Below are positions 1 to 64,000 of a DNA stretch of 64,000 nucleotides, one piece after another. The notes under the pieces were generated by a model. The model saw only the letters and a program-made list of their open reading frames with translations, was not told where the DNA came from and made no database searches. Within the stretch, counting starts at the first letter, position 1. Each line of letters starts with the position of its first letter. A program made the position numbers and the translations under genes. This DNA comes from Thalia democratica. Its lineage: Eukaryota. The stretch lies in the NCBI GenBank assembly GCA_965202585.1, contig OZ241828.1:76198001-76262000 (forward strand). Reading direction: 5' to 3'.

Positions 1-2082
1 GAAAACTGTAACTAATTTAGATTTTAAGAGATTTCATGTCTACAAAAGTTTTGATATTTTCTTAACCTATAGGATTTCTTAGTCTTTAGTCGAAGTAAAA
101 ACTAAATATATTTCAATTGGTAAAAAGTATCTTAGATGCAATTTTATGTTCTTGGTAGTCTGTTAAAGTTCTTAATTTAATCTTTAAAACATTTTAGAAA
201 ACTAAAGTTTGTGTTAAACTACTGACCTACACTAAAAACTTCTATTCAAAAAGTATCAGTTTTGTAACAGTAAAAAATGCAACACTGTAAATCTTATAAC
301 CTCGTGCTAGTATCACAACCTAATAAACTTATATAAAGACAACTTAAAATAAGTTAAATTTGAAAACACTATTAGTTTAAGGGTGCAATATCTTTTATGT
401 GATGACAGAACTCATTCACTCACGATGAAAGCTTCGCTTCAACACTTGTAAAAACGTCTACACATTAAATATATGAACAAAACAGCTGCCAATATTAAAT
501 AATAAAGGAGTCGTTTGTAGGATAGGAAGTTATTGATTGTAAAAAGTTGTAGTAGTAAACTCAAGTTAAATCCGTGAACTACATTTTCCCATACTTGACA
601 AAAATTATTTGAGGACTAAGAACAACATGGTAGCTGTATATTGTAACCTGTACATTATGAACTTTATACTTATTACGAACATAGCCCAGGTGTCTTTAAC
701 AAACGGTTTTAGTTTCACTTATAGTAATTTTTTAAACTAGCTAGAGATTATAAACTTTACTTACTTTCTGTCATTAATAGTCTACAATCAAAACAGTCTG
801 GCGTGCAAGCTTTATTGCAAACTTGAGATTAGTGTGCTTTTTATTTAAAAAAAGGTAAAAAATCCAAATTTAAAGTTTTGTACGAAGCTTATCCACCGAT
901 TCGAATCTTAAAACTTTTGACATAAAAACGATTAATATTAGATAGCTTTATGTTTCTTTGAAAATATAATATTTTAGAAACTATTTTAATCTCATTTTAA
1001 TCGTACTCTTGTTTATTTTTAGATTGAAGTAATTATCTTACTTGTATTATTTACTTCCATTGTAATTGTTACATATTTATGTTAGTTATATACTTATTAT
1101 AAAGTTTGTGTCAGTTTTATTGATAAAAAACAACAAATAAATAAAAACACAGTTGCAATCTCATAAACGTTAAAAACAAATAATAAAAAACAAAATATAA
1201 AACAAATCATAAAAAATATCGACATTCATACAATTAAACAATTTTTTATTTAAAAGTTCAACAATTTAAGGCTTTAAGAGTAAAAAAATCCATGTAATAA
1301 ACACATTAAAGTATTATATGAACCGTTTATTTAAATTTCATCCATTTAGTTTTCCACAACAGCAGTTGTTTAAGCACCATGAAAATATAACAAAAGCCAG
1401 GAATGTTTTATCCTTCAATGTTAAAAAAAGTTATTTCATGGAAATAATAAAAAAAATATGATAAAAAAAATATATTATACCAGGCACATGACAGTTCTGT
1501 ACCAAAGCCTAGGCAGTACAAGTTAGCTTCGAGTTCAAAATTTATTGCTACCGTCGTGTATTTTGAACAATATAGTAAAAACAAATATAATATAAAAACG
1601 TACCAAGGTAATTAAATAGCGGAAATCTAACTTTAAACCTCTAAGTTCTCAATTTTTGGTTTTAGAAATAAAAAGAAATTGACACGAGAAGCTATTTGTT
1701 TGGAACATTTTACATCAAAAAACTAATCCTGTTAAAAACAGCCATTGTAAAAGTCACAAGCTTTTTTGAAACGCAAAACCAAAAACCTCTAATAGAGAAC
1801 CCGTGACTGATTTAATACCAAAACAACTTAATATTGTATTTCATTTAAAATTGGGGTGGCTCAGGTAACTCGGCGTTTAAACAAAAAGAGGTAGCGAACA
1901 TGTTAGCGGGGCTGTTACGTAAAAAACCCAATTTAATCATTGAGGCTTATCAAGATTTCACCGGCGCTGAACCACGCAACTTAAAGTCCTGTACAACAAG
2001 GCTTACGTTCCCTCTTTATTACCTCTTCTACCTCTTTTAATATGGCCTGCATCACACCAAGTACTTGTTGTTCAAATTTTTA

Positions 2083-2353
2083 TTAGCAAACTTCCAGCAT
2101 CTGCGTCTCGCACTCTACGACGAACTGGGGCACCACGGAGCACATGTCCAACCTTTCGTTCCTGCTGCTCTTCGCGCGCAAGCTCTCGCTGCACGCCTCC
2201 CACGACTTGACCTCGGAACTGGTTGCGGAACTGGTGCTTTCCCCCGACGAGATCTTAACCTCGTACTCGGAGGTGCTGCTGCTGGTGGAGTAGAGGGAGG
2301 TGCGGTTTGATGAGGAGGCGTCGGAGCTGTCCAACAGTTTCGGCCTGAATCCG
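2083..2353 (-). CDS. Gene 1 terminal coding exon: Ser-rich tail of a two-TM membrane protein (GFRPKLLDSSDASSSNRT...CETQMLEVC*)
   Basis: GC-rich island; branch-point-like CTAAC plus acceptor ttcaacag|C at 2353; phase 2 joins exon 5361-5532 (AG+C=Ser); TAA at 2083-2085. Confidence 0.88.
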
Positions 2354-2399
2354 CTGTTGAATGATATAAAGGTTAGTATTTTGTTACGATATATAAAAA

Positions 2400-2720
2400 C
2401 TTACTTAGATACTAGTATAAATACTACACTTAATTAAAAAAAAATTAAAAAATTGGGAGAAAAAAATGAAGCTGCATTTATCAGAAACTTGAGATTTAAG
2501 TAAGGTGTATTATAACAATTTTGATGTTCAAAATATAATGATATTCCGCTGTTGAATGACATTTTGTTACATGATGTAAAAATTACACATGAAATTAAAT
2601 ATTCGATTTATTGAAGATGTAAGACATCGCAAATAGTTTGGAAATTTAAATAAAAAAAAATGAAGTTGCATTAAACAGAAAATCAAAATTCAGTAATTGT
2701 AACTTTTAAAAGTTTTTCAT
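2400..2720 (-). repeat. Degenerate tandem duplicate (offset 195 bp) of the gene 1 last-exon acceptor junction
   Basis: ccgctgttgaatga at 2351 and again at 2546; downstream aaatgaag(c/t)tgcatt block also repeated. Confidence 0.7.
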
Positions 2721-4934
2721 ATTTATAAATACCATTAAAAAAATGTTATTTTAAATTAATTTACTTTAACAACAACTTTTTTATTTATTTAACAACTAAT
2801 ATTTAATTATAATAATAGACTAAGTAGTTTATTTACCAATATACTACACTAAGTATTAAATTTTTTTTAAACAAGTAAAATACTATTAAAAGCTCAAACA
2901 AAAATTAATGTGTGTTGTTTTATTTAATTGTGTAATTGAGTTTAAAAATAGTTTTAGGTTAATTTATTGTTTATTTAAATATGATAAACATTTTAATTTA
3001 TTTTCTTTTTGAGCATGTAAAAATGTAATACATAACAAACAACAATAAACATTAACAAAAAACTTTAACACACTTAACATGAAACTGATTTATTTATTAC
3101 TTTCAGCCACTTCTGTTGATAATTTAAGTTACAATCAATCTCTACAAATTACATGTTACTTTATTACTAAATGATTTTGAAAGTTCATACAAATTAACTT
3201 TTAGAATAATTAATCTATAACTAACTTAACATTATGATGTGACAATAATTGTTTCAACACTATTATGATTAGTTTTCTTATAAATAAAAAATACGTTTTT
3301 ATACTATAATGTTACAAGTATTTCTACTAAGCTATAAATTTTCAAGTCTATAGAAAACATAGTGATTTAATTTTATATTCTGATAACTAAACACTTTATA
3401 ACTGTCATACGCAATGTTACAGACGATTGCAGCTACTTTCATTGCAACAACATCAATCTGCATTTCTGAGGAGCAACCAAGCAAATAAATGAAAGTCTGC
3501 TATACTTACTTAAAACATTAAACTTTGCTCGTAAATACACCCCTAAAATTTATCTTTTTTTTGTTTCATGGTTTTCTACAATTCAATACTTTACTAACAA
3601 TACTGTTTTTAATACTCAAAAGTTTTAAACTTTAATACTTTTTGCATGTCTAAAAAATTTTATTTACATTTTTAATCAATAACAAAATTATAAAAAAGTT
3701 ATTTAAAATTAATACATTGTCATTAAATATGTTTTGTGAAGCATTACGTAATTGTAAATATGTAACCTGTAGCTTTTTCAAGGTCTCTAAAAAAGAAATT
3801 TGCGTCTTTGAAAAAGTAAAGCTCCATGTTTGTTTACAAGAAGTGGTTGTTTAGGAGATATTTTCAAAACAAATTATAAATAAGTTTCTCATGTCGTTAA
3901 CGTACATGTGTGCAGAAGTTCTTCACGAAGTACGTTTTCGAGTGTTCATTTAGACAATGGTAATTTTTATTTCTATGACTTCAATAAAATCATACAAATA
4001 CAATTAGTTTATGCTGTGTTGGTTTACATTGATAGGTGAAAAATGAGTTTTGAAAAAATAAAACCGTTATTTAAAACTTTTTCGTGTGTGAGTGTTTCAA
4101 AAACTTATTTAAAGTTTTATCTTAAAAGTCATGTATAAATATGAAACACACTCAAGCTACTTTCAAAAGCTTCTTATCTTGAGTAGTTATTTCGATTGTG
4201 TAGGAGAAAGCTTAACTACTTAGTATAAACTAATTTCTAAATTTTATTTTTACTTGAGTAAGAGGAAACCAGGAAACTAATTCTATGAGGAAACTTCAAT
4301 GGTAAAGGAGAAAATTGAATCTATTTTACTATAAATTATTGCAGCATATATTAATTATCATAAATTTATCACTTCTTGAAATAAAAACCACACTAAAATT
4401 AGTTCCATGAATATTTTTTTTTTTTGAGTAGAAAGTTTGAAAAAATTAATTTGAATTTCTAAGTATTGAAAAACTTCTCTACTAATGAAACTTAAATTTT
4501 AAAATGAAAACAATACAAACTTCGAATAACAGATGGTTTGTTACTCATGACACTACTTATGTTACTTATGTACCAAAAACAAGTTTTATTAGGTTTGAAT
4601 TGTTATTTTAGCTAAAAAATATACAAAACGTGATACATTTAAAACTGAAAAAAAAAAGAACACAAAACCTTGGATATTTGTAGAGCTATACTCACGAAAT
4701 TAGTTATATTTAAGTCAACAAAAGAAGTTTAAAGTTACATTTTTAATAAATCAAACAATTCTTATAGATACATTATATGCGTACCTCAAGTATCAGATGG
4801 TGTTTTTAGATCCTCAAGTAACAAAAACCCACTGGATTAAAAGTCTAATTGTAAAATTCAATAGTACAGGCATTAAATACCAGATAGTGAATTAATTCAC
4901 ATTATTGCTTATTGAAAACAATTTTTTGAACTAA

Positions 4935-5260
4935 TCATATGATGAAACTATAAACAAGAAATGCAAACCTCGAGTACTGAAAACCTACTGTATAAAAATT
5001 CTAACTATAAAGTTTAATACTACAGACCTTAAATATTGGTTAGTGATAAACTCATGTACCTACTTATACAAAACAACTTTTTTTAAACTAATCATACAAA
5101 GAAGCATCAAACAACTAAATGTTTCTAAAAAATTAAATAATAATACTACTTTGAGAATCGTATTGTGCTATACAAATGAAAACTACTTATCTAAAACAAA
5201 TAAGTTTATAACAACTAAAAAGCCACGAACCTCGAGTACTGAATGGTAATATTTTATAAG
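4935..5260 (-). repeat. Two intronic echo copies of the gene 1 exon-2 donor junction
   Basis: aacctcgagtactgaa at about 4966, 5228 and at the real junction 5358. Confidence 0.7.
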
Positions 5261-5360
5261 TACTAATAATAACAATCTAATACAATAAAATAAATTCACA
5301 TAACTACTTACTCAAAATTTTTTATCTGAACTATTCATATAATTAAAGTATAAAACGAAC

Positions 5361-5532
5361 CTCGAGTACTGAATGGTGCTCTTCTTGTATTCCACCATGC
5401 CCTTCTCGTCCGTAATGGTCTCAATCTCGCACTGGCACGTGTACCACACCACCAGGATGGCTACGCCCAGTATCAGCCCGATCACGCCAAAGTACCGGAG
5501 AAAGTCCAAGCTGTTGGTCTCCTGGACTGTGG
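5361..5532 (-). CDS. Gene 1 internal coding exon with TM helix (TVQETNSLDFLRYFGVIGLILGVAILVVWYTCQCEIETITDEKGMVEYKKSTIQYS)
   Basis: Acceptor caccacag|CC, donor AG|gttcgt; 172 nt, phase 1 to 2, matches both neighbouring exons; GC-rich codons. Confidence 0.9.
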
Positions 5533-7456
5533 CTGTGGTGAATTATTAATAATTTAGTTGGTTGTTTGTAACAAGTTTCAAATATTGTTGTTCTTGCAGT
5601 TAAAAACATTAAGAAATTAAGTTGGTGTGGATAATGATGAGCTGCAGAAAATATTGTTGTTTTGCAGGTGTAACAATTTGGATTAAAATTAAAAGAGTGG
5701 GAAGTCTTATTTAACCTATTATTATTTGAAAAAAAAAGTTGTTAAATGAAAAAAAATTTAAAATGTTTATTTGAAATAGAGTCATAATAATTTGAAAAAA
5801 AACATACAAGTGGATGACAGTTGTATACCAAACATTTAAAAAAAAGGACTTTAAACAACTAATTGTTGTGAGTAATAATTATATTAACATTGTGGGAACT
5901 TTATTTTGAAATACAATTGAACTAAATATAACAATAAAATGTAAACATTTATGTTTACTGTTTATTTTCAAAATCAAAACTGTTTAAAAACAAATAAATA
6001 AATTCAATATACTTTTTAAAAGGTTGAGTTGAATTTCATAAAAAAATAAAACCGGTTTTGTCTATTACAAATTAAACACAGTTATCTTATACCAAAAAAT
6101 ATATGTCAGCAAAAATACTAATAAAAATAAATGATTTTGTTTAGGTATAAAATTAACAAAATATGATTATACTACATTTCTTAAATAGCAACACTGAGTA
6201 ATTTATTTTCTTTGTACATAACTTGCTCATTTAGGTATAAAATAAGTTTCACTTTATAAATGTGTTACATAACACAATAAACATTTTCAAAAAATAGCAC
6301 TTTTAAGTTCAAAGCCAGTTTAAAAAAGCGTCAGAAATTTTAATGCCACTCAAGTACTTACAATAGTCATTGTAGTATTTTTGATCTATAAATATTTATA
6401 AACTGTCATGAGGGTTGATTTTGAGCTATAATAACCTTTTAAATCTGCTTTTACATATAATACACATAAAAATGCTTTCATTTTGATTACATAAAAAACC
6501 ACCTACTAATGTACAAGGGGTTTATTGTCTGGTTTTTGGCTTTTACAGAAGACTAAATTACCACAGTAATTATGGACCACTAAGATACTGAAATACACAT
6601 AAAGTCTTATTTATTCCAATTACATTTAAATTATAGAAAACTAAAAAAAAAACTATTTTTTAGTTGTGTACTTTTCAAAAATTGATTTAACTTCATACTG
6701 ACTAGGTACTTATGCGTAAGAAAATATTTGAATAAAGAGCAAAAAAGTTTTAATTTAACAAAATTTAAATTGGTTTTAAACAATAGTGTTTTTGGCATTA
6801 ACAATTAGTAAATATTTTTAGGAATGCAAGTTTTTTCACTAGTATTTATCTAAGCGTTTTAAAATGGGTGTAAATGAGTTTGAAATTTTTGTGTGTGCAG
6901 TGCAACCAAATACTATATGCAGAAAAAACAAAATATTTGCAACTGAATTCCATTATATAATTTGAAACAAAAGCATTTAGTTTCTAGCAAAATAGTTAAA
7001 ATTACCTGAAAGCCTACTATAAAATTTTAATTTCAATTTTATTACTTTAAGTTGAAAAAAAATTGTTTTATAATGTTGGGTTGTAAAAAAGAATAAATTT
7101 TAAGAATAAAACTTAATATAAGAAAAATAACTTTTTTTTTATAAGCATTGGGTTAATAACTGTAATACATGTAATAAATAATCAATATATTATTTTTAAA
7201 TTTAAACAAACTTCAAATGTAATCAAAAACTTATTTTTTAATACATTCATATACATTTGATTTTTCTGGTTTTAATTCAAGTTTACATTTGTTTCAAATC
7301 TTTTTTCCAAAAGGAAATTGTTTTTGTACAACACTTTAAAAGAAAGAGGAATAAACTGAAATTAACATCTATAATAAAAGAAAAAATTCATGTTATTTGA
7401 AGTATTTTACAACTTTTACACTTTTATGCATAATTATAGTGGTAATTCAAACTTAC

Positions 7457-7513
7457 AAAACACCACCATGGCATGAACAAGAAAGAAGACAACAGCATAT
7501 ATTATTATATATA
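7457..7513 (-). CDS. Putative 57-nt cassette microexon (VYIIIYAVVFFLVHAMVVF)
   Basis: ttttatag| acceptor, |gtaagt consensus donor, phase 1 to 1, open frame; duplicate of exon-1 3' end. Confidence 0.5.
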
Positions 7514-7587
7514 CTATAAAACATTTATAACAAAACAGTTAACAATTTATAATAACACATATACAACTTCAATTAAAACAAACATAC

Positions 7588-7644
7588 CAAACACAACCAT
7601 GGCACGTCCAAGAAAGAAGACAACAGCATATATTATTATATACA
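7588..7644 (-). CDS. Putative 57-nt cassette microexon (VYIIIYAVVFFLGRAMVVF)
   Basis: ttttatag| acceptor, |gtatgt donor, phase 1 to 1; flanking introns 70 and 74 nt. Confidence 0.5.
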
Positions 7645-7714
7645 CTATAAAATATTTATAACAAAACAATTAAGAGATTATAATAATATATATATACAAC
7701 TTCAACAAACATAC

Positions 7715-7814
7715 CAAACACAACCATGGCAAGACCAAGTAGGAAGACAACAGCAGCCACAATGGTCATCCACATGCACCTGTTGTACCTCTTGATTTCT
7801 CTCTTCACTGGCAT
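7715..7814 (-). CDS. Gene 1 first coding exon (MPVKREIKRYNRCMWMTIVAAVVFLLGLAMVVF); spliced product about 180 aa, two TM helices, family unknown
   Basis: Acceptor tattcag| at 7826, CAAAATG start context, donor G|gtatgt, phase 1 matches exon 5361-5532. Frame is open back to the acceptor, so an upstream coding exon is not excluded. Confidence 0.82.
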
Positions 7815-9817
7815 TTTGGATGATGTCTGAATATTGTTATAAACAATCTATTGAACATATTCACTTATGATAAACTTTTGTTGCAGAACAGAAAATACAA
7901 AAAGTTTGAAATGGTTAAACAAAACATTATTTGAATAGAATCAAAAGATAAACATTTCATCTGTTGATTTCTCTATTTAACTTGGGAATTGGAATATAAT
8001 TATATATATATATGTATATATTATATAAATTATATGTACATATAATCTACTGGAAACATATAGTTTGGTACTCATAAAAAAATTTTATTGCAGAAAAATG
8101 AAGTTAAAAATTTGACTTTTAAAATGGAACAAAACCTTTTTCTGAAAAAACTAACTGGATAAAAAAATAAAATGTATTCAAAATAAATGTGTGTTTTGAA
8201 TAAAAAATAAATAAACACAATATTTTAACTTAATTTTTTGAACAAATAATTTTAGCTTAAAAACATGTATGGCCTGATTTGTGCATGACTTTAACTATTA
8301 TTAATCTTATTGCTTTATTTGTTTATTTAATTGATTCATATTTGTTTAAGTCTACTGTATTAGTTAGAAACTACAATGTTGAAGATAAAGTTTAAAAATT
8401 TATTTGCATTTATCACAAGAACCCTACAACAAAACAATATTAGCACTAAACAACTTAACAAAAATTACAACAAAATTTTCAAGTCAGCTTACAGTTTGAT
8501 TTGTTTAGTTTAACTAATTAGTTTATGCTAAATACTAATTAAAAAAAAACTTTCCAAGCTAATTTAATAAATCTTATTTTTAACTATTTTTTATTAGAAA
8601 TCTAATTATAAATGATTATGTGATAACATTGGAATAAAACCAATAGTGCTTAGCTTAATAAAAGCTATTTACTAATTTAAGTCCATAAGCTTACAAAAAT
8701 TAAAAACTTTACAATTTAAAAAAAAACTATACTTAATTTTACAAAATTAAAACATACAACTTATCATACAAATACATTTAAAAATTAACCTACCTTAAAC
8801 TTTTTTAAATTTAAAAAAATAATCTTTGAAAACTTGTTATATTTAGTATAAAACAGATATTGTTTAGCAAACTAATAACAAAAAGTATTAATGTTATCTC
8901 AAAGGTTTACAATAATTCTATATTCAATGTTTTTAGATTAACAGGTACAACAAACTCCAGTGCATTATCGCGGAAAAACTTTATGAGAGATTTGCATACA
9001 AAAAAGCTTAGTTGGATTAAATGCCAGGAATTTTGAATGCTGTTGAGCATGCTCAAGCGAATAAACGATTAAATATTTACCTGAGCTACAAGCTACCTGA
9101 AGCAACTAACAAGTAGCCAGTTTAAACCTTCATTTATTGTTATACTGATTAGTAGAAGCTTCAAGTAATTTTTTATAGGAAAAAACTTGTTTTGACACCA
9201 AGAGAATTTAAAAAAAAAAGCTTAAAAGTTTTATAACCTTAAACATTGGATCTAACCTAATCCTTAAATTTAAAAAAAGTTTTCAATATTTTTCAACTTT
9301 TTTTTCTGTTGCACCTGCTATGAACAGTAGCTGGTTCAACTGACTATAAACAAATGACAAAACTAAAACACTTAGCACATCTACTAATGCATCACGCCAT
9401 ATCATAAACTCGCGCTGTGCGCTCAACCGTAAAAGAGAGGTTACTGTAGCGCAGTTTGATATTTCTAGAAATTCTACTACGCGAGGTTACTGTAGGTCAT
9501 TCTTGTAAGGTTCGAGTTTAAAAAGTTCGGTGATGCTTTTTAAACGTGTCCTTCAAAAGTTTGTTTAAAATCTTGACATAAATAAAAAACACGGTAACAG
9601 TATGATTTTCTAACTATATTTCTTTATATTTATTGGTATAAGCTTTTTTTATTAAACAGCTTTAATAAATTGACTCTATACTTCACTTTACTAAAACTAC
9701 AAATAATTATGAAACTAGTTTACCACTTAAATAAACGCAAAATAACTACTGATATTCTTTGATTAAAAAAGTTAAAAAAATTAACTTAAGAAATGTATTT
9801 TTTTACTTATCTACATG

Positions 9818-9854
9818 CTACAAGTAACCACCACTCTACCAACTGAGCTATCGA
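9818..9854 (-). pseudogene. 5' half of a tRNA-Tyr-like sequence (truncated pseudogene or SINE head)
   Basis: TCGATAGCTCAGTTGGTAGAGTGGTGGTTACTTGTAG resembles eukaryotic tRNA-Tyr 5' end (TCGATAGCTCAGTTGGTAGAGCGGAGGACTGTAG); no T-arm/B-box follows. Confidence 0.55.
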
Positions 9855-12800
9855 TAGTAGTTGGAAGTTTTACGTAAACGATTCTATTACGAAAGGTTAC
9901 TGTAGATCATTTCAAACTAATAGACAACCTTGTTTTTTTATATGAACGTGTCCTTAAGTCATTGTTACAACTGAAACAACGAAATAAAATTAATAATATG
10001 TTATAATTGTTCTTAAGCGCTTTTAAAGTTTTAATTACTTTTAAAACCATGTCAAGTATAATGAAACAGCTTAAAGCTTATTTTTAGCCTAACAAAACAA
10101 AACTAATTAAACTATACATGGAAAAAAAACTTATAACAAAAAAAACAACTTGAAATAAAAGTTTTTGTAATGATCCAAAAAAATCACATATGAAACATTT
10201 TATTCATGTATTCGGTTAATAACAACCACGATTTTAAATATTTAAATTTAAAAAAATCTAATAATAGCAAAACTTACCTTTTTCTTATTTCATTTGTTTT
10301 ATTTAAAGTGTAATAGACAACCTTGCTTTTTTGAAAGACAAAACAATATTATAAATAACACATACGTAGTCTTTAAAAATACATATTTCCATGAGATTAG
10401 TTAAGTGGTCTTAAGTACTTGAAAATTATAGTTTACTAAGTTAAGCATTTGTTATTTAATAACATAACTAGAAGAAACGTCTTTAATTTAACTGACTTTG
10501 CTTTATTTTTCACCCAAGTTTAAACATATAGTCAATGAAAAAAATATTATAGCAACATAAGCATTAAAGTTAAAAAAATTACACATATTTATTAAATAAA
10601 CTAAAAATAGTTAAAATTTTTTGGCTAAATAAAAAGATAACTGTTTGAAATCTGTACGCAGATGCTAAAGTAAATTGCTCAAACTCGAAAATAGCGCACG
10701 GAAACCATCTGGTTCAACGTTTAAACAAAATTTCCCGCGCTCAAAGTAAACTCGTTCGAATCTGTTAAAGCCGCCTGCTCTGTCTGTAGCAGTGTTTTAT
10801 TTCTAAGCAAAGCTAAGAAAAATTTATTTCCTTTTATTAAGTTGAAACTTTTTTTCTACTCGTTACATAAAAATCTATTCATAAATTAGAAAAAAATAAC
10901 ACGCTCAAGCTAAGCATGTTTTAAACGTTTAATTGAATGACTGCTAATTTATTAAAACTCGAATAAATGTATTTTACATCCTTTTATCGATTGGAAAAAG
11001 TTATAAATTACTATTTAACGACATTTATTAACTTAAAACTAAGTAAGCATGCGCTTAAGTTGATACAAAACTTGCGCTCTATGAACATTGATTTTTTAAA
11101 CGTCTATTTTTTAAACTCAAGGTTGGAAAATACTTGTGTTTGATACTTTTTAATTTACAAAATGCTACTAGTTTTAAAGTTTTAAACTTTCTAACTTGTT
11201 GAAATTGCAAGGCTTGTACTTAACTAAAAAACAATTTTGTTGTTTTATGCAACATAAGTTATATAAACATTTCAAAACTAATTTTCAAATACCTTTTAAA
11301 AACTTGAAAAATAACTCTATAGCTTTCGAAAATTAAAAAAATGTAAACGTTCTAACGAACCGACAGTTTGCAATCACTCATAAACATTACATCAGCTTGT
11401 AAAATATTTCTCTCGAAAAACAAATTTTAGCGCTTTTTTCATGGTACCATAATAGCGTTGACAACTTGCTTCTAGCTAAAATTAAGCTTTTCGTTTTGGT
11501 ATTTTTCCAACAAACCAATTGTAAATATAAAATAAAGCGTTTATGTTTTGTTCATAAACATATTAATGACAAAAACTTTGGTCATAAAAACTCTTTTACG
11601 TTTAGAGCATTAAAGAAATTAAAAATTACTTTTTTATAGCTACTGATCAAAGTATTGTCGTTTATAAATAAACTGATACAATATAAAACGTTATACTCAT
11701 AGGTTTAGCCTTCATAAAAAGTTTTATTTTTCATGTGATCATTAATATCTTATAACCATCACAGATATTGTAAAAAAGTTTTATAATATATTTTAATTAC
11801 AAAGATTTAAAAAGCTTTGTATCTCATTGAATTTATTTGATAAATTGCTTATTTAAATGTACAGCGCATACGTTAACAAAACTGCATAAAAAAACCTAGC
11901 AACGGGAGTGTATCGGATCTTAAAAAATTTCAACAGTTTAATAAGATACAATATAAATTTTTGCACAATAAAACGCGCACCTTCGTTTATAATTTCACGT
12001 AAAAAGCTGTCAATTACTACGAAAGGTTACTATGGGATGCTTTGAGTCTTACGTTTCCTTCTTTTCTAGAGAGCAGATAATTATTTTCAACAATAAAAAA
12101 CTTTATTAAATCAAACACTTTGAACTGATCATAAAGATTAAAATACTTTTTTTTTCTTTTGTTTTTATATAAAAGAACATAATTAAAAACATTGATTGTA
12201 TATTCGCGTATTTTTCTAACGGAAAAAGAAATTGAACTTAATACGACATTTAATTTCAAATATATTTAAGTATTTAAACACTAGTTATCTTACTTTTGTT
12301 TTATGTTTTATACAAATTTAGAATACTGGTGACATTTTGATATGAAACTAAACAAAAGCCTAAATTAAACACTATCCATTAACATTTTAAACTAGGGGTG
12401 GAAAATGAAATCTCTGCGACGTATTTTTATTATTATGAAACTTGTGCAAATCGAAAAAATGAGCTATTTAGTCAAATACTTTTAAAAAATATCTAAATTT
12501 AAAATTATTACTAAGAAATGCTCATTAAATAAATCAGTATTTAATCAATAGTTTGTTTTAAAAGAGTTTTCTTTCTAATTTTGCTTACCAAGTTTTTAAA
12601 AAACTGATCATCCGCTTAAACTTATTTTTTAAAGTCCAGGCCGCAAAATATTGTTTATGGTAAACGTAATTAGTAGACTAGAAAATAATTAAAACCCGTG
12701 TTATATACAAACGGTTATTTATTGAAACTTATGTTTAAAAAAATATATAACAATAACTTGTTAACTTATAACTCTAAACTTTGTTACAAGAGCGTTCAAA

Positions 12801-15800
12801 GTATTTAACTTGTTTCAACAGTATTAGTTTGTTAAAGTAAAGTAGTTTTGAACAATTGTTTGAAACCTTTAAATTCTTTTCAGTTTTTCAACTAAATGCT
12901 TTAAAATAGTTAACTAGACTTATCAGCTTTACTTTATTTAAAATATCATTGCTTATCACTAGCTTAAAAACTTAAAAGTCTAAGTCTTCTTTTCAGTGAA
13001 TTAACTATGTGCTTTAAAATGATATAGTTGTTTTAGTAATTTTCTTTTTTAAACAAATTATTTTTCAAAAAGTGCTTGATTTTTTAAAACTAGAAACTAG
13101 AGTCGAAGAACTGCGGATTACTAAGTAAAGACTTTTTGACTGTTCGTAACTTAATATATATATAATATAGAAGAAGCATATTAAAACTTTTTTATTAATT
13201 TTTTTAATATGACTGTTTTTGCTTTTAGTGTTATTATTTAATTTTCTTTTTTCTAATAAGCTTTGTTGAAAACTAAAACGTTGTTTCATTTAATAAAAAA
13301 CCTTAAAACACAAGCTACACTAACTTCACACGGAAGTTAAATTTTATCAGCAGTGTTTTATATGATAGCATAATTGCGTTAGAACTGCCGCGCTAAAAGT
13401 GCTTTTTTAACTGAATGTTTCCGTCTTGAAGTCTCAAGGAAAACGATTTTGTTTCTTAAATTTTAAACTTAATAAACTCATTGAGTTTGCAATGATAAAA
13501 TAAAATAAGGTAGTTTTTACTAATACTTACAAAAACAAAAAAAAAAAACTAGTTTATAAAATTAAAAAAAGTTGCAAAAAGTAGAAAAAATTAATATTTT
13601 TATTAAAAATTAAAACATAAAAAGTTAACTGTATAGTCAACTTACAAAAGGATAAATGAAATTAAAAAAAAGTAGTAAAAGATTTTAAACATTTGTTAAA
13701 TATTAACGTTAATCAGTAAATTTTCAACAACATTTTTCATTCAATAGTACAATTCAATAATACAATATATTTGTTACAATAAGGCTTTTAGCCTTTGGTG
13801 GTTTCAAAATTTAAAAGGTTAAGTACATATACTCTTTGTCCTTTATTATTACTAAAAAGATAATGTACAAATGCATATTTCATTATTAATTTATAAAACA
13901 ATTTGAAGCAACCATACAAATTAATTTAACTCAAGTATTTACAAAATGTTTAATTGTTTTAAACGACTAAAAAATAACTTGAAAAGTCAAAAAAAAAATT
14001 TTTTAATTGATTTACTTAAAAAGCCAAATTTTATCATTTCTGTTAAAAAGTGTATCAACATTTTTTAATTTTTGTTTTAAGTTTTTTTTGTGTTTTTTGG
14101 AAGTTTGTATCTAAAGTAGTACTTAAAAGTGAAATTACTTTATTACTTTTATTCATATTTAAATTTTCAATTATATTACTGGAATAGAAAATTTTAATAA
14201 AATATTATTTAAACAAAATAACAACTTTGTCTGGAATCAAAAAACTACAAAATTTATTTTTTAATTTTCACTAAGCTTATGTGTTCATAAACTAAATAAA
14301 CAAATTAAAAACTATAATTCTGTTTTTTAGGTTTAATAATAAAATGTAATAAAGAATGATTTGAAACGTTATTCTGCTTTTTTATAAAGTATTATAATAG
14401 TATTTCGATTACGTCATTTTAAGCATACATCTTACAAGATGATTAGTACGAAAATTAGACATTATTGTAAATAAAAAAAGAATGACACAGAAGCATTTTG
14501 TTTGCAAAATACAAAAAAGAACAAAAAACTACATAGGTTACTATGGGCCGTTTTAAAAGGCTTTAGGTTTGCTCGTGTGTTTGGATTTTAGTTTTGAATT
14601 TAAACAATAAATCAACATTAGGAAAAACTGTTAGAGAACTATATCAGGCTGTAGTTTTATCTACTTTATATGCACGGCGTCAAATTTATCAATATAAAAC
14701 ATTATAAAACGTAAAAGTAAGTACTTTGACCGTTTTAATTATAAATCTAAAACAACAATTTTAACAACTTTTACTAAGTATAAGACTAAATAAAAAACAT
14801 ATTACTTATATAGTCTTTAATTTATTGTATTTTCTAGTTATTTAACAAAAGTAAGCTAAGTTTGATACTTTAAACTAAATAAGTAAAACTTTTTAATAGA
14901 AATTAAAAATAACAAAATCAACGAGTTAGCTAACACTTTTAGACTACCTTAATTGTATAATTCAAAATATTCTTTATTTATACCAAGATTTTTTAATAAA
15001 ACACTTTTAAATACATTTAAGTTTTCTAAAATATATAATTAGTTAATTTTAAACAATCCTCTATACAAACTCACGAGGCTAAGTTCTTTATTTTATATTG
15101 TAGTTGATTAAAAGTAAATATTAATATAAATAAATGTAATTCAACTAAAACTAAAATTGTTGGAACATAACATCAAAGGAATAAGTTTAAAAGAAAATTA
15201 CTTCATTTTCACACAAAAGTTACACTTTATCAGCTGTATTTTATATAACTACATAATTGCCGTAAGACTGCCTTTGAAACTACTGTGTTGAATGTGCTTT
15301 TTCAACTAAGCTTTAATTCGGTTTGTTTTGTATAACTTATAAAACCTAAAAGTCTATTATTTAAATGTTTTAACAATACTTCCACATGTTAAGTTTCAAA
15401 ATTATTTAGTTAGTTAAACTAAGAAAATTGTTTTAAAAGGAACTAGTTTTAATACTGCTTTATCAAACAGCCTGTAGTTTTAGTTATTACTAAACATATA
15501 ATATAAGTTTGCGCTATTTCAACTAAACATAAACTACATAAACTGTATTACTTGATAAAATGTAAAAAAAACTATAATTTGGCTAGAAATTACAATTGAA
15601 TATACAAATGTTGAAATAAAAATGTATCAGAATTAAAAAGTTGATGATTAAAGGTAAACAGATTCCAGCTAAACAAAACAAATTGTTTATATTTTGTTTG
15701 TAGCCAAACATGTACTATTTGTAACTTTGAGGCAACTAATACAGTTGTAAATATAATTGCAATTTTTTTTTGTCAAATATAGAACTATACTATAATGTTA

Positions 15801-16617
15801 CATTTTAAAAAACACAATTATGTAATAGTAAAAAATTTCATAACAACCAATTAAGTGTTCATTGTTTAATATAATGTTAATAGCTTACTTTAAAGTTCAA
15901 ACGAGAAAACATTGATTATAACATTTTTAATAAACTTAAATGACTTTTTAAGTGACTATTAAACTTTTATCACTTTTATATTAAGCTCTAAATTTGACAC
16001 TTGTTTATGTACACTTTTTAAGTACATAAAGCGTAAGGTGAAGTATTTATTGTTATTTTATTTTATTTTTAGTAATGTACAGTTGTTTAGTTTCTTATTT
16101 CTACTTGTGTTTTCATTTCAAAAAGTTAAATAAACTATTCACTACGTTACAGTTTTATTATACTTTAAATTGATGAACTATGTCTTTGCGAGTTTCTGTT
16201 TTAGATATACTTTACTTCTTATTTAAAAATGACGTTTTTTATGCATATAAATATTGCTTTTGAAAGATAAAAATGCGCTTAAAAAGTTTTATTAAAGGAC
16301 CTAGTGTACGGAAAATCCTTTCGGTAATAAATTAAACCTATTCTAATATAACAAAAATATAAAGAGTGGTATAGTTTAAAAATTAAGCAAGTCAATAACA
16401 TTAATAAGTAGTTTTATTTTTTATAATACATTTATTAACAACTTAATCTAAATTTTTATTTTTCCTAGTTTTTTTAATGCAACTAAAGTTCTTCTTCTCA
16501 TAAATTTTTATATAGTGATGTAAATTGTTTATAAAAAAGTTCTTGCTGTATAGCCAGGCCATAAATCTCTTTTTTTAAATCAATTCATTTTACAGGCTTT
16601 ATTGTCATTAATTTGAA

Positions 16618-16830
16618 ATGATTCGCAGTGCTAGTTCGAATTTTGTTAGTGATTATGCGGTTTGGAGGTACCCTAATCTTTTTACAACAAAACAATTTGC
16701 TAATGGTGTTTTATCAGTCGAATGTTTTCTGTGCGAAGACTTTTACTGTTTTGAGAGCTGCAAGGAAGTTGATGATCATGTTAATTTTCATTACCACAAT
16801 GGGGGAAATACGGAATACTGTGGTCATTAG
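16618..16830 (+). CDS. 70-aa C2H2-like zinc-finger microprotein, copy 1
   Basis: Acceptor tttacag| at 16596, ATG 16618, C-x2-C-x14-H-x3-H, ends YCGH-TAG|gtaag; paralogs differ by in-frame indels only. Confidence 0.8.
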   Translation: MIRSASSNFVSDYAVWRYPNLFTTKQFANGVLSVECFLCEDFYCFESCKEVDDHVNFHYHNGGNTEYCGH

Positions 16831-18732
16831 GTAAGAAATAGAGTTAAATACTTTTTTAAGTAAACTGTTTTGTTAAAACATGTTATTTATGTTGTGTATA
16901 ACAATTAAGTAAGTATGTAGAACTCAAATTTTTTATACTTATAATATTTTATAAGAAATTATTTAGCAATGGCAATGAGCAAGGAAAAAGGTAAAAACAG
17001 ATTATAACGACAATTGTTCAGTTTAACTAATTTTATGGAACTCATGTTTTGAAGTTTATCATAGAATTATATAATTTAAGGTTGGATTTGAAAAAGTTTT
17101 ATAAATTTAGCAATTCATTTTTGACTTTTATTACTATAACTATCGATAAAAACCGCAACTTAAACGCAAACACATGTTTAATGATGATACCAACTAGTTA
17201 AACATTTTAAATTGTATTTTTTTTGTTTATGCAGTCCACTATATTAATGATAAATGTAACAAAGTCAAAAACTATAAATCTAATGTTTTTGTTTCCTGTG
17301 GAATGTATAGTTTTTTGTAGAACTTTGTAGTAGTAGTTGTAGTTATTAAAACTAGAGGTTTTTAATTAACCAATAATTAAGCCATATAAACACATTTATG
17401 TATGAAAAGCAATTCCTAATTTTTTGTTCGAAAAGAGCATTTTACATATAACTTAATATGTGTTAAGTGTAGATTAAATTTTGATAGCTTTTAATTTTAT
17501 TAAAAAGATTACACTTTCCTTTCGTTTTAGTATTACTTTAATGCACAGTGGGCTGACTAAGAAGTTCAAGCGGCTACTGACTATAAAAAAAAATACATAA
17601 TAGAAAATCCAACTAAGTGTTAAACATAGTTGAAAAGAACTTTGTTTCAAGATTGGTTTTGTTACTTTTCGGCTTCAAGTATATAAAAGTTTATGTTAGT
17701 TTAAATCCAACCAGTGTTTGCCTTTTACATTGTAAAAACTACTTAAAATTCTTCATAGTTTTGTCAAAAACTCAATTGCCGAAATTTATAGAAAAATACA
17801 TAAATACTTGTTTAAAAACATTACTATAATCGTTTTTTATAATTTCGGTAAAATGTATAAAAAATATTGAAATAACTTATTAAAAACTAAAATGTCAAAG
17901 TTGTTTTGTTTATAAAAGATATAATGTTTTTTAAAGTAAAAAAGCAAAATGTTGCTTATATAAACCGAAAAAAAAATAGTTATATACCAACAAAACTTTT
18001 TTTTTGTAATTTTGAATATAGAAACCTTGTCATGTTATCTAAAACATAAAAATAAAAGATATTTTTACAATTTGTATTTAAGTTATCTATGTCTTAAAAT
18101 CTTCTATTTTGCATTAATCACACCAATGAATTTCTGGAGAGTTGGGCGGTAATTTTCAAATAAAGAATAAAAACTTTTCTTTTTGAATATTCAAAGAATT
18201 TAAATTTGTTTTCATTAACACAAAACAAAACAAAAAAATTGCCTTTAGGGTATTTTTAAGCAGTTGTAGGCTTTAATTTTGACATATGTTGTAACTTTTT
18301 TTACTTATTTTAAAACTTCATAATAGTAAAAATTTGGTACATTTTTAAGCTTACAAAACTTTAAATGTACTTGAAGCAGAATAAAACCAAACACAGTTTT
18401 TAAAGAACTTAAAGCCCAGCTCTAAATAATTTAATTAAAATCATGGTTTAAATTTAAGGCAGGAAAATAGTCAATGACCACTTGCTAGCCCACTGTGTGA
18501 TAAATATTTCTACAGCTTTTTTACTAAATAATTAATCAGTATTTTTATTCTTTTGAGTTTTAAAACATACAAACAAATATTTGAAACAAAAGTTTTAAAA
18601 ATCACTAGTTCAAAAGCCTCAATCAAGCTAAAAAAGTAAAAGTTTAATAGTAACTTTGTAAATTTAAAGAATTTTATTGAAAATTTTTAATATAGACTCT
18701 ACTCATTTTTACTGTTAGTCTTGTTTTTTTAG

Positions 18733-18930
18733 GTCTTTTTTTTGTAATCCTGCGAATATCAACGTTTCCAGTTTAGTTTGAGTTCTTTATCACTAAGTTG
18801 GTCATCAAACCCACTTGATATGTTTAAATATTTTCTGCTAAAAAATACTGCTGTGTAGAACAAATAATAATACATCTTTGTTTTCTCACTTTCTAATAAT
18901 TGCATTTTTGTGACCGTGTTTTTTTTCTAA
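18733..18930 (+). other. Conserved non-coding block with splice acceptor (putative UTR exon), copy 1; paralogs start at 54237 and 59912 on minus
   Basis: T-tract plus AG at the same position in all three copies; conserved ctgc(g/a)aatatc(a/c)acg(t/g)ttcca core; no shared ORF found. Confidence 0.45.
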
Positions 18931-19142
18931 GCAAATTTTTATATACATAATAAATTCAGTATCAATTTGTTTATATTTTTCTGCTTTTTTTTTCTAGAGA
19001 GTAGTGGTTTATTTAAAGCTTTTAGAGCAAAAATAACAATGTTCATATAAACTTGTAAGTATGTCGACTTAATAATTTTAATATAAACTTCTAAATATTA
19101 GTTAAATATTAATAAATAGGTACTTCACTACACGAACAAAAG

Positions 19143-19290
19143 CAACAACAACTCCATGGGAGAAATCCTACAACCGGTTTGTCCTTATTAAGACTCATCA
19201 GGCAGGCGTAATTGGGAGAAACCGCTGTTAATGAATTGTAACCGGTTGTAGGTTGACGAAACCGGTTGTAGGTTGTCTCGGATACTGTTG
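19143..19290 (+). ncRNA. Long hairpin (hpRNA/pri-miRNA-like), copy 1
   Basis: CCTACAACCGGTTT pairs with AAACCGGTTGTAGG; 3' arm motif AACCGGTTGTAGGTTG is tandemly duplicated. Confidence 0.5.
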
Positions 19291-19752
19291 AAGTTGTGTG
19301 AAGTGTCGTGAAGCTCATTATTAATTATTGATAGCGCGAAACGTCTCAACCTTGTTGATGATGGCCAAAATAATTGCTGGTTTATTACTTATTTTTTATT
19401 CATAATCCTAAATATAATTTAGAACAACTTTTTTTTTAATAAGACATTTTTTGCTTTTATTTAAATCTTAAACGATAGACACAGTTATTTTAATTAAAAA
19501 TATGAATAAAATTTAAAACAAAAAGAACATTAACTTTTATATTTTTTTGTTATAAGTTTATTACTATAATTCTCTTACGACTAATTAAGATAAAACAAAA
19601 ATAGTTCATTAATATTGTTATATATTATTTCATTATAACCCAGTAGCCTAGTGATAAAATTAGTGTGCTTAAAGCTAGCATACTGTGTATGATTACATGA
19701 AATTTGACTGTTCTGAATTGATTATTAAAATAAATACAATCAGGGTTTCACA

Positions 19753-19857
19753 ATGTTGGCCATAATCTGCAAAGGGGCCAAAGGGGGAGCAACAAGGCCA
19801 GTAATTGAAACTAACACCGAGATTCTTGAGTTGTACATTGTTATAAATATTCAATAG
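19753..19857 (+). CDS. 34-aa smORF copy 1 (MLAIICKGAKGGATRPVIETNTEILELYIVINIQ)
   Basis: cag| acceptor 9 nt before TTCACA-ATG; same frame, no indels or internal stops in three diverged copies. Confidence 0.6.
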   Translation: MLAIICKGAKGGATRPVIETNTEILELYIVINIQ

Positions 19858-22800
19858 TTGTTAAATGTATATTACAAATTAATAAATGTTATACGAATAT
19901 TAAAACAAACAACAATACATTTAAAATATTTAGTTATATGTACAGTTAAGGCAATCAGCGTAGAAAATTAAATGATAAATTTTAAAATTTAGACTGTAAT
20001 TATTTATTTCACCTACGTTAAACGAATCAATTAAGGCTACATCAGTTGCATAAAACTTTAAACTTTTTATGTTGAACATTTTAAATAATGTTTTATATTA
20101 GTTTTTCGGCGTATCAATGTGCTTTGAGAAACTAAAATTGTGATTTTTCACAATTGCTTACATAAATTGCAGGAAACACAAATTTGTGCGGAAATGCAAT
20201 TTACACTCAATTATGTTATCAAATACCAATAATGTTTCTTTGATGTGAAACCTTTTATGTAAAAACGTTTTTCGTGTTACTTTGCTAGTTTTGTTTCAGG
20301 AGTGTAATTTATAAAAAAGTAAAACTTTTTCTTAAATTTACTTTTTGGTGCATTGTCTAATTATAAATAATTTGAACTATTATACATTTTTAATTGGCAC
20401 AGCTTAGTTTTATTATATTAATGTTCGTATATTTTACATATTTAATATACGTTTGAGTTTGATATTGATATAAAAAGACTTTACTTATTCCGAGAATGTT
20501 AACAATTTTTTGTGTTAAGAAACTTATAGTGAATAGAAAAGCTTTTAAAAAATATGATATTGTTAATACTTCATATAATAGTTCTAACTTTAAACTATTT
20601 TTAGTATTTTTAACAGCTCTAACGTATTCTATACAAACAGGCACACTTTAACCACAAAAAAAGTTTTTATTTAAAGTTTTATAAATGCATTTACTAAGTG
20701 TATAAAGAATTTTTTAATTGATCGGAAATTTCGAAAATAAAGGTATTTACTGCTAAACAATACTAAAAAACTTTATAAGTAAGTTCTTTCTTTTATTTTG
20801 GCTTATCGAAAAACTCTTTTTTAAAAACATGTACCAGTTTTTATGGTTTTGCTGTAAATGCTTACTTGCTGATATCATAACTTTAAAGCTCAATTTTAAA
20901 ATGTATTTTTTGTTACGATTGATAGTTATCATTCATTAAATTTAATTGAACGTGAAATTTGCAGTTTTTTTGTACTTAAAATTCATTATTTAACTTGCAA
21001 TAAACTGTATTAGAACTTGTTATTATACTATTTTCTTAAATTTCAAGTTCAAAGTAAAAGCTAAACAACTATAATAATCAAAAATTTACGAATAGAACTC
21101 AACATCTAAAAATGATCTATAGTAACCTTTCCCACTAATTTTATTATTTAATAGTCTTACATATTTGCAAAGTTTTACCATGAAACATCTGTTGTAGTTT
21201 AATGAACTTACAATTTTTATTTGAAGTTTTTTTAACTGTTCACAAACTCACTTGATATTCAGATAAACTTAGAATTATAGCTTGCTATAGTAAATTAAAG
21301 AATTACTTTATCGACCAAAAAAATTGTACTACAAATCTTAAAACACTTTAACTTATTTCTTTACAAGTTTTTATAAAACGTAACACAAAACTGTAATGAC
21401 CCTTGAATGTACAATCAAGTTAGCTTAATTAATTTTTTTATACTGGTTTGTAGCTATTTTACAAACTAAAACTGTAACAAAGGTACTAAGTTAGCATTAA
21501 ATCGGTTCTCTTAACTTATGTATGAACAGCAAACTTAAAAAGATTAAACGTAAGCTTGTTAAATAGTAAAAAGTTAAAGTTTATATATAAAACAAGGTAC
21601 CTTAAAAAGAAACAAATCTTATACCTTATTGTACAACATAATATTAATGAATATATTTTTAAAATGATAATTTTAAAGTAAAACTTTTTTGATATGAAAA
21701 TGTCTTACTTTAAGTTTTAACTAAAATTATATTTCGTTAAATGTCTTAAAAAATATAAAACTAAAATATAATAACTGTTCCATAAAAATATTTTGATCAT
21801 CAATATGTAATTAAAAATCACATATAACTTTTTTGTTGTGGTTTCGTTTGATGTGAGGTCATATAAACAATATGATTTATTAGAAGTAGAAGTTTAATAC
21901 ATTAATTTAACCATATAAACTTAGATGTTAATAAAAGTTTTCTTTTAAGTAAATTTTGTGTTTTATATTACTTTAATATTTTAATTTTGTTTTAACTTAA
22001 AGCGTTTATATAGATAAAAATTTTTATATATTAACTACTTTGTCTAGTTTTACTTCTTGTACCCAAGTACTTATTGAAAAATAGGTCGTGTTTATAAAAC
22101 ATTTTAACAATTAATGTTTTCAAAACTTTTGCATATGGTGTTTATTGACATAAAATATCCTAAAGTGCAAAAAAAATTAAAAGCATACTTATGTATGGTT
22201 AGAATTCATTTATATAACAGTTTTACTATAAACTAAAATAACAATGATTTAGTTCAAATAATTTAAAAAGCTTACCATAATTTTTAAACTGCTTACTGTT
22301 AGTAAAGTTTTACTTATTTTACTTACTTTTACACAGACATTAATTAAAAAGTTAATTTTAGTTTCTCATTTAGTTGCTAAGTCAGCACTTACTTAATAAG
22401 AAATATTTAAAAAATAATTTATATGAAAACAACAAAATAAATAAACACAAGACATAAACAAGTGTCAAACCAACTATAAAAGCTATAAATGTTTAATAGT
22501 CACTTAAAAAGTGTTTTAAGTTTATAATTATTGTTGTAGTAAAAATTTTCTCGTATTAAATTTTAAAGAAGCTATAACAACTTTATTAAATAATGAAAAC
22601 TTAATTGGTTGTTATGAATATCTTTTATTAATACATAGTTGTATTTGCTAAATATGAAAAATTTTGTTTAGTTATATTACCAAACCAAAAAATAGCAATT
22701 TTAATTAAATATGTATTGTTTTTCTTAAAATTATAAACAGTAAAATTATGGCTTCAAACGAAGTGATTTTTGTGATTACGTATAAATTATATTGTAATAA

Positions 22801-22929
22801 AACATATTCATAAGTACTAATCAACAAAACAAATAAAACTAATTGCATATCAATAAAGATAAATTAAAACGAATTCACTTTAAGTGTTTCAGTTTTGTTT
22901 TAAAAATGAAAAACTTAATAGTTGAAAAG

Positions 22930-23032
22930 ATTTGAAGATATTGTAAGAAACTTCTTCAATAGATTCGTTACCAGTTATACTACCAACCTCATTACCATCT
23001 TCTACCACATCCTCTATCTTTCACCATGTCCC
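22930..23032 (-). pseudogene. Relic copy of the gene 2 repeat exon
   Basis: ttcaacag|GGG ACA TGG TGA...EDVVEDGNEVGSIT aligns to GAWGMVDDVKNDSNEVGSMT but has an in-frame TGA and no donor. Confidence 0.65.
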
Positions 23033-26000
23033 CTGTTGAAAAACATTGAAATTCTTTAAGAATTAATAACAAATGAGTAAAGTTTTGCTTATTTTATCTA
23101 AAAAATAGGTTGCTATTTTTATTTAATGGTCAAAAAAATTTATAAAGCTAAAATGACTACAAAACTGATTATGTTTGTTGCAAATAATCGCATTTGTTAA
23201 TAAAAAAATCCTATTTACAATTGTTTTTTTTTGTATAAAAAAATAACTTTACTGCTTATTTAAAACTCATTTTGCACAGGTTTCTATTTTAATAAAGTTA
23301 TCGATGAAAGTTTAATGGAAACAATTTGAACTTTATTTTTTTAATTAGAATATTTGAATAAATAAAAAAATATATTTTTTTAAAGTTCAAAACAGTAAAT
23401 TTTTCTACACATTAAAAATTTTTTTTTTGAAAGAGTTTAATTAGTTGCTAAACATAAAACTAGTTGTTTTTTGTAATTTAATTATCTAAGTTTGTGCCAA
23501 ACGACTTTTTAATTAGGCAGTAATGTGTAATTTAAATATTCGTAGCAAAAATATTTAACTATCTTAAAAATCTATATAAAATAAACATACGTGTATTTGT
23601 TAATAAAACACTTAAACAGATCAAATATTCGCGACAAATCTAACTAAAGTCATTTAAAAAAATAAATTTAAATCTTTGTATGTAGAAAATCGATTATTTC
23701 AATGCTTTGCTATTCAAACAGATAAATTATTTAATTATTATTACTGACAAAATACTTCAGTTAGAATTGATATTTGTTTTTCAAGTGTAAGCTAAATCTT
23801 TTGAAATTGTATTCTAAACTTAAAAAATCTTTTCTCAAGCCAAACTAAAAGAAAAACTAATAAATGATACTGTCATGCATACTTTGTATACAATTTGTAT
23901 TAGCGATTGTAGGTGCTAGTCTTTTTTGGTGAAAAATGCGAACGAAACGGGGAGTGCGAACTTAAAAAGTGCGCAAAAAGAAGTTTACTGTGAATTATTT
24001 TTTACTTACTTATAAAACCAATTCAACTCGGTAAAATGAACTGGTAAGTTCTTACTGACAAATTAAGATTAACATCAAAATAATTTACTTAGCTAAAGAA
24101 TTTGAAAATAATTACCTTTTCTTTCTATAAACTAGATTTTACGAACGAACATTTGTCATTTATTATATAAAATTAGCACTGTGTAGCGTATGGAAATTGA
24201 CAAAAAACTTATCAAATTTTAATTTTAAACTGTTTAAGTAAAAACTACTTGTAAAACAAGTATTCTGTTAAAAACTTATCAACCTTTTGTTTAGTTAGTT
24301 TTAACCTATGCTAAAATTTGATGTTATAATAATCATGACAAAGTACGAGCGTTCAGATAGTTTGATTTTATACTAATACTTTTCTGTACCAATCTTTTTT
24401 GTATAAATTTTTAACACTTGTTTTTTTATGTACCATTTGCAATTAAGTATGTTTTGGTTACTCATTTTGTTTTATTACACGAACGTTTTGAAAGACACAC
24501 TGAGCTTCGTCTTCAAGCTTCCTTTTTTCTGTTAAGACTACCACCTAATATGAACTTTCTACATATAAGTGTTATGTGTTACTTTACATACGCGATTTAA
24601 ATATAGGATGTAGTTTTTAAATCATTGCTAAATTTTATAGACTAAAATAGTTTCTCTCTTTAAAATTCAAAAAGTGTTTATACTACAAACCGTCTAAGTT
24701 TGAAGTATAGCTAAAAGTGTTGTGTACAGTATAAAAAGTTTTTTTTTGAGTAGTAAAACTTTTAAAAACTCATAGTGTAGTAAATCTTTATTTGCTTCAA
24801 ACTTTATTATTCATAGTTATTAAGTATTTACAGTAACTTGTGTATAAACAATAAAATATAAATTTAACCAAAATAGTTCAACTAGAATATTTTCTTCAAA
24901 AGCTTACTGTACAATTAATCTGAAGGTTTTTATTGAGGTTAAAAAATTGCTATCATTTTTATCTATTATTTTGCAAAAAACAGTTTCATAGATTTTATTT
25001 TATCATTTTAGAAACTGGAAATCGTAGAGATGAGTTGCCAATAGTTACTTGGTAAACAAAAAGAGTTCAGCTGATGGTTTAAACCTCTCTCGGTGACGAT
25101 ATAGTTATGTTATTGATGCTGCACTCAGACTTTGTTGCATTGAAGAATTTTACAAAAATGAATTAAAATTTGTTAAACCTAAAAACGTATACATATATAT
25201 ATTTATAGAAGTAAATGATTAAGTTATTAAATTAAATTTTTCAACATAGAGCCTACTTTAAGGGCTGTTTCAAAAAAATAAAGAGTTCTGCAAGTTTTTA
25301 CGTCTTGAAATAAGCTTTTATATATACACATATACTTTTCAAAATTTTAGTAAATTAAAAACCTACACAGCAAAAGATTAAAAACTTAGTAACATTTTTT
25401 TATTTTCATTGTATAATCGTATCGATAATGGAAACTTGAGTAACTAGTTTATTTATATTGTACTTATATTTTATATATTTTGTTTGAATAAAAAAAATAT
25501 AAATAGGTAACAGCAATATGTTTAAGAGTATACAAACGTACACGATACTGTATACTTTTTTATATGACATATGCATAATATAATTTTAGCTTGATAGCTT
25601 TTTTACATAATGTTAAAACACTCTCTCCTTGTACAATATTCAGTGTTAATGATATTAGTAACAACATATAATTAGAAGCTGCAATTTATTTCAGATTTTA
25701 TTTACTGAAAAGCTGTTGGATTATTGCAATAACTTTTTTTGTAGAAAGTTTACGAATAGCCCTTGTATTGCGAGTATTTCGAATACCAAATATAAACATT
25801 GAAAAAATAGAAAATGTCAAAAGTTTTATAAAATGATACTTCCATAAAAATAAGCCACCGATAGTAAATTTAATAACCTACTTATTGTTATGAAATTTTT
25901 TAAAGATATTAAGTATTTTTTGTTTTGTTTGATTTTTATGTGTTTTAGACATACTAAAAATCAAAAATTATATGTTGAAGATTAGTCTCATTTAAAATGA

Positions 26001-27305
26001 ACAATCAAATTTAGCTATTTTTAAACTTAGTTCATCAATTGAAGTTGTTTAAATAGCAAGTTTATCAGCATTTGCTCAATTGGTTTTAAAAGGTTTTAGA
26101 AAATATAATATGTAAAAATGTGTATTACTTCCATAAATGTTTATCTAAAATTATGTTTGATTGACTATATGACAAAAGTTTCAATAATTAAAGATAAATC
26201 AAAACAAACATCCAGCTACATTACATTTTTAAAATTTAATTACTTACTTTATGTTTATCATGTATAAGTTAGTTTACTTTTTATAAAAAAAACCACCCCA
26301 TATTTACTTCTTTTAGCCTTAAAACATTTAACAGTATTATTTCTAAAGAGAGCAAAAACTGTTTAAAAGCATTTTTAAATGTTTTGTACAAAATATACTA
26401 ACACAAATTTTTATCAAGAAAAAAGTACTAACAGTATATTAATTAAATCTTATCAGGTCGCAATAGATTTAAAAAAAGTTTTCTATCCAAAGTCATATTT
26501 TAAAAGGCTAAGTTGTAGTTAATTATTGATTATAGAAAAAATGTGCTGAAAAATGTACATACAAAACTTTAACATCTTTAGTTGAATTTAAAAGTTTATT
26601 GTAGAGAAGTGACGACAATTTAATATTAATAGAAATTACAAACCCTACCATACCATATTACAGTTTATTGAACGACAAAAAGTCTCAAAACTTTTGGTCC
26701 TTAGGTCTGTTGTACGAAAGAATATTTCGCTTATCGAGTCGCATACCACTTGGATACCTTTTAACGTCTTGTTTACGACACAATTTTAAAAGTTTAACCA
26801 AAAATTCATCATTTTTCAACAATAATTGGTATTATTTATTTTTAATTTATAACCGTCTTTTTTTTTCTTTAACGTTTAAAATTTTATAACTTTAAAATAT
26901 TTAATATTTAAAATTTATAGTAGAGTTGTCATACAAATAAATGCTAACGGTATATAAGTAATTATGCTTTTGAAAAACTTTTTCTTGTACTTTGAAAAAA
27001 TTAAAAAACATTTAATTATGTATATAGTACGGTGTTTTAGTGTTTCTCAAAATGTGGATAGAAGTTTATTTACTTGGCAAAAAAAAAGTAAGAAATACTA
27101 TATTTAAAAACTGTAACTAGCTGTTATGTTTTTATTGTTATTTTATTGACCAAAGAGTAACAAGCACAAAAATAATGAAACATCAAGCGTTATAAGTTTT
27201 TATTGTTCTGAGTTCCTTTTAAAATTATTGTTTATAGACAGAAAGTAAAACTAAACAAATAAGTATAATACATACAATATTTTATCTAAAAAAACTGCTA
27301 TAAGT

Positions 27306-27412
27306 TTAAAACAATTCTAAAACATGAAAAGTAATGAGAAGTACAGCGACCGCGTACCTCGGACCGAACAGTGTGGTTTCCAAAAGTTCTGACGGGGCTC
27401 CTGACCCTGAAC
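27306..27412 (-). CDS. Gene 2 terminal exon, GPI-signal-like C-terminus (GSGSGAPSELLETTLFGPRYAVAVLLITFHVLELF*)
   Basis: Acceptor tatttcag|GT, phase 1 matches 28945-29100; small residues, spacer, then hydrophobic tail ending at the stop. Confidence 0.8.
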
Positions 27413-27863
27413 CTGAAATAAAAATACCATAAACTTTATACCTGCAGCACATTTTTTTCTGATCTACAGCGCCGTGTTTACTATGAAAAGTAAAATTAGA
27501 TTTACAGCCTTACCACTGTATTTGATATTTGTTTTAGATGTTTTTAGCTTCTTTTTCGTTATTTTCGTGTATATGTTATGTAAATGTTTAGAAAAAATAT
27601 CAAAGTTATTTTAATTTAAAAATTCACGAAAAAAATATTTCTAGCATAAGCCTTGCTTACTTTTTAAGCTTGTATTAAGTTTTGTATTTAAAAAAACATA
27701 TACTTTAGTTAAATCATACTTGGTACTAAAACTTTAAATTGAAAATTCTAAATTGGAAAAACTAATATAACATAATTAAATCACATAAGATTAACCGTAA
27801 AAACCATTAAAAACAAAAAAACTTCGTTGAAATTTTACTCTACGCTAAAAGATTTTTCATTTA

Positions 27864-28719
27864 CAGTAACCTCTCGGATCTTTACGCACTCGTGACGTTA
27901 CGCACTCTCGTTTAGTTACGCATTTTAGAATTCTAAAAAATTCAAAAAATAGAAAATTTTAATTCTTTTTAATATTGCACAAAATAGGTTTATTGTATAT
28001 TTCTATTTTAAAATATGCTTTTAAATGCTAATTCACCTCTTTATATCTTTATACTTTGTAAACTTATGTTACTTTACTTATTGATAAACATTTAGTTTAA
28101 TATAAGATAATAGATAATATTTTAATACAATGTAAGAGAAGTTCATCCTTATGTGGGCAAAGGTCTAATTAAAAAACTTTTAGTAACATAAAAAATTTTT
28201 ATTGAATATTTTTCTTATACTTTATATATTTTTGTTAAAAAGAAGAAATCTATTACAGCACTAAAGGCGAAAAATTTTTAAAGACTATAGAAACAAATTT
28301 TAATATAGACACCACACCATTTCTTAATTGTAAAAAAATACTTAATTATAAATTAGGTTCGCGAAGTAGAATAGAATATAAATGTTAAGTATCAAATAAG
28401 TCACATACAAACAAATATAAAGCAAAAATCTATTTGTTGCTTAAATTAGTAAATTTTTTCTACAAGTATTATTATTTTACATAAATTTAAAACCTTTTTT
28501 TTTAAATATGTATAGTTTTATCTTTTGTTTTCAAATTTATAAATAAAGTAAACAAATTATTAAAAGTGGGAAAGTTCCTAGTCTGCTTATAACTAGAATC
28601 AATATAAAAACAGCCATTAAAGTAAGTATATTTGGTACCTCTCGTTTCTTTACGATCTCTCGCATCTTTACGCACTTTTTCTGTGGACACAATGTGCGTA
28701 AATAAGCGAGAGGTTACTG
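27864..28719. mobile_element. Tc1/mariner-superfamily-like MITE (856 bp) in the last intron of gene 2
   Basis: TIRs CAGTAACCTCTCG-N4-TTTACGCAC at both ends (22 of 26 match), TA on both sides, subterminal TTACGCA repeats, no transposase ORF. Confidence 0.8.
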
Positions 28720-28944
28720 TAATAATAGAAATTTGTGTACTAAAAATGAATTATTAAAAGTTATTAAATGAACCTTATTAGATGTTATATAAGTTAACAT
28801 CAAAAAATGGTGTCTAAACTTCAAGAAAAATCTTGTATACTAACTTTATACTCAATGATAATTTTTTTCATTAAAATACTGCACCAAAATTTTTTGCTTA
28901 AGCCTGATTAAATGATTAATTGAAACAATTTATAAAACACACAC

Positions 28945-29100
28945 CTTCTTCATCATCACCCATCGTGTTCGGTTCAGGGTCTGGAATCGGCAGCCTTCCA
29001 CAAGTGTGGATGTTGTCTATTGTGACGTCGTAATTAGGCTCTCTGGCAGTCACATTAAGACATTGGTGGCCTGCCTCACAAGTCTTGCAGAGGGTGTGGT
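28945..29100 (-). CDS. Gene 2 exon (DHTLCKTCEAGHQCLNVTAREPNYDVTIDNIHTCGRLPIPDPEPNTMGDDEE)
   Basis: ttttttcag| acceptor, AAG|gtgtgt donor, 156 nt, phase 1 to 1. Confidence 0.85.
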
Positions 29101-29775
29101 CTGAAAAAAAAACAGACACCCATTTAATGATGTCAGATGAAGTTTGTTACCATGAAAAAACATGAAGTTTTGTCGGATGTTATAAAATACTGCTACCGGT
29201 CTCAAACTTTAATGTTACTTTTGTTCAAACGTGAAACGTTAGAATCTAACAGGAAACAAAAACAAAGTAACCATGGGTCTACAGTTTTATTTCTAATTTA
29301 ACACCGAAACGAGATTTGCTATTTTTTTCAATTTGTAGCAGCGTTTATAAGAATTAAAACTTGTAAATGTTAAAGCATTCTGTGAGTTTAGTTAGAATCA
29401 GTATAGTAAAAAAAACTTTTATCTGCTTCAAAAATAAACAGTATTTAAATGTTTTTTGCAGTTTACTAAAATTTATTGATCGGTCTCGACACGACATTTG
29501 TCCATAATTTCCAAAATAAAAGTTAATTTTAATTTCTCTTAGAAAACGTGAGTTTTTATGTCTGAATTAAAATTTAAACACGCTTTTGTTATTTAAGTAT
29601 AATGAATTGCTTCACTTTTCACAAAAATAAGCTAATCGTTTAAATATAAAAACCGTTATTTACTACTTGTACGGAAATTCAAATTAAACAGACTTTGTTA
29701 AACCACAAATGATTTATCTAAAACGTTTTTACAGTTATGCATTAAAGATTTCAACATAAAATTCAAACAACAAAC

Positions 29776-29889
29776 CATTCGCAGAACTTCTTTGTAGTGA
29801 GCTGAGCGCAAAAGCATGAAACATGCTACAATTTCGATAACGAAGTCGTGTGCACACCACATCGTGCATCTTGCTCTTTCTGCAGTACT
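29776..29889 (-). CDS. Gene 2 exon (YCRKSKMHDVVCTRLRYRNCSMFHAFALSSLQRSSAN)
   Basis: tttttcag| acceptor, ATG|gtttgt donor, 114 nt; phase 1 to 1 imposed by neighbours. Confidence 0.8.
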
Positions 29890-30110
29890 CTGAAAAAAAA
29901 GTTTTGTTTAAGATATGTCCCCTTGAACTTAAATTACAATTTTTAGTTTACAGCTCAAGTGAGTGATACTCCGGTGAGCTAAAGTTTTAAAAATACTTGT
30001 GATTAGTTTTGTTTAAATGTATTCGTTAAGGAAAACGAGAAAATATTGGAAAACATTTTTTCTAATAAATATATCAATGACAATGGAGCATTTATACAAA
30101 AGGAAATTAC

Positions 30111-30197
30111 TTTTGGGAAATTCGATTTCAACGAAAATACAATTCCTGTTCGGATCTATTTCGTAGAACTTTGCGTCCTTTGAGCAAGCTCTATAGT
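30111..30197 (-). CDS. Gene 2 exon (YRACSKDAKFYEIDPNRNCIFVEIEFPK)
   Basis: attaaacag| acceptor with upstream CTAA, |gtaatt donor, 87 nt, phase 1 to 1. Confidence 0.78.
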
Positions 30198-31388
30198 CTG
30201 TTTAATATTTTTAGATACTTAGCAGTTTTAATTATATTTTGTAAGACTATCATATTTTAAGTGTTAAACATTTACGTATCTAACAACTAGTCAAGAGAAT
30301 AAATTTTAAAATTTATTTCTTAGTTAATTGCTAACCTGTTGTATGATGTTTTATGAGAGCAATAAATAACCGTTTATAAAATTAGTATTGCCAGTAATGT
30401 AAACTAGTTTAATTTTTTTATTTTGAAAGTATTTAAAGAAAAGATAACTAAAACTTGTTGTTTAGTAAAAAGATATGTTTAAAAAGTTTATTTTTGTTCA
30501 AACTCAGTATTATAACACAGCACGAGGCTTGAGGTCGATTTTGACTTTATTTACTTTTCCTGCTAATATTTAAATACATTTAAAGTTTGTCAATTAACTT
30601 TAAACGTTGAAGTTTAATATTTTATTTGATTTTTTAACGATTTTAAAATGCGTTATTAATAAAACAAAATGTTATAGTTCATACATTCTACTTGTAACTA
30701 TAAAGTTGTCTATAGCAAAACAACTTATAGTAAAGTTAGTTGATTAAATGAATAAAATGTTTTTAATAAATATATGTAACGAAAATAACTCATACGTAAT
30801 AATATATTCAACGCAACTCCTTTATACTATAAATTTTAAACTTTTTTTAAATAGAATATTGTTTATAAGTTTAATTCAAACAAACTACTTACTGTGCTTG
30901 TTTGGAAACATTTTGAAGATGTTCCTCTTAAAGTATCCCTGATGGATAAATCCTATAAAAATTAAGAAATTATACTATAACTTAAAAGTATTTGATTTTT
31001 TTTTAATGAAATTATTTTGTTAGTAATATTGAATTTAAAGCTTTTTAATCAATCAATTTGAGATTTATCTAGAAAAAAAAATTATTAGAAAATATAGCAA
31101 ATGTTTAAAGTTTTTAGTCTATATTTTCAATTTATTTTTAAGTGAATAAATTCATAAGTTTGCTAAATACTGATTTTAGGTATTTATTTTTCAGCACACA
31201 TATTAAATCAATAACTATTATCTTAGCAACTATGTTTTTATATCATTTCAACGTAGTATTTACAACTACTAAATTACTAGCTAAGTTTGTACATGTAGTT
31301 ATAACTTCTAGCATAAAGTTTATCAAAAAAATACAATTAAAAACTTGATAAATACAAACTTTATTTTAATAAAAAAAATTGAACTTAC

Positions 31389-31419
31389 GTTTTCGTCTGC
31401 TTGGACTTTTTCGGGTGAG
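31389..31419 (-). CDS. Gene 2 31-nt microexon (LTRKSPSRRK)
   Basis: aatttag| acceptor, AAC|gtaagt donor; phase 0 to 1 exactly bridges the repeat exons to the Cys-rich exons. Confidence 0.7.
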
Positions 31420-33815
31420 CTAAATTATTAAACAGTATAAATTACATATTACTGTTAGTTTATATTATTAAAAAACTTCGATACAATAAATTTTTACTCA
31501 AAGTACTATCTTTAAAACTCAATTAAAAAAATGTTTATTCAATTTCTAAAGTGTGTACACAATGTTTAAGTTTTAAAAGATACAAAGTTGGATAGTGTGA
31601 AATAAACTTAATACAATATTCCTAAACCATTTATTTATATCTAACCATGTTGAATCAAAACTACTTGTAAACTTTAAGTTTGTTAACAATGCTGATAAGT
31701 TTGTTAAAAACAATTTATTCATCAAAGATTACAATAACTTTATTTTAAAATTTTACACACATTAATAATGTTTTGAGTGTAGTTTAAAAATTAAAAATCG
31801 AGTTCCTAAAAACCTCTATTCTGATTTATTAAACTGATGTCGAAAAATTAAAAGAAATATTTAACTTAATTTTTTTACTTAAAGTTGTTAAAAAAATCAG
31901 TAAAACTTATAGTTTTTAAAAATATTTTATTTGATATAAGAACCATAAAAATTTGATTTTTTAAAATTTAAACAAAAGCATTTTTAAAACTAAGTTATAA
32001 AAAACTTTGTTAAGCAAACGTTTATAATGTTCTTGTGTGACTAAAACTAAACTTCGTTTTTATATTGCTAACTTATAATTAACATCACTTTAAAAATGTG
32101 TATAAAAGTTCAATTATGAATGCAGTTTTAATAGCACATGATTAATTTACTTTAATAATGTATATATCATGAGATAAGCAGCCTAACTTCTAAGAACGAT
32201 TTGTTATACTATAAAGTAGCTATAAAAAATATCAGTACTTTTAGTTACATCATCACATTTTAATATTTTAATTAACATATACTTTTTCAGAACCTAGCAA
32301 TCATAATTATTATATGACACTTAAACTCTGATGCAATTAATGTTTTGATAAAACACACTAATTAGTGATAAGAAAACAAACAACATATATAATATAATAT
32401 TAATAAATAACATGATAAAACGAACTTGTTTATGAGCAAAGTTGTTTGATAATTGAGAAGAGATTTCTTTACTGAGCAAATTATCTTTATTTAATAGTTT
32501 TTCATCTTTGTAAGTTGTCGATTCGGTCTGTTGAATTAATTTTAAATTATTACACATTTTAGATAAATATCAGAAAGTTGTTGTGGTTTTTTTTCAATTT
32601 GTTCAAACTATTTATATGTTAAGAAATTATTTTATAAATATTAAATGCTCTAATATGTTAAAATTAACTTTTACGTTTTTCAAAAAGGACGTTTATGTTT
32701 ATAACTTGAAAATTTAAAACTTGAAATTATTATACATTTAAGATAGATATCAGAAAGTCTTTGTTGTTTTTTTCAACTTGTTCATACTGTTTATATGTTT
32801 GGAAATTATTTTACAAAGATCGAATACTTTATTACGTTGAAATTTACTTTTGTTTATTTAAATAAAGGCGTTTACGTTTATAAACAAAAACAGTTTTATT
32901 TTTTTTAACTTTAACAAGAAAACTTTACTGTATCACATAGTTAAAACACATACTGCACAATTTTTTATTTAAAAAAATTACCGTTAAAGGTTCAATAGAA
33001 AAACTTAAGCAGATATATTCATTTACAGCATGTGACTGAATGGATAATTTTTTATTAATAGAACTTAAATGCAATAAAGTATTTTATTACTTTGTATGAT
33101 CACATTATGTAAAAAAAAAATTAATTTAGTTGCTTTTAATTAAAATAAATAGCATTTTTAGTATTATCAAAATTTGTGCCAAATATTTTTTTAATTAAGC
33201 AGTAATCTATATTTTTAAATATGTAAAAAATATATAACGTTTTTATTTATATTAACATACGGTTGTTTATAAAGACAAAAACCTATCTTAAACCTCACTA
33301 TGTTGTTTTCTTTTCATTTTTAAATAAGTTTAAGCCTAGTTTAGTTTTATACGATGTTTAAACAAAATTTCTTGTAAATTTAAGCTATTGAAAACTACTT
33401 TAATAAGCAAACTTTTATGATTAATTTGACTTAAATCTATTCTCGTTGTAATACTGTCTATTCATACTGTATATCAGTTTTAAAATATTTGTATGAAGTT
33501 TAATTTAATCATGAGTGTTTTTTTAATCGCACTCATAACTTTTGAGTTAAAATAAAATATAAATTATTAGATAAATAGCTAAACTTTTAAGAACAATTTA
33601 TTATACTGTAGAGTTGATTTTTCTCTAACCAGGAGACCTTAAAAAATGATTTCAAATATACATTTAAACCTTACAAGCTTAATCATTACGTGAAAAATAT
33701 ACTTTTTGTTAATATATATAAATGATACAGCAATAAAGCATATTATATATATGTACTAACAAACAAAATATATAACATAACTACATAGTAATCAAAATAA
33801 ATAAAACGAACTCAC

Positions 33816-34130
33816 TTTACGACCAGTGTGTCGTTTTGCAGCTAGCGAATTTGACAATTTAAACTTTAAGATGTTATGTTGCGGCGACGCGTCGAAGTAC
33901 GAATCCCTATCCCCCACTGACAAGCCATTGTTCGAGTTGAAGCCAGAAGATTTAGAGGCGAATGAAGACGAGGTCATGGAAGCGGAACCAGTCATCGGTT
34001 GCGTTCCAGGAGACATTGTCGTCACAGTCTGGCTCCTGGCGTGCTGCTTCAGCAGAATGGACTTTCTGTCAGTCATACTACCGACTTCGTTACTATCATT
34101 TTTCACATCATCCACCATGCCCCGAGCCCC
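33816..34130 (-). CDS. Gene 2 Ser/Thr-rich repeat exon A1 (105 codons)
   Basis: ttcaacag| acceptor, AAA|gtgagt donor, 315 nt, phase 0 to 0. Confidence 0.8.
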
Positions 34131-34341
34131 CTGTTGAATTACATTGAAATGCTTTAAAAAATGTAATAAATGATTAAATTTTTCCTTGTTTTAACTAAAA
34201 ATTAGACTGTATTTATATTTACTAGAACTTAAAAACAATAAGGTATTTTATTACTATACACGATCACATTATGAAAACAGAAAATAAATTAAATGCTTTC
34301 AATTAAAGTAAATACCATTTAAAGTATAATAAAAATTTCAC

Positions 34342-34506
34342 CGAAGAGGTCACCGAAGCGGATCCAGTCGTCGGTATCTTTCCAGGAGACATTGTCGTCG
34401 CAGTCTGGTTCCTGGCGCGCTGCTTGAGCAGAATAGACTTGTTTTCAGTCATACTACCGACTTCGTTACTATCATTTTTCACATAATCCACCATGCCCCA
34501 TGCCCC
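34342..34506 (-). CDS. Gene 2 truncated repeat exon B1 (55 codons if TCG|gtgaaa is used; otherwise reads to stop at 34303)
   Basis: Same acceptor as A exons; weak donor gives a 165-nt phase 0 to 0 exon. Confidence 0.45.
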
Positions 34507-35594
34507 CTGTTGAATAATATTGAAATTCATTAAAAATTTATAATAAATGATTAAATTTTTCCTTATTTTAAAACTAAATTAGACTGTTTTTTTTTCAAAA
34601 CATTTTATAAAGGTAAAATGACTGCAAAACAGATTTTGTTTGTTGCAAAATGCGAGTTTGTTGATAAAGTTTTTTATATGTAAGTGATTTTTTTTAATAT
34701 TAGAAACTTAGTTTTACTAAATCTTTAAAACTCATTTTGCCAAAGTTTATCTAAATAAAATTACTAATAGAAACAATTTTCAGTTAAAAAAACTTAAGCA
34801 GATATATTCCTTTACAGCATGTGACTAAATGGATAAATTTTTATTACTAGAAATTAAAAGCAATAAAGTATTTTAATACTACATATGATCACATTATGAA
34901 AACAAAAAATAAATTAAATGCTTTCAATTAAAGTAAATACTATTTATAGTATTATCAAAATTTATGCCAAATGTTTTTTTAATTAAGCAGTAATCTATAT
35001 TTTTAAATATGTAAAATAATATACAACTTTTTGACTTATATAAACATACGGGATAAAACCTACTTTAAACCTCACTATGTCGTTTTCTTTTCATTTACAA
35101 ATCAGTTTAAGCGTAGATTAATTTTATACGATGTTTAAACAAAACTTCTAGTAAATTTATGCTATTGAAAACTACTTTATGAAGCAAAATTTTATAATTT
35201 GTGTGACTGAAACTTATTCTCGTTGCAGCATTGTCTATTCATACTTAATATCAGTTTTAAAATATTTGTATGAAGTTTAATTTAATCATGAGTGTTTTTT
35301 TAATCGCACTCATAACTTTTGAGTTAAAATAAAGTATAAATTATTAGATAAATAGCTAAACTTTTAAGAACAATTTATTATACTGTAGAGTTGATTTTTC
35401 TCTAACCAGGAGACCTTAAAAAATGATTTCAAATATACATTTAAACCTTACAAGCTTAATCATTACGTGAAAAAATATACTTTTTGTTAATAGATATAAA
35501 TGATACAGCAATAAAGCATATTATATATATGTACTAACAAACAAAACATATAAAACTAACTGCATAGTAATCAAAATAAATAAAACGAACTCAC

Positions 35595-35909
35595 TTTACG
35601 ACCAGTGTGTCGTTTTGCAGCTAGCGAATTTGACAATTTAAACTTTAAGATGTTATGTTGCGGCGACGCGTCGAAGTACGAATCCCTATCCCCCACTGAC
35701 AAGCCGTTGTTCGAGTTGAAGCCAGAAGAATTAGAGGCGAATGAAGACGAGGTCACCGAAGCGGAACCAGTCATCGGTTTCTTTCCAGGAGACATTGTCG
35801 TCACAATCTGGCTCCTAGCGCGCTGCTTGAGCAGAATGGACTTTCTGTCAGTCATACTACCGACTTCGTTACTATCATTTTTCACATCATCCACCATGCC
35901 CCATGCCCC
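35595..35909 (-). CDS. Gene 2 repeat exon A2 (105 codons)
   Basis: Same splice sites as A1, 315 nt; several synonymous differences from A1 in this frame. Confidence 0.8.
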
Positions 35910-36364
35910 CTGTTGAATTACATTGAAATGCTTTAAAAAATGTAATAAATGACCAAATTTTTCTTTGTTTTAACTAAAAATTAGACTGTTTTTTTTTAAT
36001 TTTCAAAACATTTCATAAAGGTAAAATGACTGCAAAACAGATTTTGTTTGTTGCAAAATGCGAGTTTGTTGATAAAGTTTTTTTATATTTAATTGGTTTT
36101 TTTAATACTAGAAATTTAATTTGAACTCATTTTGCCAAAATTTATCTGAACAAAATTATTGATAGAAACAATTTTCGGTTAAAAAAAAACTTAAGCAAAT
36201 ATATTTATTTACAGTATGTGACTGAATGGATAATTTTTTTATTACTAGAACTTAAAAACAATAAGGTATTTTATTACTATACACGATCACATTATGAAAA
36301 CAGAAAATAAATTAAATGCTTTCAATTAAAGTAAATACCATTTAAAGTATAATAAAAATTTCAC

Positions 36365-36529
36365 CGAAAAGGTCACCGAAGCGGAACCAGTCATCGGTTG
36401 CGTTCCAGGAGACATTGTAGTTGCAGTCTGGTTCCTGGCGTGCTGCTTGAGCAGAATGGACTTTCTGTCAGTCATACTACCGACTTCGTTACTATCATTT
36501 TTCACATAATCCACCATGCCCCATGCCCC
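36365..36529 (-). CDS. Gene 2 truncated repeat exon B2
   Basis: Paralog of B1, 165 nt, weak gtgaaa donor. Confidence 0.45.
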
Positions 36530-37621
36530 CTGTTGAATTACATTGAAATTCATTAAAAATTTATAATAAATGATTAAATTTTTCCTTATTTTAAAACTAA
36601 ATTAGACTGTTTCTTTTTTTTTCAAAACATTTTATACAGGTAAAATGACTGCAAAACAGATTTTGTTTGTTGCAAAATGCGAATTTGTTGATAAAGGTTT
36701 TTATATGTAAGTGATTTTTTTAAATATTAGAAACTTAGTTTTACTAAATTTTTAAAACTCATTTTGCCAAAGTTTATCTAAATATAATTACTAATAGAAA
36801 CAATTTTCAGTTAAAAAAAACTTAAGCAGATATATTCCTTTACAGCATGTGACTAAATGGATAAATTTTTATTACTAGAAATTAAAAGCAATAAAGTATT
36901 TTAATACTACATATGATCACATTATGAAAACAAAAAATAAATTAAATGCTTTCAATTAAAGTAAATACTATTTATAGTATTATCAAAATTTATGCCAAAT
37001 GTTTTTTTAATTAAGCAGTAATCTATATTTTTAAATATGTAAAATAATATACAACTTTTTGACTTATATAAACATACGGGACAAAACCTACTTTAAACCT
37101 CACTATGTCGTTTTCTTTTCATTTACAAATCAGTTTAAGCGTAGATTAATTTTATACGATGTTTAAACAAAACTTCTAGTAAATTTATGCTATTGAAAAC
37201 TACTTTATGAAGCAGATTTTATAATTTGTGTGACTGAAACTTATTCTCGTTGCAGCATTTTCTATTCATACTTAATATCAGTTTTAAAATATTTGTATGA
37301 AGTTTAATTTAATCATGAGTGTTTTTTTAATCGCACTCATAACTTTTGAGTTAAAATAAAGTAGAAATTATTAGATAAATAGCTAAACTTTTAAGAACAA
37401 TTTATTATACTATAGAGTTGATTTTTCTCTAACCAGGAGACCTTAAAAAATGATTTTAAATATACATTTAAACCTTACTAGGTTAATCATTACGAGAAAA
37501 AATATACTTTTTGTTAATAGATATAAATGATACAGCAATAAAGCATATTATATATATGTACTAACAAACAAAACATATAAAACTAACTGCATAGTAATCA
37601 AAATAAATAAAACGAACTCAC

Positions 37622-37948
37622 TTTACGACCAGTGTGTCGTTTTGCAGCTAGCGAATTTGACAATTTAAACTTTAAGATGTCATGTTGCGGCGACGAGTCG
37701 AAGTACGAATCCCTATCCCCCACTGACAAGCCGTTGTTCGAGTTGAAGCCAGAAGAATTGGAGGCGAATGAAGACGAGGTCACCGAGGAAGACACCGAAG
37801 CGGGAACGGTCGTCGGTTGCGTTCCAGGAGACAGTTTCGTCACAGTCTGGTTCCTGGCGCGCTGCTTGAGCAGAATAGACTTCTTGTCAGTTGTGCTACC
37901 GACCTTGTTTCCATCTTGTTTCACATCATCCACCATGCCCCATGCACC
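37622..37948 (-). CDS. Gene 2 repeat exon A3 (109 codons)
   Basis: attaacag| acceptor, |gtgagt donor, 327 nt; 12-nt in-frame insertion relative to A1/A2. Confidence 0.8.
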
Positions 37949-40900
37949 CTGTTAATAACGTTGAAATGCATTAAAATTATAATAAATGATTAAAATTTTT
38001 CTCTTTTTTATTATAATTTACACTCTTTTTTTTTTGAAAACATTTTATAAAGGTAAAATGACTACAAAACTGATTTTGTTTGTTGCAAAAAGCACATTTG
38101 TTGATAATTTTTTTTATATATAATTGATTTTTAATATTAGAAAATAAGTCTATTGCATGTTTAAAGATAATTTTGCATAAATTTTTTTAAATAAAGTTAT
38201 ATAAAAAGTTTTAATGGAAACAGTTTAAACATAGTTTTTTAATAAGAAATTGTGAATACATAGATTATTTTAATTTTATTGCTTTAAGTTCAGAGCAATA
38301 AAATATTTGTTACACTTTATAACCTTTATTTTTAAATTATTTGACTTCTTTTGTAAAACTAATTGCCATTTGTGGTTATATCATAAAAGTTTGTGCCAAA
38401 AAAATTTTTATTAGGCATTAAATTTATTTTTTTTAAACTCTTAGCAAATTGTTTAATTTTTTTTAATCTATTGAACATACACGTGTATTTGTCAAAAAAC
38501 AACGGTTTTGAAAGTCTATGTATATTGAATATTTTAGAAGTTTGTTTTATAGATTTTACAATAAAAACACTTATTCTACACATTTTTAATCTAATTTTTT
38601 AAGTATATATAAATTTCCAAGTATTAAATTACTTTTAAAGCTTTTACTAGGTTCAAAGTACAAAATGTAAAATTAATGTCTTAAAGTTAAACAGTTGTTA
38701 AAACTGTACGTAGGTAAAAAAATAAGAATTTAGCTTGTAAAACTTTTTACAAGTTAAATCATAGGTTATTTTTTATATACAATCAAACAACTTACATAAA
38801 TAAATATTCCTAGTAGTAAAATTAAAACTAGCTTCTTCATGGTTTTTTTACGTATAAATGTCTGTATTAAATCAATATTTATACATGTGTTTATGTTCTT
38901 ATTCTTACGTTCTATTCTTTTTTTTTATACTAAATATTGAGCCTTAAAAAAAATCAGTAATAAATACATTCAAAAGTTTCAAAACAAAACATAATAAATG
39001 TTAAATAATTTACTTTTATAAACACTTGTAAAAATGAACGTTTAGTATGTAATCTTTAAATGATATAAAGACTCTAAGCTTTTAAAAATAACTTAAAACC
39101 AAGTATTTTTTATTATTTATTTTAACATGAAGAACGCTTTAGAATATTTAGAAAAAATATGTACTAAACACATTAAAAATTAATATTAAAATAAAAAAGA
39201 ACTGTTAACTTAACATAAACTCTAAATTCTTTACAACAAAATAACTTTACTCTTTTTTAAATGTTCAAACTAAATTAAAAAAAAACTGTCTCAAAACGCA
39301 ACTCTAGCAGTCTAGCCTTAAAAAAACGCTACACACAAAAACTAAACTTTTAATTTAGTCATAAAATGTATTGTATTAAATTGTTTATTTTGAAACTAGA
39401 TACTGTTGTTAAAACTAAAGTAAAATGCTTCTGTAAATATTTTTTTAAATTATATGTTTTTCTCATTATATGTATGTAAAATTAAGTCTTGAAAAAATAA
39501 ATTCATTATATTTTTTTCTTTCTTCCAAAAATACATAAAACATAAACATATTTTTGCATTCATTTAATATATTTTTAGCTAGACTATCGAGATTTTAATT
39601 TCTACAAGAAAATAATTAAAAACATTTTAAACTTAATTTTGGTGTTATGATGATTAAATATTTTTTACAATATTTTTTAGTTTTAAAACTTTAAGTTTTA
39701 CATAATGTTAAATAAACATAATTATTTTCATATCAATGTCAACTTATTTGTTTTTTTAACTTGCAAGAATTATTTGGCTAAAATGCCTTATGTTTTTTTT
39801 TCTTTTCAATTGTAGAACTAAATCTAGTTTAGTTGAAAACTTAACCTAAAAAATAAAGCTGGTAGTTTCGAAATCGGAAAGTAATAAAATCTTGTTTGTG
39901 TAAAACATCTAACAATGTAGTTTAAAAACTTTTATTTTAAATAAGCTCAGATGTAACAAATTTTTGATGAAATTTTCTTTTAAAGAAATATTATTGTAAG
40001 TACAAATTTTAGATTTAAACTTAACAATGTACCAACAGTTAAATTTTTTGTTTAGCTGACTAATGTCTTCTCATAGATTTTATAGTTTATTGTTAAATTT
40101 TAAATTTATCATACACACTATGATGAATAAACTATTTGATGGAAATATAGTCGGAATAAAGTGAAATTAGCCGTATTTAAAGATTAATAGTTGTAAAATA
40201 AATCTTTAAACCATTAATTAGGTTAAAATATTTCTGTTTAAGTGTTACAAAATTTGTCTCAGCAATTTTAACGTTCGCTTTTTTAAAGAAAAGTAGCTAA
40301 ATCCTGATAATATATAAGCTTTATACAGGTATATATTTTCAAAACATAAAACTCTCTTTAAAAACTTTAATTCACCGTATAGTTTTTTGGTTGAGTTTAA
40401 AAGAAAATTTAATAACAACTTAACTTAATAACAACTACTTTTAACTTTTAAAGTTTGCAAATATTTTATTAAGATGAAATTTAATGCTTTATTTTTCTTT
40501 TAACTTATGACTTTAGAAAAATTTACATTTTTTATTTTTCATTTATACCAAAGTTTCGCAGACTTAGTTAATTTTAAGTTGTGTATTAACCTACGTGACT
40601 GTTAGAATATACCGTAACAGTTTATTTTTGTACAAAATTTCAAATTATGTTCAAAATCGTCTAAAACTATAGCTAGTTAAAATAACATTTAAAGTAAACT
40701 GTCTCAATTCTTAAAACAAAACACTCGATTGCTTCAACAGGCTACCTACTATTTTGTTCGTTACTAAATCTAATAAAATCATTTAGTCAAAAATATACAA
40801 AAAACATTAACAAGTATGTTTTGAAAAATTTGTTTAAAGTAAAAAAAAAACCTTTTCTAAACTTAATATGAGCTTTAAAAGATAAAAGCATATTAAGTTT

Positions 40901-43900
40901 AATTAACAGCTTTAGTACTATTATGACATATTAAAGTCATGCTTCCCTTTATTTAAATTTAAAACCAGCTGTAATAGTGTTTAAAAGCTTAATCATATGA
41001 CAATAATGCACTTAAGTTCTTTGAAACTGTAAACATCAGGTTAAAATAAGGTTAGAAATTGGTAAGAAAGTCAGATGACTTTTTATATAACAGTTCAAAA
41101 AAATAACTAAAATTATAACTTTAAAGATAAGATTATGTATTGTACTACTTTGTATTTCTACAAACTTATTTTATTTACAAAACGCATATTATTCGAGTTT
41201 TTTTTTTGATAGTTATAAAATTTAATTAAGTTTTAGGTTTTAAAACGAAAACATTTAAAGTTTATACAAAATAACGAAATAAAACAAATACTTTTCTGTA
41301 TTTTAAACAAGATAACGACGCTAGTTGAGGTTAACCAAAAATGAATTATCCTTTTTATTGTGTAATTGGGTCACTATTTTCATTGTTAAATTGTTTTCTT
41401 GTTTTAACAGTTTGCAAAACCTAAGCAAAAGTTATTAAAAAAATATTTCGGTATAAGCAAACCCTTTTGTTAATAAAAAAAAATTCTATGACTAAGTCTT
41501 TGAAAATACAATTTTAAACACAAAAAATGTTTAAGTATGTTTTTACTTCTAATAAACTGACAAAGTTAGTTTTTAATATGCTATTTAAATTTTCTTTAAA
41601 AAAATACACAGTAGGATATTTTAAAAAATTATCAATTAGCTTACAGTTTTTGAAGTCCAAAGAAAAATTATTACTAAAGTTTTTAAGGCTCAAAGTATTA
41701 ATAAGCGAGTGTCTAAGAAATAAAAAACATAAAATTTTTATATATTCTATATAGTGCTTTTTATTAAGAAACCACATTAAACAAAAGTACTAATAAAAAT
41801 AAGTTGACAAATAAATGAGACAGTTTATAATAAGTACATGGTTGTTGTTCGAAATACTTTTAAACTAATTACAATAAAATTATTTATCTATGATACACTA
41901 CATACTGTAAAACGTTAAAGCGTTAATACTATTTTTTGTTTTTGCAAAAATAGCTAAATTTACAGTTTATTATAATAAAAAAGTAAACAATTTAGAAAAC
42001 TTGTAAAACTTCATTTATCTATTTTGTCTATCACTCGGCTATTAAATGAGAAAACTGTTTTAAAACTTATGAATCAATTCAAGTTAGGTGTATAATTTAT
42101 AAGTTCGCAGTTTTAGTTTTATTATTTTTTTAAAAACTTAAACTAAAAGGATAATTTTGAACATTTTTTTATCTAACACTGAATAACTAAAAAGTGTTTT
42201 TAAATTTTTATTCTAGGGGGAAATATTTAAGGTATTTATTTTAAGTTTTATAACTAAAACCATCAGAAACTAAACATAGTAACACAAAAAGTACAATGGG
42301 TAAAGGTTATCGCTGGTTTACATAAAAGGATTAATATTTGTTTTACAATCCTGTTTTAGAATCCCGTTGCAGTAATGTGATTTAAGTTTTCTGTAAAGCT
42401 GAAAAAAAAAGTTTGTTTTAAGTTTATACCAAGCGTGAAAACTTGATCGAGTTGAGTGTTAAAGAGTTTTAAATAATGTTCAAATGTGAAAAGAAAGTAC
42501 TTTGTATATAAACTAATTTGTGGTACATATTGAACATTAAACTTTTTACTATTGTTTTTAATATAGGTACTGTTTAAACAAAGATATATTTTTTAAATTA
42601 AAAAATTTTAAACGTTAAAGAAAAAAAAAGACGGTTCTAAATTAAAAATAAATAATACCAATTAGTGTTGAAAAATGATGAATTTTTGGTTAAACTTTTA
42701 AAATTGTGTCGTAAACAAGACGTTAAAAAGTATCCAAATAGGTGTGCGACTCGATAAGCGAAATATTCTTTCGTACAACAGACCTAAGGACCAAAAATTT
42801 TGAGACTTTTTGTCGTTCAATAAACTGTAATATGGTATGGTAGGGTTTGTAATTTCTATTAATATTAAATTGTCGTCATTTGTCTTCAATAAACTTTTAA
42901 ATTCAACTAAAGATGTGAAATTTTTTATTTGTTTATTTTTCAGCACATTTTTTCTATAATCAATAATTAACTACAACTTAGCCTTTTAAAATATGACTTT
43001 GGACAGAAAACTTTTTTTAAATCTATTGCGACCTGATAAGATTTAATTAATATACTGTTAGTACTTTTTTCCTGATAAAAATTTGTGTAAGTTTATTTTG
43101 TACAATACATTTAAAATGCTTTTAAACAGTTTTTGCTCTCTTTAGAAATAATACTGTTAAATGTTTTAAGGCTCAAAGAAGTAAATATGGAGAGCTTTTT
43201 GTAAAAAGTAAACTAATTCTTACATGGTAAACATAATTTAAGCAAATAAATTTAAAGAATTTAAAGAAGCTAGATGTTTGTTTTTATTTATCTTTAATTA
43301 TTTAAACTTTTGTCATATAAACAATTAACATAATTTTAAATTAAATAATTATTTAAATAATAGATTAATAACAGTTATGGAAGTAACAAATATCTATACA
43401 TATTCTATTGTCTACGACTTTTTAAACCTAATTGAGCAAATATTAATAAACTTGCCATATAAACAGCTTTCGATGATGAACAAAGTTTAAAAATAGCTAA
43501 GTTAAATTAATCTTTTAGAATTAAATTAATCTATCATATAATATTTGATTTTTAGTAGTACAAAACTAATAACTATCAAACAAAACAACAGTTTAATAGT
43601 GTCGTTAAAAAATTTAAGAACAGAAGCAGGTTTTTAGATTTATTATCAGGGGCATATTTTCATGGAAGTATGATCTTCTATTAAATTTTTATTTTTTATG
43701 TATTTTGTAATACTCGTAACACGGGTCATGTGCGTAAACTTTCTACAAAAAAAAATTTGCGAAAATCCCTCTGCTTTTCAGTATATAAAATCTGAGATAA
43801 GTTGCAGCTTCTTGATGTTAAAATTATCAACACTGAATATTATACAAGGAGACAGGGTGTTAACATTATGTAAAAAAACTACCATGCTATAACTATATTA

Positions 43901-44124
43901 TGCATATGTCATATAAAAAGGTACACAGTATCGTTTACATATTCTCAAAAATATTGCTGTTACCTATATATTTTTAGATTTAAACAATATATATAAAATA
44001 TAAGTACATCATGAATAAACTAGTTATTCTAGTTACCATTATCGATGAAAATAAGAAAATTTTAACCTAAGTTTTTAATTTTTTAATGTATAGGTTTTTA
44101 ATTTACTAGATATTTGAAAAGTAT

Positions 44125-44125
44125 G

Positions 44126-44170
<45 letters not shown>
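44125..44170. repeat. (TA)n microsatellite
   Basis: Direct reading. Confidence 0.9.
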
Positions 44171-44171
44171 G

Positions 44172-44489
44172 TTTATTGAAATGGCGATTTTAAAAATTCT
44201 AGAGCATATGTTTCATAAAGCTTTAATTTTTCATAAAGCTTTAATCATCAGCCAGTTAAATTCAAAATAAAAAGCACTGTACTAAACAAAGATACAAAAG
44301 TTATGCAAAAAAAAACAAAAAACAGTATGACGTAATATTGTACATTACAAATATTCAGTACAAAAATTGATCTACCTTCTAACTAATCAAACAACTAAAA
44401 CTAACGAAAACAACTGAATTTAACTGGCTGATGATTAAAGCTTTATGAAACATATGTTCCAGAATTTTTAAAATCGCCATTTCAATAAA
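44172..44489. mobile_element. Fold-back/MITE-like element, about 75-bp inverted arms
   Basis: 44172-44264 (with an internal 18-bp duplication) is the reverse complement of 44415-44489; absent from arm 1. Confidence 0.7.
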
Positions 44490-44645
44490 TTATTTAAAAG
44501 CCCTTCAAGTGGGCTCAGTTGAAAGTGTTTAAGTTTAAACATTATCCTTATTTTATATATATGTATATATATATATATAGAATTAAGTTATAACTTGATA
44601 AATCAAATCTTTCACACTGAGCGCACCTTAAGGGCTTTATTAAAA

Positions 44646-44996
44646 AAAGGTTTATTTAAAGATGTAAAACTCAAAGGACTCGAGTTTCGTGTAATGCACT
44701 CATCAGCTTCAAAACAAGTTTAAAATAAAGAACAAAACAAAACACGCCAATGAAACTCACTGAAGTTTTATGAATTTTTGCCAGTTTATTGTCGATTGGT
44801 AAATTAATTTTTGCACAAGCCATTTTGCATTATTTTTGATAGTTTCAAAACTACGTCATAATCTATTTATGCTAAATTTTTTGACTTTCATTTGTGTGTT
44901 TTGTTTTGTGCTTTATTTTAAACTTGTTTTAAAGCTGATGAGTGCATAATCACGAAGCTCGAGTCCTTTGAGTTTTACATCTTTAAATAAATCTTT
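44646..44996. mobile_element. Second fold-back/MITE-like element, about 95-bp inverted arms
   Basis: 44651-44745 is the reverse complement of 44896-44991; ends at a TA repeat; absent from arm 1. Confidence 0.72.
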
Positions 44997-45013
44997 ATAT
45001 ATATATATATATA

Positions 45014-45180
45014 GTTTATTGAAATATACGATTTTAAAAATACTGGAACATATGTTTTATAAAAACAAAAAATATTGTCTTTAATCTTTAGCCAGTTCAA
45101 ATTTAAAATAAAAAGCACTTTGGTAAACAAATATGCAAAAGTTTACAAAAATACAAAAACAATATGACGTAAGAATTGAA
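45014..45180 (+). repeat. Degenerate partial direct copy of the 44172 element
   Basis: (ta)n-gtttattgaaat...gccagtt...aataaaaagcact...atgacgtaa matches 44161-44340. Confidence 0.7.
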
Positions 45181-46220
45181 AATTGTACAGTACAAAAATA
45201 TATATATTGTACGTTTTAAGGTTTAAAAAATTTAGATACAATTTTGTTTTCTTTAATGCAACAAAATCTGAATACAGCATCAATAAGATAACAATTTCGT
45301 AACAAAGAGAAGTTAAAAACGTAAACTGAACTCTTTTTGTTTATCAAGTAACTATTAGCAACTCATCGCCACGATTTCCAGTTTTTAAAATAATTAAATG
45401 ATATCTTATTAAAATGTTTTTTGCAAAAAATAAATAAATAATAATAATACCAAGTTTTTAACTGCATTAAAAACCTTCAGATTTGTTATACAGTAAGCTT
45501 TTGAAGAAAATATTCTACCTGAACTAAATTGGTTAAATTTATATTTTATTACTTATACACAAATTAATATGACTAGTTAATAATTATGAATAAAAAAGTT
45601 AACAACAAATAAAGATGTACAGCATTTTGAGTTTTTAAGAATTTACTACTCGAAAAAATACTGTTTATACTGAACAATAACACTTTTGAGATATACTTTA
45701 AAATACTTCAAACTTGAACAGTTTGTAGTGTAAAACACTTTTTAAAGTTTAAAGGGAAACCTATTTTATTATCTAATACTTAGCAATGATTTAAAAACTA
45801 CATCCTGTATTTAAATCGCCTATGTAAAGTAACACATTTTACTTATATGTAGAAAGTTCAAGTTAGGTTGTAGTCATAACAAAAAAGGAAGACGAAAGCT
45901 CAGTGTATTTTTCAAAACGTTCGTGTAATAAAAATAAAATGAGTAACCTAAACATACTTATGTAATGAAACTAACATTTCATTTCAATATTTTAAAGCTC
46001 GTAAATAAATATGTAATTTTTTGTAACAATAAAAGCTTTTCCAAAACATTTTTAATAATTCTCAAAACAAGCTTTTCCAAATTTATTTAAAAGCGGATGT
46101 TGTAAACTATTTTACGCAGATTTCGTGACGTTCTTCCAGTATTATAAAAACAAACATTTTTTATTGTTAGGAGTTACATTTGTTTTAGTGCTTATAAAAC
46201 GGAATTTGACTTGCATTTAC

Positions 46221-46253
46221 TTGCAGTAGCAGTTTCGGCAGTAGCAGTATCAT
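46221..46253 (-). CDS. Candidate signal-peptide exon of gene 2 (MILLLPKLLLQ)
   Basis: CAA|gtaaat phase-0 donor; joined to a repeat exon gives MILLLPKLLLQGAWG; 8-kb intron and weak start context make it tentative. Confidence 0.35.
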
Positions 46254-47879
46254 TGGTTTTTGGTAAAGCTCGAAATGTTGTATTATAAAATATTTAAGTT
46301 TAAGTCTGAAATACTTCGTTTTCTTTAGTTTAAGATACTTCTTGTTTCTTGTGTTCAACTGTAGTCTTAGTTAGTGTGTCGTGTGACTATTTTATATTTG
46401 TAAATAAACTTTTGTTGACTTTTAAATATCTTAGATGTATTTATCTCATCTAAAAATATCTATCCCCATTTATTACCCCTAGCAATTTAGATTGGATAAT
46501 TAGACACCACGTCGGCATCTCTTATCAAGACACTTAGTTGCAAATGGTGAATAAAAATGCACATGTTAGAAATATATACAAAAAACTATTGATAAAAAAA
46601 AGTATTGATATTAAAACAAATTAACTGAACCCTCGTACTTTGTAATGATTATTATAGCATCAAGTTTTAGTATAGTTTAAAACTAACTAAATAAAAGGTT
46701 TATAAGTTTTAACAGCTAACTTGTTTTACAAGAAGTACTTTTTATTTTAACTGTTAAAAATCAAAATTTAATTAGCTATTTGTTAACCTACATATTTTAA
46801 ACAGTACTATTTTAATATAAAAATGATAAAAGTTCGTAAGAAAATGCTAGTGTACAGAAAAAAAAGATAATAGTTTTTTTTTTTATTTTTTTAGCTTAAT
46901 TACTTATTTTGATATTAATCTTAAATTGTCATCAAAAACTTAACGGTTCAATTTGCTGAGTTAAATTACTTTTTCTAAGTAAGTAAAAAAGAATACACGT
47001 GCACAGTAAACTTCCTCTTTCGCACTTTTTAAGTTTGATCTTCCTGTTTTATTCGCAGCTTTCACCAAAAAAAACTAGCATTTTTAATCGCTAATACAAA
47101 CTGTATACAAAATACGCATGATAGTATCATTTATTTATTTTCCTTTAGTTTGACTTGAAAAAGTATTAGTTAAGTTTACAATACTATTTAAAAAAAACTA
47201 GCTCACACTTTAACAACAATAGATTAAATATCAATTCTAACTGAACTGTTTTGTTAGTAAGGATGATAAATAGTTCATCTGTTTAAATAGCAAAGCATTA
47301 AAATAATCGATTTTTTACCTACAAAGATTTAAATTTATTTTCTGAAATGACTTTAATTAGATTTGTCGCCAATAGTTGATCTATTTAAGTTTTTTTTGAC
47401 AAATACAAGTTTGTTTATATAAATTTTAAAATAGTTTAACATTTTTGCTACGAATATTTAAATTACACATTACTGCCTAATTAAAAAGTCGTTTAGCACA
47501 AACTTAGATAATTAAATTACAAAAGGCAATTAATTTTATGTTTAGCAACTGAATAAACTCTTTCAAAAAAGTTATAAAATGTATAGAAAAATTTACTGCT
47601 TTGAACTTTAAGCAATAAAATATTTATCTATGTATTCATATGTTCTAATTTAAAAAATAATGTTCAAATTGTTTCCATTAAGCTTTTATCGATAACTTTA
47701 TTAAAATAGAAACTTGTGCAAACTGAGTTTTAAATAAGCAGTAGAGTTATTTTTTATACGAAAAAAGCACTTGTAAATATGATTTCTTTAATTAACAAAT
47801 GCGCTTTTTTGCAACAAACATAATCAGTTTTGTAGTCATTTTACCTTTATAAAAGGTTTTGACCATAAAATAAAAATAG

Positions 47880-48123
47880 CGGTGTAATATCAAAATCCAC
47901 CCGCGTTCAAAATCCACCCGATTTTATTACATTTTCTTTATTTACTTGTTTTTTTTTGTCTTTTTTTATTTATTTTATTTTAATTACTTTTCACTATCAC
48001 CGTTACCCCTATCCCTTACCCTCGTTCGGTAAGCGGTTCTCGAATTTGACTGGATGGATTTTGATCGGGTAGATTATGAACGCGGGTGGTTTTTGATCTT
48101 GGTTGGATTTTGAACGTTTCCCG
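47880..48123. mobile_element. Non-autonomous TIR element (about 244 bp) with 6-7-bp target duplication AAATAG(C)
   Basis: Inverted subterminal repeats TCAAAATCCACCCG / CGGGT(G/A)G(A/T)TT(T/A)TGA; AAATAGC on both sides; empty site in arm 1 near 23110. Confidence 0.8.
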
Positions 48124-48209
48124 AAATAGCAAACTAAATTTAAGATAAAATAAGAAAAGTTTTATTCATTTATTATTAAGTCTTAAATAATTTTAATGTT
48201 ATTTAATAG

Positions 48210-48320
48210 GTGGACGTGGTGCTAATTGGGTGATGTGAAAGAAGATGGTAGTAAGGTTGATAGTATAACTGACAACGAATCTATTAAAGAAAATTATTAC
48301 AATTTCTTTAAATCTCTTTA
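48210..48320 (+). pseudogene. Relic gene 2 repeat exon (inverted partner of 22930-23032)
   Basis: WTWC*LGDVKEDGSKVDSITD, in-frame TAA. Confidence 0.6.
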
Positions 48321-51300
48321 ACTATTGAGTTATCTTGTTGAAAAACTGAAGTGTCGTAAATTGAGCTCGTTTTAATTTGTTATAATTGATATGCAATTAT
48401 TTTTATCTGTTTTGTTGATTAGTACTTATGAATGTGTTTTATTACAATATCATTCATACGTAATCACAAAAAGTATATAAAAATCACTTTGTTTGTAGCC
48501 ATAATTGTACTGTTTGTAACTTTAAGGCCAACAATACAATTTTTATTAAAATTGCTATTTTTGTTTAAATAATAAAGTTATACAAAACTTTCATACTTAG
48601 CAAATGCAAATTTGTATTAGTAAAAGATATTCATAACAATACATTATTTAATAAAGTTTATATAGCTTATTTGAAAGTTAATACGAGAAAATATTGATTA
48701 TAACGATAAAGATAAACTTAAAACACTTTTTAATGGCTACTAAACAATTACAGCTTTTATATTTTCTTTACATTTGACACTTGTTTGTGTTTATTTATTT
48801 AGTTTTTTTTATATCAATTATTTTTAAAATAGTGCATATTAAGTAACTGCTGATTTAGCAACAATATGAGAAACTAAAATTAGTTTTTTATTAATTTCTG
48901 TGTAAAAGTAAGGAAAATAAGTAAAAATTTACTAACAGTAAGCATTTTAAAAATCATGGTAATCTTTTTGATATATGTAAACTAAATCATTATTACTTTA
49001 ACTTATAGTAAAACTGTAATATAAATAAATTCTAACCATACATAAGTATGCTTTTAACTTTTTTTTTGCACTTTAGGATATTTGATGTCAATAAATACCG
49101 TATACAAAAGTATTGAAAACATGAAGTGTTAAAATGTTTTATTAATAAGACCTACTTTTCAAGAATTACTTATGTACAAGAAATTTTACTAGACAAATTG
49201 CTTAAATATATAAAAACTTTTATCTATATAAACGCTTTAAATTAAAAACGATATTAAAGTATCATAGTAATACGAAACACAAAGTTTTCTCAAAAGAAAC
49301 CCTTTTTAACAGCTAAGTTTATATGGTTAAATTAATATATTAAACTTCTACTTATTATAAATCATATTATTTATATGACTTCAAATAAATAAAACCACGA
49401 AATAAAACCATTTGTAAATTTTAATTACATATTGATGATCAAAATGTTTTTATGGAACAGTTATTATATTTTAGTTTTATATTTTTTACGACATTTAACG
49501 AAAAACAATTTTTACTAAAACTTAAAGTATGATATATTCAGATCAAAAAATTTTAACTACTGTAAAATTATCATTTTAACAGAATATATTTATTAATCTT
49601 ATATTGTACAACAATGTATAACATTTGTTTCTTTTCTAGGTACCTTATTTCATATATAAACTGTAATTTTTTACTATTTAAGATATTTACGTTTAACCTT
49701 TATAAATTGTTAATTATGCATAAGTTAAGGAAACCGATTTAATGCTAATTTAGTATCTTTGCTATATTTTTAGTTTGTAAATAGCTACAAATCAGTATAA
49801 AAAAAACTTAACTAAGTTAACCTGATTGTAAATTCAAGGGTCATTACAGTTTTGATGTTACGTATTATAAAAATGTGTAAAGAAATAAGTTAAAGTGTTT
49901 TAAGAGTTGTAGTACAATTTTTTTGGTCGATAATGTAATTCTTTAATTTACTATAGCAAGCTATAGTTCTAAGTTTATCTGAATATCAATTGAGTTTGTG
50001 AACAGTTATAAAAACTTCAAATCAAAATTGTAAGTTCATAAAATTACTATAGATGTTACTTGGTAAACATTTTGCAAATAAGACTATTAAATAATAAAAT
50101 TAGTGGGAAAGGTTACTGTAGATCATTTTTAAGATGTTGAGTTCTAGTCGTAAATTTTTGATTATTATAGTTGTTTAGCTTTTACTTTGAACTTGAAATT
50201 TAAGAAAATAGTATAATAACAAGTTCTAATACAGTTTATTGCAAGTTAAATAATGAATTTTAAGTACAAAAAAACTGCAAATTTCACGTTCAATTAAATT
50301 TAATGAAGGATAATTATCAATCGTAACAAAAAATACATTTTAAAATGAGCTTTAACGTTATGATATCAGCAAGTAAGCATTTAAAGCAAAACCATAAAAA
50401 CTGGTACATATTTTTGAAAAAGAGTTTTTCGAATAGCCAAAATAAACGAAAGAACTTACTTATAAAGTTTTTTAGTATTATTTAGCAGTAAATACTTTTA
50501 TTTTCACAAGTTCCGATCAATTAAAAAATTCTTTATACACTTAGAAAATGCATTTATAAAACTTTAAATAAAAACTTTTTTTGTGGTTAAAGTGTGCCTG
50601 TTTGTATAGAATACGTTAGAGCTGTTAAAAATACTAAAAAATAGTATAAAGTTAAAACTATTTTCTGAAGTATTAAACAATATCATATATCTTAAAAGCT
50701 TTTCTATTCACTATAAGTTTCTTAACACAAGAAATTGTTAACATTCTCGGAATAATTAAAGTATTTTTATTTCAATATCAAACTCAAACGTATATTAAAT
50801 ATGTAAAATATACGAACATTAATATAATAAAACTAAGCTGTGCCAATTAAAAATGTATAATAGTTTAAATTATTTATAATTAGACAATGCACCAAAAAGT
50901 AAATTTAAGAAAAAGTTTTACTTTTTTATAAGTTACACTCCTGAAACAAAACTAGCAAAGTAACACGAAAAACGTTTTTACATAAAAGGCTTCACATCAA
51001 AGAAACATTATTTGTATTTGATAACATAGTTGAGTGTAAATTGCATTTCCGCACAAATTTGTGTTTCCTGCAATTTATGTAAGCAATTGTGAAAAATCAC
51101 AATTTTAGTTTCTCAAAGCACATTGATACGCCGAAAAACTAATATAAAACATTATTTAAAATGTTCAATATAAAAAGTTTAAAGTTTTATGCAACTGATA
51201 TAGCCTTATTTAACTTTTATGTTGGTTAATCTAAATAATCACAATCTAAATTCTAAAATTTTTCATTTAACTTGCCACGCTGATTGCCTTAACTGTACAT

Positions 51301-51381
51301 TTAGCTAAATATTTTAAATGTATTGCTAGTTTTTAAATATTCGTATAATTTTCATTAATTTGTAAGTACATATAGCAAAGT

Positions 51382-51483
51382 TTAAATGCTTATGTCAATG
51401 TACAACTCAAGAGTTTTAGTGTAAGTTTCAATTAATGGCCTTTTTGCTCCCCCTTTGGCCCCTTTGCTGATTATGGCCCACAT
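51382..51483 (-). CDS. 33-aa smORF copy 2 (MWAIISKGAKGGAKRPLIETYTKTLELYIDISI)
   Basis: cag| acceptor 9 nt upstream of ATG, TAA at 51382. Confidence 0.6.
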   Translation of the reverse strand: MWAIISKGAKGGAKRPLIETYTKTLELYIDISI

Positions 51484-51932
51484 TGTGAATACCTGGTATA
51501 CATTTATTTTTGATAATCAATTCAAAAGAATCAATTATCATGTAATCATACACAGTAAGCTAGTTTTAAGCACACTAATTTTATCATTAGGCTACTGGGT
51601 TGTAATGAAATAATAATACAGTAACATTAATAAGCTATTTTCAGTTGAACTTAGTGAATCGTAAGTGAATTATAGTAAAAAATTCTTATTAAAAAAATTT
51701 TGAAAACTAATATCATTTTTGTTTTAAATGTTATTTAAATTTTTTAATTAAAATAATTATATGTATCGTATAAGATTTAAGCAAAACCAAAAAATATCTT
51801 GTTTTAAAAAATAAGTTTTGGTAAACACTAAAATTTAAAATTTTAACTAAAAATAAGTAAAAAACCAAAATTTTCTCTAAAAGGTTGAGATTTGTCGCGC
51901 TATCTTTCATATATAATGAAAACTTCACAAAT

Positions 51933-52066
51933 CAACAGCATTCGAGGCAACCTACGACCAGTTTCATCCTAATTAAAACTCATTTACAGCGGTTTCTCGC
52001 AACTCTGCCTGTCTAATGAGTCTTAATAAGGACGAAACCGGTCGTAGGTTGCCTCCTATGCTGTTG
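51933..52066 (-). ncRNA. Long hairpin copy 2: 52-bp stem, 30-nt loop
   Basis: 46 Watson-Crick pairs, 3 G:U pairs (wobble only on the minus strand), 3 mismatches. Confidence 0.65.
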
Positions 52067-54474
52067 TTGTCGTTGTTAATCGTGTAGTGAAATTCGTTAA
52101 TTATTAATATCAAACTAAAAATGCTTAAAAAAGTTCTAAAAATTGTGTTTGCTTTAATTTACAATACAAATTGCTTTAGTTTGTAGAAGGCTAGGAATTG
52201 AATTACTAGAATAATAAAAAAAACATTAAAATTGAAATTTTTTGAAGGTATGCATTATAAATTATATAATATTTTGTTCATTAGCGTTGTTTTTAACGTT
52301 TTTTATACATATATTTGTTACATATAGATAAAACGTTTTGATATCGCATTTAGTTTTATTTTAATAGCTTTTCTAGGAAAACTGACATAATAATAATTTG
52401 ATAGCTGAAACTGGAAGTTCATGTAGTTTAGTTTTCCTCGAACTTCTTTAAAAAGTTAAAGCATACTTAAGTTCCGGCGTTGTACTTATATAATACGTTT
52501 TAAATAATAATACAATAAATTAAGAATATTTAATTGGCCATTTAGCAAATAAAAGTTTTGTAACACAACTTATTTTTAAAGGATCAGATAACTTACCGAA
52601 AAATGACGATTAAAATTTTTAGAAAAAAAAATACAAATGTTATATTTAGCTGATCTAACAAATACATTTGTTTAGTGTAAACTATAATTAGTACGTAAAA
52701 GACCTTGTTGTATAAGCATCATTATAAACTCTTGTAGTACACTAGCGTTATGTTCCACATTACCTCTAAGAAACATAAATTTAACTAATAAGGATAAAAA
52801 CTCTCTTATTCGTCAAGTTACACTTGCATATTAAAATTTTTTTAAATCCTAATTTGAACTTAATGAAGCTTCATTCGGTCAACAAAACACCATACTAATT
52901 CATTAAAGTCCCTTTGGTAACACTAAAGTACTAATCTTGTTGCAAATCTGAATGCATAAAAATAAGTTAAAAAGAAAATAACATTTCATCTCAACCTAAA
53001 AAAAAATTGACTTGAAAAGTATATTAATTGTCAGTTTTTAAAAATTGTTAAGTAAATTAAAAAGAAGTTAAAAAATATCGAGTATTTGATCTAAGAAATT
53101 TAATTCCTTGAAAAATAAATTAATTTTGTAAACAAATTACCGACTAAATATACTCAAACTTTTAATGTATCATCAATAAGAAAGTTCTAAAAATCTAACA
53201 GATAAAAAAACATTATCAACACTTTACAAGTGCAATACTTTTTGTAAAAAAGAGATAACTTTAAATCTATCTTAAATTAAAATAGAAGAAAAAAAAATTA
53301 CAAGCTCTGAACCTGTATTAAAATTATGCTTTAATCAGTTGATAATAGTAAAATCGTAATGTTTAAGCAATATTTTCCAAAAACGACTTATTAAATTGTT
53401 TTTAAACAATTTAATTTGTTAACTGCATCGTTTTTCTACATAGATGCCGAGTATAAGTAGAAGCAAAAATGTCTACATACATTTACTTTAAAAAGACGTT
53501 GTACGTGAACCTTTTATTCAATTAGTAATAGGATCAAGAAAAATATTAATTTTACTATTAGACTAGAACAAAAGCTGGTTATATCGATTCATCGGAATAC
53601 AACTTAGTTTTGATTTATAAAATTTAATAGCAAAACATAACAACAATTTTTCAAACTTAATTTTTCACATTCGCTTTTGTTTAGTTTAAATAAGTAATAC
53701 GATAATTTATACATACTCAAAAGTTAAAGTTTTATGATACTTTCTTTACTCTGAAGAATGTATGATGAACTTACGTTGCTATACTATAAATCGTTCAATA
53801 AAAGATTTTTTTTTAGATGTTTGTACTAATTTTTTATATGGTAAGGTTTGTTTATCTTTATTTTTTCATTAATAAAGTTTTATACAGAAAAAAATTTTGC
53901 GATTACATAATAAACAAGTTTGTAACGGTTTTTAAGTTTTTTTTGAAAGTTTTTAGTTAACTACTACTTTGTAGTAAAAATCAGAAAAAAAACCATTTAA
54001 AAATTTGATACTGAATTTATTCTTTATATATAAATTAATTAGGAACAAAAACACGGCTACAAAACATAGTTATAAGAAAATGAGAAAACAAAAAAATATT
54101 TTTATTTGTTCTATACAGCAGTTTTTTTAGCAGAAATCTTCAAACATAATATCAAATGCTGTTGATGATTAACTAATTGATGAAAAACTCAAACTAAACT
54201 GGAACCGTTGATATTTGCAGGAAAACAATACAATAACCTAAAAGAAATTAACGTTCAAAATGAGTAAAATTTATAAATAAATTAAAAAAAAATTTGTACC
54301 TTGACAAAAGTACTTTTACCTTGAAGACTTTTAGTTTAGTTATTTCATTTTTCTTTTAAATCATAAGTTTAAAAGATTTAATTTCTACCCATCACCACTT
54401 TATTTATACGCAACATAAATAAAACATATAACAAAACAGGTTACTCAAATAAGTATTAATTAAATTCTCCTTAC

Positions 54475-54699
54475 CTAATGACCACAATATGCCATATATC
54501 CTTCATCATTAATATGACTATGAACATGATAATCAACTTCCTTGCAATCATCAAAAGCGTAATATTCTTTGCACAGAAAACATTTGACTGTAGTTTGACC
54601 GGAAGCATCATTAGTTAAAGTGACATAAGTTGTGTAAAGATTAGGGTACCTCCAAACCGCATAATCGCAGACAAAATTCGATATATAACTGCGAATCAT
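54475..54699 (-). CDS. 74-aa C2H2-like zinc-finger microprotein, copy 2
   Basis: tcacag| acceptor, same ATG, YCGH-TAG|gtaag. Confidence 0.8.
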   Translation of the reverse strand: MIRSYISNFVCDYAVWRYPNLYTTYVTLTNDASGQTTVKCFLCKEYYAFDDCKEVDYHVHSHINDEGYMAYCGH

Positions 54700-57368
54700 T
54701 TCAGCTTAACAACAAAAAAGCCTGTGATATTATTTGATAAAAAAAAAGATCATTAGCTTGGCTATACAGCAAAAACTTTTTTATAAACTGTTTTCATCAT
54801 TGTATAAATTTTATGAGACATAGAACTTAAGTTGCTTAAAAAATCTAGAATAAATAAAATTCTAAGCGTGACTTTAAGTAATACTTTATATAAACTAACA
54901 CTTTTTATTGATTCAACTTGTTTTAAAGTGTAGACTGCTATTTTAAGACAAGCCAGCTTAATTTTTATATAACACTACTTAAAATATATATAGAGTTAAA
55001 AATAAAATTTACACACATAAACATTTATACATGGTAAATATAAATATATGTTTTATATACAACTAATAATTTTTTTTTTGTTTTACCCAGTTTAGTTATT
55101 TTTTTTTGATGGTCTATAACGTTTAAAGAATATGGTTTTAATGATCATAGTCTTAAAACTGTTCCTACATTCTTTTAAAATACCAAAATTGTTAACAGAT
55201 GTTCTTTTATTTTTACAACTATTAAAATACTAACATGGTCGAATACATCTTTCTTCCTTTTTAAAGTTCTTCACTCTTTCTATTAGTGGTATCGAAAATT
55301 TAATTCTTTTGTATATAGAGGTCTGACTATAGAATGTCAAAATTGATTAAGCTATTAAACATTAGTAAATACTAAAACTCACAAAAACATAGTTTAAAAT
55401 TTATTGGTGTGATAAAATTTTTAATGTATTCATTGCTTAAATAACCTTAAGAAAAGCTAACGCAGCTAAAAATAGTGAACTGAATAACAATTTATTATAA
55501 GATAATAAAAAGCACAAGAAACACTTTACCTAATGTGTTATTTACTTATTTAAAAATGTTTTATCTATTTGTTAGGGAATATTCATTTTTTTTACAGTTT
55601 ATTCTTTTGTAAATAAACATAAATAAAGTATATTTAGATGTCTCTTTAATCCATTTAAGATAAAGAAAATAAGATAGTACGACATTTAAAGAATTAAGTC
55701 ACTGCTGTATATTTAAACTGAAAAATAAGGTAAGTTAAAATTTGAAGTTTTATTAATTTTAAACACTTTTATTGAATTTTGTTAGTGTTTTTTTTCTTAA
55801 ACAATATTTTTAGCGTAACTGTAAATGTCTCTCGATAAATGTAACGTTTTAAGTAGAAATTTAAATTGTAAAACATTTTAATTGGATGTAAGCTAAACAC
55901 ATAACTAAATTTATATTTCAAAAACTTATACCGTTCTACAGTTTCAGCTGACTAGTAAACAAGTACTTATGTATTAAAAACTTTGTTAAATGTAAACCTT
56001 AGGAACAGTTATTTTATGTCTTTTATATCTTTGTAAGAAACTTTTTAACAATAAATTACAAAAATTGGTGATCTTTAAAATAAGCATACAGTAGCGTACA
56101 AACAAATTATTTTACTTGGCACAGAAAGTTTTTGAATATAAAAAAAAATATTGTAGTTCATTTTAGTTAATGATTAAACAGTGGGCTGGTTTCCTGAGCG
56201 ACCCCTGGAAACAACTTTAAAAAAATAATAAAAACGCGGTTGAATATGGTTTTCGTTTAAAAATATTTATTAATAATTAAATCTGTATGCTCAGTTTTTG
56301 ACATCAAGGGAAGTTTAGTTCGTAACTTTTTTGAGCTTTATCAAAAAGGTTTTATAATGTTTTGTAGAATAAAGAAGTATAAATTATATAAAAGTGTTAT
56401 AACTACGAAAGTTGCGAAACTTTATAAAGGAAGCTTTTAGTATAAAATCTGCAAATCAGTTTGAAAACATGTTTTTAAAACTATTTCTGATTTATTTCAC
56501 ATCTCAAAGGGTTTCATATTTAACTCTTAAAACTTTTGACGAAATAACACATTGTTTTTATTCTTAGAACATTCAAAAACCGTAATTTCACATTTTTTTT
56601 GCTTTAAATAAATCTGTCAAATAATTCTTTATATTCGCTATTAGTTTGTTTTTAATTAAAACTTTATTTTAAACAAACTTATTGTAACTTGGAGTTTATG
56701 ACAAAAATCTTATTCATATATCATTAAATATGTTTTTCTATTATTATCACAAGTTAATTACATTTTAGATTAGTTTTTCGATTTTATTTTATTATGTTTA
56801 ATTCATTTCCTTTTTCATGTTGGCTTCACAATGTTTTGGCTTCGATTTTATTTCCACATGTATTATATATTTTCTTGTTCATGTTAGCTTCACAATGTAT
56901 TGACAAAATTTTCACATTGTCAGTAAAAAAAGGACTTCCGTATAAACTTATTTAAATCACTAGAAACTAGAAAACTGAAGTGCTAATCAAAATTTTTCAT
57001 TCTGGTAAACTAGTGTTTTTAAACTTTTTTAATTCTAAATATTTTCATGTTAATGCAAAAGTTGAGCCATTTGTGTTATAGACAACATAGTTTTCTATAG
57101 TTTATTATTAAAAGCCTCTACATTAAACACTCTATTATTTAACAAAAAATGCTGTAACTCCACTGGAAAACGTTTAGAATTACCCAATAAAAATTACTGG
57201 TTACCATTTTTTTTTATTTAAAATAATTATACGTATCGTCTAAGATTTAAACAAAAGCGAAAAACATCTTGTTTAAAAACAAAAATGAAATGCTGCGCTA
57301 AAAACTTTTACTTAGGATTTTAACAACATAATAAGTAGTAAACCAGTATTTATTTCATATAGCATAGT

Positions 57369-57470
57369 TTAGATATTTATGACAATGTTCACCTCAATAA
57401 TATCGGTGTGAGTGTATAATAATGGCAGTGTGCTTTCCGATTTGGCCCCTTTGCAGATTATTGCGTACAT
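57369..57470 (-). CDS. 33-aa smORF copy 3 (MYAIICKGAKSESTLPLLYTHTDIIEVNIVINI)
   Basis: cag| acceptor 9 nt upstream of ATG, TAA at 57369. Confidence 0.6.
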   Translation of the reverse strand: MYAIICKGAKSESTLPLLYTHTDIIEVNIVINI

Positions 57471-57937
57471 TGTGAAACGCTGATGTACATTTATTTTTAA
57501 TATCAAATTCAGAATAGTCAATTGTCATGTAACCGTACACAGTAAATTTCACGCCCACTTGTTTTATCATTAGGCTACTGGGTTAACATGAAAAAATAAT
57601 ACAGTAATAGTAATAAACTACTTTTATTTAAACTTAGTAAATTGTGAAATAAATGTAGCAAAAAACTTATAACAACAATAAATTTAACTTAAAATTATTT
57701 TGTTTTTAATGTTATCCAATTTTTTTAACTAAAGTTACTATAAATATTGTTTAAGATTTAAACAAAAGCAGAAAAAATCTTCTGTAAACAAACAAAAAAA
57801 GGTGTGATAGAAAGTTAAATTTAGGATTATAACTAAATGATAAATGATAAACCATTATTTACCTTGGTCACCATCAACAAGGCTTAGAAGTCTGGCGCTA
57901 ACTATCATAAGTAATTAACTTCGCACAACAGCAGCAG

Positions 57938-58042
57938 CCGAGACAACCTACGACCGGTTTCATCCTAATTAAAACTCATTAACAGCGGTTTATCGCGACT
58001 CTGTTTGCCTGATGAGTCGAAAACGGTCGTAAGTTGTCTCGG
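57938..58042 (-). ncRNA. Long hairpin copy 3 (24-bp core stem retained, about 12 nt deleted from one arm)
   Basis: CCGAGACAACTTACGACCGTTTTC pairs with GAAACCGGTCGTAGGTTGTCTCGG with one G:U on the minus strand and one mismatch. Confidence 0.55.
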
Positions 58043-60149
58043 ATATTGTTACTGATGTTGGTGGTGTGGTCAAGTTAATTATTTACTGATACTAAACTAA
58101 ATATGCTATAAAAAGTTATGAAAATAATTTTTGCTTTAAGTTACAATATAAACTGCTGCAGTTTGTAGAAGCCTAGAAATAGGAAATGTTTGAATAGTAA
58201 AAAACATTTAAATTGGTGATTTTTGAAGGTACCCATTATTAATTGTATAATATTTTCTTAAAAGCCTTGTTTTAATAGTTTTTAAGAGGCATTATTACAC
58301 AAAGACAACGAACTTTTGTATCGCACTTAATTTTATTTGATAATCTTTTTAAAAGTTTGTATACTAATAATTTGAATAAAAAAACCGTTTAAATTTCATG
58401 TATTTTAATTTTCCTGGAACGTGTAAGTGATATTAAAAGGTAAAAGAATGGTTAAATTCCGGCATCGTATTTAAATAACTTGCTTTATAGATAAAATTAA
58501 TAAATTAAGAGTTGTAAAGTGGCCATTTAGCAAAAAAAGTTTTGTAATGGAAAGGCTTATAAATAATATCGAGTATTTAATCTAAGAAACTTATTTCCTT
58601 AAAAAATAAATTAATTTTGTTGATAAACAAGCACCTTAAACTACTTAAACTTTAAATGTTTGATCAATAAAAAACTTCTCAAAATCTAACAGATAATAAA
58701 AACGTTATCAAAACTTAATTAGTACAATATTTTCTTTACAAAAGAGATAACTTTAAATCTATCTTAAATTAAAATAGGAGAAAAAATTACAAGCTTTCGA
58801 CATGTATTGAAATTATGCTTTAATCAGTTTATAATAGTAAAATCGTAATGTTTAAGCAATATTTTCCAAAAACGACTTATAAAATTGTTTTTAAACAATT
58901 TAATTTGTTAACTGCATCGTTTTTCTACATAAATGCTGAGTATAAGTAGAATCAAAAATGTCTACTTACATTTACTTTAAAGAGACGTTGTACGTGAACC
59001 TTTAATTCAATAAGTAATAGGATCAAGATAAATATTAATTTTACTATTAGACTAGACACGAAAGCTGGTTATATCGATTCATCGGAATATAACTTAGTTT
59101 TAATTTATAAAATTTAATGGCAAAACATAACAATAATTTTTCAAACTTAATTTTCACATTCGTTTTTGTTTAGTTTAAATAAGTAAAACGATAATTTATA
59201 CATACTCAAAAGTTAAAGTTTTATGATACTTTCTTTACTCTGAAGAATGTATGATGAACTTACGTTAGTATACTATAAATTGTTTAATAAAAGAAATTAT
59301 TTTTTTTTTAAATGTGCTATTACTAATTTTTTATATGGTAAGGTTTGTTTATCTTAATTTTTCATTAATGAAGTTTTATACTGAAAAAAATTTTGCTAAA
59401 TTTAATAATGCTGTTTTCTACATACTCAAAAGTTGTGATACTTTCATTACTCTAAAGAATGTATGATTAACTTACGTTGCTATTCTATAAATCGATTCAA
59501 AAAAGAAACTAGATGCTTTGCAAATTCTAATCTTTTATATGGTAAAGCTGGTTTCTCTTAAATTATTTATTTATGAAGTTTTATATATAATACAATTATT
59601 ATGATGACATAAAAAACAAGTTTGTTAAGATTATTATTTTTGCTTTAAAAACTTTGTAGTAAAAATAAAAAAAAAGCATTTTGATACGGAATTTATTATG
59701 TATAATAATACCAACTTAAAACAAAAACACGGTTACATACACAATTCGAAGAAAATGAGAAAACAAAAATTTAATATTATTTGTTCTACACAGCAGATTT
59801 CTTTAGTAGAAATCTTCAAATATAATATCAAGTGCGGTTGATGACTAACTAAATGATGAAAACTCAAACTTAATTGGAACCGTGGATATTTGCAGGAATA
59901 CAAAACAAAAACCTGAAAAAAAATTAACGTTCAAAATGAGTAAAATTTATAAATAAATTAAAAAAAATCTGTACCTTGACAAAAGTACTTTTACCTTGAA
60001 GATTTTTAGTTTAGTTATTTCATTTTTCTTTTAAATCATAAGTTTAAAAGATTTAATTTCTACCCATCACCACTTTTTTTATACGCCACATAAATAAATC
60101 ATATAACAAAACAGGTTACTCAAATAAGTATTAATTTAATTCTCCTTAC

Positions 60150-60371
60150 CTAATGACCACAATATGCCATATATCCCTCATCATTAACATGACTATGAAC
60201 ATGATCATCAACTTCCTTGCAATCATCAAAAGCGTAATATTCTTTGCACAGAAAACATTGAACTGTAATTTGATTGGAGGCTTCATCAGTAAGTTCGTAA
60301 ATTGTATAAAGATTAGGGTACCTCCAAACCGCATAATCGCAAACAAAATTCGATACATAACTGCGAATCAT
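60150..60371 (-). CDS. 73-aa C2H2-like zinc-finger microprotein, copy 3 (ATG 60371; the ORF-track extension is intronic)
   Basis: tttcacag| acceptor, same start and end as paralogs. Confidence 0.8.
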   Translation of the reverse strand: MIRSYVSNFVCDYAVWRYPNLYTIYELTDEASNQITVQCFLCKEYYAFDDCKEVDDHVHSHVNDEGYMAYCGH

Positions 60372-62981
60372 TTCAAATTGACAACAATAAATTCTGTGAA
60401 ATAATTTGATTAAAAAAAATATTATTAGCACGGCTGTGCAGCAAGAACTTATTATAAAATATTTTCATTATTACATAAAAACTTATGAGGTATAGAACTT
60501 TAGTTGATTAAAATACCTAGAAAAAAGTAAAATTCTAAGCTTTTCTTTAAACCATACACTATACAAAATTACACCTTTTATTAATTTAGCTTGTTTTAAA
60601 GCTAGACTGATTTTTTAAGACAAGCCAGCTTAATTTTTATTTACTTAAAGATTCTACTTAAAAGATTTATTAAATTTTTAATCAAATTCTGCACATAAAC
60701 ATTAATATCTATTAAATGTAAATATATATATATACAACTAATTAAAATTTCTTTTTTGGTAATACCCGGTTTAGTTAATCATTTGTTTAAAATTGGTATA
60801 TAACGTTTAATTGAATTGGCTTCACTGATCAGAGTCTAAAACTTATTCCTAAATACTTTTAAAGTATTAGAATTGTTAACAGATGCTCTTTTATTTTTAC
60901 AATTATTACAATTACTAATATGGTCGGATACAGCTGATTTTCATTTTAAATATTCTTCGACTCTTTCTATTAGTGGTTTTTCTATTAATTGTTATTCATG
61001 CAGAGGTCTGACTGTAAAATGTCAAATTTTATTAAGTCGTTAAACATAACTAAAGCGTAAACTAACAGAAATATACTTTATCATTTGAAAGTATAATAAA
61101 ATATATAATTTTTTACTACTTTATTTAACCTTTAGAAAGACAAACGCAACCAGAAAGATATTTCTGAATAAGTTTCAATTACCATTCAAAATGCATAATA
61201 AATACTTTACCTTACGTTTTTTAAACTTAATTTTTTTTTTATCTATCTATTAGTTTATATTTATTTTTTTTACAGTTTATCCTTTGGTAAGTAAACCTTA
61301 TTAAAATATATTAAGATGTTTCTACAATGCACTATTAAAATATTATTAATATTGAAAATTAGATAGTACAGCATTTTAAAATATATGCTACTGTTGTATG
61401 TCTTAAATTTATAAAACAAGGTGAGTTAAAATTTAAAGTTATACTAGGTATTAATTCTTTTAATAATTTTTTTGATCTTTTCCTTAAATAAGATGTAAAA
61501 CACATACATTTTTAATTGGATTTAAGCTAAATATATGACTAAACTTATATTTCAAAAACTTGTACCGTTACAAAGTTTCAGCTGACAAGTAAACTAATAC
61601 TTTGTTAAATGTAGGCTTAAGGAACAGTTATTTTATGTCTTTTATATCTTTGTAAAAAACCTACTTTACAGTTAGTTCAGAAAGTTTTCTAAAATAAACG
61701 AAATAATTTTTTGTTTCCTGTGCGACATCTGAGAAAAAACTGGGATTAACTTTATAAAAATGCAATTGAATATGTTTTCTTTTACTTTACTAAAACATCA
61801 TATATGTATGTTTATATTTTGACATTGACTAAAGTTTAGCTTTTTTTTTAAACTACGTTAAAAATGACGTAGTTTTATAATTTTTTGTTGGAAATTAAAT
61901 GTATCAGTTAAAAATCTTATAACTACGATAGTTGCTTAACTTAATAAAGTAAACTTCTAATATAAAATCAACAAAACAAAAGTTTTTTTTATTCTATTTT
62001 TGATTTGTTTTAAAACTTAGTTGTTAAGCAGATTTTTTAATGTAAAAACAAAATTCCAACTAATCGATTAAATAAAGAAATATTTCATCTACTTGATAAT
62101 CAAAGTCAGTATATAAATGAATTTACTAATCTGTATGTGAATAAATAATAATTAAAATTTAAGTTTTATAACAATATTCAATTTTTTACAATTTAGTGAA
62201 ATAATAAAAAACCTTAACTTTGAATCAGTTTAAAACTTAATATAATATTCGTTTAAAAAATTTTTAATTTTTAAATGTAGAATATTAAATGTAAAAAAAA
62301 ATGGTATAAACAATAATAAAAAATAGAATCATGTTAGCATCGAATTACAATTACTTTTTTTAAAGGTTTAATTTACCATAAATCAATTACTAATTTTATA
62401 CTGAAAAACATCAATTCGTTTTAACAGACTTATATTTTTGATTAACTTACTCATACTATTTATTATAATTATAATATTTTTTAAAAAACAATACAATTTT
62501 TTTTACTAAAAATTATTCGTATATAACTTCAAAATCTTAATTACATATCAAGCTCTTACAACTACGTTAAGTTATGTTTACACAATTTTAACTTTTCAGT
62601 TTAAAATATAGTCAGAATATAAAAAACTACTTTTCTTATTGCTTACAAACTATAATATTTGAAAAGCTCATTTTTATTGCAATTCAAAACAAAATACTAA
62701 TAAAAATAAAATTACCACAAATCATATACAAATATTTTAGTAAAAGATACAAATTAGTTGTATCGGACTCACATATCTACGATTCAATTTGCAAATCAAA
62801 ATGTGTAATCGAAAATATTGCTTGCATGCTATAAAAATAATATAATATTTTTTGCAACTTAAATAATTAACTTTCGGCTTTAAAAACTTAAACTATCATG
62901 TCAAACTACATTATAAAAAGTTTACACAAATTCGACTGTACAGTCATGCTAAACTACACAGTCACAGAAACTGCTTGAAAA

Positions 62982-63285
62982 TTAAAAGCCATCCTCATCG
63001 TAATAATCATCAGGATCCGAATGGTCTATGACGTCATCGTCCGAATTGTCATCGCTGAGCTGTTCTTCCCAAAAATTTATTTTGCTTGACACGTCACGGT
63101 TGCTCGAACCTACGAGCAAAAAAGTGTCGTCGGAGTCTTCCTCGTCTGATGAAATGTAAATGACTGGATCTGACTGGTTGCAAGGGAGGTCTTTTGTGAC
63201 GTCATCAGCTTGCTTTGTTTCGTCATGTTGGGTTGCGGCGTTGTTGGTTTCTTCACAGCCTTCATTGTCATCACTTTGCTTATCA
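62982..63285 (-). CDS. Gene 4 terminal exon, acidic (DKQSDDNEG...PVIYISSDEEDSDD...DYYDEDGF*)
   Basis: ttccacag|T acceptor, phase 2 matches the previous exon, TAA 62982-62984. Confidence 0.85.
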
Positions 63286-63407
63286 CTGTGGAATTTAAGT
63301 TATATAAAAATACTATACTTACAATTGCGTAGGAAATTCAAAGTTTCTTTACACGAACATCTACTGTTTAATTTTACATACTAGACAATACAACCCAAAT
63401 TACTCAC

Positions 63408-63571
63408 TTTCCGTACAAGTCACACTTTTTATCATCATCAGTCTTTTCATTATAGGTACGCAGTTTGGTACGTTGCTGCAAAGCTGCTTCTTCAATCTTT
63501 TCATCGTCATTAGCTTCTTCATCGCTTGAAAAAAGAATGCCACCCTCATTGCCTTCATTGTGGGTTTTTTT
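63408..63571 (-). CDS. Gene 4 penultimate exon (KKTHNEGNEGGILFSSDEEANDDEKIEE...KKCDLYG)
   Basis: atttttag| acceptor, AA|gtgagt donor, 164 nt, phase 0 to 2; ORF track shows the wrong frame. Confidence 0.85.
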
Positions 63572-63854
63572 CTAAAAATAATATAACCATAGCAATAAAA
63601 ATGGTTTTGGTATAATCTAAGCAAATAAGCTTTTGTGAGTTATATTTTTAACGAAGCTAGTAAAACGATTTTAAAACCATATTTATAGATTATTAAATGA
63701 AATCTAAGAACTTTAAGTCAGTAGATCTTAAAATGACTATATTTCAAAATACAATAATTTAAAATTATAAATAATTCAAATTCTAAATTAGTTACACCGT
63801 TTACTTAAAAAATTTTATATTTACAACTAAAAATACATATTATTGAATGTTTAC

Positions 63855-64000
63855 TTTTGGATCCAAAGTGTTCTTTTCATCTCTATTTGAATCTAAACTG
63901 CTAGGAACTTTTTTCATAGGTGCTGACAGAATAACTTGCTTTTGCTGATCTGTCTTATCATTTGCTTTAGAATTAGTTTTCTTTCTAGTACTATACTTTA
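63855..64000 (-). CDS. Gene 4 partial exon (...KYSTRKKTNSKANDKTDQQKQVILSAPMKKVPSSLDSNRDEKNTLDPK)
   Basis: Open to the window edge; AAA|gtaaac phase-0 donor matches the next exon. Confidence 0.75.

What the first reader, a model, noticed from the sequence alone, without database searches (positions are those of the whole stretch)
16380..19900. Triplicated cassette: zinc-finger microprotein + non-coding exon + long hairpin + 33-aa micropeptide, same order and strand
Seen: four modules recur collinearly and co-oriented in three copies (16.4-19.9 kb +, 51.3-54.9 kb -, 57.3-60.6 kb -), while the spacers between them gain or lose kilobases. The ZnF, non-coding and smORF modules each begin at a conserved AG acceptor, and the ZnF stop is followed at once by a donor. 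Inference: one spliced, possibly bicistronic transcript encoding two microproteins and hosting a small-RNA precursor. Young, amplified, fast-diverging genes coupled to hairpin RNAs are established in Drosophila sex-ratio conflict (Dox family with Nmy/Tmy hpRNAs), and polycistronic smORF mRNAs are established for tarsal-less/pri; this is analogy only, no homology is claimed. Best candidate for an undescribed system in the window.
Basis: partly seen in the sequence, partly recalled or inferred. Interest (0 to 1): 0.88.

Follow-up and report, generated by a model that had tools for sequence, protein, structure and literature searches.

The report
Small zinc-finger gene family plus transposon relic
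The three repeated "cassettes" are three old copies of one duplicated stretch of salp DNA holding a real but undescribed gene for a 70-74-residue zinc-finger protein, while the "hairpin" is a dead copy of a very common ribozyme-bearing jumping element and the 33-residue ORF shows no sign of coding, so the proposed two-protein-plus-small-RNA system is not supported.

Summary
OBSERVATION: confirmed. Three collinear, co-oriented copies exist (A 16.4-19.9 kb +, B 54.9-51.0 kb -, C 60.5-57.4 kb -), 72-81% identical. They are not discrete cassettes. A and B lie in an ~11-kb inverted segmental duplication, B and C in a ~5-kb tandem one.

ZINC-FINGER ORF: real. It is intact in all three copies with only in-frame indels. 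At least 11 further 66-81-aa relatives occur on AT-rich marine metagenome contigs. Some are so distant that only the protein and an AG acceptor 15-22 nt before the ATG remain.

"NON-CODING EXON": most simply this gene's 3'-UTR exon. It is 221-222 nt from a conserved acceptor to a conserved AATAAA in every copy.

HAIRPIN: a decayed head-to-head copy of the genome's minimal hammerhead-ribozyme (Penelope/retrozyme-type) repeat. Read depth is about 1,300 times single-copy. Each copy carries a different inactivating lesion.

smORF: dN/dS is about 1 and changes are spread evenly over codon positions.

TRANSCRIPTION: untested. No run known to be RNA was found to hold the stretch. One same-sample run of unrecorded kind (X4) had no contigs on copy A.

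The scan had already described this ribozyme repeat family on other DNA of this genome.

VERDICT: an undescribed small zinc-finger gene family next to an ordinary transposon relic. Modest interest.

The parts
16596..16830 (+). Copy A, predicted exon 1 of the zinc-finger microprotein gene. AG acceptor at 16594-16595, 22-nt leader, CDS 16618-16830 (70 aa plus TAG). GT donor at 16831.
   Evidence: An in-frame TAA inside the leader shows the ATG is the true start.
16831..18732 (+). Copy A, predicted 3'-UTR intron of 1902 nt (237 nt in B and C). It contains repeats at 17524-17891 and 18444-18627.
   Evidence: (depth 40-55x single-copy).
18733..18954 (+). Copy A, the 'non-coding exon', read here as the terminal 3'-UTR exon. 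It runs from the acceptor to a conserved AATAAA at 18949-18954.
   Evidence: The acceptor-to-AATAAA length is 222, 222 and 221 nt in A, B and C. Indels of 1-2 nt show it is non-coding.
19122..19317 (.). Copy A, foldback made of two inverted, decayed copies of the minimal hammerhead-ribozyme repeat. The core relic lies on the minus strand at about 19160-19210, with CUGAUGA at 19201-19195. The G of GAAA is lost.
   Evidence: (depth about 49,600 against about 36-40).
19364..19547 (.). Copy A, a further repeated stretch next to the foldback, probably the body of the same element.
   Evidence: depth about 6,300, roughly 170x single-copy.
19753..19857 (+). Copy A, the 34-codon 'smORF'. It is open in all three copies but has no coding signature. 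It sits inside a conserved non-coding block, 19612-19860.
54475..54721 (-). Copy B, exon 1. CDS 54699-54475, 74 aa plus TAG.
54016..54237 (-). Copy B, predicted 3'-UTR exon ending in AATAAA (54021-54016).
51933..52066 (.). Copy B, hammerhead foldback. The best-preserved ribozyme relic is on the window + strand at 51995-52062, with CUAAUGA in place of CUGAUGA.
   Evidence: Rfam Hammerhead_HH9, 18 bits, E 0.089. (29 of 31 bases match the core, none expected by chance)..
51382..51483 (-). Copy B, the 33-codon ORF.
60150..60393 (-). Copy C, exon 1. CDS 60371-60150, 73 aa plus TAG.
59692..59912 (-). Copy C, predicted 3'-UTR exon ending in AATAAA (59697-59692).
57930..58050 (.). Copy C, hammerhead foldback. 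CUGAUGAG is kept on the window + strand, but an 11-nt deletion has removed helix II.
57369..57470 (-). Copy C, the 33-codon ORF.

Best explanation
A segment of salp DNA was duplicated twice, once inverted (A against B) and once in tandem (B against C). Each copy holds the following.

(1) A small two-exon gene.
- Exon 1 starts at a conserved AG acceptor 22 nt before the ATG. The acceptor is most likely a spliced-leader trans-splice site, as in other tunicates; this is inferred.
- Exon 1 encodes a complete 70-74-aa protein: an N-terminal helix (MIRSxxSNFVxDYAxWRYP) followed by a single C2H2/BED-like zinc finger (CxxC-x14-HxxxH plus an invariant CK-V motif).
- The stop codon forms the last three bases of the exon (TAG|GTAAG).
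- An intron follows, 237 nt in B and C and 1.9 kb in A.
- Then comes a 222-nt 3'-UTR exon ending at AATAAA.
- The protein is probably a small nucleic-acid-binding zinc finger. It evolves fast outside its scaffold.

(2) Downstream of that poly(A) signal lies an old head-to-head insertion of the genome's Penelope/retrozyme-type hammerhead repeat. It was already present before the duplications and has decayed independently in each copy.

(3) Further downstream lies duplicated non-coding DNA in which a 33-34-codon frame happens to have stayed open.

Shown: the duplication architecture, the protein family, the transposon origin of the hairpin, and the lack of coding signal in the smORF. Inferred: splicing of exon 1 to exon 2, trans-splicing, poly(A) site use, and zinc and DNA binding.
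For: DUPLICATION MAP
-.

ZINC-FINGER GENE
- All three ORFs are open, and their indels are of 3, 9 and 12 nt.
- A profile search of 1.84 billion proteins found only small relatives, P0001-P0004, at E 4e-42 to 6e-7.
- The word-based search added P0007-P0013, E 1e-20 to 1e-29, all 66-81 aa.
- They sit on AT-rich (23-28% GC) marine metagenome contigs.
- L002-L005 share no alignable DNA with the window, yet the protein is found at tblastn E 1e-13 to 1e-15. They still have an AG 15-17 nt before the ATG.
- L003-L005 have AATAAA 38 nt after the stop and no donor, so the ORF is a complete gene product.
- Invariant residues are M1 I2 R3 N8 D12 A14 Y18 C C C K V H.
- Deep dN/dS is 0.18-0.39 with saturated dS; among close paralogues it is 0.38-1.44.
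- The AF2 model has pLDDT 72.9 and is helix + three strands + helix.
- 9 of the 30 best AFDB cluster matches are BED-type domain proteins, but all are weak.
- The TAG|GTAAG or GTGAG donor is kept in L001 and L006-L011.
- Exon 2 measures 222/222/221 nt up to a conserved AATAAA.

HAIRPIN
- Depth is about 49,600 against about 36-40 for single-copy DNA, with dozens of contigs branching off at 19255 and 19290.
- The consensus of those branches contains CUGAUGAGUCC.
- The order of parts is helix I, CUGAUGA, GUCY-UAAUAA-GGAC, GAAA, CCGG, UC.
- There is an Rfam HH9 hit and a 29/31 match to the core.
- The lesions differ: A has lost the G of GAAA, B has G-to-A in CUGAUGA, and C has an 11-nt deletion.
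- Inverted 5'-truncated copies and hammerheads in pseudo-LTRs are standard for Penelope-like elements (PMC8557442). Animal retrozymes are described in PMC7229834.

smORF
- dN/dS is 0.60, 1.15 and 1.14. Differences by codon position are 4/5/4, 10/5/8 and 11/9/9.
Against: - There is no transcript evidence of any kind. No run known to be RNA held the stretch.
- Run X4 (same sample, kind not recorded) has no contigs on copy A. I suspect it is RNA only because its contig depths vary widely. If it is, the gene is silent or rare in that sample.
- AATAAA is frequent in 24%-GC DNA, and the three copies are related, so its conservation is weak evidence for a poly(A) site.
- dN/dS among the window's own copies (0.38-1.05 across the two calculations) is compatible with relaxed constraint on some copies.
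- One relative (P0010) has a premature stop.
- The zinc-finger assignment rests on the ligand pattern. No Pfam model reaches its threshold and no solved structure matches.
- A read-through transcript that includes the foldback is not excluded.
Confidence: 0.6

Rival explanations
1. One spliced transcript joins the zinc-finger exon, the non-coding exon and the smORF exon, encodes two microproteins, and hosts a hairpin that is processed into small RNAs. This would be a conflict-type cassette.
For: - The four blocks have the same order and strand in three copies.
- Conserved AG dinucleotides precede blocks 1, 2 and 4.
- The donor sits directly after the stop codon.
- The family is amplified and evolves fast.
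- The foldback still folds better than shuffled sequence, z -3.0 and -4.5.
Against: - Collinearity follows simply from segmental duplication, and the neighbouring 7 kb is equally collinear.
- The hairpin is a relic of a repeat at about 1,300x depth and shares nothing with the zinc-finger gene.
- The smORF has dN/dS about 1.
- No donor is evident at the end of block 2, where a conserved AATAAA sits instead.
- Distant relatives of the zinc-finger gene end in AATAAA right after the stop, so they are single-cistron genes.
Confidence: 0.07
2. The whole unit is a low-copy mobile element or its cargo. For example, it could be a non-autonomous derivative of a hAT-type DNA transposon that keeps only the BED-like DNA-binding finger of the transposase. 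That finger might act as a truncated-transposase repressor of the kind known for the P-element KP protein.
For: - The best, though weak, fold matches are BED-type domains and a hAT-family protein.
- Depth over the zinc-finger exon and the smORF block is about 8-14x single-copy, which suggests more copies elsewhere.
- Many paralogue lineages appear in metagenomes, with promoter-proximal DNA conserved for over 1 kb.
Against: - No terminal repeats or sharp common boundaries were seen. Homology between copies fades at different places.
- Pfam zf-BED reaches only E 0.32, in one of seven members.
- PDB comparison puts the ZBED1 BED domain at only Z 2.1.
- No transposase remnant lies nearby.
Confidence: 0.15
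3. The zinc-finger ORFs in this window are decaying duplicates (pseudogenes in the making) of a family whose working members lie elsewhere. Nothing in the three copies is expressed.
For: - dN/dS is 0.73-1.05 between A and B/C.
- There are no contigs on copy A in run X4, which may or may not be RNA.
- P0010 shows that members can acquire premature stops.
Against: - All three ORFs are intact after about 25% divergence, with only in-frame indels, in DNA where about 9% of random codons are stops.
- All zinc ligands and the N-terminal motif are invariant.
- B against C gives dN/dS 0.38.
Confidence: 0.15

Closest known systems
Minimal type I hammerhead ribozymes of Penelope-like elements / animal non-LTR retrozymes (PMC7229834; PMC8557442; bioRxiv 10.64898/2026.07.22.740005)
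   Same: - Core order: CUGAUGA, short helix II, GAAA, a one-base-pair helix III capped by the palindromic CCGG, then UC and helix I.
- Very high genomic copy number.
- Head-to-head inverted partial copy, as is usual for Penelope-type insertions.
   Different: - All three copies here are inactivated, each by a different lesion.
- They score far below Rfam's gathering threshold (18 against 52 bits).
- No reverse-transcriptase partner is in the window.
BED-type and other single C2H2-like zinc fingers (Pfam zf-BED PF02892, zf-C2H2_ZNF592 PF25412)
   Same: - Aromatic-rich N-terminal segment (W/Y/F), then CxxC, about 14 residues, then H-x3-5-H.
- Predicted strand-strand-helix core.
- BED-domain proteins dominate the weak AFDB matches.
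   Different: - No Pfam model reaches its threshold.
- There is an extra invariant Cys-Lys-x-Val motif.
- The whole protein is only 66-81 aa and has no other domain.
- No solved structure matches at Z of 5 or more.
Drosophila Dox/MDox with Nmy/Tmy hairpin-RNA suppressors
   Same: A young, amplified, fast-diverging small-protein family lying in segmental duplications close to an inverted repeat.
   Different: Nmy and Tmy hairpins are inverted duplicates of the gene they silence. Here the hairpin arms are copies of an unrelated transposon and have no similarity to the zinc-finger gene. No small-RNA data are available.
tarsal-less / polished rice polycistronic smORF mRNA
   Same: Very short ORFs in an apparently non-coding context.
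   Different: The tal peptides are repeated and strongly conserved at the amino-acid level. The 33-aa ORF here has dN/dS about 1, no repeats and no relatives.
Spliced-leader trans-spliced genes of tunicates (Ciona, PMC1488885; Oikopleura, PMC6883708)
   Same: A strong acceptor (T-rich tract plus AG) a few nucleotides upstream of the start codon, with no conserved upstream donor.
   Different: Trans-splicing was not demonstrated here. No RNA data were available, and I did not identify the spliced leader of this species.

Membership tests
Penelope/retrozyme-type hammerhead repeat (as a decayed copy) | Catalytic core motifs in canonical order: helix I, CUGAUGA, helix II, GAAA, short helix III, UH cleavage site | tested here: met
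   B + strand 52013-52043 matches the core at 29 of 31 bases, with 0 expected by chance. The same order is readable in A (minus strand) and C. Each copy has one disabling lesion.
Penelope/retrozyme-type hammerhead repeat (as a decayed copy) | Reaches the Rfam hammerhead gathering score | tested here: not met
   Hammerhead_HH9 scores 18 bits against a gathering score of 52, E 0.089, in copy B only. This is expected for mutated relics.
Penelope/retrozyme-type hammerhead repeat (as a decayed copy) | High copy number, dispersed in the genome | tested here: met
   Summed contig depth is about 49,600 at 19180-19363 against about 36-40 for single-copy contigs. 25-40 contigs branch off at 19255 and 19290 in each of three DNA runs. 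This agrees with earlier scan notes of more than 2,000 copies, which I did not check independently.
Penelope/retrozyme-type hammerhead repeat (as a decayed copy) | Inverted 5'-truncated partner copy at the insertion (PMC8557442) | tested here: met
   Both arms of the foldback carry the ribozyme sequence in opposite orientation.
Active self-cleaving hammerhead ribozyme | Intact invariant core nucleotides (G5, G12 and others) and helix II | tested here: not met
   A has lost the G of GAAA. B has CUAAUGA. C lacks helix II through an 11-nt deletion.
C2H2 / BED-type zinc finger | CxxC ... H-x3-5-H ligand set with conserved hydrophobic or aromatic positions | tested here: met
   C-x2-C-x14-H is invariant in 14 sequences. 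The second His lies at +4 or +3/+6.
C2H2 / BED-type zinc finger | Significant match to a curated family model | tested here: not met
   The best hits are zf-C2H2_ZNF592 at E 0.007 (below its cut-off) and zf-BED at E 0.32. The profile search of PDB sequences gave nothing below E 0.69.
C2H2 / BED-type zinc finger | Fold match to a solved or predicted BED or C2H2 domain | tested here: inconclusive
   In AFDB clusters, 9 of the top 30 are BED-type, at E 0.14-0.5 and TM 0.41-0.48. In the PDB, ZBED1 2ct5 gives TM 0.37 and Z 2.1. The model's pLDDT is 72.9.
C2H2 / BED-type zinc finger | Binds zinc and nucleic acid | not testable with these tools
   Needs recombinant protein.
Hairpin-RNA suppressor paired with its target gene (Dox/Nmy type) | Hairpin arms derive from, and are complementary to, the paired coding gene | tested here: not met
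   There is no similarity between 19100-19350 and the zinc-finger or smORF blocks. The arms are transposon copies.
Hairpin-RNA suppressor paired with its target gene (Dox/Nmy type) | Produces 21-nt small RNAs | not testable with these tools
   No small-RNA run was available.
Polycistronic smORF mRNA (tarsal-less type) | smORF peptide under purifying selection | tested here: not met
   dN/dS is 0.60-1.15 and changes are even across codon positions. There are no relatives outside the three copies.
Polycistronic smORF mRNA (tarsal-less type) | Both ORFs on one mature mRNA | not testable with these tools
   No run known to be RNA held the locus. The conserved AATAAA between the two ORFs argues against it.

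The most novel reading that the evidence does not exclude
The zinc-finger microprotein is a stand-alone, fast-evolving DNA-binding finger, perhaps descended from a transposase BED domain, that takes part in a genetic conflict. The adjacent transposon-derived foldback would be co-transcribed by read-through and yield small RNAs. The linkage kept through three duplications would then be functional rather than passive.
Probability: 0.05. Interest if true: 0.7.

Novelty: new member of a known kind. Interest (0 to 1): 0.27.

Why it matters
The proposed new system breaks down into ordinary parts. This saves follow-up effort on a hairpin that is a transposon scar and on an ORF that is not coding.

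What remains is a clean example of an unannotated, lineage-restricted microprotein gene family:
- 66-81 aa with a single zinc finger;
- the stop codon is built into the splice donor;
- it has so far been seen only in this genome and in AT-rich (23-28% GC) marine metagenome contigs.

Such families are missed by standard annotation. They could be useful markers for this AT-rich source in ocean metagenomes, and the family is a candidate small DNA- or RNA-binding regulator.

The case also shows how Penelope-type hammerhead foldbacks can mimic small-RNA precursors in a genome where they number in the thousands.

Tried and rejected
- Rfam at gathering thresholds over the whole window found nothing. 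In E-value mode, copy A's hairpin and the smORF block gave only noise. Plant miRNA-family hits on copy B merely reflect a long hairpin.
- tRNA scan: none, so the conserved block before the smORF is not a tRNA-derived SINE.
- Consensus folding of the smORF block showed no covariation.
- A short cis-intron upstream of the zinc-finger exon was rejected. The candidate GTATAG donor is lost in C and L001.
- Antisense and +1-frame ORFs overlapping the zinc-finger ORF are interrupted in A and B and are low-complexity, so they were rejected.
- The JGI metagenome scan for relatives with long flanks gave one spurious 42%-GC locus, L012.
- Exact-sequence look-ups of the three window proteins found nothing on record, so no assembled transcript could be recovered.
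- PDB sequence and fold searches gave no significant match. The protein Atlas gave only small unnamed or C2H2-type clusters.
- A search for coding exons in the co-duplicated 19.9-27 kb found none.
- The earlier-findings look-up by sequence was blank.

Full report
SETTING
The window is 24% G+C eukaryotic DNA. Earlier notes of this scan place the genome in a pelagic tunicate, most likely a salp. I did not test that, but the relatives I found all sit on AT-rich marine metagenome contigs, many from Tara Oceans.

Yes.
- BLAST of 16.0-20.2 kb against the window recovers two further collinear, co-oriented copies on the minus strand. B is at 54,912-51,040 and C at 60,534-57,373. Identity is 72-81% in the same four blocks.
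- The window-wide self-comparison shows they are not free-standing cassettes.
  - A and B are the inner ends of an inverted segmental duplication, 15.7-26.9 kb against 54.9-42.6 kb.
  - B and C are a tandem duplication, 51.4-56.5 kb against 57.4-62.0 kb.
- Background identity of the A-B duplication is about 80%. Two patches of 94-100% (20,084-21,400 and 26,291-26,903) look like gene conversion. The four 'modules' (67-87%) are no better conserved than the duplicated DNA beside them.
- The kilobase 'spacers' are insertions and deletions.
  - A has 1.7 kb between blocks 1 and 2 that B and C lack. Part of it (up to about 17,630) is shared with the related contigs L001, L007 and L009-L011, so B and C probably lost it.
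  - B and C have 1.5-1.8 kb between blocks 2 and 3 that A lacks.
- Reads from two runs of one sample and one run of another sample cover copy A's unique parts with error-free contigs at single-copy depth (32-37). The copies are therefore real, not assembly artefacts.

THE ZINC-FINGER MICROPROTEIN IS A GENUINE GENE FAMILY
- The ORF is open in all three copies (70, 74 and 73 aa). Their indels are of 3, 9 and 12 nt. In A and B an in-frame TAA lies between the acceptor and the ATG, so the ATG is the start.
- A profile of the three proteins, scored against 1.84 billion proteins, found only four real relatives of 67-76 aa (E 4e-42 to 6e-7). Two weaker hits were unrelated long repeat proteins.
- A second search added seven more relatives, of 66-81 aa. 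None carries a name or a Pfam domain.
- Fourteen sequences share invariant M1 I2 R3 N8 D12 A14 Y18, C-x2-C, C-K-x-V and His.
- The distant members (L002-L005) have no alignable DNA in common with the window. Yet the protein is found at tblastn E 1e-13 to 1e-15. That is the clearest sign of selection on the protein.
- Pairwise dN/dS is 0.18-0.39 at those depths, with saturated dS. Among close paralogues it is 0.38-1.44. The picture is a conserved scaffold with fast-changing loops and tail.

GENE STRUCTURE
- Every member has a T-rich tract and an AG 15-22 nt before the ATG, even where the flanks no longer align. No conserved upstream donor exists.
- In tunicates such acceptors commonly receive a spliced leader (PMC1488885, PMC6883708). 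I infer this here but could not test it.
- In the window's clade the stop is the end of the exon (TAG|GTAAG, or GTGAG in L009-L011). In L003-L005 the stop is followed by AATAAA 38 nt later, with no donor. The ORF is therefore a complete product, and the downstream intron is a clade-specific 3'-UTR intron.
- Block 2 begins at a conserved acceptor: 18,733 in A, 54,237 in B and 59,912 in C. It has 1-2-nt indels, so it is non-coding.
- Block 2 carries a conserved AATAAA exactly 222, 222 and 221 nt from the acceptor. Beyond that point the alignment degrades into T-rich sequence.
- The simplest model is a two-exon gene of about 480 nt of mRNA that ends there.

WHAT THE PROTEIN IS
- No Pfam model reaches its threshold. 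The best are zf-C2H2_ZNF592 at E 0.007 and zf-BED at E 0.32.
- No PDB sequence is related.
- An AlphaFold model built on the 14-sequence alignment has pLDDT 72.9. It shows a helix, three strands and a helix.
- Foldseek finds nothing significant in the PDB. The second-look aligner gives Z below 5 throughout, and Z 2.1 for the ZBED1 BED domain.
- Among AFDB clusters, 9 of the 30 best matches are BED-type domain proteins, but at E 0.14-0.5 and TM 0.41-0.48.
- The Atlas places it near small C2H2-type clusters.
- I therefore call it a single C2H2/BED-like zinc finger with an N-terminal helix. Family membership is unproven, and nucleic-acid binding is an inference.

THE HAIRPIN IS A TRANSPOSON SCAR
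- Summed contig depth is about 49,600 over 19,180-19,363 and about 6,300 over 19,364-19,547. Single-copy contigs give 36-40. In each DNA run, 25-40 contigs diverge from the window at 19,255 and 19,290.
- The consensus of those branches reads GCCUGC-CUGAUGA-GUCC-UAAUAA-GGA. This is the 5' half of a hammerhead ribozyme.
- In copy B the window + strand reads CUAAUGAG-UCUUAAUAAGGAC-GAAA-CCGG-UC-GUAGG.
  - It matches Rfam Hammerhead_HH9 weakly (18 bits, E 0.089).
  - It matches the reconstructed core at 29 of 31 bases, with none expected by chance.
- The one-base-pair helix III capped by the palindromic CCGG is the minimal type I design of Penelope-like elements and animal retrozymes (PMC7229834; bioRxiv 10.64898/2026.07.22.740005).
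- Both arms of the hairpin carry this sequence in opposite orientation. This is the inverted 5'-truncated partner that Penelope-type insertions usually make (PMC8557442).
- The element sits at the same place in all three copies, so it predates the duplications.
- It has since been disabled differently in each copy: loss of the G of GAAA in A, G-to-A in CUGAUGA in B, and an 11-nt deletion of helix II in C.
- It shares nothing with the zinc-finger gene.
- Earlier follow-ups in this scan described the same family (328-334 nt, over 2,000 copies, foldbacks as the normal insertion scar) on other pieces of this genome. My depth and motif results agree with them.

THE smORF
- The frame is open in all three copies (34, 33 and 33 codons).
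- Pairwise dN/dS is 0.60, 1.15 and 1.14. Differences fall evenly on codon positions: 4/5/4, 10/5/8 and 11/9/9.
- The non-ORF sequence just upstream (19,612-19,750) is at least as conserved.
- There is no relative in any fetched locus.
- There is no Rfam match and no covarying structure.
- It also lies beyond the predicted poly(A) signal of the zinc-finger gene.
- I read it as duplicated non-coding DNA. Depth there is about 13x single-copy and about 8-10x over the zinc-finger exon. This suggests further copies of the unit elsewhere in the genome, but summed contig depth is a crude measure.

TRANSCRIPTION
- I could not test it.
- Neither run search returned a run recorded as RNA. The one run listed under the RNA search (X3) covers introns and spacers evenly, so it behaves as DNA.
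- Run X4, from the same sample as X1, has contigs whose depths range from 2 to 350. That suggests RNA, but its kind is not recorded. It has nothing on copy A.
- This is weak negative evidence at most.

VERDICT
The 'system' does not.
- What is there is a segmentally duplicated, undescribed small zinc-finger gene with a 3'-UTR intron, followed by a dead Penelope/retrozyme hammerhead foldback and by non-coding DNA.
- The zinc-finger family is a modestly interesting orphan. The rest is ordinary.

Noticed in passing
window 20084-21400 vs about 51130-49800, and 26291-26903 vs about 43200-42585: Inside the roughly 80%-identical inverted duplication, two patches are 94-100% identical. No ORF of note lies there. 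This looks like recent gene conversion between the inverted arms.
   Followed up: partly
window 32898-38143: A tandem array of about 1.9-kb units (88-94% identical) lies between the arms of the inverted duplication. Each of the three ORF-bearing units has a 108-112-aa Ser/Thr-rich ORF on the minus strand, with no Pfam match. Pieces of the unit also occur in both arms (22958-23610 and 47.4-48.5 kb).
   Followed up: no
window 44118-44174 and 44646-44996: Two self-complementary stretches: a 57-nt near-perfect palindrome and a 350-nt palindrome at 77%. They lie inside the B arm and have no counterpart in the A arm.
   Followed up: no
L009-L011 (protein P0010): This family member has a premature stop. 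The ancestral C-terminal YCGH-stop-donor sequence is still readable just downstream. It is found on three independent metagenome contigs, so it is a real allele or paralogue.
   Followed up: partly
window 16236-16419, 17524-17891, 18444-18627: Three other interspersed repeats at 40-55x single-copy depth flank or interrupt copy A. The first is shared with contig L007 but absent from B and C.
   Followed up: no
window 16540-16560 and equivalents in B, C, L006-L009: A conserved TATAAAAAAG lies about 95 nt before the ATG, followed by a conserved GTTCTTGCTGTATAGCC block. This is a candidate core promoter of the zinc-finger genes.
   Followed up: partly
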